UHGV virus genome: UHGV-0118082 | Direction: 5' to 3' (one strand) | Origin: a virus | DNA: 23,476 nt | Part shown: positions 1 through 23,476 of the stretch, one piece after another | Numbering within the stretch: the first letter of the stretch is position 1 | How the letters are laid out: the number at the start of each line of letters is the position of its first letter | Notes under the pieces: model-generated | Database searches by the model: none | What the model was told of the DNA's origin: nothing | Seen by the model: only the letters and a program-made list of their open reading frames with translations | Translations under genes and position numbers: made by a program

Positions 1-179
1 GAGTGATCCACCTTTACTATCGAATATCACAAAGACTTGCGGGCCAGTGCAAGGCGTTGTGTGTCTCAGTTTTGTCTAATTTAGTTAAGTAAGTTGTCGA
101 TCTATCGATACATGAATGATAGTCTCCTCAACATCAATTGTTTTGCAAAAAAACAATTAAATGAAAACAGGTAAGTTAC

Positions 180-1187
180 ATGAAAAAAATACTATCAGTT
201 TCCTTCTTTCTCATTGCCTACAGCGTGTATATTAAAATAGCTAATGCAGATGATTTAAAGGAAAAACAATATGTTACTGTAAACATGCCGGACGAAATCG
301 TGAGAGTTCAATATGTATACACTCCAAATGAAGATAGAGTAATTGAACTTTCGCGTGTTGGACTTAATAAACTTTTTTCTTTTTCCAAATTATACAAAAT
401 TTATTCAGTACAAGATGCTATCTATCAAAGTGGAAAAATGAATAATCTTTCAACAGTTCAAGTATTCGACACCGATATAATCGGCCCAATTATGGTTAGC
501 GCAGAAAATAATGAAAATGGGGATGATCCAATAGCTGCGTTTACAGGTGGATGGCATGGTTTTAACCGTGACCAGAGCGGGTCACCTACAGCCAGGCATA
601 TTTCTCTTCAGGTATGGGTTGATGGGAAGATCGTCAAAAATACCTTTAAGGGGTATGCAAATGATTTAGTGATCGAAACCACGTCTAACATCCAAGGGTT
701 TAATACCAAAAAGAAAGATGGCTCAGGTAGAGAGATTATTCAACAGAAAGTAAAAATGACCTTCAATGAAGGACGTGCAGATGTACAGATCAAAATGATT
801 CCTCTTGAAAAGGTGAGGATACACACCTACTACGGACTACAAACAGCACTTTCCCAACTGTATGCCAACAGTTCAATTCGTTATGAATCAGGTGACTCTC
901 CAGAATGGAAAGACACCTCCAGCGGACCAAATGATAGTGGACCTAAGGGTAAATATCCAAATGTTGACAGCATGATAGTCAGAAACAAAAGTAATGATGT
1001 GATAGTTGCCTGGCTTGATACTAAAAATGGGCTAGGTGAAAGATTAAACGTCAGTGATACGTATCCTGCTGCTTTTTTTGTTGGATACAAGAGCTACTTC
1101 AATTTAGTAAACGGAATTCCATTGACGATATCACCCGGACAGACTGCAGAAGTCAGTGGAGGGTTTGAATGGGTCAAGGGGATATGA
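180..1187 (+). CDS. Hypothetical secreted protein (Sec-type signal peptide); accessory gene upstream of gtrA
   Basis: ATG at 180; 335-aa ORF; N-terminus MKKILSVSFFLIAYSVYIKIANA is a typical signal peptide; AT-rich like the gtr operon; no recognisable catalytic motif. Confidence 0.6.
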   Translation: MKKILSVSFFLIAYSVYIKIANADDLKEKQYVTVNMPDEIVRVQYVYTPNEDRVIELSRVGLNKLFSFSKLYKIYSVQDAIYQSGKMNNLSTVQVFDTDIIGPIMVSAENNENGDDPIAAFTGGWHGFNRDQSGSPTARHISLQVWVDGKIVKNTFKGYANDLVIETTSNIQGFNTKKKDGSGREIIQQKVKMTFNEGRADVQIKMIPLEKVRIHTYYGLQTALSQLYANSSIRYESGDSPEWKDTSSGPNDSGPKGKYPNVDSMIVRNKSNDVIVAWLDTKNGLGERLNVSDTYPAAFFVGYKSYFNLVNGIPLTISPGQTAEVSGGFEWVKGI

Positions 1188-1402
1188 ATTAACGTAGGCA
1201 TATTTTCTCACATTGCATCCCTTCCATATGATGAAGCCTTTGCCAAGACACTCACAAAGTTCCTTTACAGTACTGTTATGGCTAACAAAGCACTATAACT
1301 CAACCTGTGTGATTTAGAATGCTTCCTTTGTTAAGCAAACTATCGATCGATGAAGCCTTGGATGATAGACTTCGTATCTTTCAGAACTCATTGATTAGAT
1401 AA

Positions 1403-1765
1403 ATGTTTAAGCTATTTGCAAAGTACACCTCGATAGGTGTGTTGAATACGCTAATACACTGGGTAGTTTTTGGTGTATGTATCTATGTTGCGCATACCAA
1501 TCAGACTATTGCTAACTTCGCAGGTTTCGTCGTTGCAGTGAGTTTCAGCTTCTTCGCGAATGCCAGATTCACCTTCAAAGCCGCCACAACAACGAAACGT
1601 TACATGCTCTATGTAGGATTCATGGGAATGTTGAGTGCGGCAGTAGGTTGGGCTGCTGACAAATGCTCACTTCCTCCTATTATCACGCTCATTACCTTTT
1701 CCGCCATCAGTCTGGTGTGCGGTTTCGTCTATTCAAAATTCATTGTATTTAGGAATGTGAAATGA
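1403..1765 (+). CDS. gtrA: GtrA-family flippase for bactoprenol-linked glucose
   Basis: 120-aa small hydrophobic protein; ATGA overlap with the downstream GT-2 glycosyltransferase; size and position match phage gtrA. Confidence 0.85.
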
Positions 1766-2688
1766 AAATATCTCTGGTCGTTCCTGTCTTCAATGAAGAA
1801 GATGCGATACCTATTTTCTATAAGACGGTACGTGAATTCGAAAAGTTGAAGCCATATGACGTCGAAATTGTATTCATAAATGACGGAAGTAAAGATTCTA
1901 CAGAATCTATTATCAATGCGCTTGGGGAGTCAGATCCACTAGTTAAGCCATTGTCCTTCACCCGTAATTTTGGCAAAGAGCCTGCGTTGTTTGCTGGGCT
2001 TGATCATGCAACTGGTGAAGCGATAATTCCAATAGACGTTGATTTACAGGACCCGATTGAAGTTATCCCTCACCTAATTGAGAAATGGCAGGCCGGGGCG
2101 GATATGGTATTAGCTAAGAGATCTGACCGCTCAACAGATGGTAGACTTAAACGAAAAACCGCCGAGTGGTTCTATAAGTTACATAATAAAATCAGCAACC
2201 CAAAGATTGAAGAGAACGTTGGAGATTTCCGCCTGATGTCGCGTGAGGTTGTTGAAAACATCAAGCTTTTACCTGAACGAAATCTTTTTATGAAGGGTAT
2301 CCTAAGCTGGGTTGGCGGTCGTACTGATGTGGTTGAGTATGCCCGCGCCGAACGTGTAGCCGGTAGTACTAAATTTAATGGCTGGAAGCTATGGAATCTC
2401 GCACTTGAGGGGATCACCAGCTTCTCCACCTTCCCGCTTCGCATCTGGACGTATATTGGCTTGTTTGTGGCGAGCGTAGCATTTATCTATGGCACATGGA
2501 TGATTATAGACACTATAGCTTTCGGTAATGCCGTTCGCGGGTACCCTTCTATTTTGGTATCTATACTATTTTTAGGTGGAATTCAATTGATTGGTATCGG
2601 AGTTCTAGGTGAATATATCGGAAGAATATATATAGAGACAAAAAAACGTCCTAAGTTTATTTTAAAGGGTTCAAAAAATGAGCATTGA
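1762..2688 (+). CDS. gtrB: GtrB bactoprenol glucosyltransferase (GT-2 family)
   Basis: 308 aa; GT-2 motifs visible in translation ([23 protein letters not shown]); hydrophobic C-terminal segment; overlaps start of next gene. Confidence 0.9.
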
Positions 2689-4306
2689 TTTTAATAAATA
2701 TAAATTAGCACTTTCGCTATTAATTATTTATTTTTTAACTTTTGTTATAAATTCTCTCGTCCCGCTAATATCTGATGATTTTAGCTATATGCGCATTGGT
2801 ATTGACTTATCAAGTCGTTATCATCACTATATGACATGGAGCGGAAGAATCGAGGCTGACATAATAAGCTCGGCAATACTTCAATTTAATTCAGTAATAG
2901 TAAAATCATTAATAAATGCAGCCCCATTGGTTGCTTTATGCTTTTTTGTGCATAAAATAATATCATTATATTCTGAATCAGACCCTTTAATCACGCCTCT
3001 GATTACATTTTCATGTTATTTTTTATTTAACCCCAATCTTGGGCAGACAACATTCTGGATTGTTGGGTCTGCAAACTATCTTTGGACTACTACCTTTTGC
3101 ATTGTTTTTACATATTCAATATGTCTACTGACAACATTAGATCGCATTACTAAAACAAAGGAAATATTTATATATTTATCGGCACTTTTAGCTGGGTGTT
3201 CTAGTGAGGCAAGTGCTGCATTAATGGTGTCAGCATCAGCGCTAGCAATTTTAAACAACATATATATCAGCAATAAAAATAAGCGAATTGCTATTATTGC
3301 CTTTGTATTTTGCTTGGCTGGGTTTATTGTTTTAATATTTGCCCCGGGGAATAAGGTAAGACTAGCTAGTGATGTTTTCAGCACGTGGAGAGGAATGGGT
3401 ATATTTGAAAAGGTAGAATACCATTTTTATGAGCGAGTCCCTAGCCTCATACGTTACATAAAATTTGAGTTTGCAATTGCTGCTGTATGTGTTATTTCAT
3501 ACATCGGTTATAATAAATTTAAATTTAGCACATCAGTATTCTGCTTATATGTAGCACCTATAATAGGTTTTTCTTTCATACTTGTTATTCTGGCATTTTC
3601 CCCATATACTCCAGAGCGTTCAGTTAATATACTTACTGTGATCCTTGCTATCCCTATATGTGCCTTAGTTAATAAACTAACAAAGCATGTCAAAATAGCA
3701 ATTACATTTTCCTTTGTTATTGTTATGCTTATAAACTGGACTCATGTTTATTCATCATATTCGAGAGTTTATATTCAGGACATTATGAGAAGATCCTACA
3801 TGCAGGATATGATTGAAAAAGGAGTTGATGACATAACAATTCCACAATATAACTTCTCAAACTTTTTCAAAGAACTTGATTTATGGGATTTATTTAACAA
3901 TGAATATGAGATAGCAAGATATTTTGGAGCCAAGAAAATTAACGTAATCCCGGTAAATATTGACTATTCCTATTTATTGACACAGCCTAACTACACTTGC
4001 AAAATAATTGATGAAAAATCAGTTGAAAAGATATACTCAATTAATTTTTATGAGGATTCTTTTAATGATGTACTGCTAATTGGAGAGACAACAAGTAGCA
4101 CTGGAACGATAGGTGAATTAACTAAAGTTAATTTTTCTGTTGTTACTGATGTTAGAAAATACCAATATGAATTGCCTTCAAATAACGTGTCTCTATTTGG
4201 ACGCAATCTCCTTGTTGTGAGAACCCCAGCGATTAATATTGACAAAGCAAAAGAGGTGTCATTCTTAATAAATGGGATGAATTGTGTATCGACAATTGAT
4301 AGATAA
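2678..4306 (+). CDS. GtrC-type serotype-specific O-antigen glucosyltransferase (polytopic membrane protein), assigned by operon position
   Basis: 542-aa ORF immediately after gtrB, highly hydrophobic N-terminal two-thirds, AT-rich; third position of a gtr operon. Confidence 0.7.
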
Positions 4307-4316
4307 TTAATAAAAA

Positions 4317-4337
4317 CAGCCCTGTCAATCAGGGCTG
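4317..4337. terminator. Bidirectional intrinsic terminator between convergent gtrC and tailspike remnant
   Basis: Hairpin CAGCCCTG-tcaat-CAGGGCTG flanked by AAAAA upstream and AAAATTATTT downstream. Confidence 0.7.
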
Positions 4338-4341
4338 AAAA

Positions 4342-6516
4342 TTATTTAATTCTAAAGTATGTTGATCCTGTGCTTAGGAATTCATATATCCCCTGTGATT
4401 CTATTGTTGTAATTAGCACTGGTCCATTATAAATACCTATGGTCTGACCATTAAAATTTACTGATGAAAGATCTAGCAAAACCCTGTTCCTAAGAAGCGT
4501 TCCATTTAATATAGTTAACTCTGGAAGCATCAGTGTTTTACCAGGAGATAAAGTACCTCCAAATTTTATTATATTCCTAGAATCATCAGGCCATGGTGAA
4601 GCCGAATTAATATCCGGTATTATTAGAATCTTACCTGAGTCACGATAGTCTGATGTTGAATAGAATGTTCCTTTACCTGAAGTATGTTCGTTATCATAAA
4701 TGCCAGCAGGGGCATTTGTGAGAACAGGTTGATTAAATCTAGTGCCTGCGAATCTTGCAATATAAGGTGCAGAAGTAGACATCGTTAGTGTTGGTTGTCC
4801 ATTGCCATTAAAACCAACTGCGTTATCTCCAATACTTGATCTTGAAAATTCATTTACATCAAAGAAACCAATATCAGTGAATCCACCTTCGCTCACTGAT
4901 TCATGGCTGTTTCCGGTAAATGAAAAGTTAGTAAAACGAGACGAGCATTTAAATGCCGGACCTGATTCTGTAGTGTGGTGCCTACCAAACTTAACACCGG
5001 TGAATGTAATGTTATCACCATTTACACAATCCATAACATTGCTGATGTACCCAGAACCTGAGTTCCACCCAATAGAACCGCCTACCCATGAAAAACCATC
5101 AAACTCCAGAATGTCAAATATCTTGCCGCCTGTAAAAGCATAGTGAGTGCAGTTTGAGAACATACATGACTTCATTCTGCGACCGCGGAAACCATACTTA
5201 GTTCCGAACAGATGGATATTAACAAACTGTCCACCTTCTATTCCTTGAATGCTTCCACCACTCAAATCAGTACCACCTACAAATTCTTTGGTCCCATCGA
5301 CTATGATGTCATTCCACAGCCCATAATGCCCCAGACCAGATCCTTCTCCGCCGCCATTCCCATCTTTGAAAGAGAAAGTTCGATATGTTTGCAGAACCCA
5401 TAAGTTGCTTATAGTAGGGTTCTCTATGACATCCAAACTGATGCATGTTGCTGTGCGCGGGTAGGTGTCATCTGGTAACTGATGCGCTCTTGATGTAAAT
5501 CTGACAACTTTTGTGATGTTAGATATCTCTGATGAAGGGGTTCCATTGCACCCAGTAACTCCGGTTAATGTACAACTCCCATCAGAGTTATTAACAAGTC
5601 CTGTAGCAAAGAACGCCCCGGAGTTAGTACTGAATTGACAGAAGTTACTTACCGGAACACCTGCGGTGTTGTTGTCAGTCAAAGGCCATGTAATTATATT
5701 TCCACCATTAGCCTGAAATGGATTTGATGCGAGTGTAATGGTATTGGATGTTTTGCTTATCACATCTGTGTTTTCTGACCCTACATATTGTGATATCACC
5801 AAGCGGTCTAATGAATAGCAAACATTACCAAACACAATCCCCCTTGAGTTAAGTCCAACCCTTATCTCTGGGGCATTCCCCAGGGAGTTTATTACACCTT
5901 CACCTCTTATTCCTATGGATACAGGTATTCCATCAATGGCAAATGGTATTGCAACCTCTGTGATTATGTTTATTTTTGAGTTCGCTGTAACAATCAGCTC
6001 TCCGTAGCCAATACGCACTAACGAGTAAATAGCAAGTTTAATTGCTGGTGAATCATTTGTGATGCCAGGTTCCTCAATGAAATTTTTAACTTCATTGATT
6101 CGGTAACCGTTTAGAAGCCCAACGCAAGCCCATTTAGTTGTTTCTACATTTGGAGTTTCACTTGATGAGATGGTGTGCGGTAACTCTCCTGTCCATACAT
6201 ACCATAATCCATCAGTGTAAAGATAAGCATCATTCTTTGATGATATAGTTACACCAGAAGAGAAATCTCCCTTTTTGACAAAAATTGATTGCTTGTAGTC
6301 ACTATAAATAGTTCCTCCATATGAGGAACCAATAAGCTTATCTCCACCAGAAGATGCTAATCTATGCTCAAATTGATCAGGGTCATACTTAAGTACATTC
6401 GGGAAATAGAACTGCTGCGAACCATACGCATCATATACAGCCATAGAATGGCCCTGCACAGTTACGAACTTGGCAATCTGTCCGTTATATACCGGATAGC
6501 CGACTTGGCTAATGTT
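4342..6516 (-). pseudogene. Tailspike gene remnant lacking the N-terminal head-binding domain (beta-helix receptor-binding/enzymatic part retained)
   Basis: Minus-strand frame open from the TAA at 6517-6519 to the stop at 4342. Translation ...[29 protein letters not shown]...VLKYDPDQ matches the end of the P22 gp9 head-binding domain ([28 protein letters not shown]...VLKYDPDQ) as I recall it. No ATG; first possible start is GTG at 6459; the upstream ~80-100 codons of a normal tailspike are absent. Confidence 0.75.
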
Positions 6517-6896
6517 TTATTAGCTGTTTTAGCTAATGTTAAGCTGTCCTGGCTAATCCACTGAGAAACCACCTTGTTCACTCCGATTTTCACGCCATCA
6601 GCAATGAGGAATTTACGCTCGATAAGCTGGCGCTTGGCAGCGCAAACATGAGTGTGATGAATACCTGTCATGGCTGCTATCTGCGTGTTTGTGAGTCGAT
6701 CCATCGGCTTATTGAATCCGTATGTCTTGCGCATGATAGCGAGCATCACCTTCAACTGCCGGACGGTTAAATCAGCCATCAGCAGACTGTCGGTAATCTC
6801 GTTAGCAACGCGCATGAAACCATCTTCGGTATCTGCCACGCGATGCTCCACGACCTCCAGTTGAGGCCTGTAATCAGCTAACTTAACGACGCCCAT
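6462..6896 (-). pseudogene. Replication initiator O-like gene, N-terminal DNA-binding domain only, truncated at its internal iterons
   Basis: 144-aa ORF; ADLTVRQLKVMLAIMRKTYGFNKPMDRLT resembles the lambda O N-terminal domain (ADLTKRQFKVLLAILRKTYGWNKPMDRIT). Last ~25 codons are read from the iteron region and junction, then stop; no C-terminal P-interaction domain. Confidence 0.75.
6496..6557 (-). repeat. Origin-type iterons inside the O-like gene (ori-lambda-like position)
   Basis: On the coding strand three ~19-bp units with dyad symmetry: ATTAGCCAGGACAGCT, ATTAGCTAAAACAGCTAAT, ATTAGCCAAGTCGGCT. Same position relative to the O N-terminal domain as the lambda ori iterons. Confidence 0.55.
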
Positions 6897-7044
6897 GTTT
6901 CACTCCTGCTTTGGCTAGTCTGTAAACACCAACAAGGCGCTCTGCGAACGCCCTGTTATTTGCTGCGGCTACCACTAATCCCTCAGGTGAATCAGGGTGT
7001 CGAATCTCTTCTTTTTCCTGGTATTTCTTACGACGTTTTGTCAT
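6889..7044 (-). CDS. Small hypothetical protein (51 aa) between cII and the O-like gene
   Basis: ATG at 7044 preceded by CAGGAGT Shine-Dalgarno; MTKRRKKYQEKEEIRHPDSPEG...; below the 60-aa track cutoff; stop overlaps the O-like start region. Confidence 0.4.
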
Positions 7045-7076
7045 AATTACTCCTGTGGATTGATCCAGTAATTCCC

Positions 7077-7373
7077 TCAGAATTGCATATCAATTTGCTT
7101 AAAATCCTCGGTGGCGGCCGGGGATTTTTTCTTTGTGATTCCATCCAATGCATACTTAAAAGCCCTGCTAATCGGACTGATGTCTGATGCCATTCCGAAA
7201 GCACACAAGACCGAAGCAATAAATCTCCAGTCCGTTCTGCTTATCTTCGATTCATGACAGCCAATCATCTTTGCCAGACCGCGCTGGGTAAGCGTTGACA
7301 GGTTGATGAGTAAATCAGTTTCAGCGCGATCAATTTCTCGCTGTGTTGGCTTGCTATAACTTGCTTGTGTCAT
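7077..7373 (-). CDS. cII: CII-like transcriptional activator
   Basis: 98 aa; HTH region LAKMIGCHESKISR and C-terminus KKKSPAATEDFKQIDMQF parallel lambda CII (KSQISR ... KKRPAATERSEQIQMEF); directly downstream of cro. Confidence 0.85.
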   Translation of the reverse strand: MTQASYSKPTQREIDRAETDLLINLSTLTQRGLAKMIGCHESKISRTDWRFIASVLCAFGMASDISPISRAFKYALDGITKKKSPAATEDFKQIDMQF

Positions 7374-7457
7374 TTGTTAATTTTCCAATAGTGAATAGTT
7401 AGTTGAAAGGTATGCGTGGAAACGCATATGGCCTTAGTTGGTCAGATATCTTGGGGC

Positions 7458-7472
7458 TCGCTTTGTCAGCGA
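7458..7472 (-). promoter_or_regulatory. nutR boxB-like hairpin (P22 type)
   Basis: Minus-strand TCGCT-GACAA-AGCGA stem-loop between cro and cII; same pentaloop as the nutL hairpin at 9634-9648. Confidence 0.5.
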
Positions 7473-7510
7473 CGTAGGACGAATGTCCATTGTGAAAAGA
7501 GCGGTGTTAC

Positions 7511-7711
7511 TTATGCAGTTGTTTTTTTGTTACTTGGGAAGGGCTTTATTTCTTCCGCATAAACGCTTCCATCAGCGTTTATAGTTAAAAAAATCTTTCG
7601 GCCTGCATGAATGGCCTTGTTAATCGCGCTTTGATATACGCCGAGATCTTTAGCCGTCTTGGTTTGCCCAAAGCGTATTGCATAATCTTTCAGGGTTATG
7701 CGTTGTTCCAT
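7511..7711 (-). CDS. cro: Cro repressor
   Basis: 66 aa [66 protein letters not shown], essentially the lambda Cro sequence as I recall it; AGGAGG Shine-Dalgarno upstream. Confidence 0.95.
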
Positions 7712-7737
7712 ACAACCTCCTTAGTACAGGCAACCAT

Positions 7738-7801
7738 TATCACCGCTAGAGGTAAAATAGTCAACACGCACGGTGTTAGAAGTTTATCCCTTGCGGTGAT
7801 A
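7738..7801. promoter_or_regulatory. Right operator OR1-OR2-OR3 with divergent PR and PRM promoters
   Basis: Three 17-bp operators at 7738-7754 (OR1), 7762-7778 (OR2), 7785-7801 (OR3); PR -35 TTGACT and -10 GATAAT on minus strand; cI starts at 7812 with almost no leader. Confidence 0.85.
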
Positions 7802-7808
7802 GATTTAA

Positions 7809-8525
<717 letters not shown>

Positions 8526-8556
8526 TTGTTTTATTTTTCACGTAATAGGATGATTT

Positions 8557-8898
8557 ATGACACAATTTCAACTTGCATTAATCGCTAGAGAAGTTGATGG
8601 AGAAGTCATCCATCTTCGCACCAAAGACGGATACATCAATGCCACCGCGATGTGCAAGTCTGCGGGGAAGCTACTTGCTGACTATACACGACTAAAAACA
8701 ACACAAGATTTTTTTGATGAATTATCACGCGATATGGGGATTCCCATATCGGAGTTAATTCAATCATTTAAAGGCGGAAGAGCAGAGAATCAAGGGACTT
8801 GGGTTCATCCAGACATCGCAATTAATTTAGCTCAGTGGCTATCTCCAAAATTTGCAGTGCAAGTATCGAGATGGGTGCGTGAGTGGATGTCAGGTTAA
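8557..8898 (+). CDS. KilA-N/APSES-fold DNA-binding domain protein occupying the rexA position
   Basis: 113 aa; RTKDGYINATAMCKSAGK ... FKGGRAENQGTWVHPDIAINLAQWLSPKF parallels the APSES/KilA-N signature (DxYVNAT..LKAA.. / QGGxGKYQGTWVP...A..LA); AGGA Shine-Dalgarno upstream of the ATG. Confidence 0.7.
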   Translation: MTQFQLALIAREVDGEVIHLRTKDGYINATAMCKSAGKLLADYTRLKTTQDFFDELSRDMGIPISELIQSFKGGRAENQGTWVHPDIAINLAQWLSPKFAVQVSRWVREWMSG

Positions 8899-8937
8899 AG
8901 AGCGCCTGCCGAACTCCCTATCCACCTTAAGCGGTAT

Positions 8938-9316
8938 ATGACAAACCGAGGCAGAGTTCCTCATACGCACTTTTCTATGCTTAATGAACTGACGTTTAAC
9001 TTGGTTGCGCCACTTGAACAGGCCGGATATACGCTGCCAGAAAAAATGGTCCCTGATATTTCAGAGGGTAGGGTTTTCTCGCAATGGCTCCGTGACAACC
9101 GGGGGGTTGAGCCGAAGACATTCCCAACATATAACCATGAGTACCCAGATGGCCGGACATTCCCGGTACGTCTATACCCAAACGAATATTGCAGATTTCA
9201 AACAATACTTCAACGAAGTGTGGCTGCCTCAGTACGCTCCTAAATATTTTGCTGAACGAGACCAAAGGGCATTGACGTTGATTGAGAAAATCATGCTACC
9301 TGACCTTGATTCCTAA
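8938..9316 (+). pseudogene. Hypothetical gene split by a +1 frame change (two protein-like ORF halves in different frames)
   Basis: Frame of 8938 reads protein-like to ...RTFPVRLYPNEY then degenerates. Frame of 9005 is junk-like at first but protein-like from ...IADFKQYFNEVWLPQYAPKYFAERDQRALTLIEKIMLPDLDS; switch point near 9175-9195. Confidence 0.45.
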
Positions 9317-9324
9317 ATGTTATT

Positions 9325-9350
9325 CCCGGCCACAGAGCCGGGTTTTCTTT
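9325..9350 (+). terminator. Intrinsic terminator ending the cI-operon transcript (lambda timm equivalent)
   Basis: CCCGG-ccacagag-CCGGG hairpin followed by TTTTCTTT; surrounding sequence matches the lambda region between rexB and OL as recalled. Confidence 0.7.
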
Positions 9351-9502
9351 GCCTCACGATCCCCCTCACCCAAGAACACATAACCAATTGTATCTATTTG
9401 AAAATAAATAGATACAACTCACTAAACATAGCAGTTCAGATCTCTCACCTACCAAACAATGCACCCCTGCAAAAAATAAATTCATATAAAAAACATACAG
9501 AT

Positions 9503-9565
9503 AACCATCTGCGGTGATGAATTATCTCTAGCGGTGTTGACATAAATACCACTGGCGGTGATACT
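9503..9565 (+). promoter_or_regulatory. Left operator OL3-OL2-OL1 and PL promoter
   Basis: OL3 9503-9519, OL2 9523-9539, OL1 9547-9563 (TACCACTGGCGGTGATA); PL -35 TTGACA at 9537-9542 and -10 GATACT at 9560-9565; matches the canonical PL sequence except a few bases. Confidence 0.85.
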
Positions 9566-9633
9566 AAACACATCAGCAGGACGCACTACTCACCAGGGCG
9601 GTGAATATACAACGATTCAAATATGAATCTACG

Positions 9634-9648
9634 GCGCTGACAAAGCGC
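9634..9648 (+). promoter_or_regulatory. nutL boxB hairpin (P22 type)
   Basis: GCGCTGACAAAGCGC: 5-bp stem with GACAA pentaloop, the P22 boxB sequence as recalled; lies between PL and the N-like gene. Confidence 0.6.
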
Positions 9649-9776
9649 AATAACCAAAGTGAACTTTGGGGTGAATGCAGAAGCTAACCTTCTCGGCGGA
9701 GGCGCTTTGCAATGATTACGCTACCGGAGTTAGTCGCCCGGCTGTATTCACCGCCAAAGTTCACCAGGAGGTCTAT

Positions 9777-10160
9777 ATGACACGCAGAACTCAGTTCAAA
9801 GGCAATTCACGTTCTCGTCGTCGTGAGCGTTTAAAGGCAAAGGCATTAGCTAACGGCGTACTGGCCCGCGAAGAAGCAATAAGTTCAGAAGTATTACACC
9901 GCCCTACTCTAAGCAGAGCGCAGATTCAGGCTAAAGGTACTCACGAAACGCCTGAGCGCATAGAAGACGCTAAGCCAATTAAGTTCATGGCACAGGACGT
10001 GATCTGGCAACAGAAAGAATACAGACGCAATCTGGAGAGAGCGGCCATTGTGTACGCGAATGAGTTTGGACATAAGCAACCAGAAACTGGTGTATGTCTT
10101 CCAAATGTAGCTCTTTACGCAGCAGGATACCGGAAATCAAAACAACTGACGGCGAGATGA
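9777..10160 (+). CDS. N-like transcription antiterminator (arginine-rich motif; P22 gp24/phage 21 N type)
   Basis: ATG at 9777 with AGGAGG Shine-Dalgarno; N-terminus MTRRTQFKGNSRSRRRERLKAKA is an arginine-rich RNA-binding motif; C-terminus LPNVALYAAGYRKSKQLTAR resembles P22 gp24. The track start at 9675 would include nutL and is rejected. Confidence 0.7.
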   Translation: MTRRTQFKGNSRSRRRERLKAKALANGVLAREEAISSEVLHRPTLSRAQIQAKGTHETPERIEDAKPIKFMAQDVIWQQKEYRRNLERAAIVYANEFGHKQPETGVCLPNVALYAAGYRKSKQLTAR

Positions 10161-10220
10161 CTTGTGTTGGTCGCCAGAAAATGAAATTAGGCAGCAAACC
10201 ACTTATTTGAGAGCTGATAC

Positions 10221-10463
10221 ATGAGAGTAAAAACTATGGGCGCAAGCCCATTAAGCGGTCGTATTTTTCAAGGAACATTAAACACTGAAAAAGGAATGTG
10301 GGTAGGAAAGAGAGAAGATGTCACCGATCAGGCAGTTAGGGCAGTAGCCGAACACATGATGATAAAAGACCAGAAATATGCATACGAAACGAAGGATGGC
10401 AAATGGCTGATAATAAGTCATCAACTGGTTGATAAATTACCAGAAGAGTTTGTTGATGGTTAA
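10221..10463 (+). CDS. Hypothetical early-left protein
   Basis: 80-aa ORF downstream of N on the same strand; no recognisable motif. Confidence 0.45.
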   Translation: MRVKTMGASPLSGRIFQGTLNTEKGMWVGKREDVTDQAVRAVAEHMMIKDQKYAYETKDGKWLIISHQLVDKLPEEFVDG

Positions 10464-10591
10464 ATTTGCTTTGGAATAAGCAACAGAATAAACACTGCAC
10501 TGTGTATTCATTCCAACGAGTGAATACACGGAGCAATGTCGCTCGTAACTAAACAGGAGCCGACTTGTTCTGATTATTGGAAATCTTCTTT

Positions 10592-10619
10592 GCCCTCCAA
10601 TGTGAGGGCAATTTTTTTT
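10592..10619 (+). terminator. Intrinsic terminator in early-left operon (tL1-like)
   Basis: GCCCTC-caatgt-GAGGGC hairpin followed by a T8 run. Confidence 0.65.
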
Positions 10620-10632
10620 GACGGAGTAAACG

Positions 10633-10881
10633 ATGATAAAAACTGATTATCCTGCAGAACTTAAACAAAAAGTAATAACAGCAATTAAATGCTCTTTTAT
10701 CTCATGTCGTACAGATGAAGAACGACATGTCGTTGAGTGTGCAATTGTCGAGTTTCTCACAGCGATGGAATTTACCGCAGCAGAATCAATAGACGTATTA
10801 AAGCAATCAGACGGAAATGATATTGAAACAGATGATGTTATTGACCGGCTAATAAAATCATTCGAAGAAGAAATAGAGTAG
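10633..10881 (+). CDS. Hypothetical early-left protein (acidic)
   Basis: 82-aa ORF with GGAG-type Shine-Dalgarno; no recognisable motif. Confidence 0.5.
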   Translation: MIKTDYPAELKQKVITAIKCSFISCRTDEERHVVECAIVEFLTAMEFTAAESIDVLKQSDGNDIETDDVIDRLIKSFEEEIE

Positions 10882-10964
10882 CCGCCTGAGCGCGGCTTTA
10901 CCGCATACCAATAACGCTTCACTTGAGGCGTTTTCGTTATGCAATCAAATATAAGGAGTTACCC

Positions 10965-11099
10965 ATGATGCACTTTCAGCTCGCGGGTAGCGGCGTCATG
11001 TCCGCTTTCTACCCGCACGAATCTGAATTATCACGCCGAGTTAAACAATTAATCAGAGCAGCAAAGAAACAACTGGAGGCGTTATGCGCAATGAAATAG
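10965..11099 (+). CDS. Small hypothetical protein (44 aa)
   Basis: AAGGAG Shine-Dalgarno 7 nt upstream of ATG; below track cutoff; overlaps start of next small ORF. Confidence 0.3.
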   Translation: MMHFQLAGSGVMSAFYPHESELSRRVKQLIRAAKKQLEALCAMK

Positions 11100-11236
11100 C
11101 CATCAATCACCAGATGCTTCGTGCAGCACAGAACAAAGCAGTAATAGCCAGATTTATTGGTGATTCAAAAATGTGGCTTGAAGCAAATAAAGCGATGAAA
11201 TCAGCTATCAACCTTCCGTGGTATCGCAGGAAATGA
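11084..11236 (+). CDS. Small hypothetical protein (50 aa)
   Basis: ATG at 11084; chained start/stop overlaps with flanking small ORFs, typical of phage early operons. Confidence 0.3.
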   Translation: MRNEIAINHQMLRAAQNKAVIARFIGDSKMWLEANKAMKSAINLPWYRRK

Positions 11237-11343
11237 GTTTTACAGATAACTGGTCAGACGAAGAATTTATTCGTCAGATGAAAGAAATGCTCAATCAGCA
11301 CAAAGAACAGGAGAAAGATGATGATTCTGACTCTGAAAGATGA
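11233..11343 (+). CDS. Small hypothetical acidic protein (36 aa)
   Basis: ATGA overlap with preceding ORF; very short, weak evidence. Confidence 0.25.
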   Translation: MSFTDNWSDEEFIRQMKEMLNQHKEQEKDDDSDSER

Positions 11344-11629
11344 GCGTGAAATATCGCAAATAATCGCAAGTTTTACTGATGAAGATTACGAACGAATCAA
11401 CAGTGAAGTTGATCGCCTCTGCAAACGTTGCGACCCAATAAGCGAAATGCTTCGCTCATATAAACCAGATGAACACACTAAGGACGCTATCGACTGGCTG
11501 GAAGATTATGACTGTAACTATCAGGAAAAAGCCGCTGAATGGTTCTGGGATGCAATAACCGAAAGAGTTAAGGCTGAATATGCCTTCGCAATATTCAAAC
11601 GCAGACACATTTTTGGAGAAGCAGCATGA
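11318..11629 (+). CDS. Hypothetical early-left protein
   Basis: 103-aa ORF, AGGAG Shine-Dalgarno upstream; ATGA overlap with the recombinase gene downstream. Confidence 0.5.
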   Translation: MMILTLKDEREISQIIASFTDEDYERINSEVDRLCKRCDPISEMLRSYKPDEHTKDAIDWLEDYDCNYQEKAAEWFWDAITERVKAEYAFAIFKRRHIFGEAA

Positions 11630-12537
11630 GCAATATCGTTGAATTCGTTAAACAGCAAGAGCAGTTATTCTGCGGAGCATTGACTGAACAGACGGTGACA
11701 TGGGCTAAGGAAAGCCAGTTTGCAATTCAGTATTTCCAGAAAAATGATTACCTGGCTAAAACAGCACTGGCAAATCCAACCAGCGCACAGAACGCCATCA
11801 TCAATGTTGCGGCGATCGGTATCACCTTAAACCCGGCTAGCAAACTGGCTTATCTGGTTCCGCGCGACGGCATGGTGTGCCTTGATATCAGTTATATGGG
11901 ATTGCTCCATATTGCAATGGAGTCTGGTGTTATCTCATGGGGTCAGGCAAAACTTGTTCATGCTAACGATACCTATGAGTCAAACGGGCTTGATAAAGCA
12001 CCAACCCATAAATACAACGCCTTCGGTGATCGTGGTGATATTGTTGGCGTTTACTGCACAGTTAAGACGCCAGCAGGTGATTATCTAACGGAAGAGATGA
12101 GTCTGGCTGAAATTGAGGCTGTAAGGAAAACAAGCAAGGCAGCATTCAGCGATAAAGGACCATGGGTAAATCACTGGAATGAGATGGCGCGAAAGACGGT
12201 CGTAAAGCGTGCAAGCAAGTATTGGCCTAAGGCATCACGTCTTGATAGTGCTATTCACGTACTAAACGAAGAAGAAGGTGTGTGGACTGAACCAGTTATG
12301 CCGCACAAATCAGAGGAAGATATCCGCGAAGATGAACGGAAACGACAGCAGGAAATTATGGAAAAAGCACAACTTCTTTGTGATGAAATGGCTCAGGCTG
12401 AAAACATGGATGATTTGAAGCGATATTTTGCAGAAGCATATCGCCTGACATCTGGAATGAAATTGCAGCAGAACGTACAAGCCATTTACATAGAATGCAA
12501 AGCGAAACTGGAGGTTGCCAGTGAGCAAACTGTATGA
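11626..12537 (+). CDS. RecT/Bet-family single-strand annealing recombinase
   Basis: 303 aa; GPWVNHWNEMARKTVVKRASKYWP parallels Rac RecT GPWVTHWEEMAKKTAIRRLFKYLP as recalled; early-left position of lambdoid recombination genes. Confidence 0.85.
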   Translation: MSNIVEFVKQQEQLFCGALTEQTVTWAKESQFAIQYFQKNDYLAKTALANPTSAQNAIINVAAIGITLNPASKLAYLVPRDGMVCLDISYMGLLHIAMESGVISWGQAKLVHANDTYESNGLDKAPTHKYNAFGDRGDIVGVYCTVKTPAGDYLTEEMSLAEIEAVRKTSKAAFSDKGPWVNHWNEMARKTVVKRASKYWPKASRLDSAIHVLNEEEGVWTEPVMPHKSEEDIREDERKRQQEIMEKAQLLCDEMAQAENMDDLKRYFAEAYRLTSGMKLQQNVQAIYIECKAKLEVASEQTV

Positions 12538-13003
12538 AATTGCCAATGAATACGCAAAATTGATGGATTCAGATTTAGAACCAGAGATGATTGCTGACAC
12601 AATAGAAGGCATGGAAGGAGAATTTACCGATAAAATAGAGCAACTTCTTTCCGTCATTAAAAATGAATCTGGTTATGCTGAACGCCTCAAGGAAGAGGCA
12701 AAGTCACTGAATGAGCGAGCCGCAGTAATTCAAAATAAGATTGACAGCATCAAATCATATATAGCGTCATCGCTTGAAATGGTTGGCAAGAAAAATATTC
12801 GAGCAGGTATTCACCAGGTAACAATCCGCAAACCGTCAGAAATTGTAGAAATAATCGACTCAAGCGCCCTTCCTCCTGAATACGTTGAGTTTGAAACGAC
12901 AATTAAAGCCGACAAACTGGCAATCAAACACCAACTAAAAGCAGGAATAAATATCCCCGGTGCTCAACTCAAAGTTGGGAAACCTTCACTTCTTATCAAA
13001 TAA
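12521..13003 (+). CDS. Gp157-like protein commonly paired with RecT-type recombinases (function unknown)
   Basis: GTG at 12521 preceded by GGAGG (track start 12515 is TTG); ~160 aa, charged helical N-terminal half; immediately follows recT with overlap. Confidence 0.5.
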   Translation: MSKLYEIANEYAKLMDSDLEPEMIADTIEGMEGEFTDKIEQLLSVIKNESGYAERLKEEAKSLNERAAVIQNKIDSIKSYIASSLEMVGKKNIRAGIHQVTIRKPSEIVEIIDSSALPPEYVEFETTIKADKLAIKHQLKAGINIPGAQLKVGKPSLLIK

Positions 13004-13014
13004 CGGTATCGCCT

Positions 13015-13329
13015 ATGAAAAAGACTCCATGGGAGAAATGGGAAGTCGATTTCTTGCGCGAAGTAGCGGCGACAATGCCAGTTGAAGTTATTGCTGAAAA
13101 ACTGGAAAGGACTGAAAAATCAGTTATGGCGAAAGCAACAAGGATTGGCGCTGACATTGTTAGCCGACTTCGTGGAAGACGCTGGACAAGAGCTGAAGTA
13201 TCACTTTTCGGTAAGTTCTCCGCAGAAGAAATAGCAATTGCAACCTGCCGCTCAATTTATTCAGTAAGAGCTATGCGATACAAGCTAAAAAAACTTGATG
13301 AAGAAAGAGCAGGCATACGAATAAATTAA
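13015..13329 (+). CDS. Hypothetical protein with two tandem W-x-E/R-containing helical repeats (possible DNA-binding)
   Basis: 104 aa; internal repeat [13 protein letters not shown]... and [13 protein letters not shown]... Confidence 0.45.
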
Positions 13330-13345
13330 CAAAGAGGAATTTACC

Positions 13346-13510
13346 ATGAGAGGACTTGCATACAATCCCGGCATTCTTCCGGCAGAAATGATTATTCGCC
13401 AACGCGTAAAGCCAATGCCATCGAGAGAGGAATTGCTTAAGAGAAATTCTTTTCCATCAGTGAATCAAAACAAATATCTGAATGCGATGTGGCGGAGTGG
13501 AAAAAAATGA
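13346..13510 (+). CDS. Small hypothetical protein (54 aa)
   Basis: AGAGGA Shine-Dalgarno, ATG at 13346; stop overlaps the ATG at 13507 (ATGA). Confidence 0.3.
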
Positions 13511-14091
13511 AACAAATGACACTAATTGAGATGGATGGTTTTCTGAAAGGCAAATGCATCCCAAGTGATTTAAATGTTAACGAAACAAACGCTGAATATC
13601 TTGTCCGTAAGTTCGGTGAACTTGAATCAAAACTAGAAACGGCGTTGCGGGAGTGTCGTTCTGCTGGAATCACGATTGATAACCTTGAGGCCAAGTGCGC
13701 GGCGCTGGCTGTGGAGAATGCGTGGCTGAATAAATTTATCGTACAGAGTTGCTACGTGTTTGACGGCGAGCAGGGTGAACTATCTGATGCGTATATCTGC
13801 GCAATAGACGGAAGGATGCCGCAAACCCAAGTCACCGACGCTTTTTTGGATGAAGTGAAGACTGAAGCACGCAAGGAGGGAGCTTACTTTGTGGCGAACA
13901 GAATGCTGGCTGCCTGGGAAGCTGGTTTTATTGATGATACTGCGAAGAACGCCGCGGATATTGCCAGGATGATTATTACCTCTACTGAGTTTATGGCTAA
14001 TGCGCCGGAAGGCGATTTTGACCGCTCATTCTCTGATGGCGTTCTCGAAGATATCGCCGCCCAGCTTCGCAAAGGATGTGATCAAAAATGA
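13507..14091 (+). CDS. Hypothetical early-left protein
   Basis: Track ORF begins at GTG 13489; first in-frame ATG at 13507 overlaps upstream stop; 194 aa; no recognisable motif. Confidence 0.5.
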
Positions 14092-14705
14092 CAATCACAA
14101 AACAACGAGTAGAAGAAATCATATCGCGCATTGAAATGTATGGGCATGGTGCAGGGTATACCGTTGACGAGGTTTATGACCTTGCTGTACTGGCGTTGAA
14201 TTTATCAAATATCGCAAACCTTAAGCGATACGAGCTTGATATGGATGGTTGCGACTCGTTCGGTCAGGATTGTGGCGCTGACATGACTGAAGATCCTGAT
14301 GGCGATTATGTCCTGTTTGATGACGTGGTTAAGTTGTTTGAGTTTGATACAACCACCAAGAAGTTAGAAACCCCAGCCACCGACGCTTTCCTTGCTGAAG
14401 TACTGGCGCAGGTGGTGAAATCGCCATCCAATGCCGTTCAGTCAGTAATTGCAGAGCGTCAACGCCATCAATCAGCTGAGGGATGGACGCCTGAGCATGA
14501 TGACCAGTACAGCAAATCGCAGTTACTGTGGGCATCCTCATGCTACGTACTGAATGCCATCCATCCATTTAACCGCATTCCATTTGACTGGCCGTGGACA
14601 CCAGAATGGTGGAAGCGGACAAATCCACGCCGTGACCTGGTGAAAGCTGGCGCACTTATTCTGGCCGAAATTGAACGCATAGACCGCCAGGAGTCCGCCC
14701 AATGA
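14088..14705 (+). CDS. Hypothetical early-left protein
   Basis: 205 aa, ATGA-coupled to flanking genes. Confidence 0.5.
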   Translation: MTITKQRVEEIISRIEMYGHGAGYTVDEVYDLAVLALNLSNIANLKRYELDMDGCDSFGQDCGADMTEDPDGDYVLFDDVVKLFEFDTTTKKLETPATDAFLAEVLAQVVKSPSNAVQSVIAERQRHQSAEGWTPEHDDQYSKSQLLWASSCYVLNAIHPFNRIPFDWPWTPEWWKRTNPRRDLVKAGALILAEIERIDRQESAQ

Positions 14706-15208
14706 GCAACATCAACAAACAGGCGCTGCGTGAAGCGGCGGAGAAAGCAACGTGTGGTGTGTGGTCGCTCGAATATGGAGAGGAGAGATTTGATGCTGGT
14801 GATGCGCTAATTCATCGTGAAGTTGTTGGATATCTTCCCATTTGCAGAATTGAAGGAGCGCATCCAGAAAGCGGTTTCGATGAAGATTTCCAAATGGAAC
14901 AGCAGGCCAATGCTGAATTCATCACCGCAGCCAATCCGGCTACCGTCTTGGCGCTGCTGGATGAGCTGGAGAAGATGCAGGCGCAATCGTCCAAATGGTG
15001 CGAAGCCTTCCATAAAGCCGTTTCCGTTGGCGCTCGGTATGAGGAGCGGATTGCTGAACTGGAAGCACGGGAAATATCGCTCCCAGAACGTAGCAGTATG
15101 CTTCATCGAACAGATTTTCACGAGGATTACCAAACGGTAATGGCATACAAAGTTTCTGAAGTCATCGCTGCAATCCGCGCCGCAGGCATTCGCATCAAAG
15201 GAGAGTGA
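14702..15208 (+). CDS. Hypothetical early-left protein (loosely reminiscent of Ead/Ea22-like prophage proteins)
   Basis: 168 aa, ATGA-coupled; last gene before an intrinsic terminator. Confidence 0.5.
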   Translation: MSNINKQALREAAEKATCGVWSLEYGEERFDAGDALIHREVVGYLPICRIEGAHPESGFDEDFQMEQQANAEFITAANPATVLALLDELEKMQAQSSKWCEAFHKAVSVGARYEERIAELEAREISLPERSSMLHRTDFHEDYQTVMAYKVSEVIAAIRAAGIRIKGE

Positions 15209-15288
15209 TATGAGCACTGGATGATATGGGCGCAGATAGCGCATGCAGACGTAACCAATATTCGAATTGAAGAACTGAAAGAACACCA

Positions 15289-15313
15289 AGCCGCCTGATG
15301 GCGGTTTTTTATT
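15289..15313 (+). terminator. Intrinsic terminator after the early-left gene block
   Basis: CCGCC-tgat-GGCGG hairpin followed by TTTTTTATT. Confidence 0.7.
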
Positions 15314-15355
15314 GCCTGATTTGCAGGTTCGATTCCCTATTCGGAGATAGCACTC

Positions 15356-15556
15356 ATGCAACACGAACTACAACCTGATTCACTGGTTGATTTGAAATTC
15401 ATCATGGCTGATACTGGCTTTGGTAAAACCTTCATCTATGACCGGATTAAGTCCGGCGACCTGCCAAAAGCCAAAGTTATCCACGGGCGAGCAAGATGGT
15501 TATATCGTGACCATTGTGAATTCAAAAATAAGCTCTTAAGCCGCGCCAATGGGTAA
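15356..15556 (+). CDS. AlpA/Xis-like small HTH protein (excisionase or regulator) upstream of integrase
   Basis: 66 aa; LKFIMADTGFGKTFIYDRIKSGDLPKAKVIHGRARWLYRDHCEF fits the AlpA/excisionase HTH pattern; GGAGA Shine-Dalgarno. Confidence 0.7.
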   Translation: MQHELQPDSLVDLKFIMADTGFGKTFIYDRIKSGDLPKAKVIHGRARWLYRDHCEFKNKLLSRANG

Positions 15557-15828
15557 AATAGCGGGTAAAATATTTTTCACATCTAAAAAACACCATTCCA
15601 ATCAATCCCCTGCCGCCTCAAGTAGATGTCTGCAGGGGACAATACCTTTTCATTTCATCACGTTTCAACACACTTCACCTCCCCCCTTAAAACCAGCAAA
15701 ATCAGGGCCTGTCGCCTTGAACATGGTTTCAGTTGATTTCATGACATTACATGATTCTGATGGTATCGTTGATGGTACTCACGGTTCGATAAACCGATAC
15801 CATCAACTGACAACAAAGATTACTCTCC
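15557..15828 (+). promoter_or_regulatory. Integrase leader with direct and inverted repeats; candidate Int arm-type sites/att region
   Basis: GGGTAAAATA direct repeat (15551-15560, 15563-15572); inverted repeat GATGGTATCG / CGATACCATC (15759-15768, 15795-15804) plus an extra GATGGTAC copy; hairpin CCCCTGC...GCAGGGG at ~15607-15638. The track ORF 15549-15842 is considered non-coding. Confidence 0.3.
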
Positions 15829-17100
15829 ATGGCACTAAATGAGCTATCACCCAAGAAAGTTGAAAACGCTAAACCCAAAGAAACAGACTACAAACTGACG
15901 GATGGGGGAAGCCTGTATCTTTTAGTTAAAAAGAACGGGACCAAGGCATGGCGAATGAACTACAGATTTAACGGCAAACAAGCTACGCTGGCTTTGGGCG
16001 TTTTCCCAGACGTTTCGCTGGCACTTGCCCGTAAGCGTAGAGATGAAGCAAGGCAACTTTTAGCCGACGGTGTTGATCCCAGAGTATCTAAAAAAGCAGC
16101 GCCAACAGAACCCGCCTCTGCTACATTCCAGACAATCGCTTTAGAGTGGCATAAAGGCTCTATAGGCCATCCCTCATGGAAAGAGATTACCCGCACTAAA
16201 ATTTTAAGAGAAATGGAAAATCATATTTTCCCATATATCGGAAATAAACCCATCGACTCATTAAAAACAAGTGACCTGTTGCCATTATTGGTGAGGATGA
16301 GTGATCAGGGAATTGGAGCAACAACAGGAAGAGTGAAAACTACTCTTGCAAGCGTTTTCCGGTACGCTATTCAGCGTGGAATTGTTGAATACAATCCTAC
16401 CCATGATCTAAGAGGAGCAATTTCCAGCCCCAAAATAAAGCATCGCCCTGCACTTCCGTTAGAACGATTACCCGAATTAATATCAAAAATTGATAGCTAT
16501 ACAGGGAGGCCGTTAACTAAGCTGGCAGTATTATTTTCTCTTCATACTTTTGTTCGCTCCAGTGAACTGAGACACGCAAGATGGGAGGAAATTAATTTTG
16601 AAAATGCAATGTGGACTATTCCTGCTCAAAGAAAAAGAATTGATGGGGTAAAATATTCAGAGCGTGGGGCAAAAATGGGCAGTATTCATTATGTTCCATT
16701 ATCTAATGAAGCTATTGATGTTCTCGAAGCTATTAAAAAAATAAGTGGTGAGTATGAACTTATTTTCCCCGGAGATAGTAACCCTTACAAACCAATGAGT
16801 GAGAACACAGTTAATAAGTCATTAAGAATTATGGGGTACGACACGCAGGTGGACATTTGCCTTCATGGATTTAGGGCAATGGCGTGCTCAGCCCTGACAG
16901 AATCAGGCTTATGGTCGAGGGATGCAGTAGAACGGCAAATGAGCCATCAAGAACGAAATGAAGTGCGAGCCGCTTATGTACACTTAGCTCAGCATATGCA
17001 TGAACGTCGTCGGATGATGCAATGGTGGTCTAATTATATTGAAGCTAACACTGATAGATATATTGCCCCCTATAAAATGAAAAAACTACGCGTTGTTTGA
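15829..17100 (+). CDS. int: Tyrosine integrase, P4-type (DUF4102-like N-terminal arm-binding domain)
   Basis: 423 aa; N-terminal LYLLVKKNGTKAWRMNYRFNGK and C-terminal PMSENTVNKSLRIMGY...HGFRAMACS...ERQMSHQERNEVRAAYVH closely parallel P4 Int as recalled. Confidence 0.95.
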   Translation: MALNELSPKKVENAKPKETDYKLTDGGSLYLLVKKNGTKAWRMNYRFNGKQATLALGVFPDVSLALARKRRDEARQLLADGVDPRVSKKAAPTEPASATFQTIALEWHKGSIGHPSWKEITRTKILREMENHIFPYIGNKPIDSLKTSDLLPLLVRMSDQGIGATTGRVKTTLASVFRYAIQRGIVEYNPTHDLRGAISSPKIKHRPALPLERLPELISKIDSYTGRPLTKLAVLFSLHTFVRSSELRHARWEEINFENAMWTIPAQRKRIDGVKYSERGAKMGSIHYVPLSNEAIDVLEAIKKISGEYELIFPGDSNPYKPMSENTVNKSLRIMGYDTQVDICLHGFRAMACSALTESGLWSRDAVERQMSHQERNEVRAAYVHLAQHMHERRRMMQWWSNYIEANTDRYIAPYKMKKLRVV

Positions 17101-17174
17101 AAATAAGAAAATGGCTAATAGTAGTAAAGTCTGCTATTCGCCCCATTTTACCATATGTGCATACAGGTGACGTG

Positions 17175-18149
17175 ATGAGCGATAATACACGATTAAATGT
17201 TTGGGAAAGGAATAGTATTCCTGTAATGGAATTTTGCTCCCTAAAACGAGCTGCTGAACTACTTAATTGCCAAATTGATGACCTTATCCATTTTGCTCAA
17301 ATTGGAATTATCGAATTTTGCTTAGAATTAAATGGTTTCGAAGCTGCGCTAATGATGATGCGTAAAGGTGGAGATTTTAAAGATTGGGAAAACATGTACC
17401 CACCCAGAGTATTAAACTATAGTAATAAATCTGCATTAAGCCATTTCATACCAAAAGCAAAATTCGATATTGATTATACAGAAGATAAGCCATTTTCACC
17501 TCCAAAACAAATATACCATTTAGAAAACAAACCAAATATAAAAAGCCCATTAATCTTACTTTCTGGATTGTGGTCTATATGTGTCATCAGCCCAACATCT
17601 TCATTATACAAAGAACTAAAGGTATATGGTAAAGCAAGGCTATTAGCACATGATATTTCTTTTAAAGAAGCTAATATGCCATTCACTAATGCTGCATTTG
17701 GCAGTGATGAGTGGGTAATATTAGCAATGTCCCCTTTCGAAGGCTTATCATCAATAGAGGGATTAGTATCTCCATCTAATAAAAATATTATTGGAAATAT
17801 AACACTGGATGATATCTATTTAACAAGATACCAAATAGAAAAATTAGATAACGGTGTTGGCAAAGAGCTACCCAGCTATGTGAATGGTGGTGTATCCAGC
17901 ATCGAAAGCATCCGAAGAGTGCATGGTAATGTTGAAGCATCAGCAACAAAAAGAGAGGCAGTGTACAAAGCAGCTATTTATTGGTTACTAAATGACCCAG
18001 CATCTTGCAATGGAAAACGAGGAAAACTGACTATTGACGCGTGGGCAGATAAAATCGTGGCAGAAAGAAACAATCCAAAAACAAAGGTTGAACTTGGAAA
18101 AGATAAGATAAAAGAATGTCTTAGCTCATCTAAAGCAGGAAGATTTTAA
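17175..18149 (+). CDS. Hypothetical cargo protein, AT-rich, with possible N-terminal HTH; function unknown
   Basis: ATG at 17175 with AGGTGA Shine-Dalgarno (track start 17097 is TTG overlapping int stop); 324 aa; N-terminus FCSLKRAAELLNCQIDDLIHFAQIGII looks helix-turn-helix-like; no catalytic motif recognised; clearly more AT-rich than int and primase flanks. Confidence 0.6.
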   Translation: MSDNTRLNVWERNSIPVMEFCSLKRAAELLNCQIDDLIHFAQIGIIEFCLELNGFEAALMMMRKGGDFKDWENMYPPRVLNYSNKSALSHFIPKAKFDIDYTEDKPFSPPKQIYHLENKPNIKSPLILLSGLWSICVISPTSSLYKELKVYGKARLLAHDISFKEANMPFTNAAFGSDEWVILAMSPFEGLSSIEGLVSPSNKNIIGNITLDDIYLTRYQIEKLDNGVGKELPSYVNGGVSSIESIRRVHGNVEASATKREAVYKAAIYWLLNDPASCNGKRGKLTIDAWADKIVAERNNPKTKVELGKDKIKECLSSSKAGRF

Positions 18150-18220
18150 GTGGTAATATTTTATACCATCATAAAAACAAAATAGTGGCACTGATAATTT
18201 AGCCCTAACCTTGCCATCAT

Positions 18221-18248
18221 CTGCCGTGTTCATTACATAACACGGCAG
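18221..18248 (+). promoter_or_regulatory. Perfect 10-bp inverted repeat immediately upstream of alpA, overlapping its ribosome-binding region
   Basis: CTGCCGTGTT-cattacat-AACACGGCAG; right arm ends 8 nt before the alpA ATG; loop carries the CATTACA motif repeated at 18702-18747. Confidence 0.45.
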
Positions 18249-18256
18249 GTAATTTC

Positions 18257-18466
18257 ATGACATTAAAAACTTACCCTATCACCGGGCATGCCCGCCCACG
18301 GGCTACTGCTGACTTTTTGCAAGTAAGCACAGTTACTCTCTGGCGCTGGGAAAAAAACAATCCTGAATTTCCAAAATCCACACGTATTTCAAAACGGGTA
18401 ACTGTTTACGATGCACAAGAAATTAGACAGTGGGTAAAAGCTCAATCCTCAGATGCTGATAAATAA
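18257..18466 (+). CDS. alpA: AlpA-family transcriptional regulator (P4 Vis-like)
   Basis: 69 aa; FLQVSTVTLWRWEKNNPEFPKSTRISKRVTVYDAQEIRQWV fits the AlpA HTH pattern. Confidence 0.8.
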   Translation: MTLKTYPITGHARPRATADFLQVSTVTLWRWEKNNPEFPKSTRISKRVTVYDAQEIRQWVKAQSSDADK

Positions 18467-18517
18467 TATGACGACCTTAGAAAAATGGGAAAGAAGAAAA
18501 TCTTCCCCATGTATTTA

Positions 18518-18697
18518 TCAGTTCTTTGGTTCGGAACCACGACTTTGTAGCTCTTTGCGGATAATGCGTTTGATCCAAGCAGCCAGTGATTCATCACCAT
18601 CCTGCTGCTGTGCTTCTTCCATTAACTCACGCAATTCAGGGTCAAGTCTGAACTGGAATGGTGGATTACCACGTCTTTCGTTCTTGTGTGTTGACAC
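18518..18697 (-). CDS. Small ribbon-helix-helix-like protein (59 aa), divergent from the satellite early operon
   Basis: GTG start at 18697 inside a palindrome; translation ...PPFQFRLDPELRELMEEAQQQDGDESLAAWIKRIIRKELQ has the beta-strand then helix pattern of RHH/Arc-type proteins; no ATG start, weak evidence. Confidence 0.4.
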   Translation of the reverse strand: MSTHKNERRGNPPFQFRLDPELRELMEEAQQQDGDESLAAWIKRIIRKELQSRGSEPKN

Positions 18698-18747
18698 GTC
18701 AATTACACCTATTGTAATGTGCTTATGTGTAATGACACATTACACAC
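18691..18747. promoter_or_regulatory. Divergent promoter/operator region with three dyad-symmetric elements
   Basis: TTGAC-ac-GTCAA (18691-18702); ATTACA-cctat-TGTAAT (18702-18718); TGTGTAATG-aca-CATTACACA (18727-18747). Confidence 0.5.
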
Positions 18748-18828
18748 AAGGAATCAAAATAGCAACGCCCCGGAGTGTTTGCGGCACTGCCGAGGCGTCT
18801 GACCAAAGCGTTAGATGAGGTAACGAAA

Positions 18829-19005
18829 ATGGCTAAACAGAAGTGTACCTGGTTATTTGCGGCGATCAACCGCAGTCAACGCAATGCCCGTCCTGTGATG
18901 TTAAGGATCACCGCAGATAACGAGCGCTCAGCGCGGCGCAGACTTGCCCCGGACTATGTGCTGAGCTTTGCCGGTCGCATTCCCTGTGGAGGTGAACATG
19001 CGTAA
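18829..19005 (+). CDS. Small protein, possibly Icd-like (host cell division inhibitor family) - tentative
   Basis: ATG at 18829 with GAGGT Shine-Dalgarno (track start 18775 is GTG); 58 aa; TWLFAAINRSQ...LRITADNERSARRRLAPDYVLSFAGRIP resembles the Icd-like pattern as I recall it. Confidence 0.45.
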   Translation: MAKQKCTWLFAAINRSQRNARPVMLRITADNERSARRRLAPDYVLSFAGRIPCGGEHA

Positions 19006-19357
19006 TTATCCGCAACCCGGCGAACGCTGGCAGCATGAGCGTGGCTGGACTGTCACGATTATCAGATTAACTGAAGCCTCGCCCTCCGTGGCGCTGGTTA
19101 ACCCTGAATTCAGCTGTGAAGTGCTGATTCGTCATGACAGCGACAATAAGCTTTCTTCCTGCCCTCTGGCATGGTTTGAGCAGCGGTATACGCGCCTGTT
19201 TAATGCCCCGCTCTTTAAACCTTCGCTAGCTCCCGCGGGGGGTAGCGGCTCTGGCTCGCTGACGCTGCATCCGTCGGTGGTATTTACCCGCTGGCGGGAG
19301 CGCAGCATACGGCGTTCTGCTGAACCTGACGACAGTCACTATTCAAAGTTTCTCTGA
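18998..19357 (+). CDS. Hypothetical satellite early protein
   Basis: ATG at 18998 with GGAGG Shine-Dalgarno 5 nt upstream (track start 18968 is TTG); 119 aa; overlaps upstream stop. Confidence 0.5.
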   Translation: MRNYPQPGERWQHERGWTVTIIRLTEASPSVALVNPEFSCEVLIRHDSDNKLSSCPLAWFEQRYTRLFNAPLFKPSLAPAGGSGSGSLTLHPSVVFTRWRERSIRRSAEPDDSHYSKFL

Positions 19358-19388
19358 CAAAACACCGCTGAAAACGGAGTAATCCACG

Positions 19389-19673
19389 ATGAATATTTCA
19401 AACGGGCACAACGGTGCTCAGGGCCACGCTTTGCCTGAAAAACACAATAGCGGTGCTTTTGCGTATGGGTTGTCAGAGGACGGTTTCGGAAAGCTGGACC
19501 GCGCCAGAAAGGCCTGCGACATGTTGCAGCTTCTCTTTTCTGAATACCCCTCGCAGGGCGGAACGCTGGATGCAGGATGTGCGCCAGGCATCGCCGCGCT
19601 GATGGAGTACCTGCGGGCAGATTTGACGGATATTGCGCACAGTTGCGAACTGATTGAAGGAGGCACCCAATGA
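19389..19673 (+). CDS. Hypothetical satellite early protein
   Basis: 94 aa; ATGA overlap with next gene; GC-rich codon usage consistent with neighbours. Confidence 0.5.
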   Translation: MNISNGHNGAQGHALPEKHNSGAFAYGLSEDGFGKLDRARKACDMLQLLFSEYPSQGGTLDAGCAPGIAALMEYLRADLTDIAHSCELIEGGTQ

Positions 19674-20053
19674 ACCAGCCGCAGGTTTCTATTTTTCCGG
19701 CAGAAATGACCACTGCGCTTTACCGGCGGGCTATTGCATCGGCCTGGCGCCAGAAAGCGCTGACCGAAACCGGCTGCGATCACTATGGTCCGCACAGCCT
19801 GACGGTTGAACGTATTGAAATGGCCATTGCCCTGCATATCGAGTGCGCACTGATTAACGAATATGGCGAAGCACAGGGAGCAGCGGCTGCACTGGCGCTG
19901 CTGACTGACATGCTGGAGCCATCATTGCTGACCGCGCCACCGGTACTGACTGTGCGCGGCTGTGAAGTGATGGCGGAGCTGTACCGCACACTTCCGGCGG
20001 CATTTGATGACTTCTGCAGCTCGGGTGTATCGCTGTATCAGGGGGAAATATGA
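19670..20053 (+). CDS. Hypothetical satellite early protein
   Basis: 127 aa; GAAGGAGG Shine-Dalgarno; ATGA overlap with the primase gene. Confidence 0.55.
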   Translation: MNQPQVSIFPAEMTTALYRRAIASAWRQKALTETGCDHYGPHSLTVERIEMAIALHIECALINEYGEAQGAAAALALLTDMLEPSLLTAPPVLTVRGCEVMAELYRTLPAAFDDFCSSGVSLYQGEI

Positions 20054-22722
20054 CAACACAGACGGTTACGCAGATTTCAGCCGCAGCGCGGGGAAAATGG
20101 CCCGTCATTCTGCAGATGCTGCGTATTGATGTACCTGAAAACGGCAGGCACGGTCCCTGCCCGAAATGTGGGGGCAAGGATCGCTTCCGCCTCGATGACC
20201 TCGACGGGCGCGGGACGTGGATTTGCAGCCAGTGCGGCAATGGTGATGGTCTGGATCTGGTTAAGCTCATAACCGGTTACGGCATCAGAAAGGCAGCGCA
20301 GGAGGTGGCGCAGGTGCTTAATGTGCCGGATGTGCAGGAACTGCCCGTTAAGCCCGCCAGGCAAAAAGCCCCTAAACGCGATATGAGCCTTACCGTGGCG
20401 GCCCTGATGAAAGAGAGTCACACGGGAGAAAGCCCCTATCTGACCGGAAAAGGGTTCGCCGGATACCCGGCCTCCCTGACCGGGAGCGTGCAGCATATCA
20501 GTGGTAAGGATTTCCCTGCCGGTTCCCTGCTGTTACCGCTCACGACAAACGCCGGAGCCGTGACCGGTGCACAGCTTATCGCCCCGACGGGTGAAAAAAG
20601 CATACTGCCCGGCAGCACGATGAAAGGCGCGTTTGTGGCGCTCAGCCCGTTACCGTCTGAACCGCCGGTACAGGTGGTGATTACCGAAGGTTACGCCACG
20701 GCGCTGACGGTAAGCCAGCTCACCGCCGGATGCGTAGTGGCGGCCATATCGGCGGGCAACCTGCCCAACGTCGCACAGGCGCTGCGGGCACGCTGGCCTG
20801 AGGTAAAAATTATCATCGCCGGTGATAACGATTTTCAGGACGGGGGCGAGAATCCCGGCAGATCCTTTGCTGAACGGGCGGCAAAATCAGTCGGTGGCTG
20901 GGTGACGCTGCCACCGGGAGAAATTAAAGCTGACTGGAATGACTTCCACCGTGAGCACGGTATTACACGTGCCCGTGAAGCCTTTCGTAACGGTCTTGTA
21001 CTGTGCGGAGAAGGCCGCACGCAGTTGCCGCACGGGTTCCGTCTTACCCAGGAATATCTCTGGTATGAAAAACAGGTACAGCGCAACGGTGAGACGGAGA
21101 TCCAGAACGTCAAAATATGCAACCCGTTGCGCGTGACGGCAATCACCTGCGATGCTGATGGCGGTAATTTCGGGCGACTGCTGGAGTGGGAAGATACATG
21201 GGGAGAGCGCCGCCGCTGGGCGATGCCGATGGAAATGCTCAGTGGTAGCGGTGAGGAACTACGCCGGGTACTGCTGGTTAACGGGCTGTCCTATATCAGC
21301 ACCACCGGTGAGGCCCGCGCCCGCCTGATGGAATATATCTCGCTGTGTAAACCGGAACGCCGCGTGACCTGCGTCAGCCGCACTGGCTGGCATGGTCAGG
21401 TTTACGTCCTGCAGGATGAGGTCAGCGGTGAAGGTGCAGAGGGTGTCATTCTCCAGACCACTTCCGTGCAGGGGCGCGATTTCCGTGTGTCAGGTACAAC
21501 GGAGGAATGGCGGGAGCACGTTTCCCGTTACTGCACCGGTAACTCCCGCGTGGCGTTTGCCGTCAGTCTGGCCTTTGCTGCACCCCTGTTACGGCTGGTT
21601 GGGATGGACGGCGGCGGCTACCACCTCAAGGGGGAATCGACTGACGGTAAGACCACCACCATGAAAGCGGCAACCTCCGTTTGTGGCGGGCCTGATTACT
21701 GGCAGACGTGGCGGGCAACCGGCAACGCGCTGGAGGGATGCGCCAGCCGCCGCAACGATGCCGCCATGATGCTTGATGAGATCCGGGAGGTGGACGGACG
21801 CGAGGCGGGTAATATCGCCTACATGCTGGCAAACGGTCAGGGCAAGGGCCGTGCCGGTACGGACGGTGAGCTGCGCACCCGTAAGCAGTGGCGGCTGCTG
21901 TTCTTTTCAACCGGCGAGCTGTCACTGACCGAACATGCGGCAAAAGCCGGTGAGCGTACCTTTGCCGGGATGGAAGTCAGGATGATCCAGATCCCCAGCG
22001 ATTCCGGGAAATTTGGCGTATTTGAGGAGCTGCACGGCTTCGACAGCGGCAAGGCTCTGGCGGAACATCTGGAGTGGGCCACGTCCAGCTACTACGGTTC
22101 GCCGTTCAGGGAGTGGCTGAAAGCCCTGACCGCTGACCTTAACGGGCTGACGGCACAGGCAAAGTCACTGATGAAGGAATATACAGCCGCCCTGACCCCG
22201 AAAGATGCGGGTAATCAGGTAGGCCGGGCTGTGAACCGCTTTGCACTGGTGGCGATGGCGGGCGAGCTGGCAACCCGGCTGGGTATTACCGGCTGGCCTG
22301 AGGGTGAAGCGCTGCGGGCAACCCGCGTCTGCCTGAACGCATGGCTGAAAGATCGCGGGCACACCGCCAATCAGGAAGATATTGCCGCACTGGAGCAGGT
22401 ACGCAGCTTCTTTACCGCGAATCAGTACAGCCGCTTTGCTGACTGGCACGACGAGCGTAACCGCCCCGGCAATATGGTGGGCTGGCGCAGGGTGGAGAAA
22501 GGCAGTACCGCGCAGGGCACGGAGGCCGTCACCACGTTCTACGTCATGCCGTCCGGCTGGAAAGAAATCTGCCGGGGATTTGACCCGCGCAAGGTGGCGC
22601 GTCTGTGCGCGGATCGTGGATACCTGCTGCCCTCCACCGATGGCAAGCTGCAGACAACCATTCGCCCGCCAGAGATGAATCCCCGCAGACTCTATGTCTT
22701 CAACAGCGAGGTGCCGGGTTAA
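20050..22722 (+). CDS. Primase-helicase (P4 alpha-like: zinc ribbon + TOPRIM primase + P-loop NTPase)
   Basis: 890 aa; CPKCGG...CSQCG zinc ribbon; TOPRIM-like acidic motifs (VITEGYATA, IIAGDND); Walker A GESTDGKTT and Walker B-like MMLDEIRE. Confidence 0.9.
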   Translation: MTTQTVTQISAAARGKWPVILQMLRIDVPENGRHGPCPKCGGKDRFRLDDLDGRGTWICSQCGNGDGLDLVKLITGYGIRKAAQEVAQVLNVPDVQELPVKPARQKAPKRDMSLTVAALMKESHTGESPYLTGKGFAGYPASLTGSVQHISGKDFPAGSLLLPLTTNAGAVTGAQLIAPTGEKSILPGSTMKGAFVALSPLPSEPPVQVVITEGYATALTVSQLTAGCVVAAISAGNLPNVAQALRARWPEVKIIIAGDNDFQDGGENPGRSFAERAAKSVGGWVTLPPGEIKADWNDFHREHGITRAREAFRNGLVLCGEGRTQLPHGFRLTQEYLWYEKQVQRNGETEIQNVKICNPLRVTAITCDADGGNFGRLLEWEDTWGERRRWAMPMEMLSGSGEELRRVLLVNGLSYISTTGEARARLMEYISLCKPERRVTCVSRTGWHGQVYVLQDEVSGEGAEGVILQTTSVQGRDFRVSGTTEEWREHVSRYCTGNSRVAFAVSLAFAAPLLRLVGMDGGGYHLKGESTDGKTTTMKAATSVCGGPDYWQTWRATGNALEGCASRRNDAAMMLDEIREVDGREAGNIAYMLANGQGKGRAGTDGELRTRKQWRLLFFSTGELSLTEHAAKAGERTFAGMEVRMIQIPSDSGKFGVFEELHGFDSGKALAEHLEWATSSYYGSPFREWLKALTADLNGLTAQAKSLMKEYTAALTPKDAGNQVGRAVNRFALVAMAGELATRLGITGWPEGEALRATRVCLNAWLKDRGHTANQEDIAALEQVRSFFTANQYSRFADWHDERNRPGNMVGWRRVEKGSTAQGTEAVTTFYVMPSGWKEICRGFDPRKVARLCADRGYLLPSTDGKLQTTIRPPEMNPRRLYVFNSEVPG

Positions 22723-22750
22723 GGCTTTGCGTGAGTCTTATTTATTAAGG

Positions 22751-22946
22751 GTAACAGGTGAAACAGGTGGAACACCCGTATTTTACAAGGGCTAAACCTG
22801 TTTCACCTTCTGAAATAGTGAGGTGGAACAGGTGGAACGCCAGCCGATCCGCTGTTCCACCTTGTTACCTGCGATGTTTCACCTGTGATGTGCATATAAA
22901 TGTTTTACAAAACAATGCTGTAACACCTGTTCCACCTGTTTCACCG
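22751..22946. repeat. Iteron cluster / candidate replication origin for the primase-helicase
   Basis: At least eight copies of GGTG(A/G)AACAGG or its complement, in both orientations, flanking an AT-rich stretch at 22889-22920; reminiscent of the TGTTCACC repeats of P4 ori/crr. Confidence 0.65.
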
Positions 22947-23122
22947 CATCCGGGACATAAAGCAGGCTGAAACAGAGGCATTTTTATCTGGCTGGCTGTC
23001 ATGGCCGCGTCTGAATAACCGCAAACGCCCGTTGTGCCAGCCACCACACACTGAGCGCCGATAGTGCGCTTGTGTCAGTCACGACACAATTGACGTAACG
23101 AACCAACCCGGCAGGAGAAGTC

Positions 23123-23476
23123 ATGAACAACACCGCAGAGAATAACAACCTTTCCACTTTTCCGGCTGTAACGCAGCAGGCAATGGAAACCCTGAACACG
23201 GCCAGAAGCGCATGGCTTGAAGCACGTCGTCGGCAGAAAGCGGCAGCGGATAATATTGCGACAATCCGCCAGCGCCGGGCTGAAATGGAAGCCACGACGA
23301 ACGCGCTGAATGAGGAGTGGCGCACGCTGTTTCGTGAAAGTCAGGGCGTAGTCTCAAAGGAAATGAAAAAACTGCGCACGGAAATTGCGCTGGGACGAGA
23401 AACGCTTGAGGATTTTGATGAACTGCTGGCAGCTCAGGAAAGCGAAAATGCCTTATTACCGCAGGAAGCCGGGAAA
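23123..23476 (+). CDS. Hypothetical helical protein, 5' part only (runs off window end)
   Basis: ATG at 23123 with AGGAGA Shine-Dalgarno; open through window end (118 codons); charged helical sequence MNNTAENNNLSTFPAVTQQAMETLNTARSAWLEARRRQKAAADN... Confidence 0.5.
   Translation, partial: MNNTAENNNLSTFPAVTQQAMETLNTARSAWLEARRRQKAAADNIATIRQRRAEMEATTNALNEEWRTLFRESQGVVSKEMKKLRTEIALGRETLEDFDELLAAQESENALLPQEAGK

Follow-up and report, generated by a model that had tools for sequence, protein, structure and literature searches.

The stretch of DNA analysed here (the window; 23,476 nucleotides, virus genome record UHGV-0118082) is a metagenome contig of low coverage (5.3x) that carries a prophage remnant. 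Its chromosomal flanks, mlaA-yfdC-int on one side and dsdCXA-emrYK-evgAS on the other, are 100% identical to E. coli, and this identity places the host locus at argW of that species. A tRNA scan of the window returned none, argW being located just beyond the left end, where it is accompanied by intS; the TorI-type excisionase is found at the opposite end of the prophage. On the attL side, the core derived from the 3′ end of argW lies outside the window, 1,327 bp beyond its left end. The remnant spans 16,957 bp from attL to attR, and a second integrative element begins directly to the right of attR. With both attachment cores and the cognate integrase present at argW, and with both genes at the gap truncated, each matching an intact homologue up to the joint, the element is a defective prophage.

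The features of the remnant are collected in Table 1. ORF335, located between intS and the gtr genes, gave no family match in searches of Pfam, PHROG, and NCBIfam; a homologue with 75% identity is present in an E2348/69 prophage. Window positions 6488–8450 are 97.9% identical to the HK97 immunity region. Of the bstA-like gene beside the repressor, positions 6–121, 164–253, and 245–301 of the phrog_6287 profile are matched by three separate ORFs. The original prediction had listed the immunity region, the early-left operon, and the gtr operon as retained, and for the window this list is correct.

Table 1. Features of the argW prophage remnant, in window coordinates
Feature	Position	Strand	Basis
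ORF335, uncharacterised, signal-peptide-like N-terminus, between intS and gtrA	180–1187	+	position kept in CM2010 and 23AR0998
O-antigen glucosylation operon	1403–4306	+	Pfam; 100% identity to the same genes of the intact CM2010 prophage
gtrA	1403–1765	+	Pfam GtrA_DPMS_TM
gtrB	1762–2688	+	Pfam Glycos_transf_2
serotype-specific DUF6056/GtrC-type gene	2678–4306	+	Pfam DUF6056
bidirectional terminator-like hairpin between convergent gtrC-type gene and tailspike	4317–4337	.	terminator scan
tailspike gene without codons 1–70 of 789 (tailspike′)	4342–6497	-	translation, Pfam, protein alignment with 789-aa CM2010 and 799-aa Gally tailspikes
truncated replication initiator gene O′ (144 codons)	6462–6896	-	translation, Pfam, blastn, HK97 O protein comparison
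ori remains inside O	6495–6557	-	direct repeats; HK97 O gene comparison
iteron 1, complete	6557–6539	-	
iteron 2, complete	6537–6519	-	
iteron 3, cut after 17th base of 19	6513–6495	-	
crossover interval of the deletion	6497–6502	-	three-way alignments of HK97 O, CM2010 tailspike, and Gally tailspike
rest of early-right operon, now reading into O′ and tailspike	6883–7764	-	promoter scan, Pfam, HK97 identity
pR-like promoter	7764–7736	-	promoter scan
cro	7711–7511	-	Pfam Cro
cII	7373–7077	-	Pfam Phage_CII
gp53-like ORF	7044–6883	-	
cI repressor, 237 aa, intact, HTH_3 and Peptidase_S24	7812–8525	+	Pfam
bstA-like abortive-infection gene beside cI, pseudogene in three ORF pieces	8557–9316	+	PHROG phrog_6287
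early-left operon: N, cIII, kil, recT, Sipho_Gp157-family gene, ead/Ea22-like genes, torI-type excisionase	9675–15556	+	Pfam, PHROG
torI-type excisionase	15356–15556	+	Pfam, PHROG
attR core, copy of tRNA-Arg argW 3′ end (CTGCAGGGGACA)	15630–15641	+	exact match with CM2010 argW 3′ end; CM2010 attR comparison

The truncated initiator gene O′ encodes residues 1–133 of a 273-aa HK97-type O protein, followed by 11 out-of-frame codons and a TAA stop codon. The N-terminal iteron-binding domain is whole, with a complete Phage_rep_O domain (Pfam profile positions 1–95 of 95), and comparison of O′ with the PDB gave no match. The lambda ori is situated inside gene O and is composed of four dyad-symmetric 19-bp iterons and an A/T-rich region, bound by the N-terminal domain of O. 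The HK97-type O gene is alike in having four dyad-symmetric 19-bp units followed by an A/T-rich stretch, downstream of Phage_rep_O. The ori iterons that had been claimed for the remnant are real, and consist of three such units within O, of the ATTAGCC-N5-GGCTAAT type. Unlike the lambda-type ori, that of the remnant is limited to iterons 1 and 2 and the first 17 bases of the 19-bp iteron 3; the fourth iteron and the A/T-rich stretch, both present in HK97, have been deleted. Because the A/T-rich region, the C-terminal half of O, and P are all absent, this origin cannot fire. A terminator-like match at 6497–6511 was considered as a terminator of the pR transcript and rejected; it represents the palindrome of iteron 3 read on the plus strand, and the transcribed minus strand has no T-tract.

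As for the tailspike, the ORF at 4342–6516 on the minus strand matches positions 67–113 of the 113 in the Head_binding profile, followed by Tail_spike_N (Pfam). What has been kept is the 3′ head-binding segment (approximately 6344–6497), the Tail_spike_N domain, and the receptor-binding body, while the first 70 codons were lost to the deletion. The assignment of this ORF as a P22-like tailspike is borne out by these domains and by a blastn match of 84–93% identity to Gally, HK620, CUS-3, Sf6, and Sf101 (approximately 6344–6498). The gene had also been described as starting at the very end of the head-binding domain; the N-terminal part is indeed gone, but the sequence starts at codon 71 of 789, and about 40% of the domain model is still encoded. 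The first in-frame ATG at 6444 (corresponding to Met90) opens a 700-aa ORF (4342–6444), and a GTG is present at 6459. Residues 1–29 of the 700-aa ORF align with residues 90–118 of the Sf6 tailspike and 89–114 of the P22 tailspike (PDB chains); when the tailspike was searched by sequence against the PDB and NCBIfam, only this head-binding stub gave matches. Homology is preserved on both sides of the receptor-binding domain, with about 150 bp of head-binding sequence on one side and the gtr/int region on the other.

The two homologies meet within 6 bp. A match of 99.1% to the O genes of HK97, Nil2, and Stx2 phage spans 6488–6950 and ends there (blastn against phages), which together with the complete Phage_rep_O domain agrees with the proposed O-like nature of 6462–6896. 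In base-by-base three-way alignments with HK97 O and the CM2010 and Gally tailspikes, the final O-specific base on the minus strand is the T at 6503, and the first tailspike-specific base is the T at 6496; position 6499 is also of O type, but is the third position of a Gly codon that varies among tailspikes. The switch from O to tailspike had been predicted to fall within 6496–6520, and the crossover at 6497–6502, corresponding to base 17 of the third iteron, lies inside this range. The microhomology that was likewise foreseen amounts to 2–6 bp: TA (6498–6497) is certain, and with a GGC codon for Gly71 in the tailspike parent it could lengthen to CGGCTA. Around the joint, O and a Gally-type tailspike agree in register at 11 of 16 bases, a level reached by random in-register pairs in 4.5e-4 of 200,000 trials; by this measure the microhomology appears to exceed chance, for a stretch that was picked post hoc. 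The parental sequences abut directly, and alignment to both of them revealed no IS remnant, target duplication, or foreign bases at the joint. Although the original prediction spoke of a fusion of O to the tailspike, only the DNA is joined. An in-frame fusion protein is ruled out, since the reading frames differ and O′ runs 11 codons out of frame to the TAA at 6464–6462.

The joint was not found in the sequence collections that were scanned. Megablast gave no covering record among 5,426 complete E. coli genomes or 50,697 phage records, an exact 26-mer across the joint had no match in the GTDB species representatives (a result confined to representative genomes), and the element has no NCBI accession. 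The arrangement foreseen as a refutation, with O and tailspike naturally adjacent in an intact phage, was seen in none of the intact phages or prophages examined. The same joint was found on at least 19–23 contigs from ten samples, assembled by two pipelines (ENA SPAdes-style contigs and Logan), by means of the identical 144-aa O′ protein that only this joint can create. This bears on whether the contigs of O and tailspike from two different phages were joined by the assembler through a shared k-mer. The low coverage of the window and the 11/16 in-register patch common to O and tailspike would fit such an artefact, but one of the other copies has a coverage of 39x, the exact shared stretch of 2–6 bp is far shorter than any assembly k-mer, and both flanks run into a coherent argW-to-dsd chromosomal context. 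Given also the recurrence in ten samples, we regard an assembly artefact as practically negligible.

The copies are mutually 99.93–100% identical, with 0–5 SNPs per copy, none of which fall in gtr, tailspike′, or O′, and no differences exist in window positions 1–7099. The sequences thus show the joint to be the result of a single recent event. Later lesions are superimposed on it: bstA has become a pseudogene, an IS has inserted, deletions extend into dsdC/dsdA, and attR has received a second island. In other copies, the early-left operon has been lost or interrupted. The block from cI to intS is kept in all four structural variants; because O′ served as the search query, and copies without O′ could not be found, this retention reflects ascertainment bias.

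Three intact P22-like relatives allow the deletion to be sized, as had been suggested. The E. coli CM2010-0578/1 prophage (CM2010), a 40,562-bp argW prophage that is 100% identical to window positions 1–6357, has 23.6 kb between the equivalent points; the E. coli argW prophage of GN04171, with the same 273-aa O, has 26.6 kb, and phage HZ41 has approximately 25.9 kb, assuming that its record is a circularly permuted complete genome. The deletion size is thereby bracketed at about 24–27 kb (23.6–26.6 kb), and adding 23.6 kb to the 16,957-bp remnant gives the size of the intact CM2010 prophage. Between the two points, the relatives carry P, nin, Q, lysis, terminase, portal, capsid, ejection, and mnt/arc genes. 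The gene content of CM2010 and GN04171 confirms that everything between the replication and tailspike genes is missing here, i.e., P, nin, Q, holin/endolysin, terminase, portal, scaffold, coat, gp4/gp10/gp26-type proteins, ejection proteins, and arc/mnt. Because the P22-type virion module (portal, scaffold, coat, gp4/gp10, and ejection proteins) is gone from the remnant and present in CM2010, membership of the P22-like (Lederbergvirus-type) group applies to the ancestor and not to the remnant itself. CM2010 is rejected as the direct ancestor, as it differs in O, cI, and the early-left region, and its head-binding segment is 12% divergent over approximately 6358–6499. A direct ancestor combining precisely the early region and the head-binding segment seen here was not found among the sequences searched, and the length of the deletion and of the microhomology (2–6 bp) are therefore given as brackets. 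Homology, intact relatives, and independent copies all agree on a deletion junction.

It could be argued that the gap arose in more than one step, through successive smaller deletions, an IS-mediated deletion followed by loss of the IS, or recombination between tandem prophages at argW. The locus is prone to tandem insertions, as illustrated by the second element at attR, and to IS activity, and the divergent head-binding segment comes from a lineage other than that in CM2010, which shows an earlier mosaic exchange. Against this stand the direct abutment of the parents with microhomology, the clean joint, and the fact that returning one deleted segment to the remnant gives a genome of normal size (40.6 kb) and gene order, and we find separate events highly improbable.

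The joint is very probably the scar of one 24–27 kb deletion in a P22-like argW prophage of E. coli, which left an ordinary defective prophage with passenger fragments. What the sequences themselves show is the joint with its two parents, the size of the deletion, its single origin, and the lesions that came later. The ancestor would have been a temperate phage of the Lederbergvirus type with an HK97-type immunity and replication module, integrated at the tRNA-Arg gene argW in the order argW-intS-ORF335-gtrABC-<tailspike ... late genes ... P-O-cII-cro-cI-early left-torI-attR-dsdC. We infer that one illegitimate, microhomology-assisted recombination joined base 400 of O, in the third iteron, to codon 71/72 of the tailspike gene. 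Such an event would have removed the C-terminal half of O, iteron 4, the A/T-rich region, P, nin, Q, the lysis genes, terminase, portal, scaffold, coat, tail and ejection genes, and mnt/arc, to yield a 17-kb defective prophage unable to replicate, to lyse the cell, or to build particles. Still aboard are the repressor gene, the integrase with its excisionase, the early-left operon, and the gtr operon for O-antigen glucosylation. Tailspike′ and the O′ stub are best seen as passengers, each marking one edge of the deletion, and their context suggests that neither has a function. Tailspike′ now lies at the end of the repressed pR operon, and would be transcribed at most on SOS induction. The element appears to have spread clonally, and it keeps eroding.

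The original prediction took the retained genes as a sign of a domesticated remnant rather than random decay, which is unsupported: there are zero substitutions in 1–7099, bstA is in three pieces, the early-left operon is lost or interrupted in other copies, and an independent remnant, in E. coli 23AR0998, has gtr but only a 364-aa tailspike. A domesticated element should form a coherent unit with means of expression and, if it acts outside the cell, of release; here, no lysis or export function is present, the tailspike lies behind a repressed pR, and bstA is disrupted. We nevertheless considered a cassette in which the deletion product is kept by selection, such that the head-binding-deficient tailspike, expressed from pR on SOS induction, binds or depolymerises O antigen independently of virions, and the N-terminal domain of O′ acts as a decoy for HK97/Stx-type iterons, in addition to cI immunity and gtr. 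Every copy has the 700-aa ORF intact, with a start just 19 residues ahead of the boundary of the classical P22 delta-N construct. Its ATG follows the O′ stop codon by 17 nt and an AGGG, a putative ribosome-binding sequence, by 7 nt; the terminator scan gave no terminator-like site on the minus strand between O′ and this ATG, and O′ has kept the whole Phage_rep_O domain and 2.9 iterons. Retention of the cI-to-intS block could be read in the same way, were it not for the ascertainment bias described above. But the AGGG is ordinary tailspike coding sequence, found in intact genes too, and with no substitutions in 1–7099 and 100% identity of 1–6357 to a functional-looking intact prophage there has been no time for neutral decay, so that intact ORFs are expected without selection and are uninformative about it. 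Likewise, 0–5 SNPs per copy make dN/dS or any other selection test impossible. The promoter scan gave no strong promoter of tailspike′ itself (best internal match 9/12), and intact cI represses pR. Tailspike′ has no export signal and the remnant no lysis genes, so its product would stay cytoplasmic. The true defence gene, bstA, is already dead; the 23AR0998 remnant dropped the N-terminal half of its tailspike and the whole immunity region while keeping gtr; and the element is rare, with none in the 5,426 complete genomes. We therefore judge a selected cassette to be quite unlikely.

A related proposal, which we hold to be very unlikely, is that the deletion accidentally created a new SOS-inducible operon that is now under selection. 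Transcription through pR-cro-cII-O′ into the 700-aa tailspike, which lacks virion attachment, would then provide a free trimeric protein able to bind or depolymerise O antigen, which would leave the cell on lysis by co-resident prophages; the O′ stub could titrate or block the origins of superinfecting HK97/Stx-type phages, and/or the remnant could donate its receptor-binding domain by recombination to incoming P22-like phages. There is no sign that the truncated tailspike has been maintained for any purpose. Keeping gtr, cI, and int may well bring a benefit, as demonstrated for GtrABS of K-12 CPS-53 (PMC11990801); this is a known property of such remnants, in which the joint is not involved.

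Interpreted as the product of a single deletion, the element matters mostly for annotation: it should be entered as a defective prophage at argW whose O and tailspike genes are truncated, rather than as a phage, a gene fusion, or a new type of system. It also provides a clean, datable example of how a temperate phage turns into a cryptic prophage by one microhomology-assisted deletion followed by stepwise erosion. Since both parental sequences are known, and intact siblings exist at the same site, it can be used as a teaching or calibration case for studies of prophage decay.

The element is a fresh case of a well-known kind, comparable to CPS-53/KplE1 of E. coli K-12 (argW-intS-gtrABS ... torI-dsdC). 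The two have in common the integration site, the att core, and an IntS-type integrase and a TorI-type excisionase at opposite ends, and both are defective, with morphogenesis, lysis, and replication genes gone and the gtr operon beside int kept. The K-12 remnant is much older and more scrambled, with tail-fibre-assembly fragments and no P22-type tailspike, whereas the remnant described here is young: its one joint is clean, the cI/cro/N immunity region is intact, and the tailspike is nearly complete. The gtrABS operon of CPS-53 is functional and blocks phages (PMC11990801). By analogy, the gtr operon retained here probably still alters the O antigen and phage sensitivity, which would be a property of the operon and not of the joint. 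This same attP for argW is common to Sf6, HK620, Kapi1, and KplE1, whose int and xis genes lie at the two extremities of the prophage (PMC8787464). In E. coli and Shigella, the intact P22-like phages and prophages of the argW site (Kapi1, HK620, Sf6, CM2010, and GN04171) agree with the remnant in gene order and site, and the O of GN04171 is 99% identical to that found here. They differ in that their O and tailspike genes are separated by 23.6–26.6 kb with the P, nin, Q, lysis, and virion genes, a segment that is absent here, with both flanking genes truncated. The IS1-bounded remnant of E. coli 23AR0998 derives from a related phage, in which ORF335-gtrA-gtrB-DUF6056-tailspike is about 90% identical, and in analogy to the argW remnant a large central deletion has spared gtr, early-left genes, xis, and int. 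It differs in its bio/ybhC (lambda att) site, in its integrase, and in the deletion itself, which is bounded by IS1 and removed the whole immunity and replication region together with the N-terminal half of the tailspike, leaving the C-terminal 364 aa.

On the minus strand of the window, O-gene sequence passes directly into tailspike sequence, as the original prediction held, and this switch, expected at 6496–6520, is confirmed. In a blastn search of 50,697 phage records, gene O of HK97, Nil2 and numerous Stx phages matches window 6488–6950 at 99.1%, the match going no further, and P22-like tailspikes match approximately 6344–6498 by blastn (Gally 93%, CUS-3 91%, HK620 90%, and Sf6 88%). Since base-by-base alignment gives O-type sequence down to 6503/6499 and tailspike-type sequence from 6496 onward, the crossover lies within 6497–6502. 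Around it, O and a Gally-type tailspike share 11 of 16 in-register bases (CGGnTAnnnGGTATA); pairs drawn at random, in register, from both parental regions reach this level in 4.5e-4 of trials, the compared stretch having been picked post hoc. Perfect microhomology at the crossover is certain for TA, and it would be CGGCTA if the true parent had GGC for Gly71.

Both flanking genes are of the predicted kinds, and both are truncated (see table). Intact HK97-type O has 273 residues, of which the window retains 1–133 with one substitution, followed by 11 wrong-frame codons and TAA at 6464–6462. The HK97-type gene carries a lambda-style origin with four 19-bp dyad-symmetric iterons and then an A/T-rich stretch; iteron 4 and the A/T-rich region are absent from the window. 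The tailspike ORF begins inside the P22-type head-binding domain, at Gly71 of what is a 789-aa protein in the closest relative, and its first in-frame ATG (6444; Met90 in Sf6 tailspike numbering, residue 89 in P22-based PDB constructs) opens a 700-aa ORF. The two frames differ, and therefore no fusion protein is formed.

Features at the joint and in the second integrative element (window coordinates)
Feature	Position	Strand	Remarks
Truncated O ORF, 144 aa	6896–6462	minus	complete Phage_rep_O domain
ori iteron 1	6557–6539	minus	kept
ori iteron 2	6537–6519	minus	kept
ori iteron 3	6513–6495	minus	17/19 bases kept
Truncated tailspike ORF	6516–4342	minus	Pfam Head_binding positions 67–113/113, then Tail_spike_N; P22-like nucleotide matches
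P4-type integrase, second element	15829–17100	plus	
350-aa gene without assigned function, second element	within 15642–23476	plus	
AlpA, second element	18257–18466	plus	
DUF5375, second element	19670–20053	plus	
Zn-ribbon/Toprim/DUF927 primase-helicase, second element	20050–22722	plus	

Because the P22 tailspike without its head-binding domain folds and cleaves O antigen, it is conceivable that the truncated tailspike yields an active 700-aa protein on SOS induction. A pR-like promoter (7764–7736) upstream of cro, cII, gp53 and the truncated O would read through this operon, there being no terminator-like site on the minus strand before the tailspike, and a bidirectional hairpin (4337–4317) follows the gene. 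An AGGG precedes the ATG by 7 nt, and the truncated-O stop precedes it by 17 nt. However, this ribosome-binding-like sequence is ordinary tailspike coding sequence, cI is intact, and there is neither an export or lysis function nor any sign of selection, so that such activity is very improbable.

Intact relatives support the proposed reading of the joint as a deletion. E. coli CM2010-0578/1 carries a 40,562-bp argW prophage that is 100% identical to window 1–6357, including ORF335, gtrA, gtrB, DUF6056 and the tailspike body. Beyond the tailspike follow arc, ejection proteins, gp4/gp10-type genes, coat, scaffold, portal, terminase, lysis genes, Q and nin, and further on a DnaB-type helicase and an O differing from that of the window. 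The points equivalent to the joint ends are 23.6 kb apart in this prophage, 26.6 kb apart in the intact P22-like argW prophage of E. coli GN04171, which has the same 273-aa O, and approximately 25.9 kb apart in phage HZ41, where both parental sequences are present, if that record is circularly permuted. O and tailspike are not neighbours in any phage record or in any of 5,426 complete E. coli genomes. Across window 6358–6499, identity to the CM2010-0578/1 prophage falls from 100% to approximately 87%, and the drop coincides exactly with the linker joining the head-binding domain to the receptor-binding body; this is a mosaic boundary of the kind that domain swapping in tailspikes typically leaves.

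In metagenome assembly ERZ1755939 the window is contig NODE_916. Further contigs that carry the joint reach mlaA-yfdC-intS to one side and dsdCXA-emrYK-evgAS to the other, and the flank is 100% identical to E. coli. This is the argW site, also used by Sf6, HK620, Kapi1 and K-12 KplE1/CPS-53, and attP of argW phages lies between int and xis, which places these genes at opposite prophage ends (PMC8787464). One copy of the argW 3′-end core lies 1,327 bp to the left of the window and another at 15630–15641, and thus the remnant measures 16,957 bp; adding 23.6 kb gives the length of the CM2010-0578/1 prophage. In the window's own strain, a second integrative element (15642–23476, plus strand) has inserted precisely into the attR copy of this core; its layout is satellite-like or island-like, and it extends past the window end.

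Only the joint can give rise to the 144-aa O protein, which occurs on at least 19–23 contigs from ten samples and two assembly pipelines, and the copies are 99.93–100% identical to the window, with zero differences in 1–7099. The element has no NCBI accession and no match in species-representative genomes. It is not an artefact and reflects a single event, and the element is rare, young and clonal. In the 3′ portion of cII, a cluster of three substitutions (7100, 7102, and 7116) separates the window from seven of the nine other copies (L004–L008, L011, and L012), the background being identical otherwise; this resembles either a small conversion patch or a variant of assembly or strain.

The original prediction further took the element for a domesticated remnant, which is not supported; ordinary decay is what the evidence indicates. 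Selection on defective prophages is reportedly widespread, an established idea attributed to Bobay, Touchon and Rocha in 2014. Here, the right arm, with the gtr operon and tailspike body, matches an intact prophage at 100%, and intact ORFs are therefore expected regardless of selection. Immediately downstream of cI, a bstA-like gene for abortive infection (8557–9316, plus strand) is split into three ORFs that match phrog_6287 at profile positions 6–121, 164–253, and 245–301, and thus represents a known prophage defence gene that has become a pseudogene. Other copies are further deleted, from window 9723 into dsdA in L004 (position 7174; L007 has the same breakpoint sequence, but ends 28 bp beyond) and from recT at 12168 into dsdC in L006 (position 4729); both L004 and L006 deletions also inactivate D-serine utilisation genes. 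In L005 (position 54) and L012 (position 27), an IS-like end, presumably IS629-like from its terminal sequence, abuts window 10245.

At the bio/ybhC (lambda att) site of E. coli 23AR0998 (NZ_CM132249.1, 3204058–3224504) lies an independent remnant, bounded by IS1 and derived from a 90%-related P22-like phage. It keeps ORF335-gtrAB-DUF6056, early-left genes, xis and int, has also lost the immunity region, and has its tailspike reduced to half, the C-terminal 364 aa. The recurrent pattern is that the lytic core is lost and gtr stays, and not that a head-binding-deficient tailspike is kept. ORF335 (180–1187, plus strand; L015 6797–7804) has a signal-peptide-like N-terminus and no match in Pfam, PHROG or NCBIfam. 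It lies between intS and gtrA here and, in two further E. coli prophages, adjoins gtrA. A 75% identical homologue in an E2348/69 prophage has as neighbours an acyltransferase and a tail protein of 895 aa with the same receptor-binding domain (92% nucleotide identity). ORF335 appears to move together with modules for O-antigen modification and tailspikes. As for gtr, its usefulness has been shown in the argW remnant CPS-53 (PMC11990801). The remnant described here is a further instance of the type of defective prophage represented by CPS-53/KplE1 in K-12.

Follow-up and report, generated by a model that had tools for sequence, protein, structure and literature searches.

The stretch of DNA analysed here, referred to as the window, comprises the 23,476 nucleotides of UHGV virus genome UHGV-0118082 and contains a lambda-type immunity region that is reversed relative to the lambda map (Table 1). 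In a direct alignment to lambda (J02459), the product of the plus-strand repressor gene is identical to lambda cI at 234 of 237 residues, and 64 of the 66 Cro residues are as in lambda Cro. At the DNA level, lambda 38255-37226 corresponds to window 7497-8526 (the cro-cI block) with 96.3% identity and lambda 35824-35550 to window 9325-9604 (the tIMM/OL/PL block) with 91.8% identity, and both blocks were also recovered in a separate megablast against phage genomes. The positions of OL and PL were taken from the latter alignment, as lambda 35550-35824 holds oL1-3, together with a promoter scan. The first-pass annotation had described both flanks as lambda-like and the slot between them as devoid of RexA and RexB, and the alignments bear this out. 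With the rexB coding sequence ending at lambda 35825 and cI at 37227, one breakpoint coincides with the cI stop codon and the other with the rexB stop/tIMM, so that window 8527-9324 (798 bp) exactly replaces lambda 35825-37225, i.e., 1401 bp consisting of rexB, rexA and the cI-rexA spacer; lambda homology restarts at 9325, the same point as the terminator. The two intervals showed no similarity in a direct alignment, and no Rex domains were found in the Pfam, PHROG and PADLOC scans.

Table 1. Features in and around the interval between cI and N in the window.
Feature	Position	Strand	Remarks
Tailspike gene without most of the head-binding domain	4342-6459		
N-terminal fragment of replication protein O (Phage_rep_O), 144 aa	6462-6896		abuts the tailspike gene
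cII	7077-7373	minus	
cro	7511-7711	minus	
cI repressor, lambda immunity type	7812-8525	+	first gene of the lysogenic (PRM) operon; Pfam HTH_3 and Peptidase_S24
Spacer, cI stop to start of the bstA-like gene	8526-8556	+	31 nt; Shine-Dalgarno AGGA at 8547-8550
Putative aba-equivalent interval	8528-8590	+	by position only: 29 bp upstream and first 34 bp of the gene
Codons 1-113 and ochre stop	8557-8898	+	free KilA-N/APSES domain, 113 aa
Lesion 1: TAA for GAA, codon 114	8896-8898	+	G>T at 8896, from alignment to PhiR5_2, ML35 and 666R9
Codons 115-211, first two thirds of BstA_C	8899-9189	+	frame continuous with 8557-8895 except for the stop
Lesion 2: 2-bp deletion (CT/TC of codon 212, CTT)	between 9189 and 9190	+	frameshift
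Last 42 BstA_C codons and native stop (9314-9316)	9190-9316	+	out of frame
tIMM-like intrinsic terminator	9325-9352	+	hairpin CCCGGC-CACAGA-GCCGGG (9325-9342), then TTTTCTTT
OL operators and PL	9498-9565	+	-35 TTGACA 9537-9542, -10 GATACT 9560-9565
N gene	ends at 10160		downstream of the interval

The 31-nt spacer behind the repressor gene is kept beside three different repressor genes, namely those of the window, E. coli H5 and DY612. The promoter scan found no sigma-70-like site between cI and the bstA-like gene, and within 7600-9700 PL (9537-9565) is the sole plus-strand promoter-like site, as the hairpin at 9325-9342 with its T-run is the sole plus-strand terminator-like site. Because the spacer is this short and carries its own Shine-Dalgarno sequence, with no internal promoter and a single downstream terminator, we infer that cI and the bstA-like gene are read in the lysogen as one transcript, which would start at PRM/PRE and stop at tIMM.

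Mechanical ORF calling divides the replaced interval into three separate ORFs (8557-8898, 8938-9243 and 9005-9316), and the RefSeq annotation of identical loci is confined to the 113-aa ORF, named a "KilA-N domain-containing protein". Both are compatible with the first-pass reading of the slot as a two-gene exclusion cassette, in which a KilA-N protein is followed by a frame-split partner gene of about 125 codons. Alignment to intact alleles refutes that reading, to which we give practically no chance. In a megablast of 8400-9600 against phage genomes, PhiR5_2, a phage on which no paper was found, matched at 97.3% over the whole query, and it carries a single 762-nt CDS after cI. The same uninterrupted 253-aa ORF is present in PhiR5_2 (L001:3158-3919), in E. 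coli ML35 (L007:9032-9793) and in many others, those of PhiR5_2 and ML35 being 99.4% identical to the window gene in DNA; vB_EcoS-666R9 has an uninterrupted ORF of 257 aa (86% identical) and Proteus phage V3 another (80% identical). A three-way alignment with translations shows that window 8557-9316, and with it each of the three ORF pieces, is collinear with the 253-aa ORF. The supposed partner, 8938-9316, is codons 127-253 of the same frame as 8557-8898 and has no start of its own in the near-identical intact alleles, and the "frame split" is the 2-bp deletion; the family to which the single gene belongs had already been described. The module at 8527-9324 is one gene, not a two-gene cassette.

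Relative to the intact alleles, the window gene carries the ochre codon and the deletion listed in Table 1 together with substitutions at 8565 and 9206. The sequence between the two lesions is now untranslated or reachable only via internal ATGs such as that at 8938, the shifted reading after the deletion terminates at 9241-9243, and the family-invariant residues F215, F219, W223, Y231 and F232 lie beyond it; conceptual repair regains the 253-aa protein, and with T8896G and CT put back after 9189 its sequence would be that of ML35 and PhiR5_2 except for Y218H. The stop at codon 114 truncates the protein exactly in the linker between its two domains and the deletion in codon 212 ruins the end of the C domain, leaving as product at most a free 113-aa KilA-N domain, which could still be made complete since the ochre codon lies within the linker.

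In principle, faulty assembly could produce a 2-bp indel, and the assembly of the related strain 81 is riddled with frameshifts. However, the same 827 bp with both lesions recur at 100% identity in 10 independent assemblies, of which two are complete E. coli genomes and the other eight come from isolates or metagenomes, as well as in 7 IMG/VR contigs. The 113-aa product occurs on at least 1000 contigs, whereas the two commonest intact variants are on 924 and 670. Independent recurrence of this kind rules out sequencing error as the source of the lesions, and we consider the probability of an error in sequencing or assembly to be negligible. Both lesions are genuine.

As the first-pass annotation had expected of a KilA-N/APSES-type protein, the 113-aa product of 8557-8898 matches Pfam KilA-N (PF04383, E 1.7e-27). 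Residues 1-252 of the intact 253-aa protein match phrog_6287, "BstA abortive infection system, replication inhibitor" (E 1.8e-82), a PHROG that BstA-BTP1 matches as well (L005:1991-2911, E 2.1e-150). The C-terminal 140 aa of the intact allele match it as well (E 7.3e-50), and the PADLOC BstA model matches the intact allele with E 2.5e-20, in the C domain only. A BLASTP comparison with BstA-BTP1 gave 29% identity over 133 C-domain residues (E 5e-15), and hhalign of a 30-sequence profile against BstA-BTP1 gave 97.8% probability and E 1.1e-12 over 197 columns, in an alignment that extends into the N domain. A homologue search at E <= 0.001 returned 2748 relatives bearing names from many proteobacterial genera. 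All 120 of the 120 relatives listed with precomputed Pfam annotations carry PF26567 (BstA_C), and 118 of these 120 carry PF26567 and PF04383 together, the exceptions being two short partials (P0058 and one other). The name BstA_C comes from these precomputed annotations, because the profile set of our Pfam scan lacks PF26567 and accordingly shows only KilA-N in the intact 253 aa; with this set, two ORF pieces scanned alone gave no match. The remnant ORF 9149-9316 in identical loci is weakly flagged as PF26567. NCBIfam has no family for the intact allele or for BstA-BTP1, a PDB sequence search retrieved Mbp1 only (E 0.0017), and comparison of the C domain with solved structures gave no convincing match.

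The intact protein is thus laid out as a KilA-N/APSES domain (residues ~1-112), a short linker and BstA_C (~122-252). Two domains are seen in an AlphaFold2 model of P0001, a relative with 86% identity (mean pLDDT 89.8), and the linker at ~113-121 is its lowest-confidence internal block (pLDDT 70 for residues 111-120). Of the features that define the BstA family, the intact allele has a KilA-N(-like) N domain and a BstA_C-homologous C domain, joined in one uninterrupted polypeptide in PhiR5_2, ML35 and DY612. In the window this polypeptide is interrupted, and the BstA_C coding sequence is present but out of frame. In its position directly 3' of the repressor gene on the same strand, behind the 31-nt spacer, the window gene agrees with its relatives, as the gene directly follows the repressor in PhiR5_2, ML35, H5, DY612, Proteus V3 and BTP1 as well. 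The conceptually repaired product of the presumed second gene does have a recognizable family, BstA_C, but as the C-terminal half of the same ORF rather than as an independent gene.

The intact protein might alternatively be a KilA-N regulator or antirepressor-like DNA-binding protein that merely shares the BstA C-terminal domain. Its N domain also matches phrog_129, "transcriptional regulator" (8e-24), its identity to the tested BstA proteins is low, and the 86% homologue in vB_EcoS-666R9 lies between replication genes and the Q antiterminator gene, away from the repressor. However, the match to the BstA PHROG (E-82) spans both domains and the hhalign alignment reaches the N domain. Pfam found no ANT (PF03374), KilA-C or P22_AR domain in the 253-aa protein, nor is there a Bro domain; a KilA/Ant-type antirepressor would have an ANT, KilA-C or P22_AR C-terminus, whereas the C half here is BstA_C. 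In addition, the gene follows the repressor on the lysogenic strand in most of the contexts examined, which is the hallmark position of the family, and BstA proteins only ~40% identical to one another are functionally interchangeable (PMC8585504). A regulator of this kind is thus quite unlikely. We consider 8527-9324, with a probability of about 0.85 as judged from its sequence, to be a bstA-family abortive-infection gene that has been pseudogenised in a lambda-immunity prophage.

In phage BTP1, bstA is located downstream of cI and is expressed at a high level in lysogens (Owen et al. 2021, PMC8585504). BstA defends against P22, ES18 and 9NA by abortive infection, and after transfer to E. coli also against lambda, phi80, P1 and T7; the protein co-localises with phage DNA, the replication of which it blocks (PMC8585504). 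This defence depends on the protein and is abolished in BTP1 by stop codons. The phage that carries bstA is protected by aba, a 63-bp DNA element that begins 29 bp upstream of bstA and takes in its first 34 bp, which silences BstA in its own phage and is specific to each homologue (PMC8585504). The position of bstA corresponds to that of rexAB in lambda (PMC8585504), and mosaicism is known to be concentrated in the cI-N region (Degnan et al. 2007, as cited in PMC8585504). In E. coli, bstA is found only in lambda-like prophages at the tRNA-Arg hotspot (Hochhauser et al. 2023, PMC10121019); several of the loci with the window allele lie between tRNA-Arg/intS and torI-dsdC.

The bstA-like gene is a single-gene "moron" module in the cI-to-tIMM slot. 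By homology to the BstA proteins of BTP1, K. pneumoniae and E. coli, its intact product would move to foreign phage DNA as this replicates, halt the replication and make the infection abortive. A cognate DNA element (aba) that overlaps the 5' end of the gene would protect the phage carrying it. The first-pass suggestion of an anti-phage candidate in the slot is therefore right as regards the family, which is anti-phage. It fails in supposing something that is not obviously a known system, as the BstA family has been described in the rex-equivalent slot (PMC8585504), and in its choice of copy, as the window gene carries two inactivating lesions and so, in its present state, makes a weak candidate for active exclusion. 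The idea that a defence gene has taken the rex slot is right in kind and already published, and the 253-aa canonical-KilA-N subfamily is already filed as BstA in PHROGs and Pfam; a literature search found no experimental study of this subfamily.

An aba equivalent can be placed in the window by position (Table 1). A repeat search near the start codon, guided by BTP1 aba (located at L005:1962-2024), found no similarity to the BTP1 element and no CCCGCC terminal direct repeats; the lack of similarity is expected because aba elements are homologue-specific. The sole feature of the 8528-8590 region is a 7-nt inverted repeat (8568-8574 / 8591-8597), and such short repeats are compatible with chance. 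The left homology boundary of the module, at ~8529-8531 or 26-28 bp upstream of the ATG, is compatible with the extent of aba, and the window-specific substitution at 8565 falls within the putative aba interval.

Broken and intact alleles are both widespread. A scan of IMG/VR with a 29-mer around codon 114 returned 32 loci, which fall into four types at codons 113-114. GGC-GAA is found at 14 loci, 12 of them intact, one with a stop at codon 177 (L036) and one that runs off the contig end with no lesion seen (L048); GGT-GAA is found at 8 loci, all intact; GGT-TAA with the 2-bp deletion, i.e., the window type, is found at 9 loci; and GGC-TAA without the deletion, the H5 type, is found at a single locus. 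In sum, 11 of the 32 loci are broken and 20-22 uninterrupted. Among complete E. coli genomes, the 22 closest alleles likewise include at least 4 broken ones (EC2641, 1008S19, H5 and H6), and these two proportions suggest that BstA genes are often lost. Further truncations in the protein cluster leave 124, 144, 176 and 239 aa. Where the cI gene upstream of a window-type locus was recovered, it is 99.9-100% identical to the window cI. The carriers of the window allele share an immunity module of ~3 kb (from about 6866 to 9900-10200) that is 99.7-100% identical among them, while they differ in their replication, recombination and lysis modules; the broken allele is present in apparently complete prophages (L011, L013, L016, L017) and at two chromosomal sites, argW/dsdC and ybhC-bioA.

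The H5-type allele, which is also found in E. coli H5 beside a different repressor, is separated from intact alleles (L050, L038) by 5-6 differences and from the window allele by 33, and its C-domain frame is still open past the codon-114 stop. The same G>T thus stands on two distant haplotypes, between which the adjacent base 8895 differs. Spread of a single codon-114 stop by gene conversion would need a breakpoint between 8895 and 8896 and is less parsimonious than recurrence. As 109 single-base changes are able to create a stop in the gene, independent recurrence at one site would occur by chance with a probability of about 1% (1 in 109); instead of chance, selection for a clean cut in the linker, a hotspot of mutation or conversion over a very short tract may be responsible.

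This recurrence raises the question of whether the truncated allele is a selected functional variant, in which the ochre codon frees a useful KilA-N DNA-binding domain that acts, for example, as a decoy or dominant negative against a resident BstA, in aba-like DNA binding, or in relief of self-targeting after an aba mismatch. The stop sits exactly in the inter-domain linker, and only ~1 in 109 possible nonsense changes would be expected to coincide by chance with the identical change seen on the distant haplotype (H5/L025), the nearest relatives of which are intact and the C-domain frame of which is open. The allele is also as common as the intact ones, within a 3-kb module carried by mosaic, apparently complete prophages, and natural BstA homologues consisting of the N or the C region alone exist (Owen et al., PMC8585504). 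However, the window-type copies are virtually identical, so purifying selection has had no time to show, and they may be abundant because they have recently hitch-hiked with an immunity module that is itself successful. The second lesion, together with the further C-domain lesions in derived copies (+G at 9100 in L047 and T>G at 9107 in L026), is what neutral decay would be expected to produce. A Klebsiella variant of the fragment, found on 62 contigs, carries T81A at a family-invariant residue, suggesting that the fragment is also unconstrained; the other truncations listed above, including the stop at codon 177, occur elsewhere in the gene, and ascertainment favours N-terminal fragments. Selection for the truncated allele is therefore unlikely, and a selected role for the free KilA-N domain itself is unlikely to improbable. 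More improbable still is the specific form in which the linker ochre is an adaptive switch, with at least two origins at the same nucleotide, that neutralises BstA-type defence because the free KilA-N domain binds the same DNA target or an aba-like site and so acts on the BstA of the phage itself, once its aba no longer matches, or on that of resident prophages; if true, this switch would explain the spread of the broken allele through many mosaic prophages. The pattern in the window allele is, on present sequence comparisons, that of a pseudogene, and BstA-type defence has most probably been lost in it.

The window prophage as a whole is also defective. Its O fragment abuts a truncated tailspike gene, and the prophage lacks the replication, nin, Q, lysis and head genes. 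A PADLOC scan of ten other ORFs in the window returned nothing, an Rfam search of the whole window found no family, and a tRNA scan found none.

For annotation, the consequence is a correction from "KilA-N domain-containing protein" to a disrupted bstA-family gene in the rex-equivalent slot, which lends a little to the view that the cI-N slot is a hotspot for defence genes. The 253-aa canonical-KilA-N subfamily is widespread, and an intact allele (for example that of ML35 or PhiR5_2) would make a sensible target, unlike the window copy. The recurrent and widespread stop codon in the linker is the sole feature here that deserves follow-up.

While clearly related, the intact allele and the BstA proteins described so far differ in several respects. 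BstA-BTP1 (st313-td, STMMW_03531), BstA-Kp and BstA-Ec share with it the two-domain build of a KilA-N(-like) domain and BstA_C. With BstA-BTP1 in particular it has in common a gene placed right after a cI-type repressor gene on the same strand and followed by a terminator, OL/PL and N, as well as PHROG 6287, a PADLOC BstA match, Pfam BstA_C and an hhalign probability of 97.8%. First, BstA-BTP1 has 307 aa, whereas the intact allele here has 253 aa, and the identity of only ~29% is detectable by BLASTP in the C domain alone. Second, the N domain here is a canonical Pfam KilA-N domain, the nearest kin of which are the KilA-N/APSES DNA-binding domains of P1 KilA (PF04383), yeast Mbp1 and Bqt4, whereas BstA-BTP1 has no Pfam KilA-N match. 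Third, the CCCGCC-flanked aba repeats of BTP1 have no counterpart here. Fourth, the window copy, unlike BstA-BTP1, is broken by a stop and a frameshift.

Lambda RexA/RexB occupies the same slot between the cI stop and tIMM, with presumed PRM-driven expression in the lysogen and an abortive-infection role for the prophage. However, RexAB has no sequence or domain similarity to the bstA-like gene, and it is a two-protein system of a sensor and a membrane channel, whereas BstA is a single cytoplasmic, DNA-associated replication blocker. Phages HK544, mEp332 and CL707 (EF120455-EF120461) have the same cI 3' end and tIMM/OL flanks, with 89-95% identity, and like the window they carry a non-rex insert between these flanks; their inserts are unrelated small ORFs (e.g., HK544c104 and HK544c103), with no KilA-N/BstA_C gene. 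Together, these non-rex inserts illustrate the slot as a known mosaic hotspot.

The repressor genes that lie 5′ of bstA-family genes are unrelated, yet their 3′ ends are near-identical (window 8500–8556 and its equivalents in L018 and L019, two E. coli-allele loci with other repressors, and in L005, Salmonella phage BTP1), with the encoded C-terminal sequences reading QWPEETFG, QWPDDTFG or SQWPDEIFG. A 31-nt spacer, identical among the E. coli alleles, follows the repressor end. This arrangement looks like a conserved linker through which the downstream module can be exchanged by homologous recombination.

At codon 114, in the inter-domain linker (window 8895–8898), the identical GAA-to-TAA change is found on two haplotypes with 33 differences between them (window; L018:6030–6791; L025, an IMG/VR locus of E. 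coli H5 type). The first haplotype reads GGT-TAA at codons 113–114, carries the 2-bp deletion and adjoins lambda cI; the second, that of E. coli H5, reads GGC-TAA, is free of the deletion and adjoins a different repressor. At the neighbouring sites 8895 and 8896, all four combinations of the two alternative bases are found among the alleles.

A second allele group, which encodes the same protein at 86% aa identity, is represented by phage vB_EcoS-666R9 (L002:3968–4741) and by approximately 117 E. coli genomes, in which the DNA identity is around 77%. The 666R9 copy lies apart from the repressor, with the replication genes on one side and the gene for antiterminator Q on the other. Codons 1–40 differ more between the two groups (67–72% nt identity) than codons 41–100 do (83–90%); this stronger divergence might mirror allele-specific sequences resembling aba, the cognate self-immunity element of BTP1.

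The immunity module of the window, approximately 3 kb in length and containing the broken bstA, occurs at 99.7–100% identity in at least 10 prophages, between which the replication, recombination and lysis modules vary. Two chromosomal sites were found for these prophages, i.e., argW/dsdC and the ybhC–bioA region, the latter being the site of lambda integration.

The prophage in the window is defective: the O fragment directly adjoins the tailspike gene, and the remainder of O and all that follows, up to and including the head and tail genes, has been deleted. Other carriers of this bstA allele have deletions unlike that of the window: 1008S19 has an IS1, and EC2641 has an IS3 along with further deletions. 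The right end of the prophage, a torI/xis-like region, matches other argW prophages at 97%.

Immediately past this end lies a P4-like satellite with 99.9–100% identity to elements of other E. coli; psu/sid are annotated in related copies. A 350-aa ORF adjoining its integrase gave no match in Pfam or PADLOC.

Features of the window outside bstA
Feature	Coordinates	Strand	Remarks
O-antigen modification operon	1403–4306		gtrA, gtrB, DUF6056 (gtrC-like)
Tailspike gene	4342–6459	minus	head-binding domain truncated
Replication protein O	6462–6896	minus	N-terminal fragment
Immunity module	~6866–10200		53-aa ORF, cII, cro, cI, broken bstA, OL/PL, start of N
torI/xis-like region	~15301–15641		prophage right end
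P4-like satellite	15630–23476		
Satellite integrase	15829–17100		arm-type, 423 aa
ORF	17097–18149		350 aa
Satellite primase	20050–22722		Toprim/DUF927

The tailspike gene is adjoined by an O-antigen modification (gtr) operon, which constitutes a second phage-resistance function encoded by the prophage and is probably still intact. In BTP1, gtr is likewise paired with bstA, as two resistance functions.

What the first reader, a model, noticed from the sequence alone, without database searches (positions are those of the whole stretch)
9150..9200. +1 frame change splitting the second rex-slot gene
Two overlapping ORFs (8938-9243 and 9005-9316) are each protein-like only on one side of about 9180: frame A up to ...RLYPNEY, frame B from IADFKQYF... 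A single-base indel would join them into one ~125-aa product. This is either recent inactivation, a sequencing error, or a recoding site.
Basis: seen in the sequence. Interest (0 to 1): 0.4.

Follow-up and report, generated by a model that had tools for sequence, protein, structure and literature searches.

The report
Broken BstA phage-defence gene remnant
The frame change is a real 2-base deletion inside one ancestral 253-codon BstA-type phage-defence gene next to the prophage repressor; the gene also carries a premature stop upstream, so this is an ordinary, widely inherited pseudogene and not a second gene or a recoding site.

Summary
ORFs 8938-9243 and 9005-9316 overlap, and the protein-like reading switches frame at about 9188.

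The gene model is wrong. Intact homologues at 99.3% nucleotide identity (E. coli D5, phage PhiR5_2) have one 762-bp gene for a 253-aa protein: an N-terminal KilA-N domain plus a C-terminal BstA_C domain. It lies directly downstream of cI, as bstA does in Salmonella phage BTP1.

Against that gene, the window allele (8557-9316) differs by four events:
- a synonymous G>A at 8565;
- G>T at 8896 (GAA>TAA, E114*);
- a 2-bp deletion (TC/CT) after 9188;
- C>T at 9206 (H218Y, a nearly invariant residue).

The "first" and "second" rex-slot genes are therefore pieces of one gene.

The same 760 bp occur in 12 independent assemblies. The 113-aa product is indexed in 1970 blocks of the collection. This excludes a sequencing error.

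Intermediate haplotypes indicate that the deletion came first and the nonsense codon last.

Programmed frameshifting is not supported. The needed shift is +1/-2, no suitable slippery site is present, homologues are in frame, and the upstream stop blocks ribosomes.

The prophage is itself defective: a deletion joins replication gene O to the tailspike gene.

Low interest. One curiosity is that the same codon-114 stop occurs on two other allele backgrounds.

The parts
7812..8525 (+). cI-type repressor gene (237 aa, intact). It is the upstream gene of the immunity operon that carries the bstA remnant.
   Evidence: ORF. The identical region is annotated as a LexA family protein in EC2641 and 1008S19. 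HTH_3 and Peptidase_S24 domains are recorded in the related loci.
8557..8898 (+). Truncated 5' part of the bstA-family gene: 113 codons covering the whole KilA-N domain, ending in the premature TAA. This is probably the only piece still translated, because it has an AGGA Shine-Dalgarno upstream.
   Evidence: Pfam KilA-N E 1.7e-27, residues 13-112. The exact protein equals WP_227164514.1. It was seen on at least 1000 contigs and in 1970 blocks. Shine-Dalgarno context.
8896..8898 (+). Nonsense codon TAA. It is GAA (Glu114) in intact alleles (G>T at 8896). It lies in the inter-domain linker.
   Evidence: Alignments A1, A2 and A3. Difference list. The AF2 model has a low-confidence linker at residues 112-121.
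8899..9316 (+). Untranslated remnant of the C-terminal BstA_C domain (ancestral codons 115-253), interrupted by the 2-bp deletion.
   Evidence: The PADLOC BstA HMM hits the intact homologue at residues 120-237 (E 2.5e-20) and hits both window fragments. BLASTP against BTP1 BstA gives E 5e-15.
8938..9243 (+). Frame-A ORF of the finding: ancestral residues 127-210 followed by 17 out-of-frame residues (CRFQTILQRSVAASVRS). It is not a gene and has no Shine-Dalgarno.
9188..9189 (+). Site of the 2-bp deletion. TC (or equivalently CT) is missing between these bases. Codon Leu211 is lost and the frame shifts by +1.
   Evidence: Alignments. One search places the gap after 9188. The same deletion is present in all 12 loci whose 760 bp are identical to the window (L003, L004, L007-L016). 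It is also present in L006 (strain 81, not fully identical) and in the stop-less intermediates L019-L024.
9190..9316 (+). Frame-B segment encoding ancestral residues 212-253 (ADFKQ[H>Y]FNEVW...LDS) plus the original stop codon. It corresponds to three C-terminal helices of the BstA_C domain.
   Evidence: Invariant or nearly invariant residues F215, H218, F219, W223, Y231 and F232 lie here. Helices 209-235, 237-246 and 249-252 in the model.
9206..9206 (+). C>T substitution. In the ancestral frame it changes nearly invariant His218 to Tyr, a sign of relaxed constraint after the frameshift.
   Evidence: Conservation. Haplotype series.
8565..8565 (+). Synonymous G>A (CAG>CAA, Gln3). It is a marker that orders the haplotype series.
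9325..9350 (+). Intrinsic terminator ending the cI-bstA transcript (the immunity-region terminator).
   Evidence: Terminator scan: stem CCCGGC/GCCGGG plus a T tract. The homologous stretch is annotated 'immunity region | terminator' in HK542 and HK244.

Best explanation
Bases 8557-9316 are one decayed gene of the BstA family, a prophage-encoded abortive-infection defence gene. The intact protein has an N-terminal KilA-N DNA-binding domain and a C-terminal BstA_C domain. It removes Leu211 and throws the last 42 conserved residues (three helices of the C-terminal domain) out of frame. A second lesion, GAA>TAA at codon 114 (8896-8898), ends translation in the inter-domain linker.

Shown here:
- the two lesions;
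- their absence from homologues that are 99.3% identical;
- their presence in many independent assemblies;
- a nested haplotype series: intact, then deletion, then +C9206T, then +G8565A, then +G8896T. This implies that the frameshift was the first inactivating event and the nonsense codon the last.

Inferred:
- the intact gene is transcribed with cI in lysogens and blocks replication of superinfecting phage DNA, as described for BstA of BTP1 (PMC8585504);
- the window allele has lost that activity;
- at most it makes a 113-aa KilA-N-only protein;
- ORFs 8938-9243 and 9005-9316 are not genes.
For: 1. One intact 762-bp, 253-aa CDS is present in phage PhiR5_2 and E. coli D5. The two proteins are identical to each other. 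Across the gene the window differs from them only at 8565, 8896, the 2-bp gap and 9206.
2. A more distant homologue (666R9, 77.5% nucleotide identity) is also one 257-aa ORF across both sites.
3. Family assignment: Pfam KilA-N E 1.7e-27. The PADLOC BstA HMM gives E 2.5e-20 on the intact protein, and the two window fragments hit consecutive profile segments. All 120 listed hits of 2748 relatives carry precomputed PF26567 BstA_C, and all but one truncated partial also carry PF04383 KilA-N. BLASTP against BTP1 BstA gives 29% identity and E 5e-15 over the C-domain.
4. The gene order cro / cI / bstA / N is the same as in BTP1.
5. The allele is real. The 760 bp are identical in 12 independent loci with different flanking genes (L003, L004, L007-L016). 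The 113-aa product is in 1970 blocks and the 55-aa frame-B piece is on 423 contigs.
6. Order of events: deletion-only products of 228 aa exist (P0122 on 16 contigs, P0123 on 1). Their DNA forms a one-step-at-a-time series.
7. Loss of function: the out-of-frame tail covers invariant residues F215, F219, W223, Y231 and F232, and H218Y hits a residue conserved in at least 90% of sequences. The model shows three helices lost.
8. Decaying context: replication gene O is truncated and abuts an N-terminally truncated tailspike gene, so most of the prophage is deleted.
Against: No expression or phenotype data are available, so loss of defence is inferred rather than shown. The 253-aa subfamily with a canonical KilA-N domain is not one of the three BstA proteins tested experimentally; those are 297-307 aa. 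The doubly broken allele is at least as abundant in public data as the intact one (at least 1000 contigs against 924), which pure neutral decay does not predict, although clonal sampling could explain it. The stop falls exactly at the domain boundary and recurs on other allele backgrounds. That leaves room for a retained function of the KilA-N fragment.
Confidence: 0.9

Rival explanations
1. The truncation is not pure decay. A stand-alone 113-aa KilA-N protein, the cis-acting DNA around the gene start (the equivalent of the aba self-immunity element of BTP1), or both are retained for a function. One possibility is a decoy or dominant-negative that protects this prophage against intact cognate BstA in other lysogens. 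Under this reading the C-terminal effector domain has been selectively discarded.
For: The stop at codon 114 falls in the predicted linker, just after the KilA-N domain (Pfam residues 13-112; model linker 112-121). The same GAA>TAA occurs on two other allele backgrounds with an otherwise intact C-terminal frame: E. coli H6 and Klebsiella. There are 109 possible single-base nonsense changes in the gene. The stop-bearing haplotype is far more abundant (1970 blocks) than its frameshift-only precursor (16 contigs). The first 113 codons carry only one synonymous change. In BTP1 the aba element spans -29 to +34 of the bstA start and acts as DNA.
Against: Many other truncations of the same gene exist (69, 81, 93, 144, 175, 176, 226 and 239 aa), which points to general recurrent decay. 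The Klebsiella split allele has T81A at an invariant KilA-N residue. Between H6, D5 and the window the flanks of the stop are identical for about 275 bp, and for about 130 bp in the Klebsiella allele, so a single origin spread by gene conversion cannot be excluded. No direct repeats of 6 nt or more like the BTP1 aba termini are found around the start. Abundance could reflect clonal sampling. Too few substitutions exist for a selection test.
Confidence: 0.1
2. Sequencing or assembly error: the true sequence has an intact gene and the 2-bp gap is an artefact.
For: One public assembly of this allele (strain 81) does show homopolymer errors nearby (G6>G5) and a frameshifted cI.
Against: The site is not a homopolymer. 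Exactly the same 760 bp, with both lesions, are found in 12 independent isolate and metagenome assemblies from different projects and countries, in different prophage contexts. The products are indexed on hundreds to thousands of contigs. The deletion is linked to specific substitutions in a nested series.
Confidence: 0.01
3. Programmed ribosomal frameshift (recoding) that joins frame A to frame B and makes a functional C-terminal domain.
For: A heptamer CCCAAAC (9177-9183) sits in the X XXY YYZ register of frame A just upstream of the switch.
Against: That heptamer would give a -1 shift into the third frame (...PKRILQISNN...), not the +1/-2 shift that is needed. The heptamer is also present in the in-frame homologues, where it simply encodes YPN. 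The codons at the switch (TAT TGC) are not +1-slippery. Intact relatives are collinear, so the frame change is confined to one near-clonal allele. The upstream TAA at 8896 stops ribosomes, and the internal ATGs lack a Shine-Dalgarno. The region downstream of the shift has H218Y at a conserved residue.
Confidence: 0.01
4. Two genuinely separate small genes occupy the rex slot, the second of which is split.
For: PGAP annotates only the 113-aa KilA-N ORF as a gene in genomes that carry this allele. In H6 and Klebsiella, two 113-aa ORFs are annotated side by side.
Against: The two parts are in the same reading frame and are separated by a single TAA, which is GAA in intact alleles. Listed relatives down to 56% identity, out of 2748 found, are single proteins carrying both domains. 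The H6 and Klebsiella 'pairs' are the same gene with the same nonsense codon.
Confidence: 0.01

Closest known systems
BstA abortive-infection protein of Salmonella prophage BTP1 (Owen et al. 2021, PMC8585504), covered by Pfam PF26567 BstA_C and PADLOC PDLC02356
   Same: The position is the same: immediately downstream of the prophage cI repressor, before N. The architecture is the same two domains: an N-terminal KilA-N-type DNA-binding domain and a C-terminal BstA_C domain. The C-domain is homologous (29% identity, E 5e-15; PADLOC E 2.5e-20).
   Different: The ancestral protein is shorter (253 aa against 307 aa). Its N-domain is a canonical Pfam KilA-N that does not align with the BTP1 N-domain by BLASTP. 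This subfamily was not among the three proteins tested experimentally. No BTP1-like aba terminal direct repeat is visible. The window copy is broken by a nonsense codon and a 2-bp deletion.
Intact allele WP_000191544.1 (E. coli D5 and others; identical protein in Escherichia phage PhiR5_2)
   Same: It is 99.3% identical in DNA, lies in the same cI-linked position and is followed by the same terminator.
   Different: It has GAA at codon 114, the TC dinucleotide present, CAC (His218) and CAG (Gln3), giving one 253-aa ORF.
rexA/rexB of phage lambda
   Same: It occupies the same slot (downstream of cI, in the immunity transcript) and has the same general role: prophage-encoded exclusion or abortive infection (established knowledge; discussed in PMC8585504).
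   Different: There is no sequence or domain relationship. This was one gene, not two.
Split alleles in E. coli H5/H6 (WP_249530431.1 + WP_249530430.1) and Klebsiella pneumoniae (P0138 + P0153)
   Same: They belong to the same gene family and have the same GAA>TAA at codon 114, giving a 113-aa KilA-N product.
   Different: Their C-terminal frame is intact (no 2-bp deletion). The allele backgrounds and the upstream repressors differ. The codon before the stop is GGC rather than GGT.

Membership tests
BstA family (prophage abortive-infection protein) | N-terminal KilA-N or KilA-N-like DNA-binding domain | tested here: met
   Pfam PF04383 E 1.7e-27, residues 13-112 of the window's 113-aa ORF. In the model of an 86%-identical homologue, the N-domain matches the APSES DNA-binding domains of Mbp1, PCG2 and Bqt4.
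BstA family (prophage abortive-infection protein) | C-terminal BstA_C domain homologous to that of BTP1 BstA | tested here: met
   This is met for the ancestral gene. The PADLOC BstA HMM gives E 2.5e-20 on the intact allele, and the window fragments hit profile positions 160-226 and 236-272. PF26567 is precomputed on the family. BLASTP against BTP1 BstA gives E 5e-15. The local Pfam copy did not report BstA_C.
BstA family (prophage abortive-infection protein) | Located directly downstream of, and co-oriented with, the prophage repressor gene | tested here: met
   cI is at 7812-8525 (+) and the gene starts at 8557 (+). The terminator is at 9325-9350, and pL and N follow. The order is the same in BTP1.
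BstA family (prophage abortive-infection protein) | Cognate aba self-immunity DNA element overlapping the gene start (in BTP1: 63 bp with terminal CCCGCC direct repeats) | tested here: inconclusive
   No direct repeat of 6 nt or more was found in 8480-8660. However, aba elements are homologue-specific and have been mapped only in BTP1, so absence of a look-alike proves nothing.
BstA family (prophage abortive-infection protein) | Continuous ORF encoding both domains (a functional member) | tested here: not met
   There is a TAA at 8896-8898 and a 2-bp deletion after 9188. The window copy is a pseudogene of the family, not a functional member.
BstA family (prophage abortive-infection protein) | Confers abortive-infection defence by blocking phage DNA replication | not testable with these tools
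   This needs plaque and replication assays. It has been shown only for the BTP1, Kp52.145 and NCTC10963 proteins.
Programmed ribosomal frameshift site | Slippery sequence in the right register for the required direction of shift | tested here: not met
   The required shift is +1/-2. The only heptamer, CCCAAAC (9177-9183), is a -1 type and leads to the wrong frame. TAT TGC at the switch is not +1-slippery.
Programmed ribosomal frameshift site | Frame change conserved among diverged homologues | tested here: not met
   Homologues from 99% down to 56% identity are collinear single ORFs. The frame change is confined to one near-identical allele series.
Programmed ribosomal frameshift site | Ribosomes reach the site in the upstream frame | tested here: not met
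   An in-frame TAA lies 290 nt upstream, and the internal ATGs at 8938 and 8977 have no Shine-Dalgarno.

The most novel reading that the evidence does not exclude
The codon-114 stop is not random decay. Under this reading, selection repeatedly converts BstA-type genes into a stand-alone KilA-N protein. Together with the cis DNA at the gene start, this fragment would act as an anti-BstA decoy or immunity factor. It would let a prophage, or what is left of one, escape cognate BstA in other lysogens while shedding the costly abortive-infection effector domain. The 2-bp deletion seen here would be the first step of that shedding.
Probability: 0.08. Interest if true: 0.55.

Novelty: already known. 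Interest (0 to 1): 0.15.

Why it matters
The practical value is in annotation. The three ORFs between cI and N (8557-8898, 8938-9243, 9005-9316) should be merged into one pseudogene of the BstA family. Public annotations of this allele name only the 113-aa piece and leave the rest unflagged.

Biologically, it adds one documented case, with an ordered mutational path, to what looks like frequent inactivation of a prophage abortive-infection gene in Enterobacteriaceae. It does not reveal a new mechanism.

The only lead of wider interest is the recurrence of the same stop codon at the domain boundary on three allele backgrounds. That would matter if the KilA-N fragment proved to have an anti-defence role.

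Tried and rejected
- Sequencing error: rejected. The same 760 bp are found in 12 independent assemblies, and thousands of contigs carry the products.
- Programmed frameshift: rejected. The only candidate, CCCAAAC (9177-9183), is in the -1 register, leads to the wrong frame, and is present in in-frame homologues.
- Two separate genes: rejected. The pieces are in the same frame and a single TAA separates them.
- Local Pfam scan for BstA_C: it found nothing, even at E 10. The assignment therefore rests on the PADLOC HMM, precomputed PF26567 hits and BLASTP against BTP1 BstA.
- Search for aba-like terminal direct repeats around the start codon: none of 6 nt or more. Uninformative, because aba elements are homologue-specific.
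- Profile search against PDB sequences: no hit. Foldseek against PDB matched only the N-terminal APSES/KilA-N fold, and the C-domain has no solved relative.
- Looking for this subfamily among the experimentally tested BstA proteins: it is not there. The tested proteins are 297-307 aa and Table S1 entries are mostly 270-307 aa.
- Stop-only versions of the window allele (a 126-aa product with Tyr218; a repaired 253-aa product with Tyr218): neither is in the collection. This fits the order deletion first, stop last.
- Whole-window search: no complete E. coli genome holds more than 41% of the window in one place, so the source genome was not identified.

Full report
**1. Observation**

The window around the finding is a lambdoid immunity region in reversed lambda orientation.
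- cro lies at 7511-7711 (-).
- A 237-aa cI lies at 7812-8525 (+).
- Three ORFs follow on the + strand: 8557-8898 (113 aa), 8938-9243 (101 aa) and 9005-9316 (103 aa).
- An intrinsic terminator lies at 9325-9350, a pL-like promoter at 9537-9565, and N ends at 10160.

Frame A reads ...RLYPNEY and then nonsense. Frame B reads nonsense and then IADFKQYFNEVW....

ORF 8557-8898 and ORF 8938-9243 are in the same frame and are separated only by one TAA at 8896-8898.

**2. What the intact gene looks like**

Megablast against phage records found Escherichia phage PhiR5_2 at 98.4% identity over window 8530-9400, which includes flanking sequence. That record has one annotated 762-bp CDS across the whole stretch. 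It also found three phages (666R9 and relatives) at 77.5% identity with one 'KilA-N domain-containing protein'.

Among complete E. coli genomes, the intact-allele group (for example strain D5, WP_000191544.1) carries one intact 253-aa gene at 99.3% identity.

Within the gene, the window differs from D5 and PhiR5_2 at only four events:
- G>A at 8565 (synonymous);
- G>T at 8896 (GAA>TAA, E114*);
- loss of TC after 9188 (GAATATCTTGCAG becomes GAATATTGCAG);
- C>T at 9206 (His218>Tyr in the ancestral frame).

The '+1 frame change' is therefore a 2-bp deletion. The 'second rex-slot gene' is the C-terminal half of the first.

**3. Family**

- The first 113 codons are a complete Pfam KilA-N domain (E 1.7e-27).
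- The PADLOC BstA profile hits the intact protein at residues 120-237 (E 2.5e-20).
- The window's frame-A ORF matches profile positions 160-226, and the frame-B ORF matches positions 236-272. These are two consecutive pieces of one domain.
- All 120 listed hits, out of 2748 relatives in the protein collection, carry precomputed PF26567 (BstA_C). All but one truncated partial also carry PF04383 (KilA-N).
- tblastn and BLASTP link the C-domain to BstA of Salmonella phage BTP1 (29% identity, E 5e-15). In BTP1 the gene also sits between cI and N.

According to Owen et al. 2021 (PMC8585504), BstA has these properties:
- it is expressed from the prophage;
- it localises to replicating phage DNA;
- it blocks phage DNA replication and aborts infection;
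- it is neutralised for its own phage by a 63-bp DNA element (aba) that spans the gene start.

The 253-aa subfamily seen here has a canonical KilA-N domain. It is shorter than the three proteins tested in that paper (297-307 aa).

An AlphaFold model of an 86%-identical homologue (pLDDT 91) gives this layout:
- domain 1 at residues 1-111;
- a low-confidence linker at 112-121;
- domain 2 at 122-252.

Domain 1 matches the APSES DNA-binding domains of Mbp1, PCG2 and Bqt4. Domain 2 has no solved relative.

The stop at codon 114 falls in the linker. The deletion at codon 211 removes helices 209-235, 237-246 and 249-252. These contain the invariant residues F215, F219, W223, Y231 and F232.

**4. Real allele or artefact?**

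- The exact 113-aa product is indexed in 1970 blocks of the assembly collection.
- Ten loci were fetched through it. Together with complete genomes EC2641 (China) and 1008S19 (Japan), that makes 12 loci carrying the identical 760 bp with both lesions. Strain 81 (China) carries both lesions too, but its assembly is not identical across the gene.
- The flanking genes differ between loci: different replication modules, N intact or truncated, RecT, Nmad5, Ral or DUF551 downstream.
- The 55-aa frame-B gene call is on 423 contigs. The intact protein is on 924 contigs.

A sequencing error is excluded.

**5. Order of events**

Exact look-ups found 228-aa 'deletion-only' products that have Glu114 with the frameshifted tail: P0122 (16 contigs read) and P0123 (1 contig).

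At the DNA level the haplotypes form a chain in which each step is one event:
- intact: G8565, G8896, TC present, C9206;
- P0123: deletion, with C9206;
- L024: deletion plus T9206;
- L019-L022: the same plus A8565;
- the window: the same plus T8896.

No stop-bearing version of this background without the deletion was found. H218Y followed, at a residue conserved in at least 90% of sequences, and the nonsense codon came last. This is the pattern expected of a gene drifting after inactivation.

A caveat applies. Recombination among alleles could scramble this order, and P0123 was checked only at the protein level.

**6. Recoding**

The required shift is +1 or -2. The heptamer CCCAAAC (9177-9183) is in the X XXY YYZ register of frame A, but it would give a -1 shift into the third frame. 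It is equally present in in-frame homologues, where it encodes YPN.

The switch codons TAT TGC are not +1-slippery. Ribosomes starting at 8557 stop at 8896, and the internal ATGs at 8938 and 8977 lack a Shine-Dalgarno.

Homologues down to 56% identity are collinear. Programmed frameshifting is rejected.

**7. Context**

The prophage is itself a remnant. The O replication gene (6462-6896, -) keeps only its N-terminal domain. It abuts a tailspike gene (4342-6459, -) whose head-binding domain starts at profile position 86. The whole late region is therefore deleted.

A gtrABC-like O-antigen modification module lies at 1403-4306. A P4-like satellite occupies 15630-23476. No complete E. coli genome in the collection holds more than 41% of the window in one place.

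**8. An unexplained residue**

The same GAA>TAA at codon 114 is found with an intact C-terminal frame in two other settings:
- E. coli H5/H6, which have a different repressor, differ at roughly 20 other nucleotide positions within the gene, and read GGC TAA;
- a Klebsiella allele that otherwise matches the Klebsiella-type intact protein P0124, apart from T81A at an invariant residue.

The gene has 109 possible single-base nonsense changes. Three hits at one site would be unlikely if they were independent.

Two points argue against reading much into this. Between H6, D5 and the window, the DNA flanking the stop is identical for about 275 bp (about 130 bp in the Klebsiella allele), so one origin spread by gene conversion cannot be excluded. 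Many other truncations of the same gene exist (69, 81, 93, 144, 175, 176, 226 and 239 aa), which argues for general recurrent loss.

I rate a retained function for the KilA-N fragment or for an aba-like DNA element as possible but unsupported. No BTP1-like terminal direct repeats occur around the start.

**9. Verdict**

- The feature is an ordinary, widely inherited pseudogene of a known prophage defence family inside a defective prophage.
- Novelty: already known.
- Interest: low.

Noticed in passing
L018 (E. coli H6) 1529-2290; L025-L028 (Klebsiella) 3001-3762: The same GAA>TAA stop at codon 114 (here GGC TAA) occurs on two other allele backgrounds of this gene, with the C-terminal frame intact. 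It is annotated as two adjacent 113-aa proteins (a KilA-N protein and a 'hypothetical' protein). It could be independent recurrence at the domain boundary or spread by gene conversion. The Klebsiella copy also has T81A at an invariant residue.
   Followed up: partly
protein clusters (P0137, P0140, P0142, P0136, P0141, P0143, P0132, P0149): Many further truncated forms of this BstA-like gene exist in E. coli, Klebsiella, Raoultella and Enterobacter (69, 81, 93, 144, 175, 176, 226 and 239 aa). The 69-, 81-, 93-, 175- and 176-aa forms end just before codons that are one substitution from a stop. Loss of this defence gene seems to be frequent.
   Followed up: partly
window 4342-6896 (- strand): This looks like a deletion junction. 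A replication protein O gene that keeps only its N-terminal domain (6462-6896) abuts a tailspike gene whose head-binding domain begins at profile position 86 of 113 (4342-6459). The prophage has lost everything from mid-O to the tailspike and is defective.
   Followed up: partly
window 1403-4306 (+): This is a GtrA / GtrB (GT2) / DUF6056 (GtrC-like) module. It is an O-antigen modification (serotype-conversion) cassette at the tailspike end of the prophage remnant.
   Followed up: no
window 15630-23476: This is a P4-like satellite element: tyrosine integrase at 15829-17100, a TOPRIM/DUF927 primase at 20050-22722, and genes of the psu/sid type. It is 99.9-100% identical to many E. coli chromosomes and lies next to the lambdoid remnant.
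   Followed up: no
window 9177-9183: CCCAAAC is a perfect X XXY YYZ heptamer in frame A, just upstream of the frame switch. It is a coincidence: it encodes YPN in intact homologues, and a -1 slip there enters the wrong frame.
   Followed up: yes
L003, L004, L006 (RefSeq annotation of the same allele): PGAP names only the 113-aa KilA-N ORF and leaves the remaining 420 bp unannotated rather than flagging a pseudogene. In strain 81, extra homopolymer errors (G6>G5) create a spurious 113-aa 'hypothetical protein', and cI is marked as frameshifted.
   Followed up: yes
window 9675-10160 (+): The longest ORF for N is 161 aa, but homologous loci call N at 127 aa (equivalent to 9777-10160). Several loci that carry the same broken bstA allele have N truncated to 55 aa or replaced, which shows heavy mosaicism just downstream of the terminator.
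   Followed up: no

What the first reader, a model, noticed from the sequence alone, without database searches (positions are those of the whole stretch)
15209..15828. Ambiguous ownership of the integration module and candidate att/arm region upstream of int
A strong terminator (15289-15313) ends the lambdoid early-left operon, followed by an AlpA/Xis-like gene, then a 270-bp leader rich in direct (GGGTAAAATA) and inverted (GATGGTATCG/CGATACCATC) repeats, then the P4-type integrase. A second AlpA-family gene lies 1.1 kb downstream of int. The module could be the lambdoid prophage's xis-int or the left end of the satellite; the repeats look like Int arm-type sites. There is a tRNA T-loop-like GGTTCGATTCC at 15326-15336 but no tRNA.
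Basis: partly seen in the sequence, partly recalled or inferred. Interest (0 to 1): 0.45.

Follow-up and report, generated by a model that had tools for sequence, protein, structure and literature searches.

The report
Prophage–satellite seam at argW tRNA site
This stretch is the seam where a crippled P22-like prophage, ending in its excision gene torI and right attachment site, meets a separate P4-like satellite that starts with its own attachment site and integrase; both sit one after the other in the same arginine tRNA gene, which is an ordinary and already described arrangement.

Summary
It is not one integration module. Comparative mapping puts a boundary at 15630-15641 (CTGCAGGGGACA, the 3' end of tRNA-Arg argW). 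To the left is the right end of an HK620/Sf6/KplE1-type prophage: a terminator, torI (66/66 identical to TorI, PDB 1Z4H) and attR with two GGGTAAAATA sites, read here as IntS arm-type sites. The phage's own integrase IntS lies at the far end of the prophage, ending at about window position 6. To the right is the attL of a P4-like satellite: three conserved TGATGGTA candidate arm sites over a predicted int promoter, then the P4-type integrase, a cargo gene and the satellite's AlpA. Among 5426 E. coli genomes, 3 carry the whole junction, at least 7 listed carry only the satellite half next to argW, and the remaining ~1400 carry a partial match (all 20 others listed: the torI half only). The elements therefore move independently. 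The T-loop-like sequence is a 16-nt copy of the argW T arm. It is conserved just upstream of xis in distant phages and its function is unknown. Main finding: ordinary and already known.

The parts
1..15641 (+). Body and right end of a defective P22-like (HK620/Sf6/KplE1-type) prophage. Its attL, argW and intS lie just left of the window; the intS stop codon is at about position 6.
   Evidence: Window 1-1500 is 100% identical to E. coli CM2010-0578/1, where yfdC-argW-intS lie immediately upstream. Pfam finds GtrA, GT2, DUF6056, tailspike, an O-gene fragment, CII, an S24 repressor, N, RecT and Ea22. Phage homology ends at 15641.
15288..15313 (+). Intrinsic terminator after the last early-left (ea) gene and upstream of torI.
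   Evidence: Pattern scan gives an 8-bp stem, 4-nt loop and T run. It is conserved in HK620, Sf6, Kapi1 and CUS-3.
15321..15337 (+). 'U element': a 16-nt exact copy of the argW T arm (TTGCAGGTTCGATTCC), with conserved core AGGTTCGATTCCC. It sits 5 nt upstream of the torI Shine-Dalgarno sequence. It is not a tRNA and its function is unknown.
   Evidence: Exact-match scan against argW. Present in every HK620-type locus fetched. Conserved upstream of xis genes only 36-52% identical to TorI.
15356..15556 (+). torI, the excisionase (recombination directionality factor) of the prophage.
   Evidence: 66/66 identical to PDB 1Z4H 'Tor inhibition protein'. PHROG 66 excisionase. RefSeq annotates it as torI in identical contexts.
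15534..15629 (+). P arm of the prophage attR, carrying two sites read here as IntS arm-type sites: GGGTAAAATA at 15551-15560 and 15563-15572.
   Evidence: The published KplE1 attR primer CTCTTAAGCCGCGCCAATGG equals 15534-15553 (PMC3509656). The HK620 record annotates this repeat as attP. GGRTAAAA occurs 6 times in 6 kb of HK620, all in the two att arms, against 0.5 expected. The mapped KplE1 P' arm-type sites share TAAA (PMC2951348); the binding sites of the attR P arm itself were not read.
15630..15641 (+). Shared att core CTGCAGGGGACA: the 3' end of argW up to the discriminator base, and the first 12 nt of the 16-nt KplE1 core. This is the boundary between the two elements.
   Evidence: Phage homology runs to 15641 and satellite homology starts at 15630. 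PMC2951348 gives the core as CTGCAGGGGACACCAT.
15642..15828 (+). attL arm of the satellite and int leader. It carries candidate Int arm-type sites TGATGGTA at 15758-15765 and 15770-15777 (+) and 15798-15805 (-), and a promoter-like site at 15741-15769.
   Evidence: 100% identical to the argW-adjacent leader in Evo1. The motif is enriched (4 found against 0.67 expected). Two more copies with the same 12-bp spacing lie next to the satellite's attR in four genomes. The three sites are invariant in ~80%-identical satellites whose leader is otherwise diverged. Promoter scan.
15829..17100 (+). P4-type tyrosine integrase of the satellite.
   Evidence: Pfam Arm-DNA-bind_3, Phage_int_M and Phage_integrase. 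It lies directly next to tRNA-Arg in the satellite-only genomes listed.
17175..18149 (+). Low-GC cargo gene (324 aa, unknown function) in a variable slot between int and alpA.
   Evidence: GC is 32-39% against 53-59% in the satellite core genes. No Pfam or PADLOC hit. Variant satellites carry a different gene here.
18257..18466 (+). AlpA-family HTH protein of the satellite, its likely Vis-like excision and regulatory factor.
   Evidence: PF05930 at 29 bits against a cut-off of 21. It always travels with the satellite int.
18829..23476 (+). Rest of the satellite inside the window: an Icd-like gene, small ORFs, DUF5375, a Toprim/DUF927 primase (20050-22722) and the start of a Psu-like gene (23123 onward).
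   Evidence: Pfam and PHROGs and RefSeq annotation of the 100%-identical copy in Evo1.

Best explanation

The left part is the right end of a defective P22-like prophage that carries the KplE1/HK620/Sf6 recombination module. Reading left to right it holds a terminator closing the early-left operon, torI (the excisionase), and attR. attR consists of a P arm with two GGGTAAAATA sites, read here as IntS arm-type sites, and the core CTGCAGGGGACA. In this module attP lies between xis and int. After integration the phage's integrase IntS therefore ends up at the opposite end of the prophage, next to argW and just left of the window.

From the core rightwards the DNA is the attL of a P4-like satellite. 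Its arm carries three TGATGGTA candidate arm-type sites overlapping the predicted int promoter. The P4-type integrase follows, then a cargo gene and the satellite's own AlpA/Vis-like factor.

Shown here: the boundary, the independent distribution of the two halves, the identity of TorI, and the recurrence and conservation of both repeat motifs at the matching far ends.

Inferred from published KplE1 work and from what I recall of P4:
- IntS, TorI and IHF recombine the off-window attL with this attR to excise the prophage.
- The satellite Int, with AlpA, recombines 15630-15828 with its off-window attR.
- Int binding at the TGATGGTA sites autorepresses int.
- The satellite integrated first, and the phage then integrated into the argW end that the satellite had rebuilt.
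For: 1. Breakpoints. Phage genomes (HK620, Sf6, Kapi1 and others) match 14703-15641 and stop there. Satellite-only E. coli genomes match from 15630 on at about 100% identity, with tRNA-Arg directly upstream.
2. Distribution. A junction query (15450-15830) against 5426 genomes gave 3 with the whole junction. Of the other 27 listed, 7 had only 15630-15830 next to argW and 20 had only the torI half, 15450 to about 15641. The remaining ~1400 matching genomes all have partial matches and were not inspected individually.
3. TorI is 66/66 identical to PDB 1Z4H.
4. The HK620 and Sf6 records annotate torI, an attP repeat, the attP core and int in that order. In EC974 and CM2010-0578/1, argW-intS sits at the left end of the same kind of prophage. 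Window 1-1500 is identical to the latter, starting 6 nt before the intS stop.
5. Literature: KplE1 has a 16-nt core CTGCAGGGGACACCAT, intS is its first gene and torI its last, the mapped P' arm-type IntS sites contain TAAA, and the attR primer equals 15534-15553 (PMC2951348, PMC3509656). GGRTAAAA occurs only in the two att arms of HK620.
6. Satellite arm sites. TGATGGTA occurs three times in the leader. It occurs twice more, with the same 12-bp spacing, about 73 bp left of the satellite's attR core TTCGATTCCTGCAGGG-ACACCA in Evo1, EC974, CUVET17-972 and CFSAN064035. The sites are invariant where the rest of the leader has diverged.
7. Satellite gene content: int, AlpA, Icd-like, primase, Psu and Ogr/Delta.
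Against: argW, intS, the phage attL and the satellite attR all lie outside the window. They were seen only in genomes identical or nearly identical to parts of it; no complete genome in the collection holds the whole window. No protein-DNA binding or excision was tested. The role of GGGTAAAATA rests on the motif match to the mapped KplE1 P' sites and on the HK620 annotation; the published binding-site map of the attR P arm was not read. The satellite arm sites and promoter are inferred from motif recurrence and conservation alone. At this attR only 12 of the 16 KplE1 core bases match (CTGCAGGGGACA|ATAC), so the competence of this prophage to excise is unproven. The order of the two integrations is inferred from parsimony.
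Confidence: 0.92

Rival explanations
1. torI and the P4-type integrase form one xis-int pair belonging to the lambdoid prophage, and the whole stretch is one element.
For: The genes are adjacent, on the same strand, 270 bp apart, with no terminator between them. Both proteins belong to families that commonly pair up.
Against: The two halves occur apart in roughly 1400 genomes and in all the free phage genomes examined. HK620, Sf6 and Kapi1 carry a different integrase (IntS) after the same torI-attP. The arm-site motif next to torI (GGGTAAAA) matches the arm upstream of intS, not the leader of this int.
Confidence: 0.02
2. The satellite begins at the terminator, so torI, int and the second alpA are all satellite genes, with torI as its excisionase.
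For: The terminator at 15288-15313 looks like an operon or element end. P4-like elements use AlpA/Vis-type factors.
Against: In the satellite-only genomes listed the element starts at 15630, directly after argW, without torI. The terminator-torI-P arm block is part of many phage genomes. TorI is the characterised RDF of IntS (PMC2951348, PMC3509656).
Confidence: 0.02
3. Same two elements, but in the opposite order of events: the phage integrated first and the satellite later integrated into the core copy at the phage's attR.
For: The final gene order would be the same. The attR copy contains CTGCAGGGGACA.
Against: The satellite's identity block with argW starts in the T loop (TTCGATTCC...), which the phage attR lacks (it reads gtagatgtCTGCAGG). 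Satellite-only genomes with a 100%-identical element exist. Different P22-like phages sit next to the same or variant satellites, as expected if phages arrive at a site already occupied by a satellite.
Confidence: 0.1
4. The T-loop-like sequence at 15321-15336 is only a decaying scar of an old att site or tRNA fragment and has no present function.
For: It is exactly the argW segment that directly precedes the att core in the tRNA. It is missing in several related lineages, where it looks like a ~25-nt indel. The 135-bp attR used for in vitro excision does not include it (PMC3509656). No natural recombinant uses it.
Against: The motif survives intact 3-6 nt upstream of the xis Shine-Dalgarno in phages whose Xis is only 36-52% identical and whose spacer and upstream DNA are unrelated. 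It is exact in 31 of 54 distinct upstream contexts and present in two tandem copies in one phage. All copies share an extra C that the tRNA lacks. A neutral scar should not outlast the coding sequence next to it.
Confidence: 0.35

Closest known systems
KplE1 (CPS-53) / HK620 / Sf6 IntS-TorI recombination module at argW
   Same: TorI protein is identical. The terminator, torI and P arm are the same, including the GGGTAAAATA repeat. The first 12 nt of the 16-nt core are the same. xis sits at the right end and intS at the left end of the prophage, and the target is argW.
   Different: The last 4 core bases and everything to the right come from a satellite rather than from the chromosome. This prophage is a different deletion derivative: it keeps immunity, N and the early-left genes and has lost all late genes.
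Satellite phage P4 and P4-like elements (Int plus Vis/AlpA, tRNA-gene integration)
   Same: It has an Arm-DNA-bind_3 tyrosine integrase next to a tRNA gene in the same orientation. It also has an AlpA-family gene, Icd-like, Psu and Ogr/Delta genes, a primase, and variable cargo slots (family definition in PMC8628076).
   Different: The target is argW rather than leuX. The replication protein is Toprim+DUF927, not the PF03288 alpha type. No epsilon was found. In the prophage int lies next to the alpA-primase side rather than next to psu, and Psu-delta lie at the far end.
Lambda int-xis-attP module
   Same: A heterobivalent integrase with arm-type and core-type sites, a small winged-helix RDF, and read-through from the early-left operon.
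   Different: In lambda xis and int are adjacent and attP lies beyond int. Here attP lies between xis and int, so integration separates them. The int next to xis in this window belongs to a different element.
Tandem arrays of integrative elements at tRNA hot spots
   Same: Two elements share one tRNA 3' end, and each regenerates a core that the next can use. Other examples seen here: torI-attP-intS junctions in 16 records, and xis-attR apparently followed by another P4-type int in IMG/VR contigs L101, L103 and L177 (read by eye).
   Different: Nothing essential. This is one more instance.

Membership tests
KplE1/HK620-type IntS-TorI recombination module | TorI-type recombination directionality factor | tested here: met
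   66/66 identity to TorI, PDB 1Z4H.
KplE1/HK620-type IntS-TorI recombination module | Core CTGCAGGGGACACCAT shared with the 3' end of argW | tested here: met
   The first 12 nt are present at 15630-15641. The last 4 are replaced by satellite sequence, as expected for an attR formed on a satellite-occupied attB (core from PMC2951348).
KplE1/HK620-type IntS-TorI recombination module | attP between xis and int, so that intS lies at attL and torI at attR of the prophage | tested here: met
   torI-attP-int order in HK620 and Sf6. argW-intS lies at the left end in EC974 and CM2010-0578/1. The latter is 100% identical to window 1-1500, and its intS ends at window position 6. intS itself is off-window.
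KplE1/HK620-type IntS-TorI recombination module | IntS arm-type sites containing TAAA in the att arms | tested here: met
   GGGTAAAATA occurs twice at 15551-15572. The same motif fills the P' arm before intS in HK620. The TAAA motif of the mapped P' sites is from PMC2951348.
KplE1/HK620-type IntS-TorI recombination module | TorI- and IntS-dependent excision | not testable with these tools
   Needs an excision assay in the source strain.
P4-like satellite (components as defined in PMC8628076) | Tyrosine integrase (PF00589) | tested here: met
   PF00589 plus Arm-DNA-bind_3 plus Phage_int_M.
P4-like satellite (components as defined in PMC8628076) | AlpA (PF05930) | tested here: met
   18257-18466 scores 29.3 bits against a cut-off of 21.
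P4-like satellite (components as defined in PMC8628076) | Psu (PF07455) and Delta (PF04606) | tested here: met
   Both found in Evo1 (L001), immediately downstream of the stretch that is 100% identical to window 15630-23476: Psu 32 bits, Ogr_Delta 60.9 bits. The window holds only the first 118 codons of the Psu-like gene (PHROG 6165).
P4-like satellite (components as defined in PMC8628076) | Alpha primase-helicase (PF03288) | tested here: not met
   The 890-aa replication protein hits Zn_Ribbon_Prim, Toprim_3 and DUF927, not PF03288.
P4-like satellite (components as defined in PMC8628076) | Epsilon (PF10554) and Sid | tested here: inconclusive
   No PF10554 hit among the small ORFs scanned. 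Sid uses a custom profile that is not available here.
P4-like satellite (components as defined in PMC8628076) | Canonical gene order int-psu-delta-sid-alpA-epsilon-alpha | tested here: not met
   The order here is int-cargo-alpA-...-primase-psu-delta. It is best called a P4-like variant.
tRNA gene | Cloverleaf detectable by ARAGORN or Rfam | tested here: not met
   No tRNA in the window and no tRNA hit in 15000-16000 even at E<=1. Only two fragments of argW are present, of 16 nt and 12 nt.

The most novel reading that the evidence does not exclude
The T-arm copy upstream of torI (AGGTTCGATTCCC, 15324-15337) is a functional cis element of argW-targeting phages rather than a scar. It could be an anti-Shine-Dalgarno partner that limits xis translation. 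It could instead be a mimic of the attB half-site that the integrase binds, coupling xis expression to integrase occupancy. Either way it would be an uncharacterised layer of control over recombination directionality; the torI promoter region is described as 'non-characterized' in PMC2951348.
Probability: 0.3. Interest if true: 0.45.

Novelty: already known. Interest (0 to 1): 0.2.

Why it matters
The main value is for annotation. Tools or readers that pair the nearest xis with the nearest int would mis-assign this integrase and draw the prophage and satellite borders in the wrong place; the true border is 15630-15641. The junction also shows two things. An IntS-type phage can apparently integrate into an argW end already rebuilt by a satellite, where only 12 of the 16 'core' bases match. 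That suggests the strand-exchange region lies within those 12 bases. It also shows that argW accumulates tandem elements. The one possibly new item is the conserved T-arm motif upstream of xis. It is cheap to test and concerns how excisionase expression is controlled.

Tried and rejected
- tRNA/tmRNA scan of the window: nothing. Rfam at a permissive threshold gave only sub-threshold hits. STnc130 scored 24 bits against a gathering score of 55, and the alignment rests on the terminator hairpin. I dismissed it.
- A second copy of the core inside the window: none, because the partner sites are off-window.
- Exact or 1-mismatch search for the satellite's attR core in Evo1 and EC974 failed because attR has GGG where the tRNA has GGGG. 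It was found through the direct-repeat search instead.
- Is the T-arm copy used as a crossover site, as the CUS-3 GenBank 'attR core' annotation implies? Chimeric queries found no contiguous terminator-U-core junction. The 8 listed of the 16 covering places are two pieces 550-995 bp apart, i.e. torI-attP-intS junctions. They also found no argW-U-torI junction in 5426 genomes. Rejected.
- ORF 15549-15842 (97 aa): rejected as a gene, because it reads across the phage/satellite junction.
- Small ORF 15741-15842 in the int leader: rejected. In the 80%-identical satellites two single-base indels shift the frame, while the DNA motifs stay conserved.
- Defence-system search (PADLOC) on the cargo genes: no hit.
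- A profile search for distant TorI loci returned only identical copies. Divergent Xis queries were needed.
- The HK620-annotated cII site/P_I over the 5' end of the motif is not conserved in the other lineages, so it does not explain the conservation.

Full report
**Observation.**
- The terminator has its stem at 15288-15307, followed by a T run.
- The 66-aa excisionase-like ORF lies at 15356-15556.
- The direct repeat GGGTAAAATA lies at 15551 and 15563, and the inverted repeat TGATGGTATCG/CGATACCATCA at 15758-15768 and 15795-15805.
- The P4-type integrase lies at 15829-17100 and a second AlpA-family gene at 18257-18466.
- GGTTCGATTCC lies at 15326-15336. There is no tRNA and no Rfam family above threshold.

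In 500 dinucleotide shuffles of the region, a nearby 10-nt direct repeat occurred in 0.8% of shuffles and an 11-nt inverted repeat in none.

**Where the boundary is.**
- Phage side: BLAST of 14700-18500 against phage genomes gives matches to HK620, Sf6, Kapi1, phiv205-1 and others. These cover 14703-15641 and stop there.
- Satellite side: against complete E. coli genomes, a set of strains matches from 15630 onwards at about 100% identity with tRNA-Arg directly upstream. In strain Evo1 the order is yfdC, argW, then this integrase, and window 15630 corresponds to the 12th base from the end of the annotated tRNA.
- Overlap: the two homologies overlap by 12 bp, CTGCAGGGGACA (15630-15641). This is the 3' end of argW up to the discriminator base, and the first 12 bases of the published 16-nt KplE1 core CTGCAGGGGACACCAT (PMC2951348).
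- Distribution: a 381-bp query spanning the junction (15450-15830) against 5426 genomes found 3 with the whole junction. Of the other 27 listed hits, 7 had only the right half next to argW and 20 had only the torI half, ending at about 15641. The remaining ~1400 matching genomes all have partial matches and were not inspected one by one.

**The left element.**
- RDF: the ORF at 15356-15556 is TorI, 66/66 identical to PDB 1Z4H. TorI is the characterised recombination directionality factor of the KplE1 prophage and is identical in HK620 and Sf6 (PMC3509656).
- Module order: the HK620 and Sf6 records show torI, an attP repeat, the attP core, an excision promoter, more attP repeats and then intS. 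attP therefore lies between xis and int, and integration sends the two genes to opposite ends of the prophage. This is the KplE1 arrangement, with intS as first gene and torI as last (PMC2951348).
- Left end: EC974, which has the same composite junction, carries argW-intS at the far left of its prophage. Window 1-1500 is 100% identical to strain CM2010-0578/1, where yfdC-argW-intS lie immediately upstream and intS ends at window position 6. The phage's integrase is thus just off the window, about 15.6 kb from torI.
- Arm sites: the GGGTAAAATA pair is annotated as an attP repeat in HK620. The motif GGRTAAAA occurs six times in 6 kb of HK620: twice here and four times in the arm directly before intS, against 0.5 expected. 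The mapped KplE1 P' arm-type sites share TAAA. The published attR PCR primer equals 15534-15553. I did not read the published binding-site map of the attR P arm, so the assignment of this pair to IntS rests on the motif match and the HK620 annotation.

The prophage in the window is defective. A tailspike gene lacking its head-binding N-terminus (4342-6459, minus strand) abuts a fragment of replication gene O (6462-6896). All head, tail, lysis and nin genes are therefore missing, while gtrABC, cII, cI, N, recT, ea22 and torI remain.

**The right element.**
- Content: from 15630 to the end of the window the DNA is 100% identical to the argW-adjacent island of Evo1. That island holds int, a hypothetical gene, an AlpA-type regulator, an Icd-like gene, DUF5375, a Toprim/DUF927 primase, Psu (PF07455), Ogr/Delta (PF04606) and a DUF4062 gene. 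By the component list of PMC8628076 it is a P4-like variant. It has int, AlpA, Psu and Delta, but it lacks a PF03288-type alpha and has a different gene order.
- Right end: this lies outside the window. In Evo1 it reads TTTGATGGTATCCATGATGGTATC, then about 50 nt, then TTCGATTCCTGCAGGG-ACACCAGATACCC. That is the displaced original argW 3' end with its CCA and one G missing. The same attR occurs in EC974 and in two genomes with ~80%-identical variant satellites. Its identity with argW starts in the T loop.
- Candidate arm sites: TGATGGTA occurs twice in direct orientation 12 bp apart at attR. In the int leader it occurs twice in direct orientation 12 bp apart plus once inverted (15758, 15770, 15798-15805). 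The window holds 4 copies against 0.67 expected, and Evo1 holds 6 against 0.65. In the variant satellites the leader has diverged heavily, but the three sites and the block TTTCAGTTRATTTCATGACATTACA are unchanged. This is a phylogenetic footprint that fits arm-type sites of the satellite Int.
- Regulation (inferred): a promoter-like site (ATGACA, 17 nt, TATCGT; 15741-15769) overlaps the first two sites. This matches the negative autoregulation that PMC2951348 predicts for tRNA-int pairs in the same orientation. The autoregulation of P4 int by Int and Vis is from my own recollection, not from a paper read here.

**How it works.** The boundary, the independent distribution and the conservation of the motifs are shown. 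The mechanism is inferred.
- IntS, TorI and IHF would recombine the off-window attL with attR (15534-15641) to release the prophage.
- The satellite Int, with its AlpA, would recombine 15630-15828 with the off-window attR.
- The satellite probably arrived first. Satellite-only strains exist, and different P22-like phages sit beside the same or variant satellites. The phage attR also lacks the T-loop half of the satellite's identity block.
- On this reading the phage integrated into an attB that matched only the first 12 core bases. That suggests IntS strand exchange lies within CTGCAGGGGACA.

**The T-loop-like sequence.** 15321-15336 (TTGCAGGTTCGATTCC) is a 16/16 match to the argW T arm. In the tRNA it directly precedes the att core, so the torI-P arm block lies between two halves of the argW 3' end.
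- Occurrence: it is present in HK620, Sf6, Kapi1, CUS-3 and EC974. The CUS-3 record labels it 'attR core'. The HK620 record places a cII site and P_I over its 5' end.
- Not a crossover site: no genome has a terminator-motif-core contiguity or an argW-motif-torI contiguity.
- Conservation: the core AGGTTCGATTCCC is conserved 3-6 nt upstream of the xis Shine-Dalgarno in phages whose Xis is only 36-52% identical to TorI. These include Salmonella Emek and Erwinia phiEt88, and Erwinia Midgardsormr38 (Xis 88% identical) has two tandem copies. The spacer and upstream DNA in these phages are unrelated.
- Frequency: among 54 distinct upstream contexts from IMG/VR, 31 have it exactly, 8 nearly, and 15 lack it.
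- Possible role: it can pair with the SD region in minimum-free-energy folds, but there is no covariation to test this.
- Literature: no paper in the library contains the sequence, and the torI promoter is called non-characterised.

I leave its function open. An anti-SD role, a mimic of the integrase core site, or a scar all remain possible.

**Verdict.** The finding is real but ordinary. It is the attR of a KplE1/HK620-type prophage fused at the argW core to the attL of a P4-like satellite. Each element has its own integrase, RDF and arm sites. Nothing here departs from known systems. Only the conserved T-arm motif upstream of xis is uncharacterised.

Noticed in passing
window 4342-6896: The prophage is defective. 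A tailspike gene lacking its head-binding N-terminus is joined directly to a fragment of replication gene O, so all virion, lysis and nin genes are deleted. Immunity, N, the early-left genes, gtrABC and torI remain.
   Followed up: partly
window 180-4306: Between intS (off-window) and the tailspike lie a 335-aa gene with a hydrophobic N-terminus resembling a signal peptide and no family hit, then gtrA, gtrB and a DUF6056 gtrC-like gene. This is a serotype-conversion cassette with an unknown extra gene, seen in only 11 of 5426 genomes.
   Followed up: partly
window 15630-15646; L001 11940-12015: The 3' end that the satellite supplies to argW reads GGGGACA|ATACC, so it encodes no CCA. In satellite-only strains the tRNA gene is annotated as 72 nt. 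Integration of the P22-like phage restores an encoded CCA, giving a 75-nt gene in EC974 and CM2010.
   Followed up: partly
L001 24585-24606, L004 32773, L010 26392, L011 23823: The satellite attR core has GGG where argW has GGGG. The same 1-nt loss is shared by four strains carrying two satellite variants about 80% identical. This suggests one old integration followed by diversification in place, or an attP that carries GGG.
   Followed up: no
window 15730-15749 and 18246-18265: An 18/20 repeat (CAGTTGATTTCATGACATTA / CAGGTAATTTCATGACATTA) lies upstream of int and again at the start of alpA, where its ATG is the start codon. It could be a shared regulatory sequence or a duplicated alpA 5' end.
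   Followed up: no
window 17175-18149: A low-GC (32-39%) 324-aa cargo gene sits between int and alpA. Variant satellites carry an unrelated 293-aa gene in the same slot, so this is a variable hotspot. No Pfam or PADLOC hit.
   Followed up: partly
window 15606-15613 / 15632-15639: The inverted repeat TCCCCTGC ... GCAGGGGA flanks the left side of the core. The pair CCCCTGC-N18-20-GCAGGGG is kept in the HK620, Erwinia, Klebsiella and Salmonella relatives. It may be core-type integrase sites.
   Followed up: no
L006 1993-2008, L007 1-16 (CUS-3, CP000711.1): The CUS-3 GenBank record defines the prophage ends by the 16-nt T-arm repeat. That places the right end upstream of where torI lies in the related phages. 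The experimentally defined KplE1 core lies about 300 bp further right, so that annotation is probably misplaced.
   Followed up: partly
H131-H138; L101, L103, L177: Sixteen E. coli records hold the terminator-torI block and the core-P' arm close together, as in a torI-attP-intS junction (tandem P22-like prophages or circular forms); 8 were listed. In several IMG/VR contigs xis-attR appears to be followed at once by another P4-type integrase (N-terminus read by eye). Tandem occupancy of this tRNA-Arg site looks common.
   Followed up: no
window 15549-15842: The 97-aa ORF listed here reads across the phage/satellite junction. Its first 28 codons correspond to HK620 hkaB and the rest is satellite leader. 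It is an artefact of the fusion.
   Followed up: yes

What the first reader, a model, noticed from the sequence alone, without database searches (positions are those of the whole stretch)
17101..18256. AT-rich single-gene cargo between the P4-type integrase and alpA
The 324-aa ORF (17175-18149) sits directly after int and before the satellite regulator alpA, a position where P4-like satellites are known to carry variable anti-phage cargo. It is visibly more AT-rich than both flanks, which suggests separate acquisition. It has a possible N-terminal HTH but no motif I can assign, so it is a candidate novel accessory or defence gene.
Basis: partly seen in the sequence, partly recalled or inferred. 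Interest (0 to 1): 0.7.

Follow-up and report, generated by a model that had tools for sequence, protein, structure and literature searches.

The report
Multi-allelic orphan gene beside satellite integrase
The AT-rich gene between the integrase and alpA of this E. coli phage satellite is real and under selection; it belongs to a large uncharacterised protein family that nearly always sits in this one slot in many very different versions, so it is a good but unproven candidate for a phage-conflict protein.

Summary
A 324-aa ORF (17175-18149, +) lies between a P4-type integrase and alpA, and it is the lowest-GC stretch of the region.

- The published P4 defence hotspot lies between psu and int, next to cos. 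In this element that position is at the far end, after delta.
- Low GC is a trait of the whole family (lower than both flanks in 31 of 31 loci), not a sign of recent acquisition.
- The gene is not interchangeable cargo. Behind every assessable integrase at least 77% identical, the slot holds a member of this same family ("X"). The family has 419 clusters at 50% identity and no Pfam, NCBIfam or PADLOC assignment.
- X is always found as int-X-alpA, but in deeply diverged alleles (24% identity beside a 98% identical primase).
- Purifying selection acts on it (dN/dS about 0.1).
- A confident model shows an excisionase/MerR-like winged helix, a β-rich middle with no confident PDB match, and a basic helical tail.
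- Sibling satellites with another integration module carry an unrelated gene in this slot.
- Klebsiella species keep intact X-like orphans without int or alpA.

Best reading, at about 40%: an autonomous protein that acts in phage conflict by binding rather than catalysis. Function is untested.

The parts
15829..17100 (+). P4-type tyrosine integrase (423 aa), first gene of the satellite's integration module
   Evidence: Pfam Arm-DNA-bind_3, Phage_int_M and Phage_integrase. Lies 188 nt from tRNA-Arg in strains without the tandem prophage.
17101..18218 (+). Hypervariable cassette: the X gene, its 74-nt leader and about 70 nt of allele-specific 3' spacer
   Evidence: blastn similarity to related satellites stops at 17048-17106 and resumes at 18219-18304.
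17165..17170 (+). Shine-Dalgarno sequence AGGTGA of X
   Evidence: Read from the sequence; 4 nt before the ATG at 17175.
17175..18149 (+). X gene: 324-aa protein of an uncharacterised family (WP_024235423.1)
   Evidence: ORF. Annotated as hypothetical. dN/dS 0.07-0.12. 419 family representatives. No Pfam, PADLOC, NCBIfam or PDB assignment.
17175..17360 (+). N-terminal domain (residues 1-62): excisionase/MerR-like winged helix. Most conserved part; net charge -5.
17361..17909 (+). Middle β-rich domain (residues 63-245): near-saturated variability, with conserved GLW and DLxITRxxIEK motifs
17910..18146 (+). C-terminal helical domain (residues 246-324): net charge +8, most constrained module, replaced in some homologues
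   Evidence: dN/dS 0.02-0.06. Nearly identical in homologues with 33-47% overall identity, and different in P0012-P0014 and the Klebsiella orphans.
18221..18249 (+). Hairpin / inverted repeat CTGCCGTGTT-N8-AACACGGCAG. Its 3' arm carries the alpA Shine-Dalgarno. It marks the left edge of the conserved alpA module.
   Evidence: (I13). Equivalent hairpins with different arm sequences occur in L009, L014, L024, L027 and L029.
18257..18466 (+). alpA (69 aa): AlpA-family regulator / excisionase homologue
   Evidence: Pfam PF05930, E = 7.9e-7.
15736..15749 (+). First copy of the 14-nt motif ATTTCATGACATTA, 80 nt upstream of the int start codon
   Evidence: (D6). The copy is conserved with 0-1 mismatch in L002, L003, L005, L024, L047, L048 and L049.
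18252..18265 (+). Second copy of the same motif, spanning the alpA start codon
18518..18697 (-). 59-aa Arc / YlcI-YnfO-like small regulator, convergent with alpA; last gene of the exchangeable integration block
   Evidence: PHROG 228 Arc-like repressor, E = 4.9e-6. NCBIfam YlcI_YnfO_N, E = 5e-4. The block int-slot-alpA-ylcI is exchanged as a unit in L051 and L052.

Best explanation
Shown:
- The ORF encodes a selectively maintained three-domain protein ("X"). It belongs to a large, unannotated family that occupies a dedicated single-gene slot in the integration module (int - slot - alpA) of AlpA-type phage satellites (P4-like / PICI-like) of Enterobacterales.
- The family is fixed in position and orientation but exists as many old, deeply diverged alleles. 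These are exchanged between otherwise near-identical backbones, with breakpoints at the gene's edges.
- Low GC is a standing trait of the family.
- Intact X-like genes survive under purifying selection in Klebsiella chromosomes that have lost int, alpA and the rest of the satellite.

Inferred mechanism:
- X is an autonomous accessory protein, made from the quiescent satellite. It is probably read from or just behind the int transcript, since no terminator is predicted on either side.
- It acts in phage-bacterium-satellite conflict by binding, not catalysis.
- The conserved N-terminal excisionase-like winged helix, and in full-length forms the basic C-terminal helical domain, would engage a conserved partner, either nucleic acid or a conserved protein.
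- The polymorphic β-rich middle domain would recognise a variable phage component.
- The outcome would be exclusion of, or interference with, infecting phages.

The descriptive part is about 85% secure. The defence/interference mechanism is about 40%.
For: Gene reality and selection.

Family size and lack of annotation. The literature searches found nothing on the family.

Fixed synteny: int-X-alpA at at least 7 chromosomal sites, with integrases 23-100% identical. All assessable loci with an integrase at least 77% identical have X.

Allelic diversity next to conserved neighbours: L003 has X at 24% identity with alpA at 88% and primase at 98%. L024 has int at 96% and primase at 98%, with X recognisable only over about 50 residues. 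Breakpoints fall at 17048-17106 and 18219-18304. There are at least 16 allele clusters. In E. coli, alleles occur in 10, 66, 5 and 0 genomes.

Not needed by the satellite backbone: a sibling with a 98% identical primase carries an unrelated 212-aa gene in the slot.

Kept without the satellite: the Klebsiella orphans lie downstream of tRNA-Arg(CCT). They are intact in 3 species, with dN/dS 0.08.

Position matches the int-proximal accessory/immune region described for PICIs (PMC10085698; PMC11364771).

No catalytic motif or domain was found. The model is confident (pLDDT 91), with a winged helix plus a middle domain that has no confident structural match.

No terminator-like site is predicted on the + strand between int, X and alpA.
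Against: - No anti-phage activity has been tested.
- There is no hit to 5,027 PADLOC models for any of 5 alleles.
- Unlike typical defence genes, the family was never seen outside this slot or its remnants, which could equally point to an element-specific role.
- Averaged dN/dS shows purifying, not positive, selection even in the middle domain (0.08-0.27).
- The orphans lack the conserved C-terminal module, so they may not do what the full-length protein does.
- The N-terminal winged helix is acidic, and AlpA's S/T-x-x-T-L-W-R-W recognition-helix residues are replaced by C-E-x-x-D-L-x-H-W. Its partner is therefore unknown.
Confidence: 0.4

Rival explanations
1. Helper-sensing regulator, a functional analogue of SaPI Stl. 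X is made with int in the quiescent state and holds the alpA switch off, either by binding the conserved region upstream of alpA or by sequestering AlpA or Int through its AlpA-like N-domain. A helper-phage protein bound by the polymorphic middle domain would release it. Allele diversity would then reflect helper specificity.
For: - X lies immediately upstream of alpA and next to int, as stl lies next to int in SaPIs (PMC6092414).
- How helper phages switch on alpA, and whether Gram-negative PICIs have a repressor at all, is stated to be unknown (PMC6092414).
- The termini are conserved and the middle is hypervariable.
- The family is confined to this slot.
- A conserved hairpin/palindrome and a repeated 14-nt motif lie at alpA and upstream of int.
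- There is a weak in-register similarity of the N-domain to AlpA.
Against: - Orphans are retained under purifying selection without alpA or int.
- A sibling satellite with 98% identical replication genes uses an unrelated slot gene.
- X is transcribed in the same direction as alpA, not divergently.
- The winged helix is acidic and lacks the usual DNA-contact residues.
- The type of X's C-terminus does not track alpA or the hairpin sequence. Window and L003 share the hairpin and 88% alpA identity but have different X proteins.
Confidence: 0.2
2. Integration-module cofactor. X would modulate site-specific recombination, for example as an anti-excisionase or directionality modulator. It might insulate the satellite from excisionases of neighbouring elements at shared att sites, such as the TorI-encoding prophage in tandem here.
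For: - X is part of the int-slot-alpA-ylcI block that is exchanged as a unit.
- The N-domain has the excisionase/MerR-type winged-helix fold.
- Tandem prophage-satellite arrays at argW place a TorI excisionase gene 273 nt from the satellite int.
- Excisionase cross-talk between co-resident elements is documented (PMC11773190).
Against: - X identity does not track int identity. Compare int 77-80% with X 24-32%, against int 25% with X 42%.
- Orphans persist with no integrase.
- P4, CP4-57 and the tRNA-Leu module manage with unrelated genes in this place.
Confidence: 0.1
3. Recently acquired foreign cargo specific to this element: an AT-rich gene captured from elsewhere and dropped between int and alpA.
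For: - GC is lowest in the region.
- This exact allele is rare, present in 10 of 5,426 E. coli genomes.
- DNA similarity to sibling satellites breaks exactly at the gene's edges.
Against: - The same family fills the slot in all close relatives and in distant elements.
- Low GC is universal for the family, 31 of 31 loci.
- The same allele co-diverges with int and alpA across genera: Klebsiella michiganensis, Pantoea.
- The family was not found in any non-satellite context other than remnants.
Confidence: 0.05
4. Decaying or non-functional ORF in an AT-rich spacer.
For: No functional annotation anywhere. A few truncated copies exist (L025, L028, L035).
Against: dN/dS is 0.07-0.12 with saturated synonymous sites. 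A confident, co-evolution-supported fold was obtained. Most of the roughly 50 loci carry intact ORFs.
Confidence: 0.02

Closest known systems
Int-proximal (5') accessory / immune region of phage-inducible chromosomal islands (PICIs)
   Same: A gene between the integrase and the AlpA-type regulator of a satellite. It is not needed by the replication or late modules, varies between related elements, and is AT-rich. The region is described as holding accessory and immune genes (PMC10085698; PMC11364771).
   Different: Here a single uncharacterised family monopolises the slot across many integrase lineages, instead of unrelated systems alternating. There is no known defence domain, and activity is untested.
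P4 psu-int defence hotspot (Rousset et al. 2022, PMC9122126)
   Same: Satellite-borne, int-side variable DNA. In P4 itself the gene right after int (cII) is the int-proximal gene of the psu-int interval.
   Different: The hotspot is defined between psu and int next to cos. In this element psu and delta follow the primase, and recognisable defence systems sit after delta: DUF4062 here, and a retron St85 effector or Drt3a in siblings. X is not homologous to P4 cII.
SaPI Stl / PICI Rpr master repressors
   Same: Adjacent to int, with an N-terminal HTH-type domain. Extremely divergent between related islands, with a variable part that could recognise phage proteins.
   Different: X is co-directional with alpA rather than divergently transcribed. 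Its winged helix is acidic. There is no sequence or fold match to Stl. X is dispensable in sibling satellites and survives as an orphan without the switch it would control.
AlpA / Vis / TorI / Xis excisionase-type (HTH_17, MerR-like) winged-helix proteins
   Different: No Pfam hit (1 of 138 members at E = 0.005). hhalign probability is only 9%. The recognition-helix S/T, T and R residues are replaced by C, D/E and H. The protein is five times longer, with two extra domains.

Membership tests
P4 psu-int defence hotspot cargo | Located between psu(-delta-sid) and int, adjacent to cos | tested here: not met
   Gene order is int-X-alpA-...-primase-psu-delta-DUF4062. The hotspot definition comes from PMC9122126, PMC8628076 and PMC13586616.
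P4 psu-int defence hotspot cargo | Unrelated gene systems alternate at the locus between otherwise similar satellites | tested here: inconclusive
   Within argW-type modules the slot always holds the X family, in different alleles. An unrelated 212-aa gene appears only when the whole integration block is different.
Known anti-phage defence families (PADLOC-DB 2.0) | Significant match to a defence-system HMM | tested here: not met
   0 hits at E up to 1 for the window protein and at E up to 0.1 for 5 other X-family proteins (L003, L008, L024, L029, L052).
PICI int-proximal accessory/immune region | Gene lies between int and the AlpA/Stl-type regulator of a satellite | tested here: met
   and the synteny.
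PICI int-proximal accessory/immune region | Dispensable for the satellite backbone, with content that differs among related satellites | tested here: met
   A sibling with a 98% identical primase has an unrelated slot gene. X alleles are 24% identical beside conserved neighbours.
PICI int-proximal accessory/immune region | Confers protection against phages | not testable with these tools
   Needs expression and phage challenge.
SaPI Stl / PICI Rpr master repressor | Divergently transcribed from the excision/replication operon it represses | tested here: not met
   int, X and alpA are all on the + strand.
SaPI Stl / PICI Rpr master repressor | DNA-binding HTH with a basic recognition surface | tested here: inconclusive
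   A winged-helix fold is present. However, the N-domain net charge is -5 (negative in 70% of members), and the recognition helix reads C-E-x-x-D-L-x-H-W.
SaPI Stl / PICI Rpr master repressor | Required to keep the island quiescent; released by a helper-phage protein | not testable with these tools
   Indirect evidence against: orphans exist without alpA, and unrelated slot genes occur in siblings.
AlpA / excisionase (Pfam PF05930, PF12728) | Match to the family HMM at or above the gathering threshold | tested here: not met
   No hit for X. 1 of 138 family members hits HTH_17 at E = 0.005. hhalign against local AlpA proteins gives E = 0.0035, probability 9%.
P4 cII (sce7726 family) | Sequence or profile homology to P4 cII, the gene that follows int in P4 | tested here: not met
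   hhalign probability 0.2% and BLASTP E = 0.39. No NCBIfam hit.
YfjH (CP4-57 gene between intA and alpA) | Sequence or profile homology | tested here: not met
   BLASTP E = 0.54 and hhalign probability 1%. yfjH is also on the opposite strand.

The most novel reading that the evidence does not exclude
X could be the missing helper-phage sensor of Gram-negative AlpA-type satellites. In this reading it is an Stl-like anti-activator whose AlpA-like but non-DNA-binding winged helix holds the int/alpA switch off. Its polymorphic middle domain is bound by a helper-phage protein, and each allele sets which helpers can induce the satellite. The evidence here weighs against this reading (orphans without alpA; unrelated slot genes in sibling satellites) but does not exclude it.
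Probability: 0.15. Interest if true: 0.85.

Novelty: new variant of a known kind. Interest (0 to 1): 0.55.

Why it matters
Satellites of the P4/PICI type are present in a large share of Enterobacterales genomes, and their accessory genes are a proven source of new anti-phage systems.

This family is large (419 clusters at 50% identity). It has no annotation, no known domain and no confident structural match. Its population structure is unusual: one fixed slot, many ancient alleles and a persistently low GC. Klebsiella species have kept a stripped-down copy after losing the rest of the satellite.

If it is an immunity protein, it would be a non-enzymatic, recognition-based one whose allele series could map onto phage targets. 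If instead it regulates alpA, it would address the open question of how Gram-negative satellites sense their helpers (PMC6092414).

Either way, the int-slot-alpA unit is a well-defined, easily cloned test object. The allele panel (WP_024235423.1, WP_001164861.1, WP_029884305.1 and the unrelated WP_094964157.1) provides natural controls.

Tried and rejected
Searches that gave no assignment:
- Sequence assignment failed everywhere. This covers Pfam, PADLOC, NCBIfam, PDB sequences and PDB profile search, and domain-by-domain scans at E up to 10. The only hit is PHROG 7144, of unknown function, on residues 18-112.
- The first AlphaFold model, from 15 sequences, was poor (pLDDT 66.5). I replaced it with a 138-sequence model (pLDDT 91.1).
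- The afdb50 library was unavailable, so AlphaFold-database relatives of the middle domain remain unchecked.
- Searches for the protein accessions in papers found nothing.

Homologies rejected:
- P4 cII and K-12 YfjH.
- Tai immunity proteins occupy a different satellite region, next to pri. Sequence similarity to Tai was not tested.

My own error, corrected:
- From I first inferred that about 1,690 E. coli genomes share the alpA-to-primase part. Only 336 genomes match the alpA-to-DUF5375 query on its own, and only 73 of those include alpA. The surplus probably matched only the prophage/torI end of the 4.8-kb query; I did not check this directly.

Sequence features discounted:
- The CATTACA motif is not significantly enriched in the whole window: 8 observed against 4.4 expected, and 6 of 100 shuffles reach 8.
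- A perfect 15-nt inverted repeat inside X (17309-17323 / 17455-17469) is not conserved in orthologues, so I treat it as chance.

Co-variation hypotheses not borne out:
- X with int.
- X's C-terminal type with alpA or the hairpin.

Full report
**1. The observation.** The window has an ORF at 17175-18149 on the + strand (324 aa, ATG start), with an AGGTGA Shine-Dalgarno 4 nt upstream. It follows a 423-aa integrase with Arm-DNA-bind_3, Phage_int_M and Phage_integrase domains (15829-17100). It precedes a 69-aa Phage_AlpA protein (18257-18466). It is the lowest-GC stretch of the region. Windows of 300 nt give 0.32-0.40 inside the ORF, 0.37-0.48 in int, and above 0.5 from about 18700. For the whole gene, GC is 0.35, against 0.42 and 0.51 for the flanks.

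**2. What the element is.** Near-identical DNA occurs in E. coli chromosomes. In strain Evo1 the integrase lies 188 nt from tRNA-Arg, next to yfdC. The gene order is int, X, alpA, a YlcI/Arc-like gene on the opposite strand, icd-like, two hypotheticals, DUF5375, a 890-aa Toprim/DUF927 primase, psu, delta, then DUF4062. In the window's own type of strain, a lambdoid prophage ending in torI sits in tandem to the left of the satellite. This is therefore a satellite with a PICI-like early region and P4-like psu/delta genes.

**3. Where the known hotspot is.** The published P4 defence hotspot lies between psu and int, next to cos (PMC9122126, PMC8628076, PMC13586616). In P4 itself the order is int, cII, beta, gop, cos, psu. 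In the present family psu and delta follow the primase. Recognisable, unrelated defence genes alternate after delta: DUF4062 in the window's element, a retron St85 effector in L051 and Drt3a in L052. The int-alpA interval is therefore not that hotspot. [quoted passage not shown] An int-proximal accessory position is thus established for PICIs.

**4. No assignment by sequence or fold.**
- Pfam, PADLOC, NCBIfam and PDB sequence searches find nothing. PHROGs gives only a weak N-terminal hit to a family of unknown function.
- A profile search of 1.84 billion representatives finds 419 proteins at E 1e-3 or better, and 130 at 1e-10 or better. Most are 260-350 aa and often match at both ends with a divergent middle.
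- None of 138 members has a meaningful Pfam hit.
- With the 138-sequence alignment, AlphaFold gives a confident model (pLDDT 91.1, pTM 0.78). It has an N-terminal strand-helix-helix-hairpin winged helix (residues 20-59), a β-rich middle (about 89-226) and a helical C-terminus (251-318).
- Foldseek against the PDB and BFVD finds nothing significant.
- The whole protein has no confident PDB relative. By inference, neither does the middle domain.

**5. Same family, same place, very different sequences.**
- The 293-aa protein in the same slot of the commoner argW satellite is a homologue at 24% identity (E = 4e-18).
- Family members from Klebsiella, Enterobacter, Scandinavium, Pantoea and metagenomes, down to about 20% identity, were looked up. 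All lie directly after an Arm-DNA-bind_3 integrase. Wherever the contig extends far enough, an AlpA gene follows on the same strand, then AntA/DUF4222/Ash and a DUF927 or D5_N primase. They sit at different chromosomal sites.
- I also searched in the other direction, starting from the integrase. Of 16 loci with an integrase at least 77% identical, 15 have an X-family gene directly after int; the sixteenth ends too soon to tell. Five loci with more distant integrases lack X.
- X is by far the most diverged piece. In L003, alpA is 88% identical, the primase 98% and X 24%. In L024, int is 96%, the primase 98%, and X is recognisable only over about 50 residues.
- DNA similarity stops at 17048-17106 and resumes at 18219-18304, so the variable cassette is the gene itself plus about 70 nt.
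- At least 16 allele clusters (60% identity) occur among about 50 loci.
- In 5,426 complete E. coli genomes the window allele is in 10, the 293-aa allele in 66, and a third allele in 5. A fourth allele, seen in viral contigs, is in none.

**6. Selection and composition.**
- Against orthologues of the same allele group (68-88% protein identity, in Klebsiella michiganensis, Pantoea and metagenomes), dN/dS is 0.07-0.12. This compares with 0.05 for int and 0.10-0.16 for alpA.
- By domain, dN/dS is 0.05-0.10 for the N-terminus, 0.08-0.27 for the middle and 0.02-0.06 for the C-terminus. One N-terminal value of 0.49 comes from a nearly identical pair with almost no substitutions.
- The gene is functional. 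Its diversity reflects old alleles shuffled among backbones, not decay, and no gene-wide positive selection is seen.
- X has lower GC than both flanks in 31 of 31 distinct loci (mean 0.36 against 0.48 and 0.50). Low GC is therefore a family trait and says nothing about recent acquisition of this copy.
- The N-domain is the most conserved part and is net acidic (charge -5 here, negative in 70% of members). The C-domain is net basic in 82% of members.
- A profile comparison aligns the N-domain in register with the neighbouring AlpA over 44 columns, but weakly (E = 0.0035, probability 9%). AlpA's S-T-V-T-L-W-R-W recognition-helix motif is replaced by C-E-x-x-D-L-x-H-W.

**7. Is it core or accessory?** Two results argue that it is accessory and autonomous.
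- First, 336 E. coli genomes carry a related icd-to-DUF5375 module. In 205 genomes a satellite at tRNA-Leu has a primase 98% identical to the window's but a different integration block (int 46% identical). Its slot gene is a 212-aa, equally AT-rich hypothetical with no detectable relation to X (hhalign probability 0.2%). Another sibling, L052, has int at 40% identity and an X-family slot gene. The block int-slot-alpA-ylcI is thus exchanged as a unit, and the backbone works with unrelated slot genes.
- Second, three Klebsiella species have an intact X-like gene about 0.5-1.1 kb downstream of tRNA-Arg(CCT), with no satellite int, alpA or primase nearby. It covers the N-terminal and middle domains and has a different C-terminus. 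Between K. grimontii and K. spallanzanii it is 79% identical, with dN/dS 0.08. The protein is therefore kept by selection without the switch it sits beside.

**8. Explanation.**
- Shown: a position-locked, multi-allelic, purifying-selected, unannotated three-domain protein in the integration module of AlpA-type satellites.
- Inferred as most likely (about 40%): an autonomous accessory protein made from the quiescent satellite. No terminator-like site is predicted between int, X and alpA on the + strand. It would act in phage conflict by binding rather than catalysis, with the polymorphic middle domain as the recognition surface.
- Main rival (about 20%): an Stl-like helper sensor or anti-activator of alpA. 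This is attractive because the repressor and the induction signal of Gram-negative PICIs are unknown (PMC6092414). It is weakened by the orphans, the unrelated slot genes, the co-directional layout and the acidic winged helix.
- A recombination-cofactor role (about 10%) is weakened because X does not co-diverge with int.
- "Recently captured foreign cargo" and "dead ORF" are largely refuted.

**9. Novelty and verdict.** No paper in the searchable library mentions the family or its accessions. The kind of thing, an int-proximal satellite accessory gene, is known. The family, its domain architecture, its monopoly of one slot with many ancient alleles, and its orphan copies in Klebsiella are not described. 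I rate it a new variant of a known kind, with interest 0.55. It is a well-defined, testable candidate, but it has no demonstrated function.

Noticed in passing
window 18221-18249 (and L009, L014, L024, L027, L029 upstream of alpA): A GC-rich hairpin / inverted repeat sits immediately 5' of alpA, and its 3' arm contains the alpA Shine-Dalgarno. Diverged loci keep a hairpin there with different arm sequences (one with a G.U pair), and the loop holds a (C/G)ATTACA-like motif. It could sequester the alpA ribosome-binding site on read-through int-X transcripts, or it could be a palindromic operator. It is also where similarity to sibling satellites resumes.
   Followed up: partly
window 15736-15749 and 18252-18265: The 14-nt sequence ATTTCATGACATTA occurs twice: 80 nt upstream of the int start codon and across the alpA start codon. 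L002, L003 and L005 have both copies exactly, and L047 and L049 have both with at most one mismatch. L024 and L048 keep only the int-upstream copy, and L046 only the alpA copy. It may be a shared regulator or Int/AlpA binding site.
   Followed up: partly
window ~15356-15830; L001, L003: A lambdoid prophage ending in torI (15356-15556) lies in tandem with the satellite at the tRNA-Arg (argW) site. Similarity to strains with the satellite alone begins at about 15630. Two elements with excisionase-type regulators therefore share one att region.
   Followed up: partly
L001 21304-22269; L051 12530 onwards; L052 12285 onwards (downstream of delta, outside the window): In this satellite family, recognisable defence genes alternate after delta: DUF4062, a retron St85 effector and Drt3a.
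   Followed up: partly
L010 7001-7774; L011 6992-7753; L053 4992-5873: Klebsiella grimontii, K. spallanzanii and K. pneumoniae carry intact X-like orphan genes downstream of tRNA-Arg(CCT), with no satellite genes around them. They are under purifying selection (dN/dS 0.08 for the closer pair).
   Followed up: yes
L051 4323-4961 (205 E. coli genomes): The tRNA-Leu version of the satellite has an unrelated, unannotated 212-aa protein (WP_094964157.1; gene plus downstream spacer GC 0.31) in the int-alpA slot. It has no Pfam or PADLOC hit. It is a second dark candidate in the same position.
   Followed up: partly
window 18518-18750: A 59-aa Arc / YlcI-YnfO-like protein is encoded on the minus strand, convergent with alpA, and shares a bidirectional terminator-like hairpin with it (18485-18510). 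Upstream of it, a 13-nt palindrome (18722-18750) and further TGTAATG/CATTACA repeats lie in the divergent promoter region towards the icd-like gene.
   Followed up: no
L012 6979; L013 4961; L024 6253; L026 2127: The palindrome GAGTTTTC(A)AAAACTC recurs just after the stop codon of unrelated X alleles, with looser versions in L008, L022 and L027. It is absent from the window allele. It could be a weak terminator or a binding site.
   Followed up: no
L043 3996-4736: In a distant element (int 41% identical), the gene after int is a fusion of an AlpA domain with HNH and AP2 domains.
   Followed up: no
window 17309-17323 / 17455-17469: A perfect 15-nt inverted repeat lies inside the X coding sequence. 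It is not conserved in orthologues L046-L049, so it is probably chance.
   Followed up: yes

Follow-up and report, generated by a model that had tools for sequence, protein, structure and literature searches.

A candidate immunity-type switch in P4-like satellites: an Arc-like RHH protein, putative operators and predicted overlapping promoters

Background

The sar RNA of P22 is a short antisense RNA positioned across the ribosome-binding site of a gene further downstream, and RNAII of pMV158 is a cis-antisense RNA that blocks translation of the replication gene. The same two systems use RHH repressors: the Arc dimer binds each half of a symmetric operator and represses the overlapping divergent promoters Pant and Pmnt, and the operator of CopG, with its inverted 4-bp boxes, overlaps the promoter (PMC2724298). 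In P4, a processed RNA of the sense strand, the CI RNA, causes premature termination (PMC10111431). More generally, the regulation of satellites has been attributed to AlpA or to CI-type RNAs (PMC13612085, PMC8628076, PMC10111431), AlpA-family proteins being regarded as the master regulators of Gram-negative PICIs and P4-like elements (PMC13612085, PMC8628076). The silencing of P4-like and Gram-negative PICI satellites, and their awakening by a helper, have been worked out in detail only for P4, with its CI RNA, and are otherwise ascribed to AlpA; no RHH repressor of a satellite was found in the literature searched.

Here we analyse a control region in a viral DNA of 23,476 nucleotides, UHGV-0118082, the whole of which is referred to below as the window. 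In a sequence-only reading, three adjacent dyads had been noted between a small RHH-like gene and the operon leading to a primase, and had been taken for a dense operator array, the likely target of the RHH-like protein, AlpA or both. Our comparison of relatives makes it probable that the region is an immunity-type switch, in which an RHH repressor and its operators would control overlapping promoters and an antisense RNA would add a second layer. The switch itself is undescribed and its kind is well known: an RHH repressor, symmetric operators, overlapping promoters and perhaps an antisense RNA.

Like P22 immI, the locus brings together a predicted small RHH repressor, one set of putative operators and two predicted promoters that overlap and are opposed (PMC2724298), with palindromic operators of 16-21 bp that are predicted here to be bound by a dimer of dimers and, as in the case of mnt, with the repressor gene transcribed away from the operon under control. 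Arc chains are the best structural matches of the 59-aa protein encoded here, although its sequence similarity to Arc is weak and the C-terminal tetramerisation domain of Mnt is absent from it. The antisense RNA predicted here would, like sar, be short and lie over a downstream ribosome-binding site. Unlike immI, the locus has one repressor gene rather than two, its boxes are of the GTGT/ACAC type as against TAGA in P22, and what would be controlled is an icd-like gene and the satellite replication operon instead of an antirepressor.

The likeness to pMV158 lies in a minimal RHH protein that would repress the promoter of a replication operon and in a cis-antisense RNA, predicted in our case, of the same design as RNAII. 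However, CopG is co-transcribed with repB from the promoter that it represses, whereas the RHH gene here is divergent and has a predicted promoter of its own; moreover, pMV158 is a rolling-circle plasmid and the present element an integrated satellite. In the size of its putative operators and in their inverted boxes of 4-6 bp the locus matches the mode of both Arc and CopG (PMC2724298). With P4 immunity, which comprises the PLE promoter, the CI RNA with its seqA and seqC elements, and Vis, it shares its place in the genome and its presumed role, the control of an early operon, equivalent to the leftward one, that ends in an alpha-type primase. A P4-type integrase, an alpA/vis gene, a sid-like gene annotated for capsid morphogenesis, delta and, here as a prediction, an RNA layer acting on the leader are further common features; yet the place of the CI RNA would be taken here by a protein repressor and a predicted antisense RNA. 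The latter resembles FinP/traJ of F-like plasmids in being a two-hairpin antisense RNA (~79 nt in that system) with complementarity to the 5' UTR and ribosome-binding site and with the potential for loop-loop contact.

Results and discussion

The satellite and its gene order

Positions 18450-19010 of the window are 100% identical to a segment of E. coli Evo1, where it belongs to an element that lies at tRNA-Arg beside yfdC. The gene order in Evo1 begins with an integrase, a hypothetical gene, an HTH (AlpA-like) gene, the small minus-strand gene, the icd-like gene and three small genes, and continues with a TOPRIM/DUF927 primase, a gene annotated as "phage capsid morphogenesis protein", which we read as sid-like, and ogr/Delta ("ogr/Delta-like zinc finger"). 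The window itself contains int, an alpA-like gene and the Toprim/DUF927 primase, and the element that carries the region appears to be a P4-like satellite; in the part of the identical E. coli locus that was examined there was no psu or epsilon. In the window the satellite sits in tandem behind the end of a KplE1/CPS-53-type prophage, whose torI is at 15356-15556, and there are no tRNA genes in the window. The integrase, AlpA, Icd-like, DUF5375 and primase assignments are backed by Pfam and NCBIfam.

The operon of interest lies on the plus strand and starts with the gene for the Icd-like protein (18829-19005; NCBIfam phage_ICD_like, E=5.5e-24), followed by DUF4222-like and DUF5375 genes and the Toprim/DUF927 primase (20050-22722), as identified by Pfam. 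Upstream of it, on the minus strand, is the RHH gene (18518-18697), which is convergent with alpA; between these two a scan detects a terminator-like hairpin (18485-18510), whose stem of 10 pairs leads into a run of T when read on the minus strand. The control region as a whole measures ~160 bp.

A small protein with the RHH fold

The minus-strand gene begins with GTG (18697-18695) and encodes 59 aa, the predicted repressor. PHROG 228, "Arc-like repressor", matches this protein with E=4.9e-6, and the NCBIfam YlcI/YnfO model (NF041551; hit YlcI/YnfO_N) gives 20.1 bits (E=5e-4), below its curated cut-off of 30 bits. A Pfam search recovered no family and a sequence search of the PDB only spurious matches. 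An AlphaFold model of the monomer, built on 30 homologues, has a pLDDT of 79, with 35 residues at or above 90, and consists of an extended segment (residues 1-19) followed by two helices (20-33 and 38-52). When this model was compared with the PDB by Foldseek, the top matches were almost all RHH domains, namely those of Arc, NikR, CopG, VapB, MazE (MazE9) and CopA_SO. The best of them was Arc (1myl_A), with a TM score of 0.83 on the target; the E-values are ~1, as expected for a query of 59 aa. On the combined evidence of the PHROG profile, the model and the Foldseek matches we accept an RHH fold for this protein. Repressors of the RHH family have a strand and then two helices in ~45 aa and are obligate dimers, whose paired strands go into the major groove and which bind inverted or tandem boxes in higher-order assemblies; the alternating F-Q-F-R-L of residues 14-18 looks, by eye, like F-N-L-R-W of Arc. 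In the literature searched, the gene appears only as a hypothetical or "YlcI/YnfO prophage-associated" protein; some close homologues are named YlcI/YnfO by PGAP.

The palindromes as chance would have them

All three dyads of the sequence-only reading occur exactly as it gave them: TTGAC-ac-GTCAA (dyad 1, 18691-18702), ATTACA-cctat-TGTAAT (dyad 2, 18702-18718) and TGTGTAATG-aca-CATTACACA (dyad 3, 18726-18746), the last extending to 13-nt arms that are 92% complementary. They do not lie strictly between the RHH gene and the primase operon, as the GTG start codon is inside dyad 1. A repeat finder also returns overlapping alternatives, ATGTGT/ACACAT with 4 nt between the arms and TGTAATGTG/CACATTACA with 14 nt between them, and the region contains a direct repeat, TGTGTGTTGACAC and TGTGTAATGACAC, at a distance of 41 bp.

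Dyads 1 and 2 are unremarkable on their own, because dyads of their kind are frequent in the window, 84 having arms of 6 nt and 245 arms of 5 nt. Perfect dyads with 9-nt arms and a loop of at most 5 nt number three as against 0.6 expected, and at least one is present in 40% of dinucleotide shuffles; as for clustering, 11% of shuffles contain a group of five dyads with 6-nt arms. A search for TGTAATG, which had been suggested as a check across the satellite, revealed mild enrichment (8 copies in the window versus 4.2 expected, three of the 8 in the control region) and no further credible sites; one copy is in a hairpin loop upstream of alpA. By sequence statistics alone the palindromes are not significant. 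Given the weakness of both the shuffle and the motif statistics, further evidence must therefore come from relatives.

Two predicted promoters that face each other

We compared 46 non-identical copies of the region from about 24 genera, drawn from E. coli and from one genome per species, ranging from Escherichia to Xenorhabdus, Erwinia, Gilliamella and Frischella. Their consensus reads TGTGTgTTGACAc.T.aAtTACac.....gTA.TGT.tttATGTGT.aTgACAcATTAC...cA........AAA...CAAc, after which come a conserved hairpin, TcT.ACCA, a second hairpin and ATGGCT.

Several conserved blocks of this consensus can be parsed as elements of sigma-70 promoters. TTGACA (18691-18696, plus strand), a perfect -35 box, is invariant or nearly so in the 46 relatives and in loci with other operator types. 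We assign it to a promoter, P_R, with TAATGT (18715-18720) as the -10 box and a predicted start near 18727. The columns of this -10 box, T45 A44 A31 T43 G45 T45 of 46, read TA(A/G/T)TGT; the same position reads TATGAT in type B loci (defined below) and TATAAT in L003. It is separated from the -35 box by 18 nt; seven relatives have lost 1 nt here and have a spacer of 17. As an alternative -10 box, TGTAAT (18713-18718) with a 16-nt spacer was considered and dropped, position 18713 being T in only 27 of 46 and neither L035 nor L048 having this hexamer, whereas TAATGT is retained.

On the minus strand a second TAATGT (18737-18742; ACATTA on the plus strand, within the right arm of dyad 3) has the columns A46 C41 A43 T46 T46 A46 in the 46 relatives and is the predicted -10 box of P_L, with a start near 18730. 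Its -35 box would be TTGCTA (18760-18765), which overlaps the U-tract and the base of the antisense terminator described below and whose minus-strand TTG (18765-63; CAA on the plus strand) is conserved in at least 90%. The 17-bp spacer between the two is free in sequence and has no gaps in the 46 aligned relatives, except that L045 is rearranged there; we place P_L at TTGCTA/TAATGT because a gap-free spacer of variable sequence is the signature of a promoter. From the predicted P_L start the RHH mRNA would have a 33-nt leader, with AGGTG 8 nt before the GTG.

P_R and P_L thus appear to be face-to-face and overlapping, as judged from the conserved hexamers, and not a simple back-to-back divergent pair as the sequence-only reading had implied. 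Both -10 boxes match only three of six consensus positions, TAnnnT being kept, and this is why a consensus promoter scan misses them. The scan's own proposals were rejected: in the minus-strand GTGTCA-16-TACAAT the second hexamer is TACATC or TACAAC in most relatives, and in the plus-strand ATGACA-17-CAAAAT it falls in a variable stretch (18755-60).

The same alignment alters the reading of the dyads. The left arm of dyad 1 is the TTGACA hexamer itself, its right arm varies, with GTTAA, CTAAA or CTTAA among the relatives, and the pairs 18693/18700 and 18695/18698 are kept in only 22 and 31 of the 46 relatives; this dyad is the predicted P_R -35 box plus the RHH start codon. Dyad 2, whose pairs are kept in 28-44 of 46 with no compensatory changes, is a putative conserved half-site, AATTACAC, joined to the predicted -10 region TAATGT of P_R. 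In dyad 3 the inner pairs alone are conserved, the three outer ones being kept in 16-25 of 46, and its centre is 3.5 bp away from that of the conserved palindrome. Conservation among homologues therefore extends to the inner part of dyad 3, and neither to its outer part nor to the right arm of dyad 1. As an operator array the three dyads do not hold, dissolving into a predicted -35 box with a start codon, a predicted -10 box and an off-register palindrome; what survives of the dense array is the presence of repeats of a repressor-operator kind, in units that differ from those first listed.

The conserved candidate operators

The principal unit is a 16-bp palindrome, ATGTGT-AATG-ACACAT (O2, 18725-18740), that spans both predicted start sites. 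Its arms are complementary in 41-46 of the 46 relatives, with variation in the central 4 bp, and against ATGTGT-N4-ACACAT there is no mismatch in 36 of 46 and at most two in all. These arms are invariant, in contrast to the variable columns on either side (18721-24 and 18743-56), and they are placed where neither promoter requires specific sequence. With invariant columns O2 offers no covariation within a type, and hence the argument for its binder rests on switching between types.

A second copy, O3 (18684-18699, TTGTGT-GTTG-ACACGT), has two mismatches to ATGTGTN4ACACAT and lies over the P_R -35 box and the first RHH codons. It shows 1-3 mismatches in 44 of 46 relatives and just one in 14 loci; homologues from this group are annotated with an ATG start four codons further in. 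The conservation of O3 is confounded by the -35 box and by coding. At up to two mismatches the window contains four matches to ATGTGTN4ACACAT as against 1.2 expected, two of which are O2 and O3; across the whole satellite no further match at this threshold is credible, one in int being probably due to chance.

The third element, O1 (18701-18708, consensus aAtTACac), is a half-site in the P_R spacer and has the same sequence as the right-hand half of the O2 consensus, AAT(T/G)ACAC. A full palindrome at O1 was rejected, since it would have 6-10 mismatches to the 16-bp consensus. Read on the minus strand, the 3' part of O1, CACCT (18706-18710), gives the RHH Shine-Dalgarno sequence, AGGTG, and the conservation of O1 is confounded by this role. 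The centres of O1 (18702.5) and O2 (18732.5) are 30 bp apart, the same distance as between the two full boxes of type B; O3 and O1 are separated by 11 bp and O3 and O2 by 41 bp, and spacings of 11 and 30 correspond to about one and three helical turns. A CRP site (TGTGA-N6-TCACA) was rejected for its wrong spacing; integrase or Xis arm sites were rejected as well.

The leader and a predicted antisense RNA

Downstream of the promoters the leader contains two conserved hairpins, in which 88% of the cells pair, as against 26-43% with slid partners; double changes affect 13 of the 18 pairs, and none of 500 shuffles reaches the observed values. Hairpin 1 (18765-18798, with 18765-77 pairing to 18785-98) has double changes in 10 of its 13 pairs and is followed on the minus strand by UUGCUAUUUU, which makes it the predicted terminator of an antisense RNA. 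Its non-Watson-Crick cells comprise 29 A.C versus 6 G.U, and in 29 of 30 loci the minus-strand RNA forms the more stable hairpin (p=2e-6; mean -20.4 versus -16.3 kcal/mol). The second hairpin (18809-18825, with 18809-13 pairing to 18821-25, CGTTA/TAACG) displays the icd-like Shine-Dalgarno sequence in its loop, GATGAGG; 92.6% of its cells are paired and nine loci have a GC-to-AU double change.

Further downstream, within icd-like, a minus-strand -10-like hexamer, TACACT (18842-18847), could serve as P_as: in 46 of 48 loci TAnnnT precedes the reverse-complemented start codon by exactly 10 nt, at a place where the icd-like codons encode different residues and a T-ending codon is nonetheless kept throughout. 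Taken together, the strand bias of hairpin 1, the U-tract and the conserved P_as hexamer lead us to predict a cis-antisense RNA that would be ~78 nt long, run on the minus strand between about 18834 (5') and about 18757 (3') and cover the icd-like start codon. Folding of this predicted RNA gives z=-3.4, and its loop CCUCAUC is complementary to the Shine-Dalgarno loop of the mRNA. Rfam at gathering scores yielded no family in the whole window, and at E up to 10 nothing credible in 18600-18900, C4 and isrK being absent. The sole near-match for the leader, traJ_5 (18.6 bits, the gathering score being 50; E=1.2), does not make it a member of that family. A phage database returned only three short matches, all to the leader.

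Box sequence and the type of RHH protein

Natural exchanges among the satellites allow the candidate binders to be told apart. L005 shows 54% identity to the window in the RHH protein and 29% in AlpA as against 98% in the Icd-like protein and 99% in the primase, and has a different box, ACATGGTAATTACC, twice at a distance of 30 bp. L053 is of the same type (type B, the window being type A), and in both one box follows directly on the -35 box and the other on the -10 box, the same relative positions as in the window. Conversely, L003 retains the boxes of the window with an RHH protein 88% identical and an AlpA only 23% identical, and L006 and L007 retain them with an 88% identical RHH protein, although AlpA (22-23%), the Icd-like protein (29-36%) and the primase (4-20%) have diverged. 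More distant loci with RHH proteins of the YlcI/YnfO type (L003b and L008b) possess repeated boxes of their own, GTGTAAGACAC in three copies or GTGGnCCACACCT in two, immediately behind TTGAC(G) and again behind the -10 box. Two type C loci (L051 and L052) have no confident parse.

In these comparisons the putative box changes with the RHH type, and not with AlpA, the Icd-like protein or the primase. Box identity tracks the RHH protein, and this therefore supports the RHH protein as the probable binder and argues against AlpA and against origin iterons. Of the two binders named in the sequence-only reading the RHH-like protein is thus favoured by the natural swaps, whereas AlpA loses ground, the same boxes accompanying an 88% identical RHH protein and an AlpA of only 22-23% identity.

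Other explanations of the repeats

The conserved symmetry could conceivably be needed in RNA: the 21-bp palindrome, as a stem-loop (GUGUAAUG-ACA-CAUUACAC) at the 5' end of the operon mRNA, might stabilise the message or modulate its translation, perhaps besides serving as an operator. A transcript starting at 18727 does fold with an 8-bp hairpin right at the 5' terminus, most relatives could form a stem of 6 bp (18729-34 with 18738-43), and in 16 relatives G stands opposite T at 18731/18741, which would be a G.U pair on plus-strand RNA only. Even so, we regard this as unlikely, given that the outer pairs are kept in no more than 16-25 of 46 relatives, that inner pairs are disrupted where 18731 is C or 18734 is T, and that the best-conserved symmetry, ATGTGT/ACACAT centred at 18732.5, is not in the register of the hairpin; further, the O3 copy precedes the start site and cannot form part of the transcript, and type B loci repeat their own box in the untranscribed spacer. 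Alternatively, there might be no dedicated operator at all, the conserved blocks being promoter hexamers, Shine-Dalgarno sequence and start codon, and the symmetry a by-product of two TAATGT boxes that face each other. The perfect complementarity of TGTAATGTG (18713-21) and CACATTACA (18736-44), which contain both -10 boxes, and the chance statistics given above accord with such an explanation. It becomes quite improbable in view of ATGTGT (18725-30) and ACAC (18735-38), which are outside the hexamers yet invariant across about 24 genera, of the conservation of all six -10 positions including the non-consensus ones, and of the type-specific repeats that other RHH types show at the same positions.

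AlpA, a Vis-like HTH protein, could bind the repeats and activate or repress the operon, as it does on PICI operons; alpA is located 230 bp upstream on the same strand, and its family is described as one of master regulators (PMC13612085, PMC8628076). However, the boxes are kept where AlpA is 22-23% identical and altered where the RHH protein alters, the module persists in L004, which has no alpA, and a terminator-like hairpin separates alpA from the region, all of which renders AlpA a very improbable binder. L004 is an IS-flanked remnant beside BREX, in which IS elements replace int and alpA and the cassette is kept. Lastly, the origins of P4 and of PICIs contain short repeats bound by the replication protein, and with this precedent the repeats here could be iterons for the satellite primase/helicase. 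Such an origin is scarcely credible, as L005 has different repeats with a 99% identical primase, in L006 and L007 the repeats are those of the window although the primases are unrelated (4-20% identical), and the repeats overlap -35, -10 and start-site positions.

A proposed mechanism

Under the RHH repressor-operator reading, P_R would drive the operon from icd-like to the primase and P_L the gene for the 59-aa RHH protein, their transcripts overlapping by ~4 nt. The RHH protein would probably bind ATGTGT-N4-ACACAT as a dimer of dimers, occupying O2 and O3 and probably also the O1 half-site; as the centres of O3, O1 and O2 are roughly on one face of the helix, binding could be cooperative. 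Occupancy would exclude RNA polymerase from P_R and so keep the replication operon silent, and would also damp P_L, so that the repressor limits its own synthesis. The predicted antisense RNA, being complementary to the icd-like ribosome-binding site, might add post-transcriptional control. We infer these binding and transcription steps from sequence conservation and co-variation. That the region is the main switch of the satellite, as first proposed, is plausible, but it would be one component of a larger control, with a structured leader and a predicted antisense RNA directly downstream.

Distribution and significance

The cassette offers a concrete, testable candidate for a repressor-operator pair, with a possible antisense RNA, in about 24 genera. 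Among 5,426 complete E. coli genomes, 580 contain matches to parts of a 561-bp query, and in 72 the match extends over at least 80% of the query. Types A and B, occurring on otherwise identical operons, are natural specificity variants suited to swaps. More tentatively, and with somewhat more doubt than confidence, we propose that satellites and PICI-like islands of Enterobacterales include a large undescribed class in which the CI-RNA immunity of P4 has been replaced by a modular three-promoter cassette of RHH repressor and antisense RNA, the RHH variants representing immunity types and the repressor being a likely target of helper inducers. As part of the same tentative proposal, the cassette would comprise an Arc-like repressor, type-specific operators, face-to-face promoters and a cis-antisense RNA over the icd-like start codon, and would move as a unit between elements that differ in AlpA, primase and cargo genes. 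The proposed class reaches Orbaceae, and one protein homologue was found in Pasteurellaceae.

The icd-like leader and its predicted antisense RNA

The operon leading to the primase, of which the icd-like gene (18829-19005, plus strand) is the first member, is preceded by a 5' leader (18765-18828, plus strand) that folds into two covarying hairpins. The loop of the second hairpin carries the Shine-Dalgarno sequence GAGG, and an invariant TCTnACCA lies between the two; its CCA is a possible pairing partner for the UGG of AUGG. No other piece of DNA in the region is conserved as widely as this leader. Short matches to it lie beside the icd-like gene of many other E. coli genomes, and three phage records also match over short lengths.

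On the opposite strand, within 18757-18847, we predict a cis-antisense RNA of about 78 nt that faces the start codon and the ribosome-binding site of the icd-like gene. Its -10 box, TACACT (18847-18842, minus strand), keeps the form TAnnnT in 46 of 48 loci, and in 29 of 30 loci its predicted terminator hairpin (18798-18765), with a U-tract 3' to it, has its more stable form on the minus strand. No Rfam family was matched by this region.

The regulatory cassette in other loci

The same cassette, comprising the gene for the Arc-like ribbon-helix-helix (RHH) protein, the operator, the leader and the icd-like gene, is present on the 60-kb plasmid pEC291_3 (L004, NZ_AP027442.1, 2973-3700), where its neighbours are a BREX system and a WYL protein. 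IS903B and IS3 remnants stand there at the expected position of int and alpA, and the locus is probably what is left of a satellite with defence cargo. Two further relatives, L003 (2998-4400) and L008 (3000-4240), each hold two regulatory cassettes in tandem within one island. The first has an RHH gene of the window's type with its operator, followed by a truncated icd-like start; the second combines a YlcI/YnfO-type RHH gene, which has a separate set of boxes (GTGTAAGACAC or GTGGnCCACACCT), with a copy of the same leader.

Elements flanking alpA and the integration site

A perfect 10-bp inverted repeat, CTGCCGTGTT-cattacat-AACACGGCAG (18221-18248), closely precedes the Shine-Dalgarno sequence and the start codon (18257) of alpA and is retained in the related locus L002 with a G.U-compatible change on the plus strand. 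It may control alpA, either as an RNA hairpin or as a site for a regulator. The convergent alpA and RHH genes are separated by a hairpin (18485-18510) that is terminator-like on the minus strand; because a weaker T run is also present on the plus strand, it may act bidirectionally, insulating the switch from int-alpA transcription.

In the stretch 13000-15640 a KplE1/CPS-53-like prophage comes to its end, and the satellite is integrated immediately behind it, in tandem; torI lies at 15356-15556, with ead/Ea22-like and DUF551 genes upstream. The window is free of tRNA genes; in E. coli Evo1, by contrast, the identical satellite lies directly at tRNA-Arg. Between int and alpA, a 350-aa ORF (17097-18149) has no match in Pfam or NCBIfam and a weak one to PHROG 7144 (function unknown); in relatives this interval holds variable cargo, such as a TIR-domain protein in L007.

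Follow-up and report, generated by a model that had tools for sequence, protein, structure and literature searches.

The repeat array directly 3′ of the primase-helicase gene was very probably the replication origin of a P4-like satellite. Judged from its sequence and by analogy with characterized elements, it would belong to the SaPI/PICI Rep-ori type, would be read by the primase-helicase encoded immediately upstream, and would operate without a crr. The origin is of an ordinary kind, in a family where none had been described. The repeat statistics, the conservation of the array geometry with lineage-specific words, the single cluster, the domain make-up of the protein, and its fold similarity were all computed directly. 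The original prediction, that the array is a candidate origin of a satellite and has an initiator specificity of its own, was well supported by the comparative evidence. Throughout, "the window" refers to the whole 23,476-nt stretch of DNA that was analyzed.

Sequence and layout of the iteron array

Eight exact copies of GGTGRAACA were found on the two strands of the window, all of them within positions 22757-22945, compared with an expectation of 0.32 ± 0.57 copies per window; eight or more copies were reached in none of 100 dinucleotide-preserving shuffles. The cluster of repeats claimed 3′ of the primase-helicase was thus borne out. An unbiased scan for repeated 8-mers ranked the 250-nt stretch holding the array first in the window, and the same scan recovered the three controls, P4 ori, P4 crr, and the tested ori of EcCICFT073. 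The repeat had initially been described as an 11-mer, GGTGRAACAGG, which was exact in only five copies; the repeat itself stood, with a unit of 9 bp, and the trailing GG mostly belonged to the tandem unit that followed. As had been proposed, the unit exceeded the type I octamer of P4 by one base (GGTGAACA in P4 vs. GGTG[A/G]AACA here).

A near-copy with one mismatch (GGTGGAACG at 22831) and three degenerate iterons (AGGGTAACA at 22748, TGTTACC at 22863, and TGTAACACC at 22919) completed the array. The degenerate iterons were seen only through alignment with relatives, in which they stood in the conserved register. In total, 12 sites were present, arranged as 3(+), 1(-), 2(+), 3(-), an AT-rich spacer of 33-35 nt, and 3(-) (Table 1), with the first site beginning 26 nt past the stop codon of the primase-helicase gene. 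The left and right outer triplets formed a perfect 18-nt inverted repeat, the arms of which were separated by 153 nt.

The AT-rich core noted in the original prediction was present, at ~75% A+T, but its enrichment was modest and it was not central, with nine sites to its left and three to its right. A short and off-centre AT-rich stretch counts against the origin reading, the corresponding stretch being roughly central in SaPIs. In SaPI/PICI-type Rep-ori modules, the AT-rich region has two or more iterons on either side, in opposite directions. Here, the three sites nearest the spacer on either side were all (-); the opposed orientation was that of the outer triplets, and an extra (+) iteron abutted the spacer in several lineages.

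The complete element held this single cluster, and no second iteron cluster was found in it. The exact P4 octamer was absent from the array, with one chance copy elsewhere in the window. No DnaA boxes occurred near the array or within 7 kb, which was a neutral point because the initiator would load itself. The intergenic region had no DNA match among 50,697 phage records. Two open reading frames overlapping the array, 22758-22970(+) and 22865-23047(-), were rejected as genes; in the three identical loci that were examined, RefSeq annotated no CDS at this place, and a 1-nt indel was found among close relatives.

Table 1. Features of the satellite and its iteron array (window coordinates unless a locus is named).
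Feature	Position	Strand	Basis or remark
Integrase	15829-17100		
324-aa ORF, cargo position between integrase and alpA	17175-18149		No Pfam or PHROG match
AlpA	18257-18466		
DUF5375 gene (P4 orf106 family)	19670-20053		
Primase-helicase initiator gene, 890 aa	20050-22722	+	
C-terminal winged-helix coding region, putative iteron reader	22432-22719	+	
TCTTAT box just past stop codon	22736-22741	+	Invariant in alignment with relatives; ≤40 nt from stop in 43/52 loci
Left outer triplet, tandem, 9-bp spacing: AGGGTAACA (degenerate), GGTGAAACA, GGTGGAACA	22748-22774	+	Motif count, alignment
Iteron 4: GGTGAAACA	22799-22807	-	Motif count, alignment
Iterons 5 and 6, tandem: GGTGGAACA, GGTGGAACG (one mismatch)	22822-22839	+	Motif count, alignment
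Iterons 7-9: GGTGGAACA (22853-22861), degenerate GGTAACA (22863-22869), GGTGAAACA (22875-22883)	22853-22883	-	Motif count, alignment
AT-rich spacer, putative DNA-unwinding element	22884-22918	.	~75% A+T
Right outer triplet, tandem: GGTGTTACA (degenerate), GGTGGAACA, GGTGAAACA	22919-22945	-	Motif count, repeats, alignment
T-run then TCTGGCTGG (TCTGGCNGG) box, outside iterons	22987-22995	+	36/52 loci, +190 to +290 nt from stop
Psid-like Delta/Ogr-type late promoter, two TGT-N12-ACA dyads 38 bp apart (23033-23050, 23071-23088)	23033-23088	+	
sid/psu-like capsid-size gene, 5′ part (ATG 23123)	23123-23476	+	RefSeq annotation of identical loci; PHROG 6165 Psu-like, E = 7.6e-94
Displaced arrays in relatives: GTGGGAACA, 10-11 copies	L041 ~12800-13050; L049 ~12800-13050; L058 ~12850-13100		

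The primase-helicase is a chimera

The protein encoded upstream of the array is a chimera of a P4-type primase, a SaPI-Rep/Cch-type helicase, and a Rep-type winged helix. Pfam domains were assigned to a Zn ribbon (aa 32-68), a TOPRIM domain (aa 209-304), and a DUF927 helicase (aa 330-612), which were followed by a helical lid (~aa 641-794) and the winged helix (~aa 795-890). The gene had been termed alpha-like, a description that held for the primase third, as the Zn-ribbon/TOPRIM part (residues 6-316) was 37% identical to P4 alpha and was the only part similar to it; the description failed for the helicase, which was DUF927, and for the winged helix, which resembled that of SaPI Rep. In P4 alpha, the primase continues into D5_N/DUF5906/Pox_D5, rather than into DUF927.

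In its DUF927 part, the protein matched by sequence the SCCmec helicase Cch (5dgk) and the solved SaPI initiator-helicase (8tch). For the C-terminal region, searching PDB sequences with a profile produced marginal matches only, and fold comparison was needed; the closest fold to the winged helix was SaPI Rep, followed by MarR/PadR-type winged helices. Pfam HTH_56, the Cch HTH domain, was matched by 8 of 42 homologues of the C-terminal region. The origin-binding domain of P4 alpha was absent among the top fold matches, so a related origin-binding domain cannot account for the suggested "related yet distinct" specificity.

Conservation of the array among relatives

One genome per species was scanned, yielding 55 loci with relatives of the primase-helicase at 57-100% protein identity, from Escherichia to Proteus and Xenorhabdus; 52 of the 55 were usable, all from Enterobacterales. 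An array lay within ~300 nt 3′ of the gene in 48 of the 52 loci and ~1.1 kb downstream in three more, giving 51 of 52; an absence of the repeats from homologous elements, which would have counted against the original prediction, was thus not seen. Four loci were at first read as lacking an array; a locus-wide scan placed it ~1.1 kb downstream in three of them, and the fourth (L056) had a disrupted gene. The displaced arrays belonged to a clade of 57-63% identity (Klebsiella spallanzanii, Scandinavium, and Apirhabdus), in which a gene stands between the stop codon and the array.

The geometry of the array (3+, 1-, 2+, 3-, spacer, 3-) could be aligned column by column across lineages. The aligned AT-rich stretch was a constant 32-33 nt and contained 62-81% A+T in 9 of 10 lineages, compared with 51-64% for the whole intergenic region. 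Each locus used one word in all of its copies, and the word differed by lineage: GGTGRAACA (class A), GGTGTAACA (class B), GGGGTAACA, CTGGTAACA ((C/G)TGGTAACA), GCGGTTACA, GTGGATACA, TGTAGTACA, and GTGGGAACA. Within the 9-bp word, the 3′ half, (A/T)ACA, was constant, and the 5′ half varied between lineages. Direct and inverted copies switched in concert, which indicated recognition by a protein rather than formation of a hairpin.

Among 11 distinct class-A sequences, 14 of 108 positions in iterons were variable compared with 30 of 90 in spacers (Fisher p = 0.001, for sequences that are related and not independent), and the iteron variation was largely A/G toggling at position 5. The array was retained beside the primase-helicase gene whatever genes lay downstream, with sid/psu and delta following only in nearer relatives. 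It also accompanied proteins of other composition. Two proteins with DUF927 and the winged helix lacking TOPRIM (L052, Brenneria corticis; L053, Serratia sp. Ag1) had arrays of classes A and B, and GGTGRAACA arrays followed the genes of DUF927 proteins only 28-40% identical in 10-11-kb IMG/VR viral contigs (L075 and L091). The persistence of arrays without TOPRIM, or at 28-40% identity, indicated that the origin type goes with the helicase and winged helix and not with the P4-like primase. The viral contigs were scanned for two tandem iterons, which returned mostly unrelated tandem repeats; the matches kept were inverted pairs ~170 nt apart or those adjoining a DUF927 gene. Small records labeled as plasmids and carrying homologues were considered as evidence of autonomous replication and discarded, the best of them (OX345456.1) being a linear draft contig.

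The exact P4 octamer was found downstream of the gene in none of the 52 loci, and a second cluster of the lineage's own word was found within ~9 kb in none of 48. The latter result bears on whether the array could instead be an auxiliary element to which the initiator binds (a crr-like enhancer, for instance, or a copy-number or incompatibility ("handcuffing") site), with initiation occurring elsewhere. The crr of P4 is needed in cis without being the start site, and plasmid iterons commonly double as copy control. The position is also suggestive, as crr, the second alpha-repeat cluster of P4, sits directly 3′ of alpha in the annotation of NC_001609. However, an auxiliary site presupposes a true ori, and with no second cluster in the 48 loci or in the complete element there was no candidate for one elsewhere; moreover, the array holds its own AT-rich spacer, of conserved length. 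We therefore regard a purely auxiliary array as unlikely, although a secondary insulating or copy-control role may be added to the origin function favored here.

Coupling of the iteron word to the protein

Mutual information between word and protein was confounded by phylogeny, and close-pair contrasts were used instead. Closely related proteins were found beside differing words in several groups: the window group (A) and the Pantoea group (B), at 91% identity; Proteus terrae (B) and P. vulgaris (C); and Xenorhabdus BG5 (B) and other Xenorhabdus (D). In the two tightest, near-identical locus pairs with differing words, nucleotide identity through the helicase ran at 94-99%, fell to a trough of 79-82%, and rose again to 86-96% (L027/L030), or ran at 90-96%, fell to 63-68%, and rose to 81-95% (L025/L028). 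In both, the trough covered only the last ~140 nt of the gene and the array. Past residue 320, each pair differed at one to six positions in residues 321-794, compared with three to six in the 96-residue winged helix, where positions 846, 861, 866/867, 870, and 878 recurred. In the structural model, these residues map to the beginning of the second helix and to the beta-hairpin after it.

No single residue column told iteron class A from class B in every lineage, and the word-switching pairs differed in the N-terminal primase third as well; because of these two observations, the winged helix is a probable rather than an established determinant of specificity. A tentative extension is that the family constitutes a natural set of orthogonal initiator-origin pairs, in which word switches could be set by a few winged-helix residues (candidates 846, 861, 866/867, 870, and 878), the residues and the array being exchanged or diverging jointly as a small cassette, and in which selection might favor satellites that can share a cell without titrating one another's initiator. 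At least eight words were observed, with differences of one to four bases in the 5′ half of the 9-bp unit. Three genomes carried two elements with a different word in each (L007/L048, Pantoea stewartii, A/B; L014/L054, Pantoea leporis, B/D; L044/L015, Enterobacter intestinihominis, A/D), which was consistent with selection for non-interfering replicons, three cases not being significant.

Genomic context and the late operon

The window held a P4-like satellite prophage from ~15630, where 12 nt of a tRNA-Arg 3′ end marked its start; no tRNA gene lay inside the window. Identical DNA in complete E. coli genomes was inserted at tRNA-Arg or tRNA-Leu, the element measured roughly 10 kb, and the module was present in 650 of 5,426 complete E. 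coli genomes. The gene order was integrase, cargo, AlpA, Icd-like, two small genes, DUF5375, primase-helicase, array, sid/psu-like, and ogr/delta-like, the last lying beyond the window, after the sid/psu-like gene, in the RefSeq annotation of identical loci. The core set of P4-like satellites was therefore present (integrase, alpA, primase, sid/psu-like, ogr/delta-like, and tRNA insertion); neither an epsilon/ash homologue nor a separate psu gene was identified in the element. The 324-aa ORF may be a defence or accessory gene, because related elements hold different cargo in that position. Rfam gave no matches in the satellite part (15600-23476), and because the P4-type C4/CI immunity RNA was not detected by that search, immunity control in the satellite may differ from that in P4.

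The remainder of the window (1-15629) was a degraded P22-like/lambdoid prophage in tandem with the satellite. It contained gtrA/gtrB/gtrC-like O-antigen modification genes (1403-4306), a CI-like repressor (7812-8525), and RecT (11626-12537). Its tailspike gene (4342-6459, -) abutted a truncated replication-O gene (6462-6896, -), a junction that suggested a large internal deletion.

Two short boxes flanked the iterons, TCTTAT on the side of the gene and, ~40-50 nt past the last iteron, a T-run with the TCTGGCNGG box; both were kept across lineages that differed in iteron word. Farther downstream, starting 88 nt past the array and separate from it, were the two TGT-N12-ACA dyads of the Psid-like promoter, which from established knowledge of P2/P4 late promoters we take to be the Delta/Ogr activator site. 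The dyad pair recurred at each of the 13 loci whose sid/psu-like match was full-length, and at 15 of the 22 that had any sid/psu-like match.

The array lies between two co-directional operons, and no sigma-70 promoter or intrinsic terminator was predicted in a scan of 22600-23200. Because neither was predicted in 22722-23123, early transcription could enter the late operon unless blocked, possibly by the initiator-bound array. An array serving in transcriptional control of the sid/delta late operon, as an operator or read-through roadblock bound by AlpA, the Icd-like repressor, or Delta, would draw on the same facts, since protein binding at the array could insulate the late genes. We consider this very unlikely as the primary function: the late operon has its own Delta/Ogr-type promoter downstream of the array, the geometry was retained in lineages with no sid/psu downstream, and the divergence trough linked the array with the 3′-terminal part of the primase-helicase gene and not with upstream regulators. 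A structural element, namely a cruciform or a hairpin on single-stranded DNA that might signal primase recognition or packaging, is hardly credible. The single-strand fold of the 216-nt region, although far better than that of shuffles (-45.5 kcal/mol, z = -6.6), was rejected as evidence for it, being a by-product of the inverted iterons, and tandem direct copies, which do not pair with each other, switched word together with the inverted ones; the P4 cos packaging site, for its part, lies at the genome ends, downstream of psu.

Comparison with known replication origins

The closest counterparts of the array were the Rep-ori modules of SaPIs and PICIs. SaPI Reps bind 6-12 iterons directly 3′ of rep through a C-terminal winged helix and need no loader, their origins have an AT-rich region between oppositely oriented iterons, and in SaPI5 the primase and Rep are fused (PMC9371898). 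A rep-ori segment of similar layout from an E. coli PICI replicates autonomously, and deletion of the ori lowers maintenance (PMC6092414). The satellite shared with SaPI1, SaPIbov1, SaPI5, and EcCICFT073 an initiator-helicase with a C-terminal winged helix, iterons directly 3′ of the initiator gene, an AT-rich stretch with iterons on both sides (opposed, in the satellite, between the outer triplets), a single cis site, and the lack of DnaA boxes, and SaPI Rep (8tch) and Cch (5dgk) were the closest matches in sequence and fold to its DUF927 helicase and winged helix. It differed from them in its iterons, which are 9 bp long compared with 5-6 bp in SaPIs, in the fixed 3-1-2-3 / 3 pattern of its 12 sites with the AT-rich stretch off-centre, in the fusion of its initiator to a P4 alpha-type Zn-ribbon/TOPRIM primase, and in its host element, a P4-like satellite of P2-type helpers (sid/psu-like, delta) and not a PICI. 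EcCICFT073, the tested E. coli PICI, differed further in having an unrelated D5_N/Pox_D5 Rep and the word GGTAGACA. Its origin (L060 6997-7284, E. coli CFT073) contained GGTAGACA/GGTAGATA words, partly at 9-bp spacing, beside the D5-type Rep. Similar GGT..ACA words are thus found with three initiator types, P4 alpha, the PICI Rep, and the DUF927 Rep.

By analogy with these systems, we infer the binding, melting, loading, and replication steps of the satellite as follows. The C-terminal winged helix of a hexameric DUF927 initiator-helicase would bind the 9-bp iterons (12 sites, with the outer triplets facing each other), and this binding would distort and melt the adjacent AT-rich spacer of 33-35 nt. 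The helicase would then load itself on the opened DNA, the fused P4 alpha-type TOPRIM domain would lay primers, and a host polymerase would amplify the excised satellite, which would subsequently be packaged into capsids resized by the product of the neighboring sid-like gene.

The resemblance to P4 ori and crr put forward in the original prediction was upheld in part, for the word and the position; the two-site design of ori plus crr in P4 had no counterpart, as one cluster only was present. The likenesses were several: a nearly identical word (GGTGAACA vs. GGTG[A/G]AACA) in both orientations around an AT-rich stretch of ~35 nt; like ori, a location immediately before a Psid promoter that has two TGT-N12-ACA dyads (in P4 37 bp apart, at 9494 and 9531, with sid at 9583) and a CTGGC..GG box beyond the repeats; and, like crr, a location directly 3′ of the primase gene. 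The P4 ori box, CCTGGCTTGCCGG, was similar to the T-run/TCTGGCTGG box of the window and occupied the corresponding relative position. In contrast, P4 has a type I octamer (TGTTCACC/GGTGAACA) where the satellite has the 9-mer GGTGRAACA, with a tandem spacing of 10-11 bp compared with 9 bp. The P4 ori and crr form a pair ~4.5-5 kb apart, whereas the satellite has one cluster and no type II repeats. P4 alpha combines D5_N/DUF5906/Pox_D5 (SF3 helicase, origin binding) where the satellite protein has DUF927 and a Rep-type winged helix, and the early and late operons are divergent in P4 but co-directional in the satellite. Because the octamer, the two-site design, and an initiator with an alpha-type helicase and origin-binding domain were all missing, the array is to be classed as a Rep-ori module inside a P4-like satellite and not as a P4 ori/crr. 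That the word departs by no more than one base from the type I repeat of P4, although its reader belongs to a different family, would mean either convergence or an origin kept through an initiator swap.

Theta plasmids (pSC101, R6K, RK2, P1, and F) likewise have repeated initiator words beside an AT-rich unwinding element, with a specificity that varies by replicon. Their iterons are direct repeats of 17-22 bp, unlike the 9-bp words in both orientations found here, and their RepA, pi, and TrfA initiators, which have tandem winged helices, recruit DnaA and DnaB, whereas the satellite initiator is itself helicase and primase.

Implications for P4-like satellites

In enterobacteria, P4-like satellites rank with the most abundant mobile elements, and they are major vehicles for genes of anti-phage defence. 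To our knowledge, their replication is understood only for P4 itself, through alpha together with ori and crr. The conceptual gain of our findings is modest, because SaPI/PICI biology predicts a layout of this kind; the practical gain lies in exact coordinates for a candidate minimal origin and in a natural series of iteron/winged-helix specificity switches. The iteron word could also be used as a marker for typing satellites by their likely replicon compatibility. As far as sequence comparison indicates, a large branch of P4-like satellites would have a different and simpler replicon than P4, in which a P4-type primase and a SaPI-Rep/Cch-type helicase act with one compact 12-site origin.
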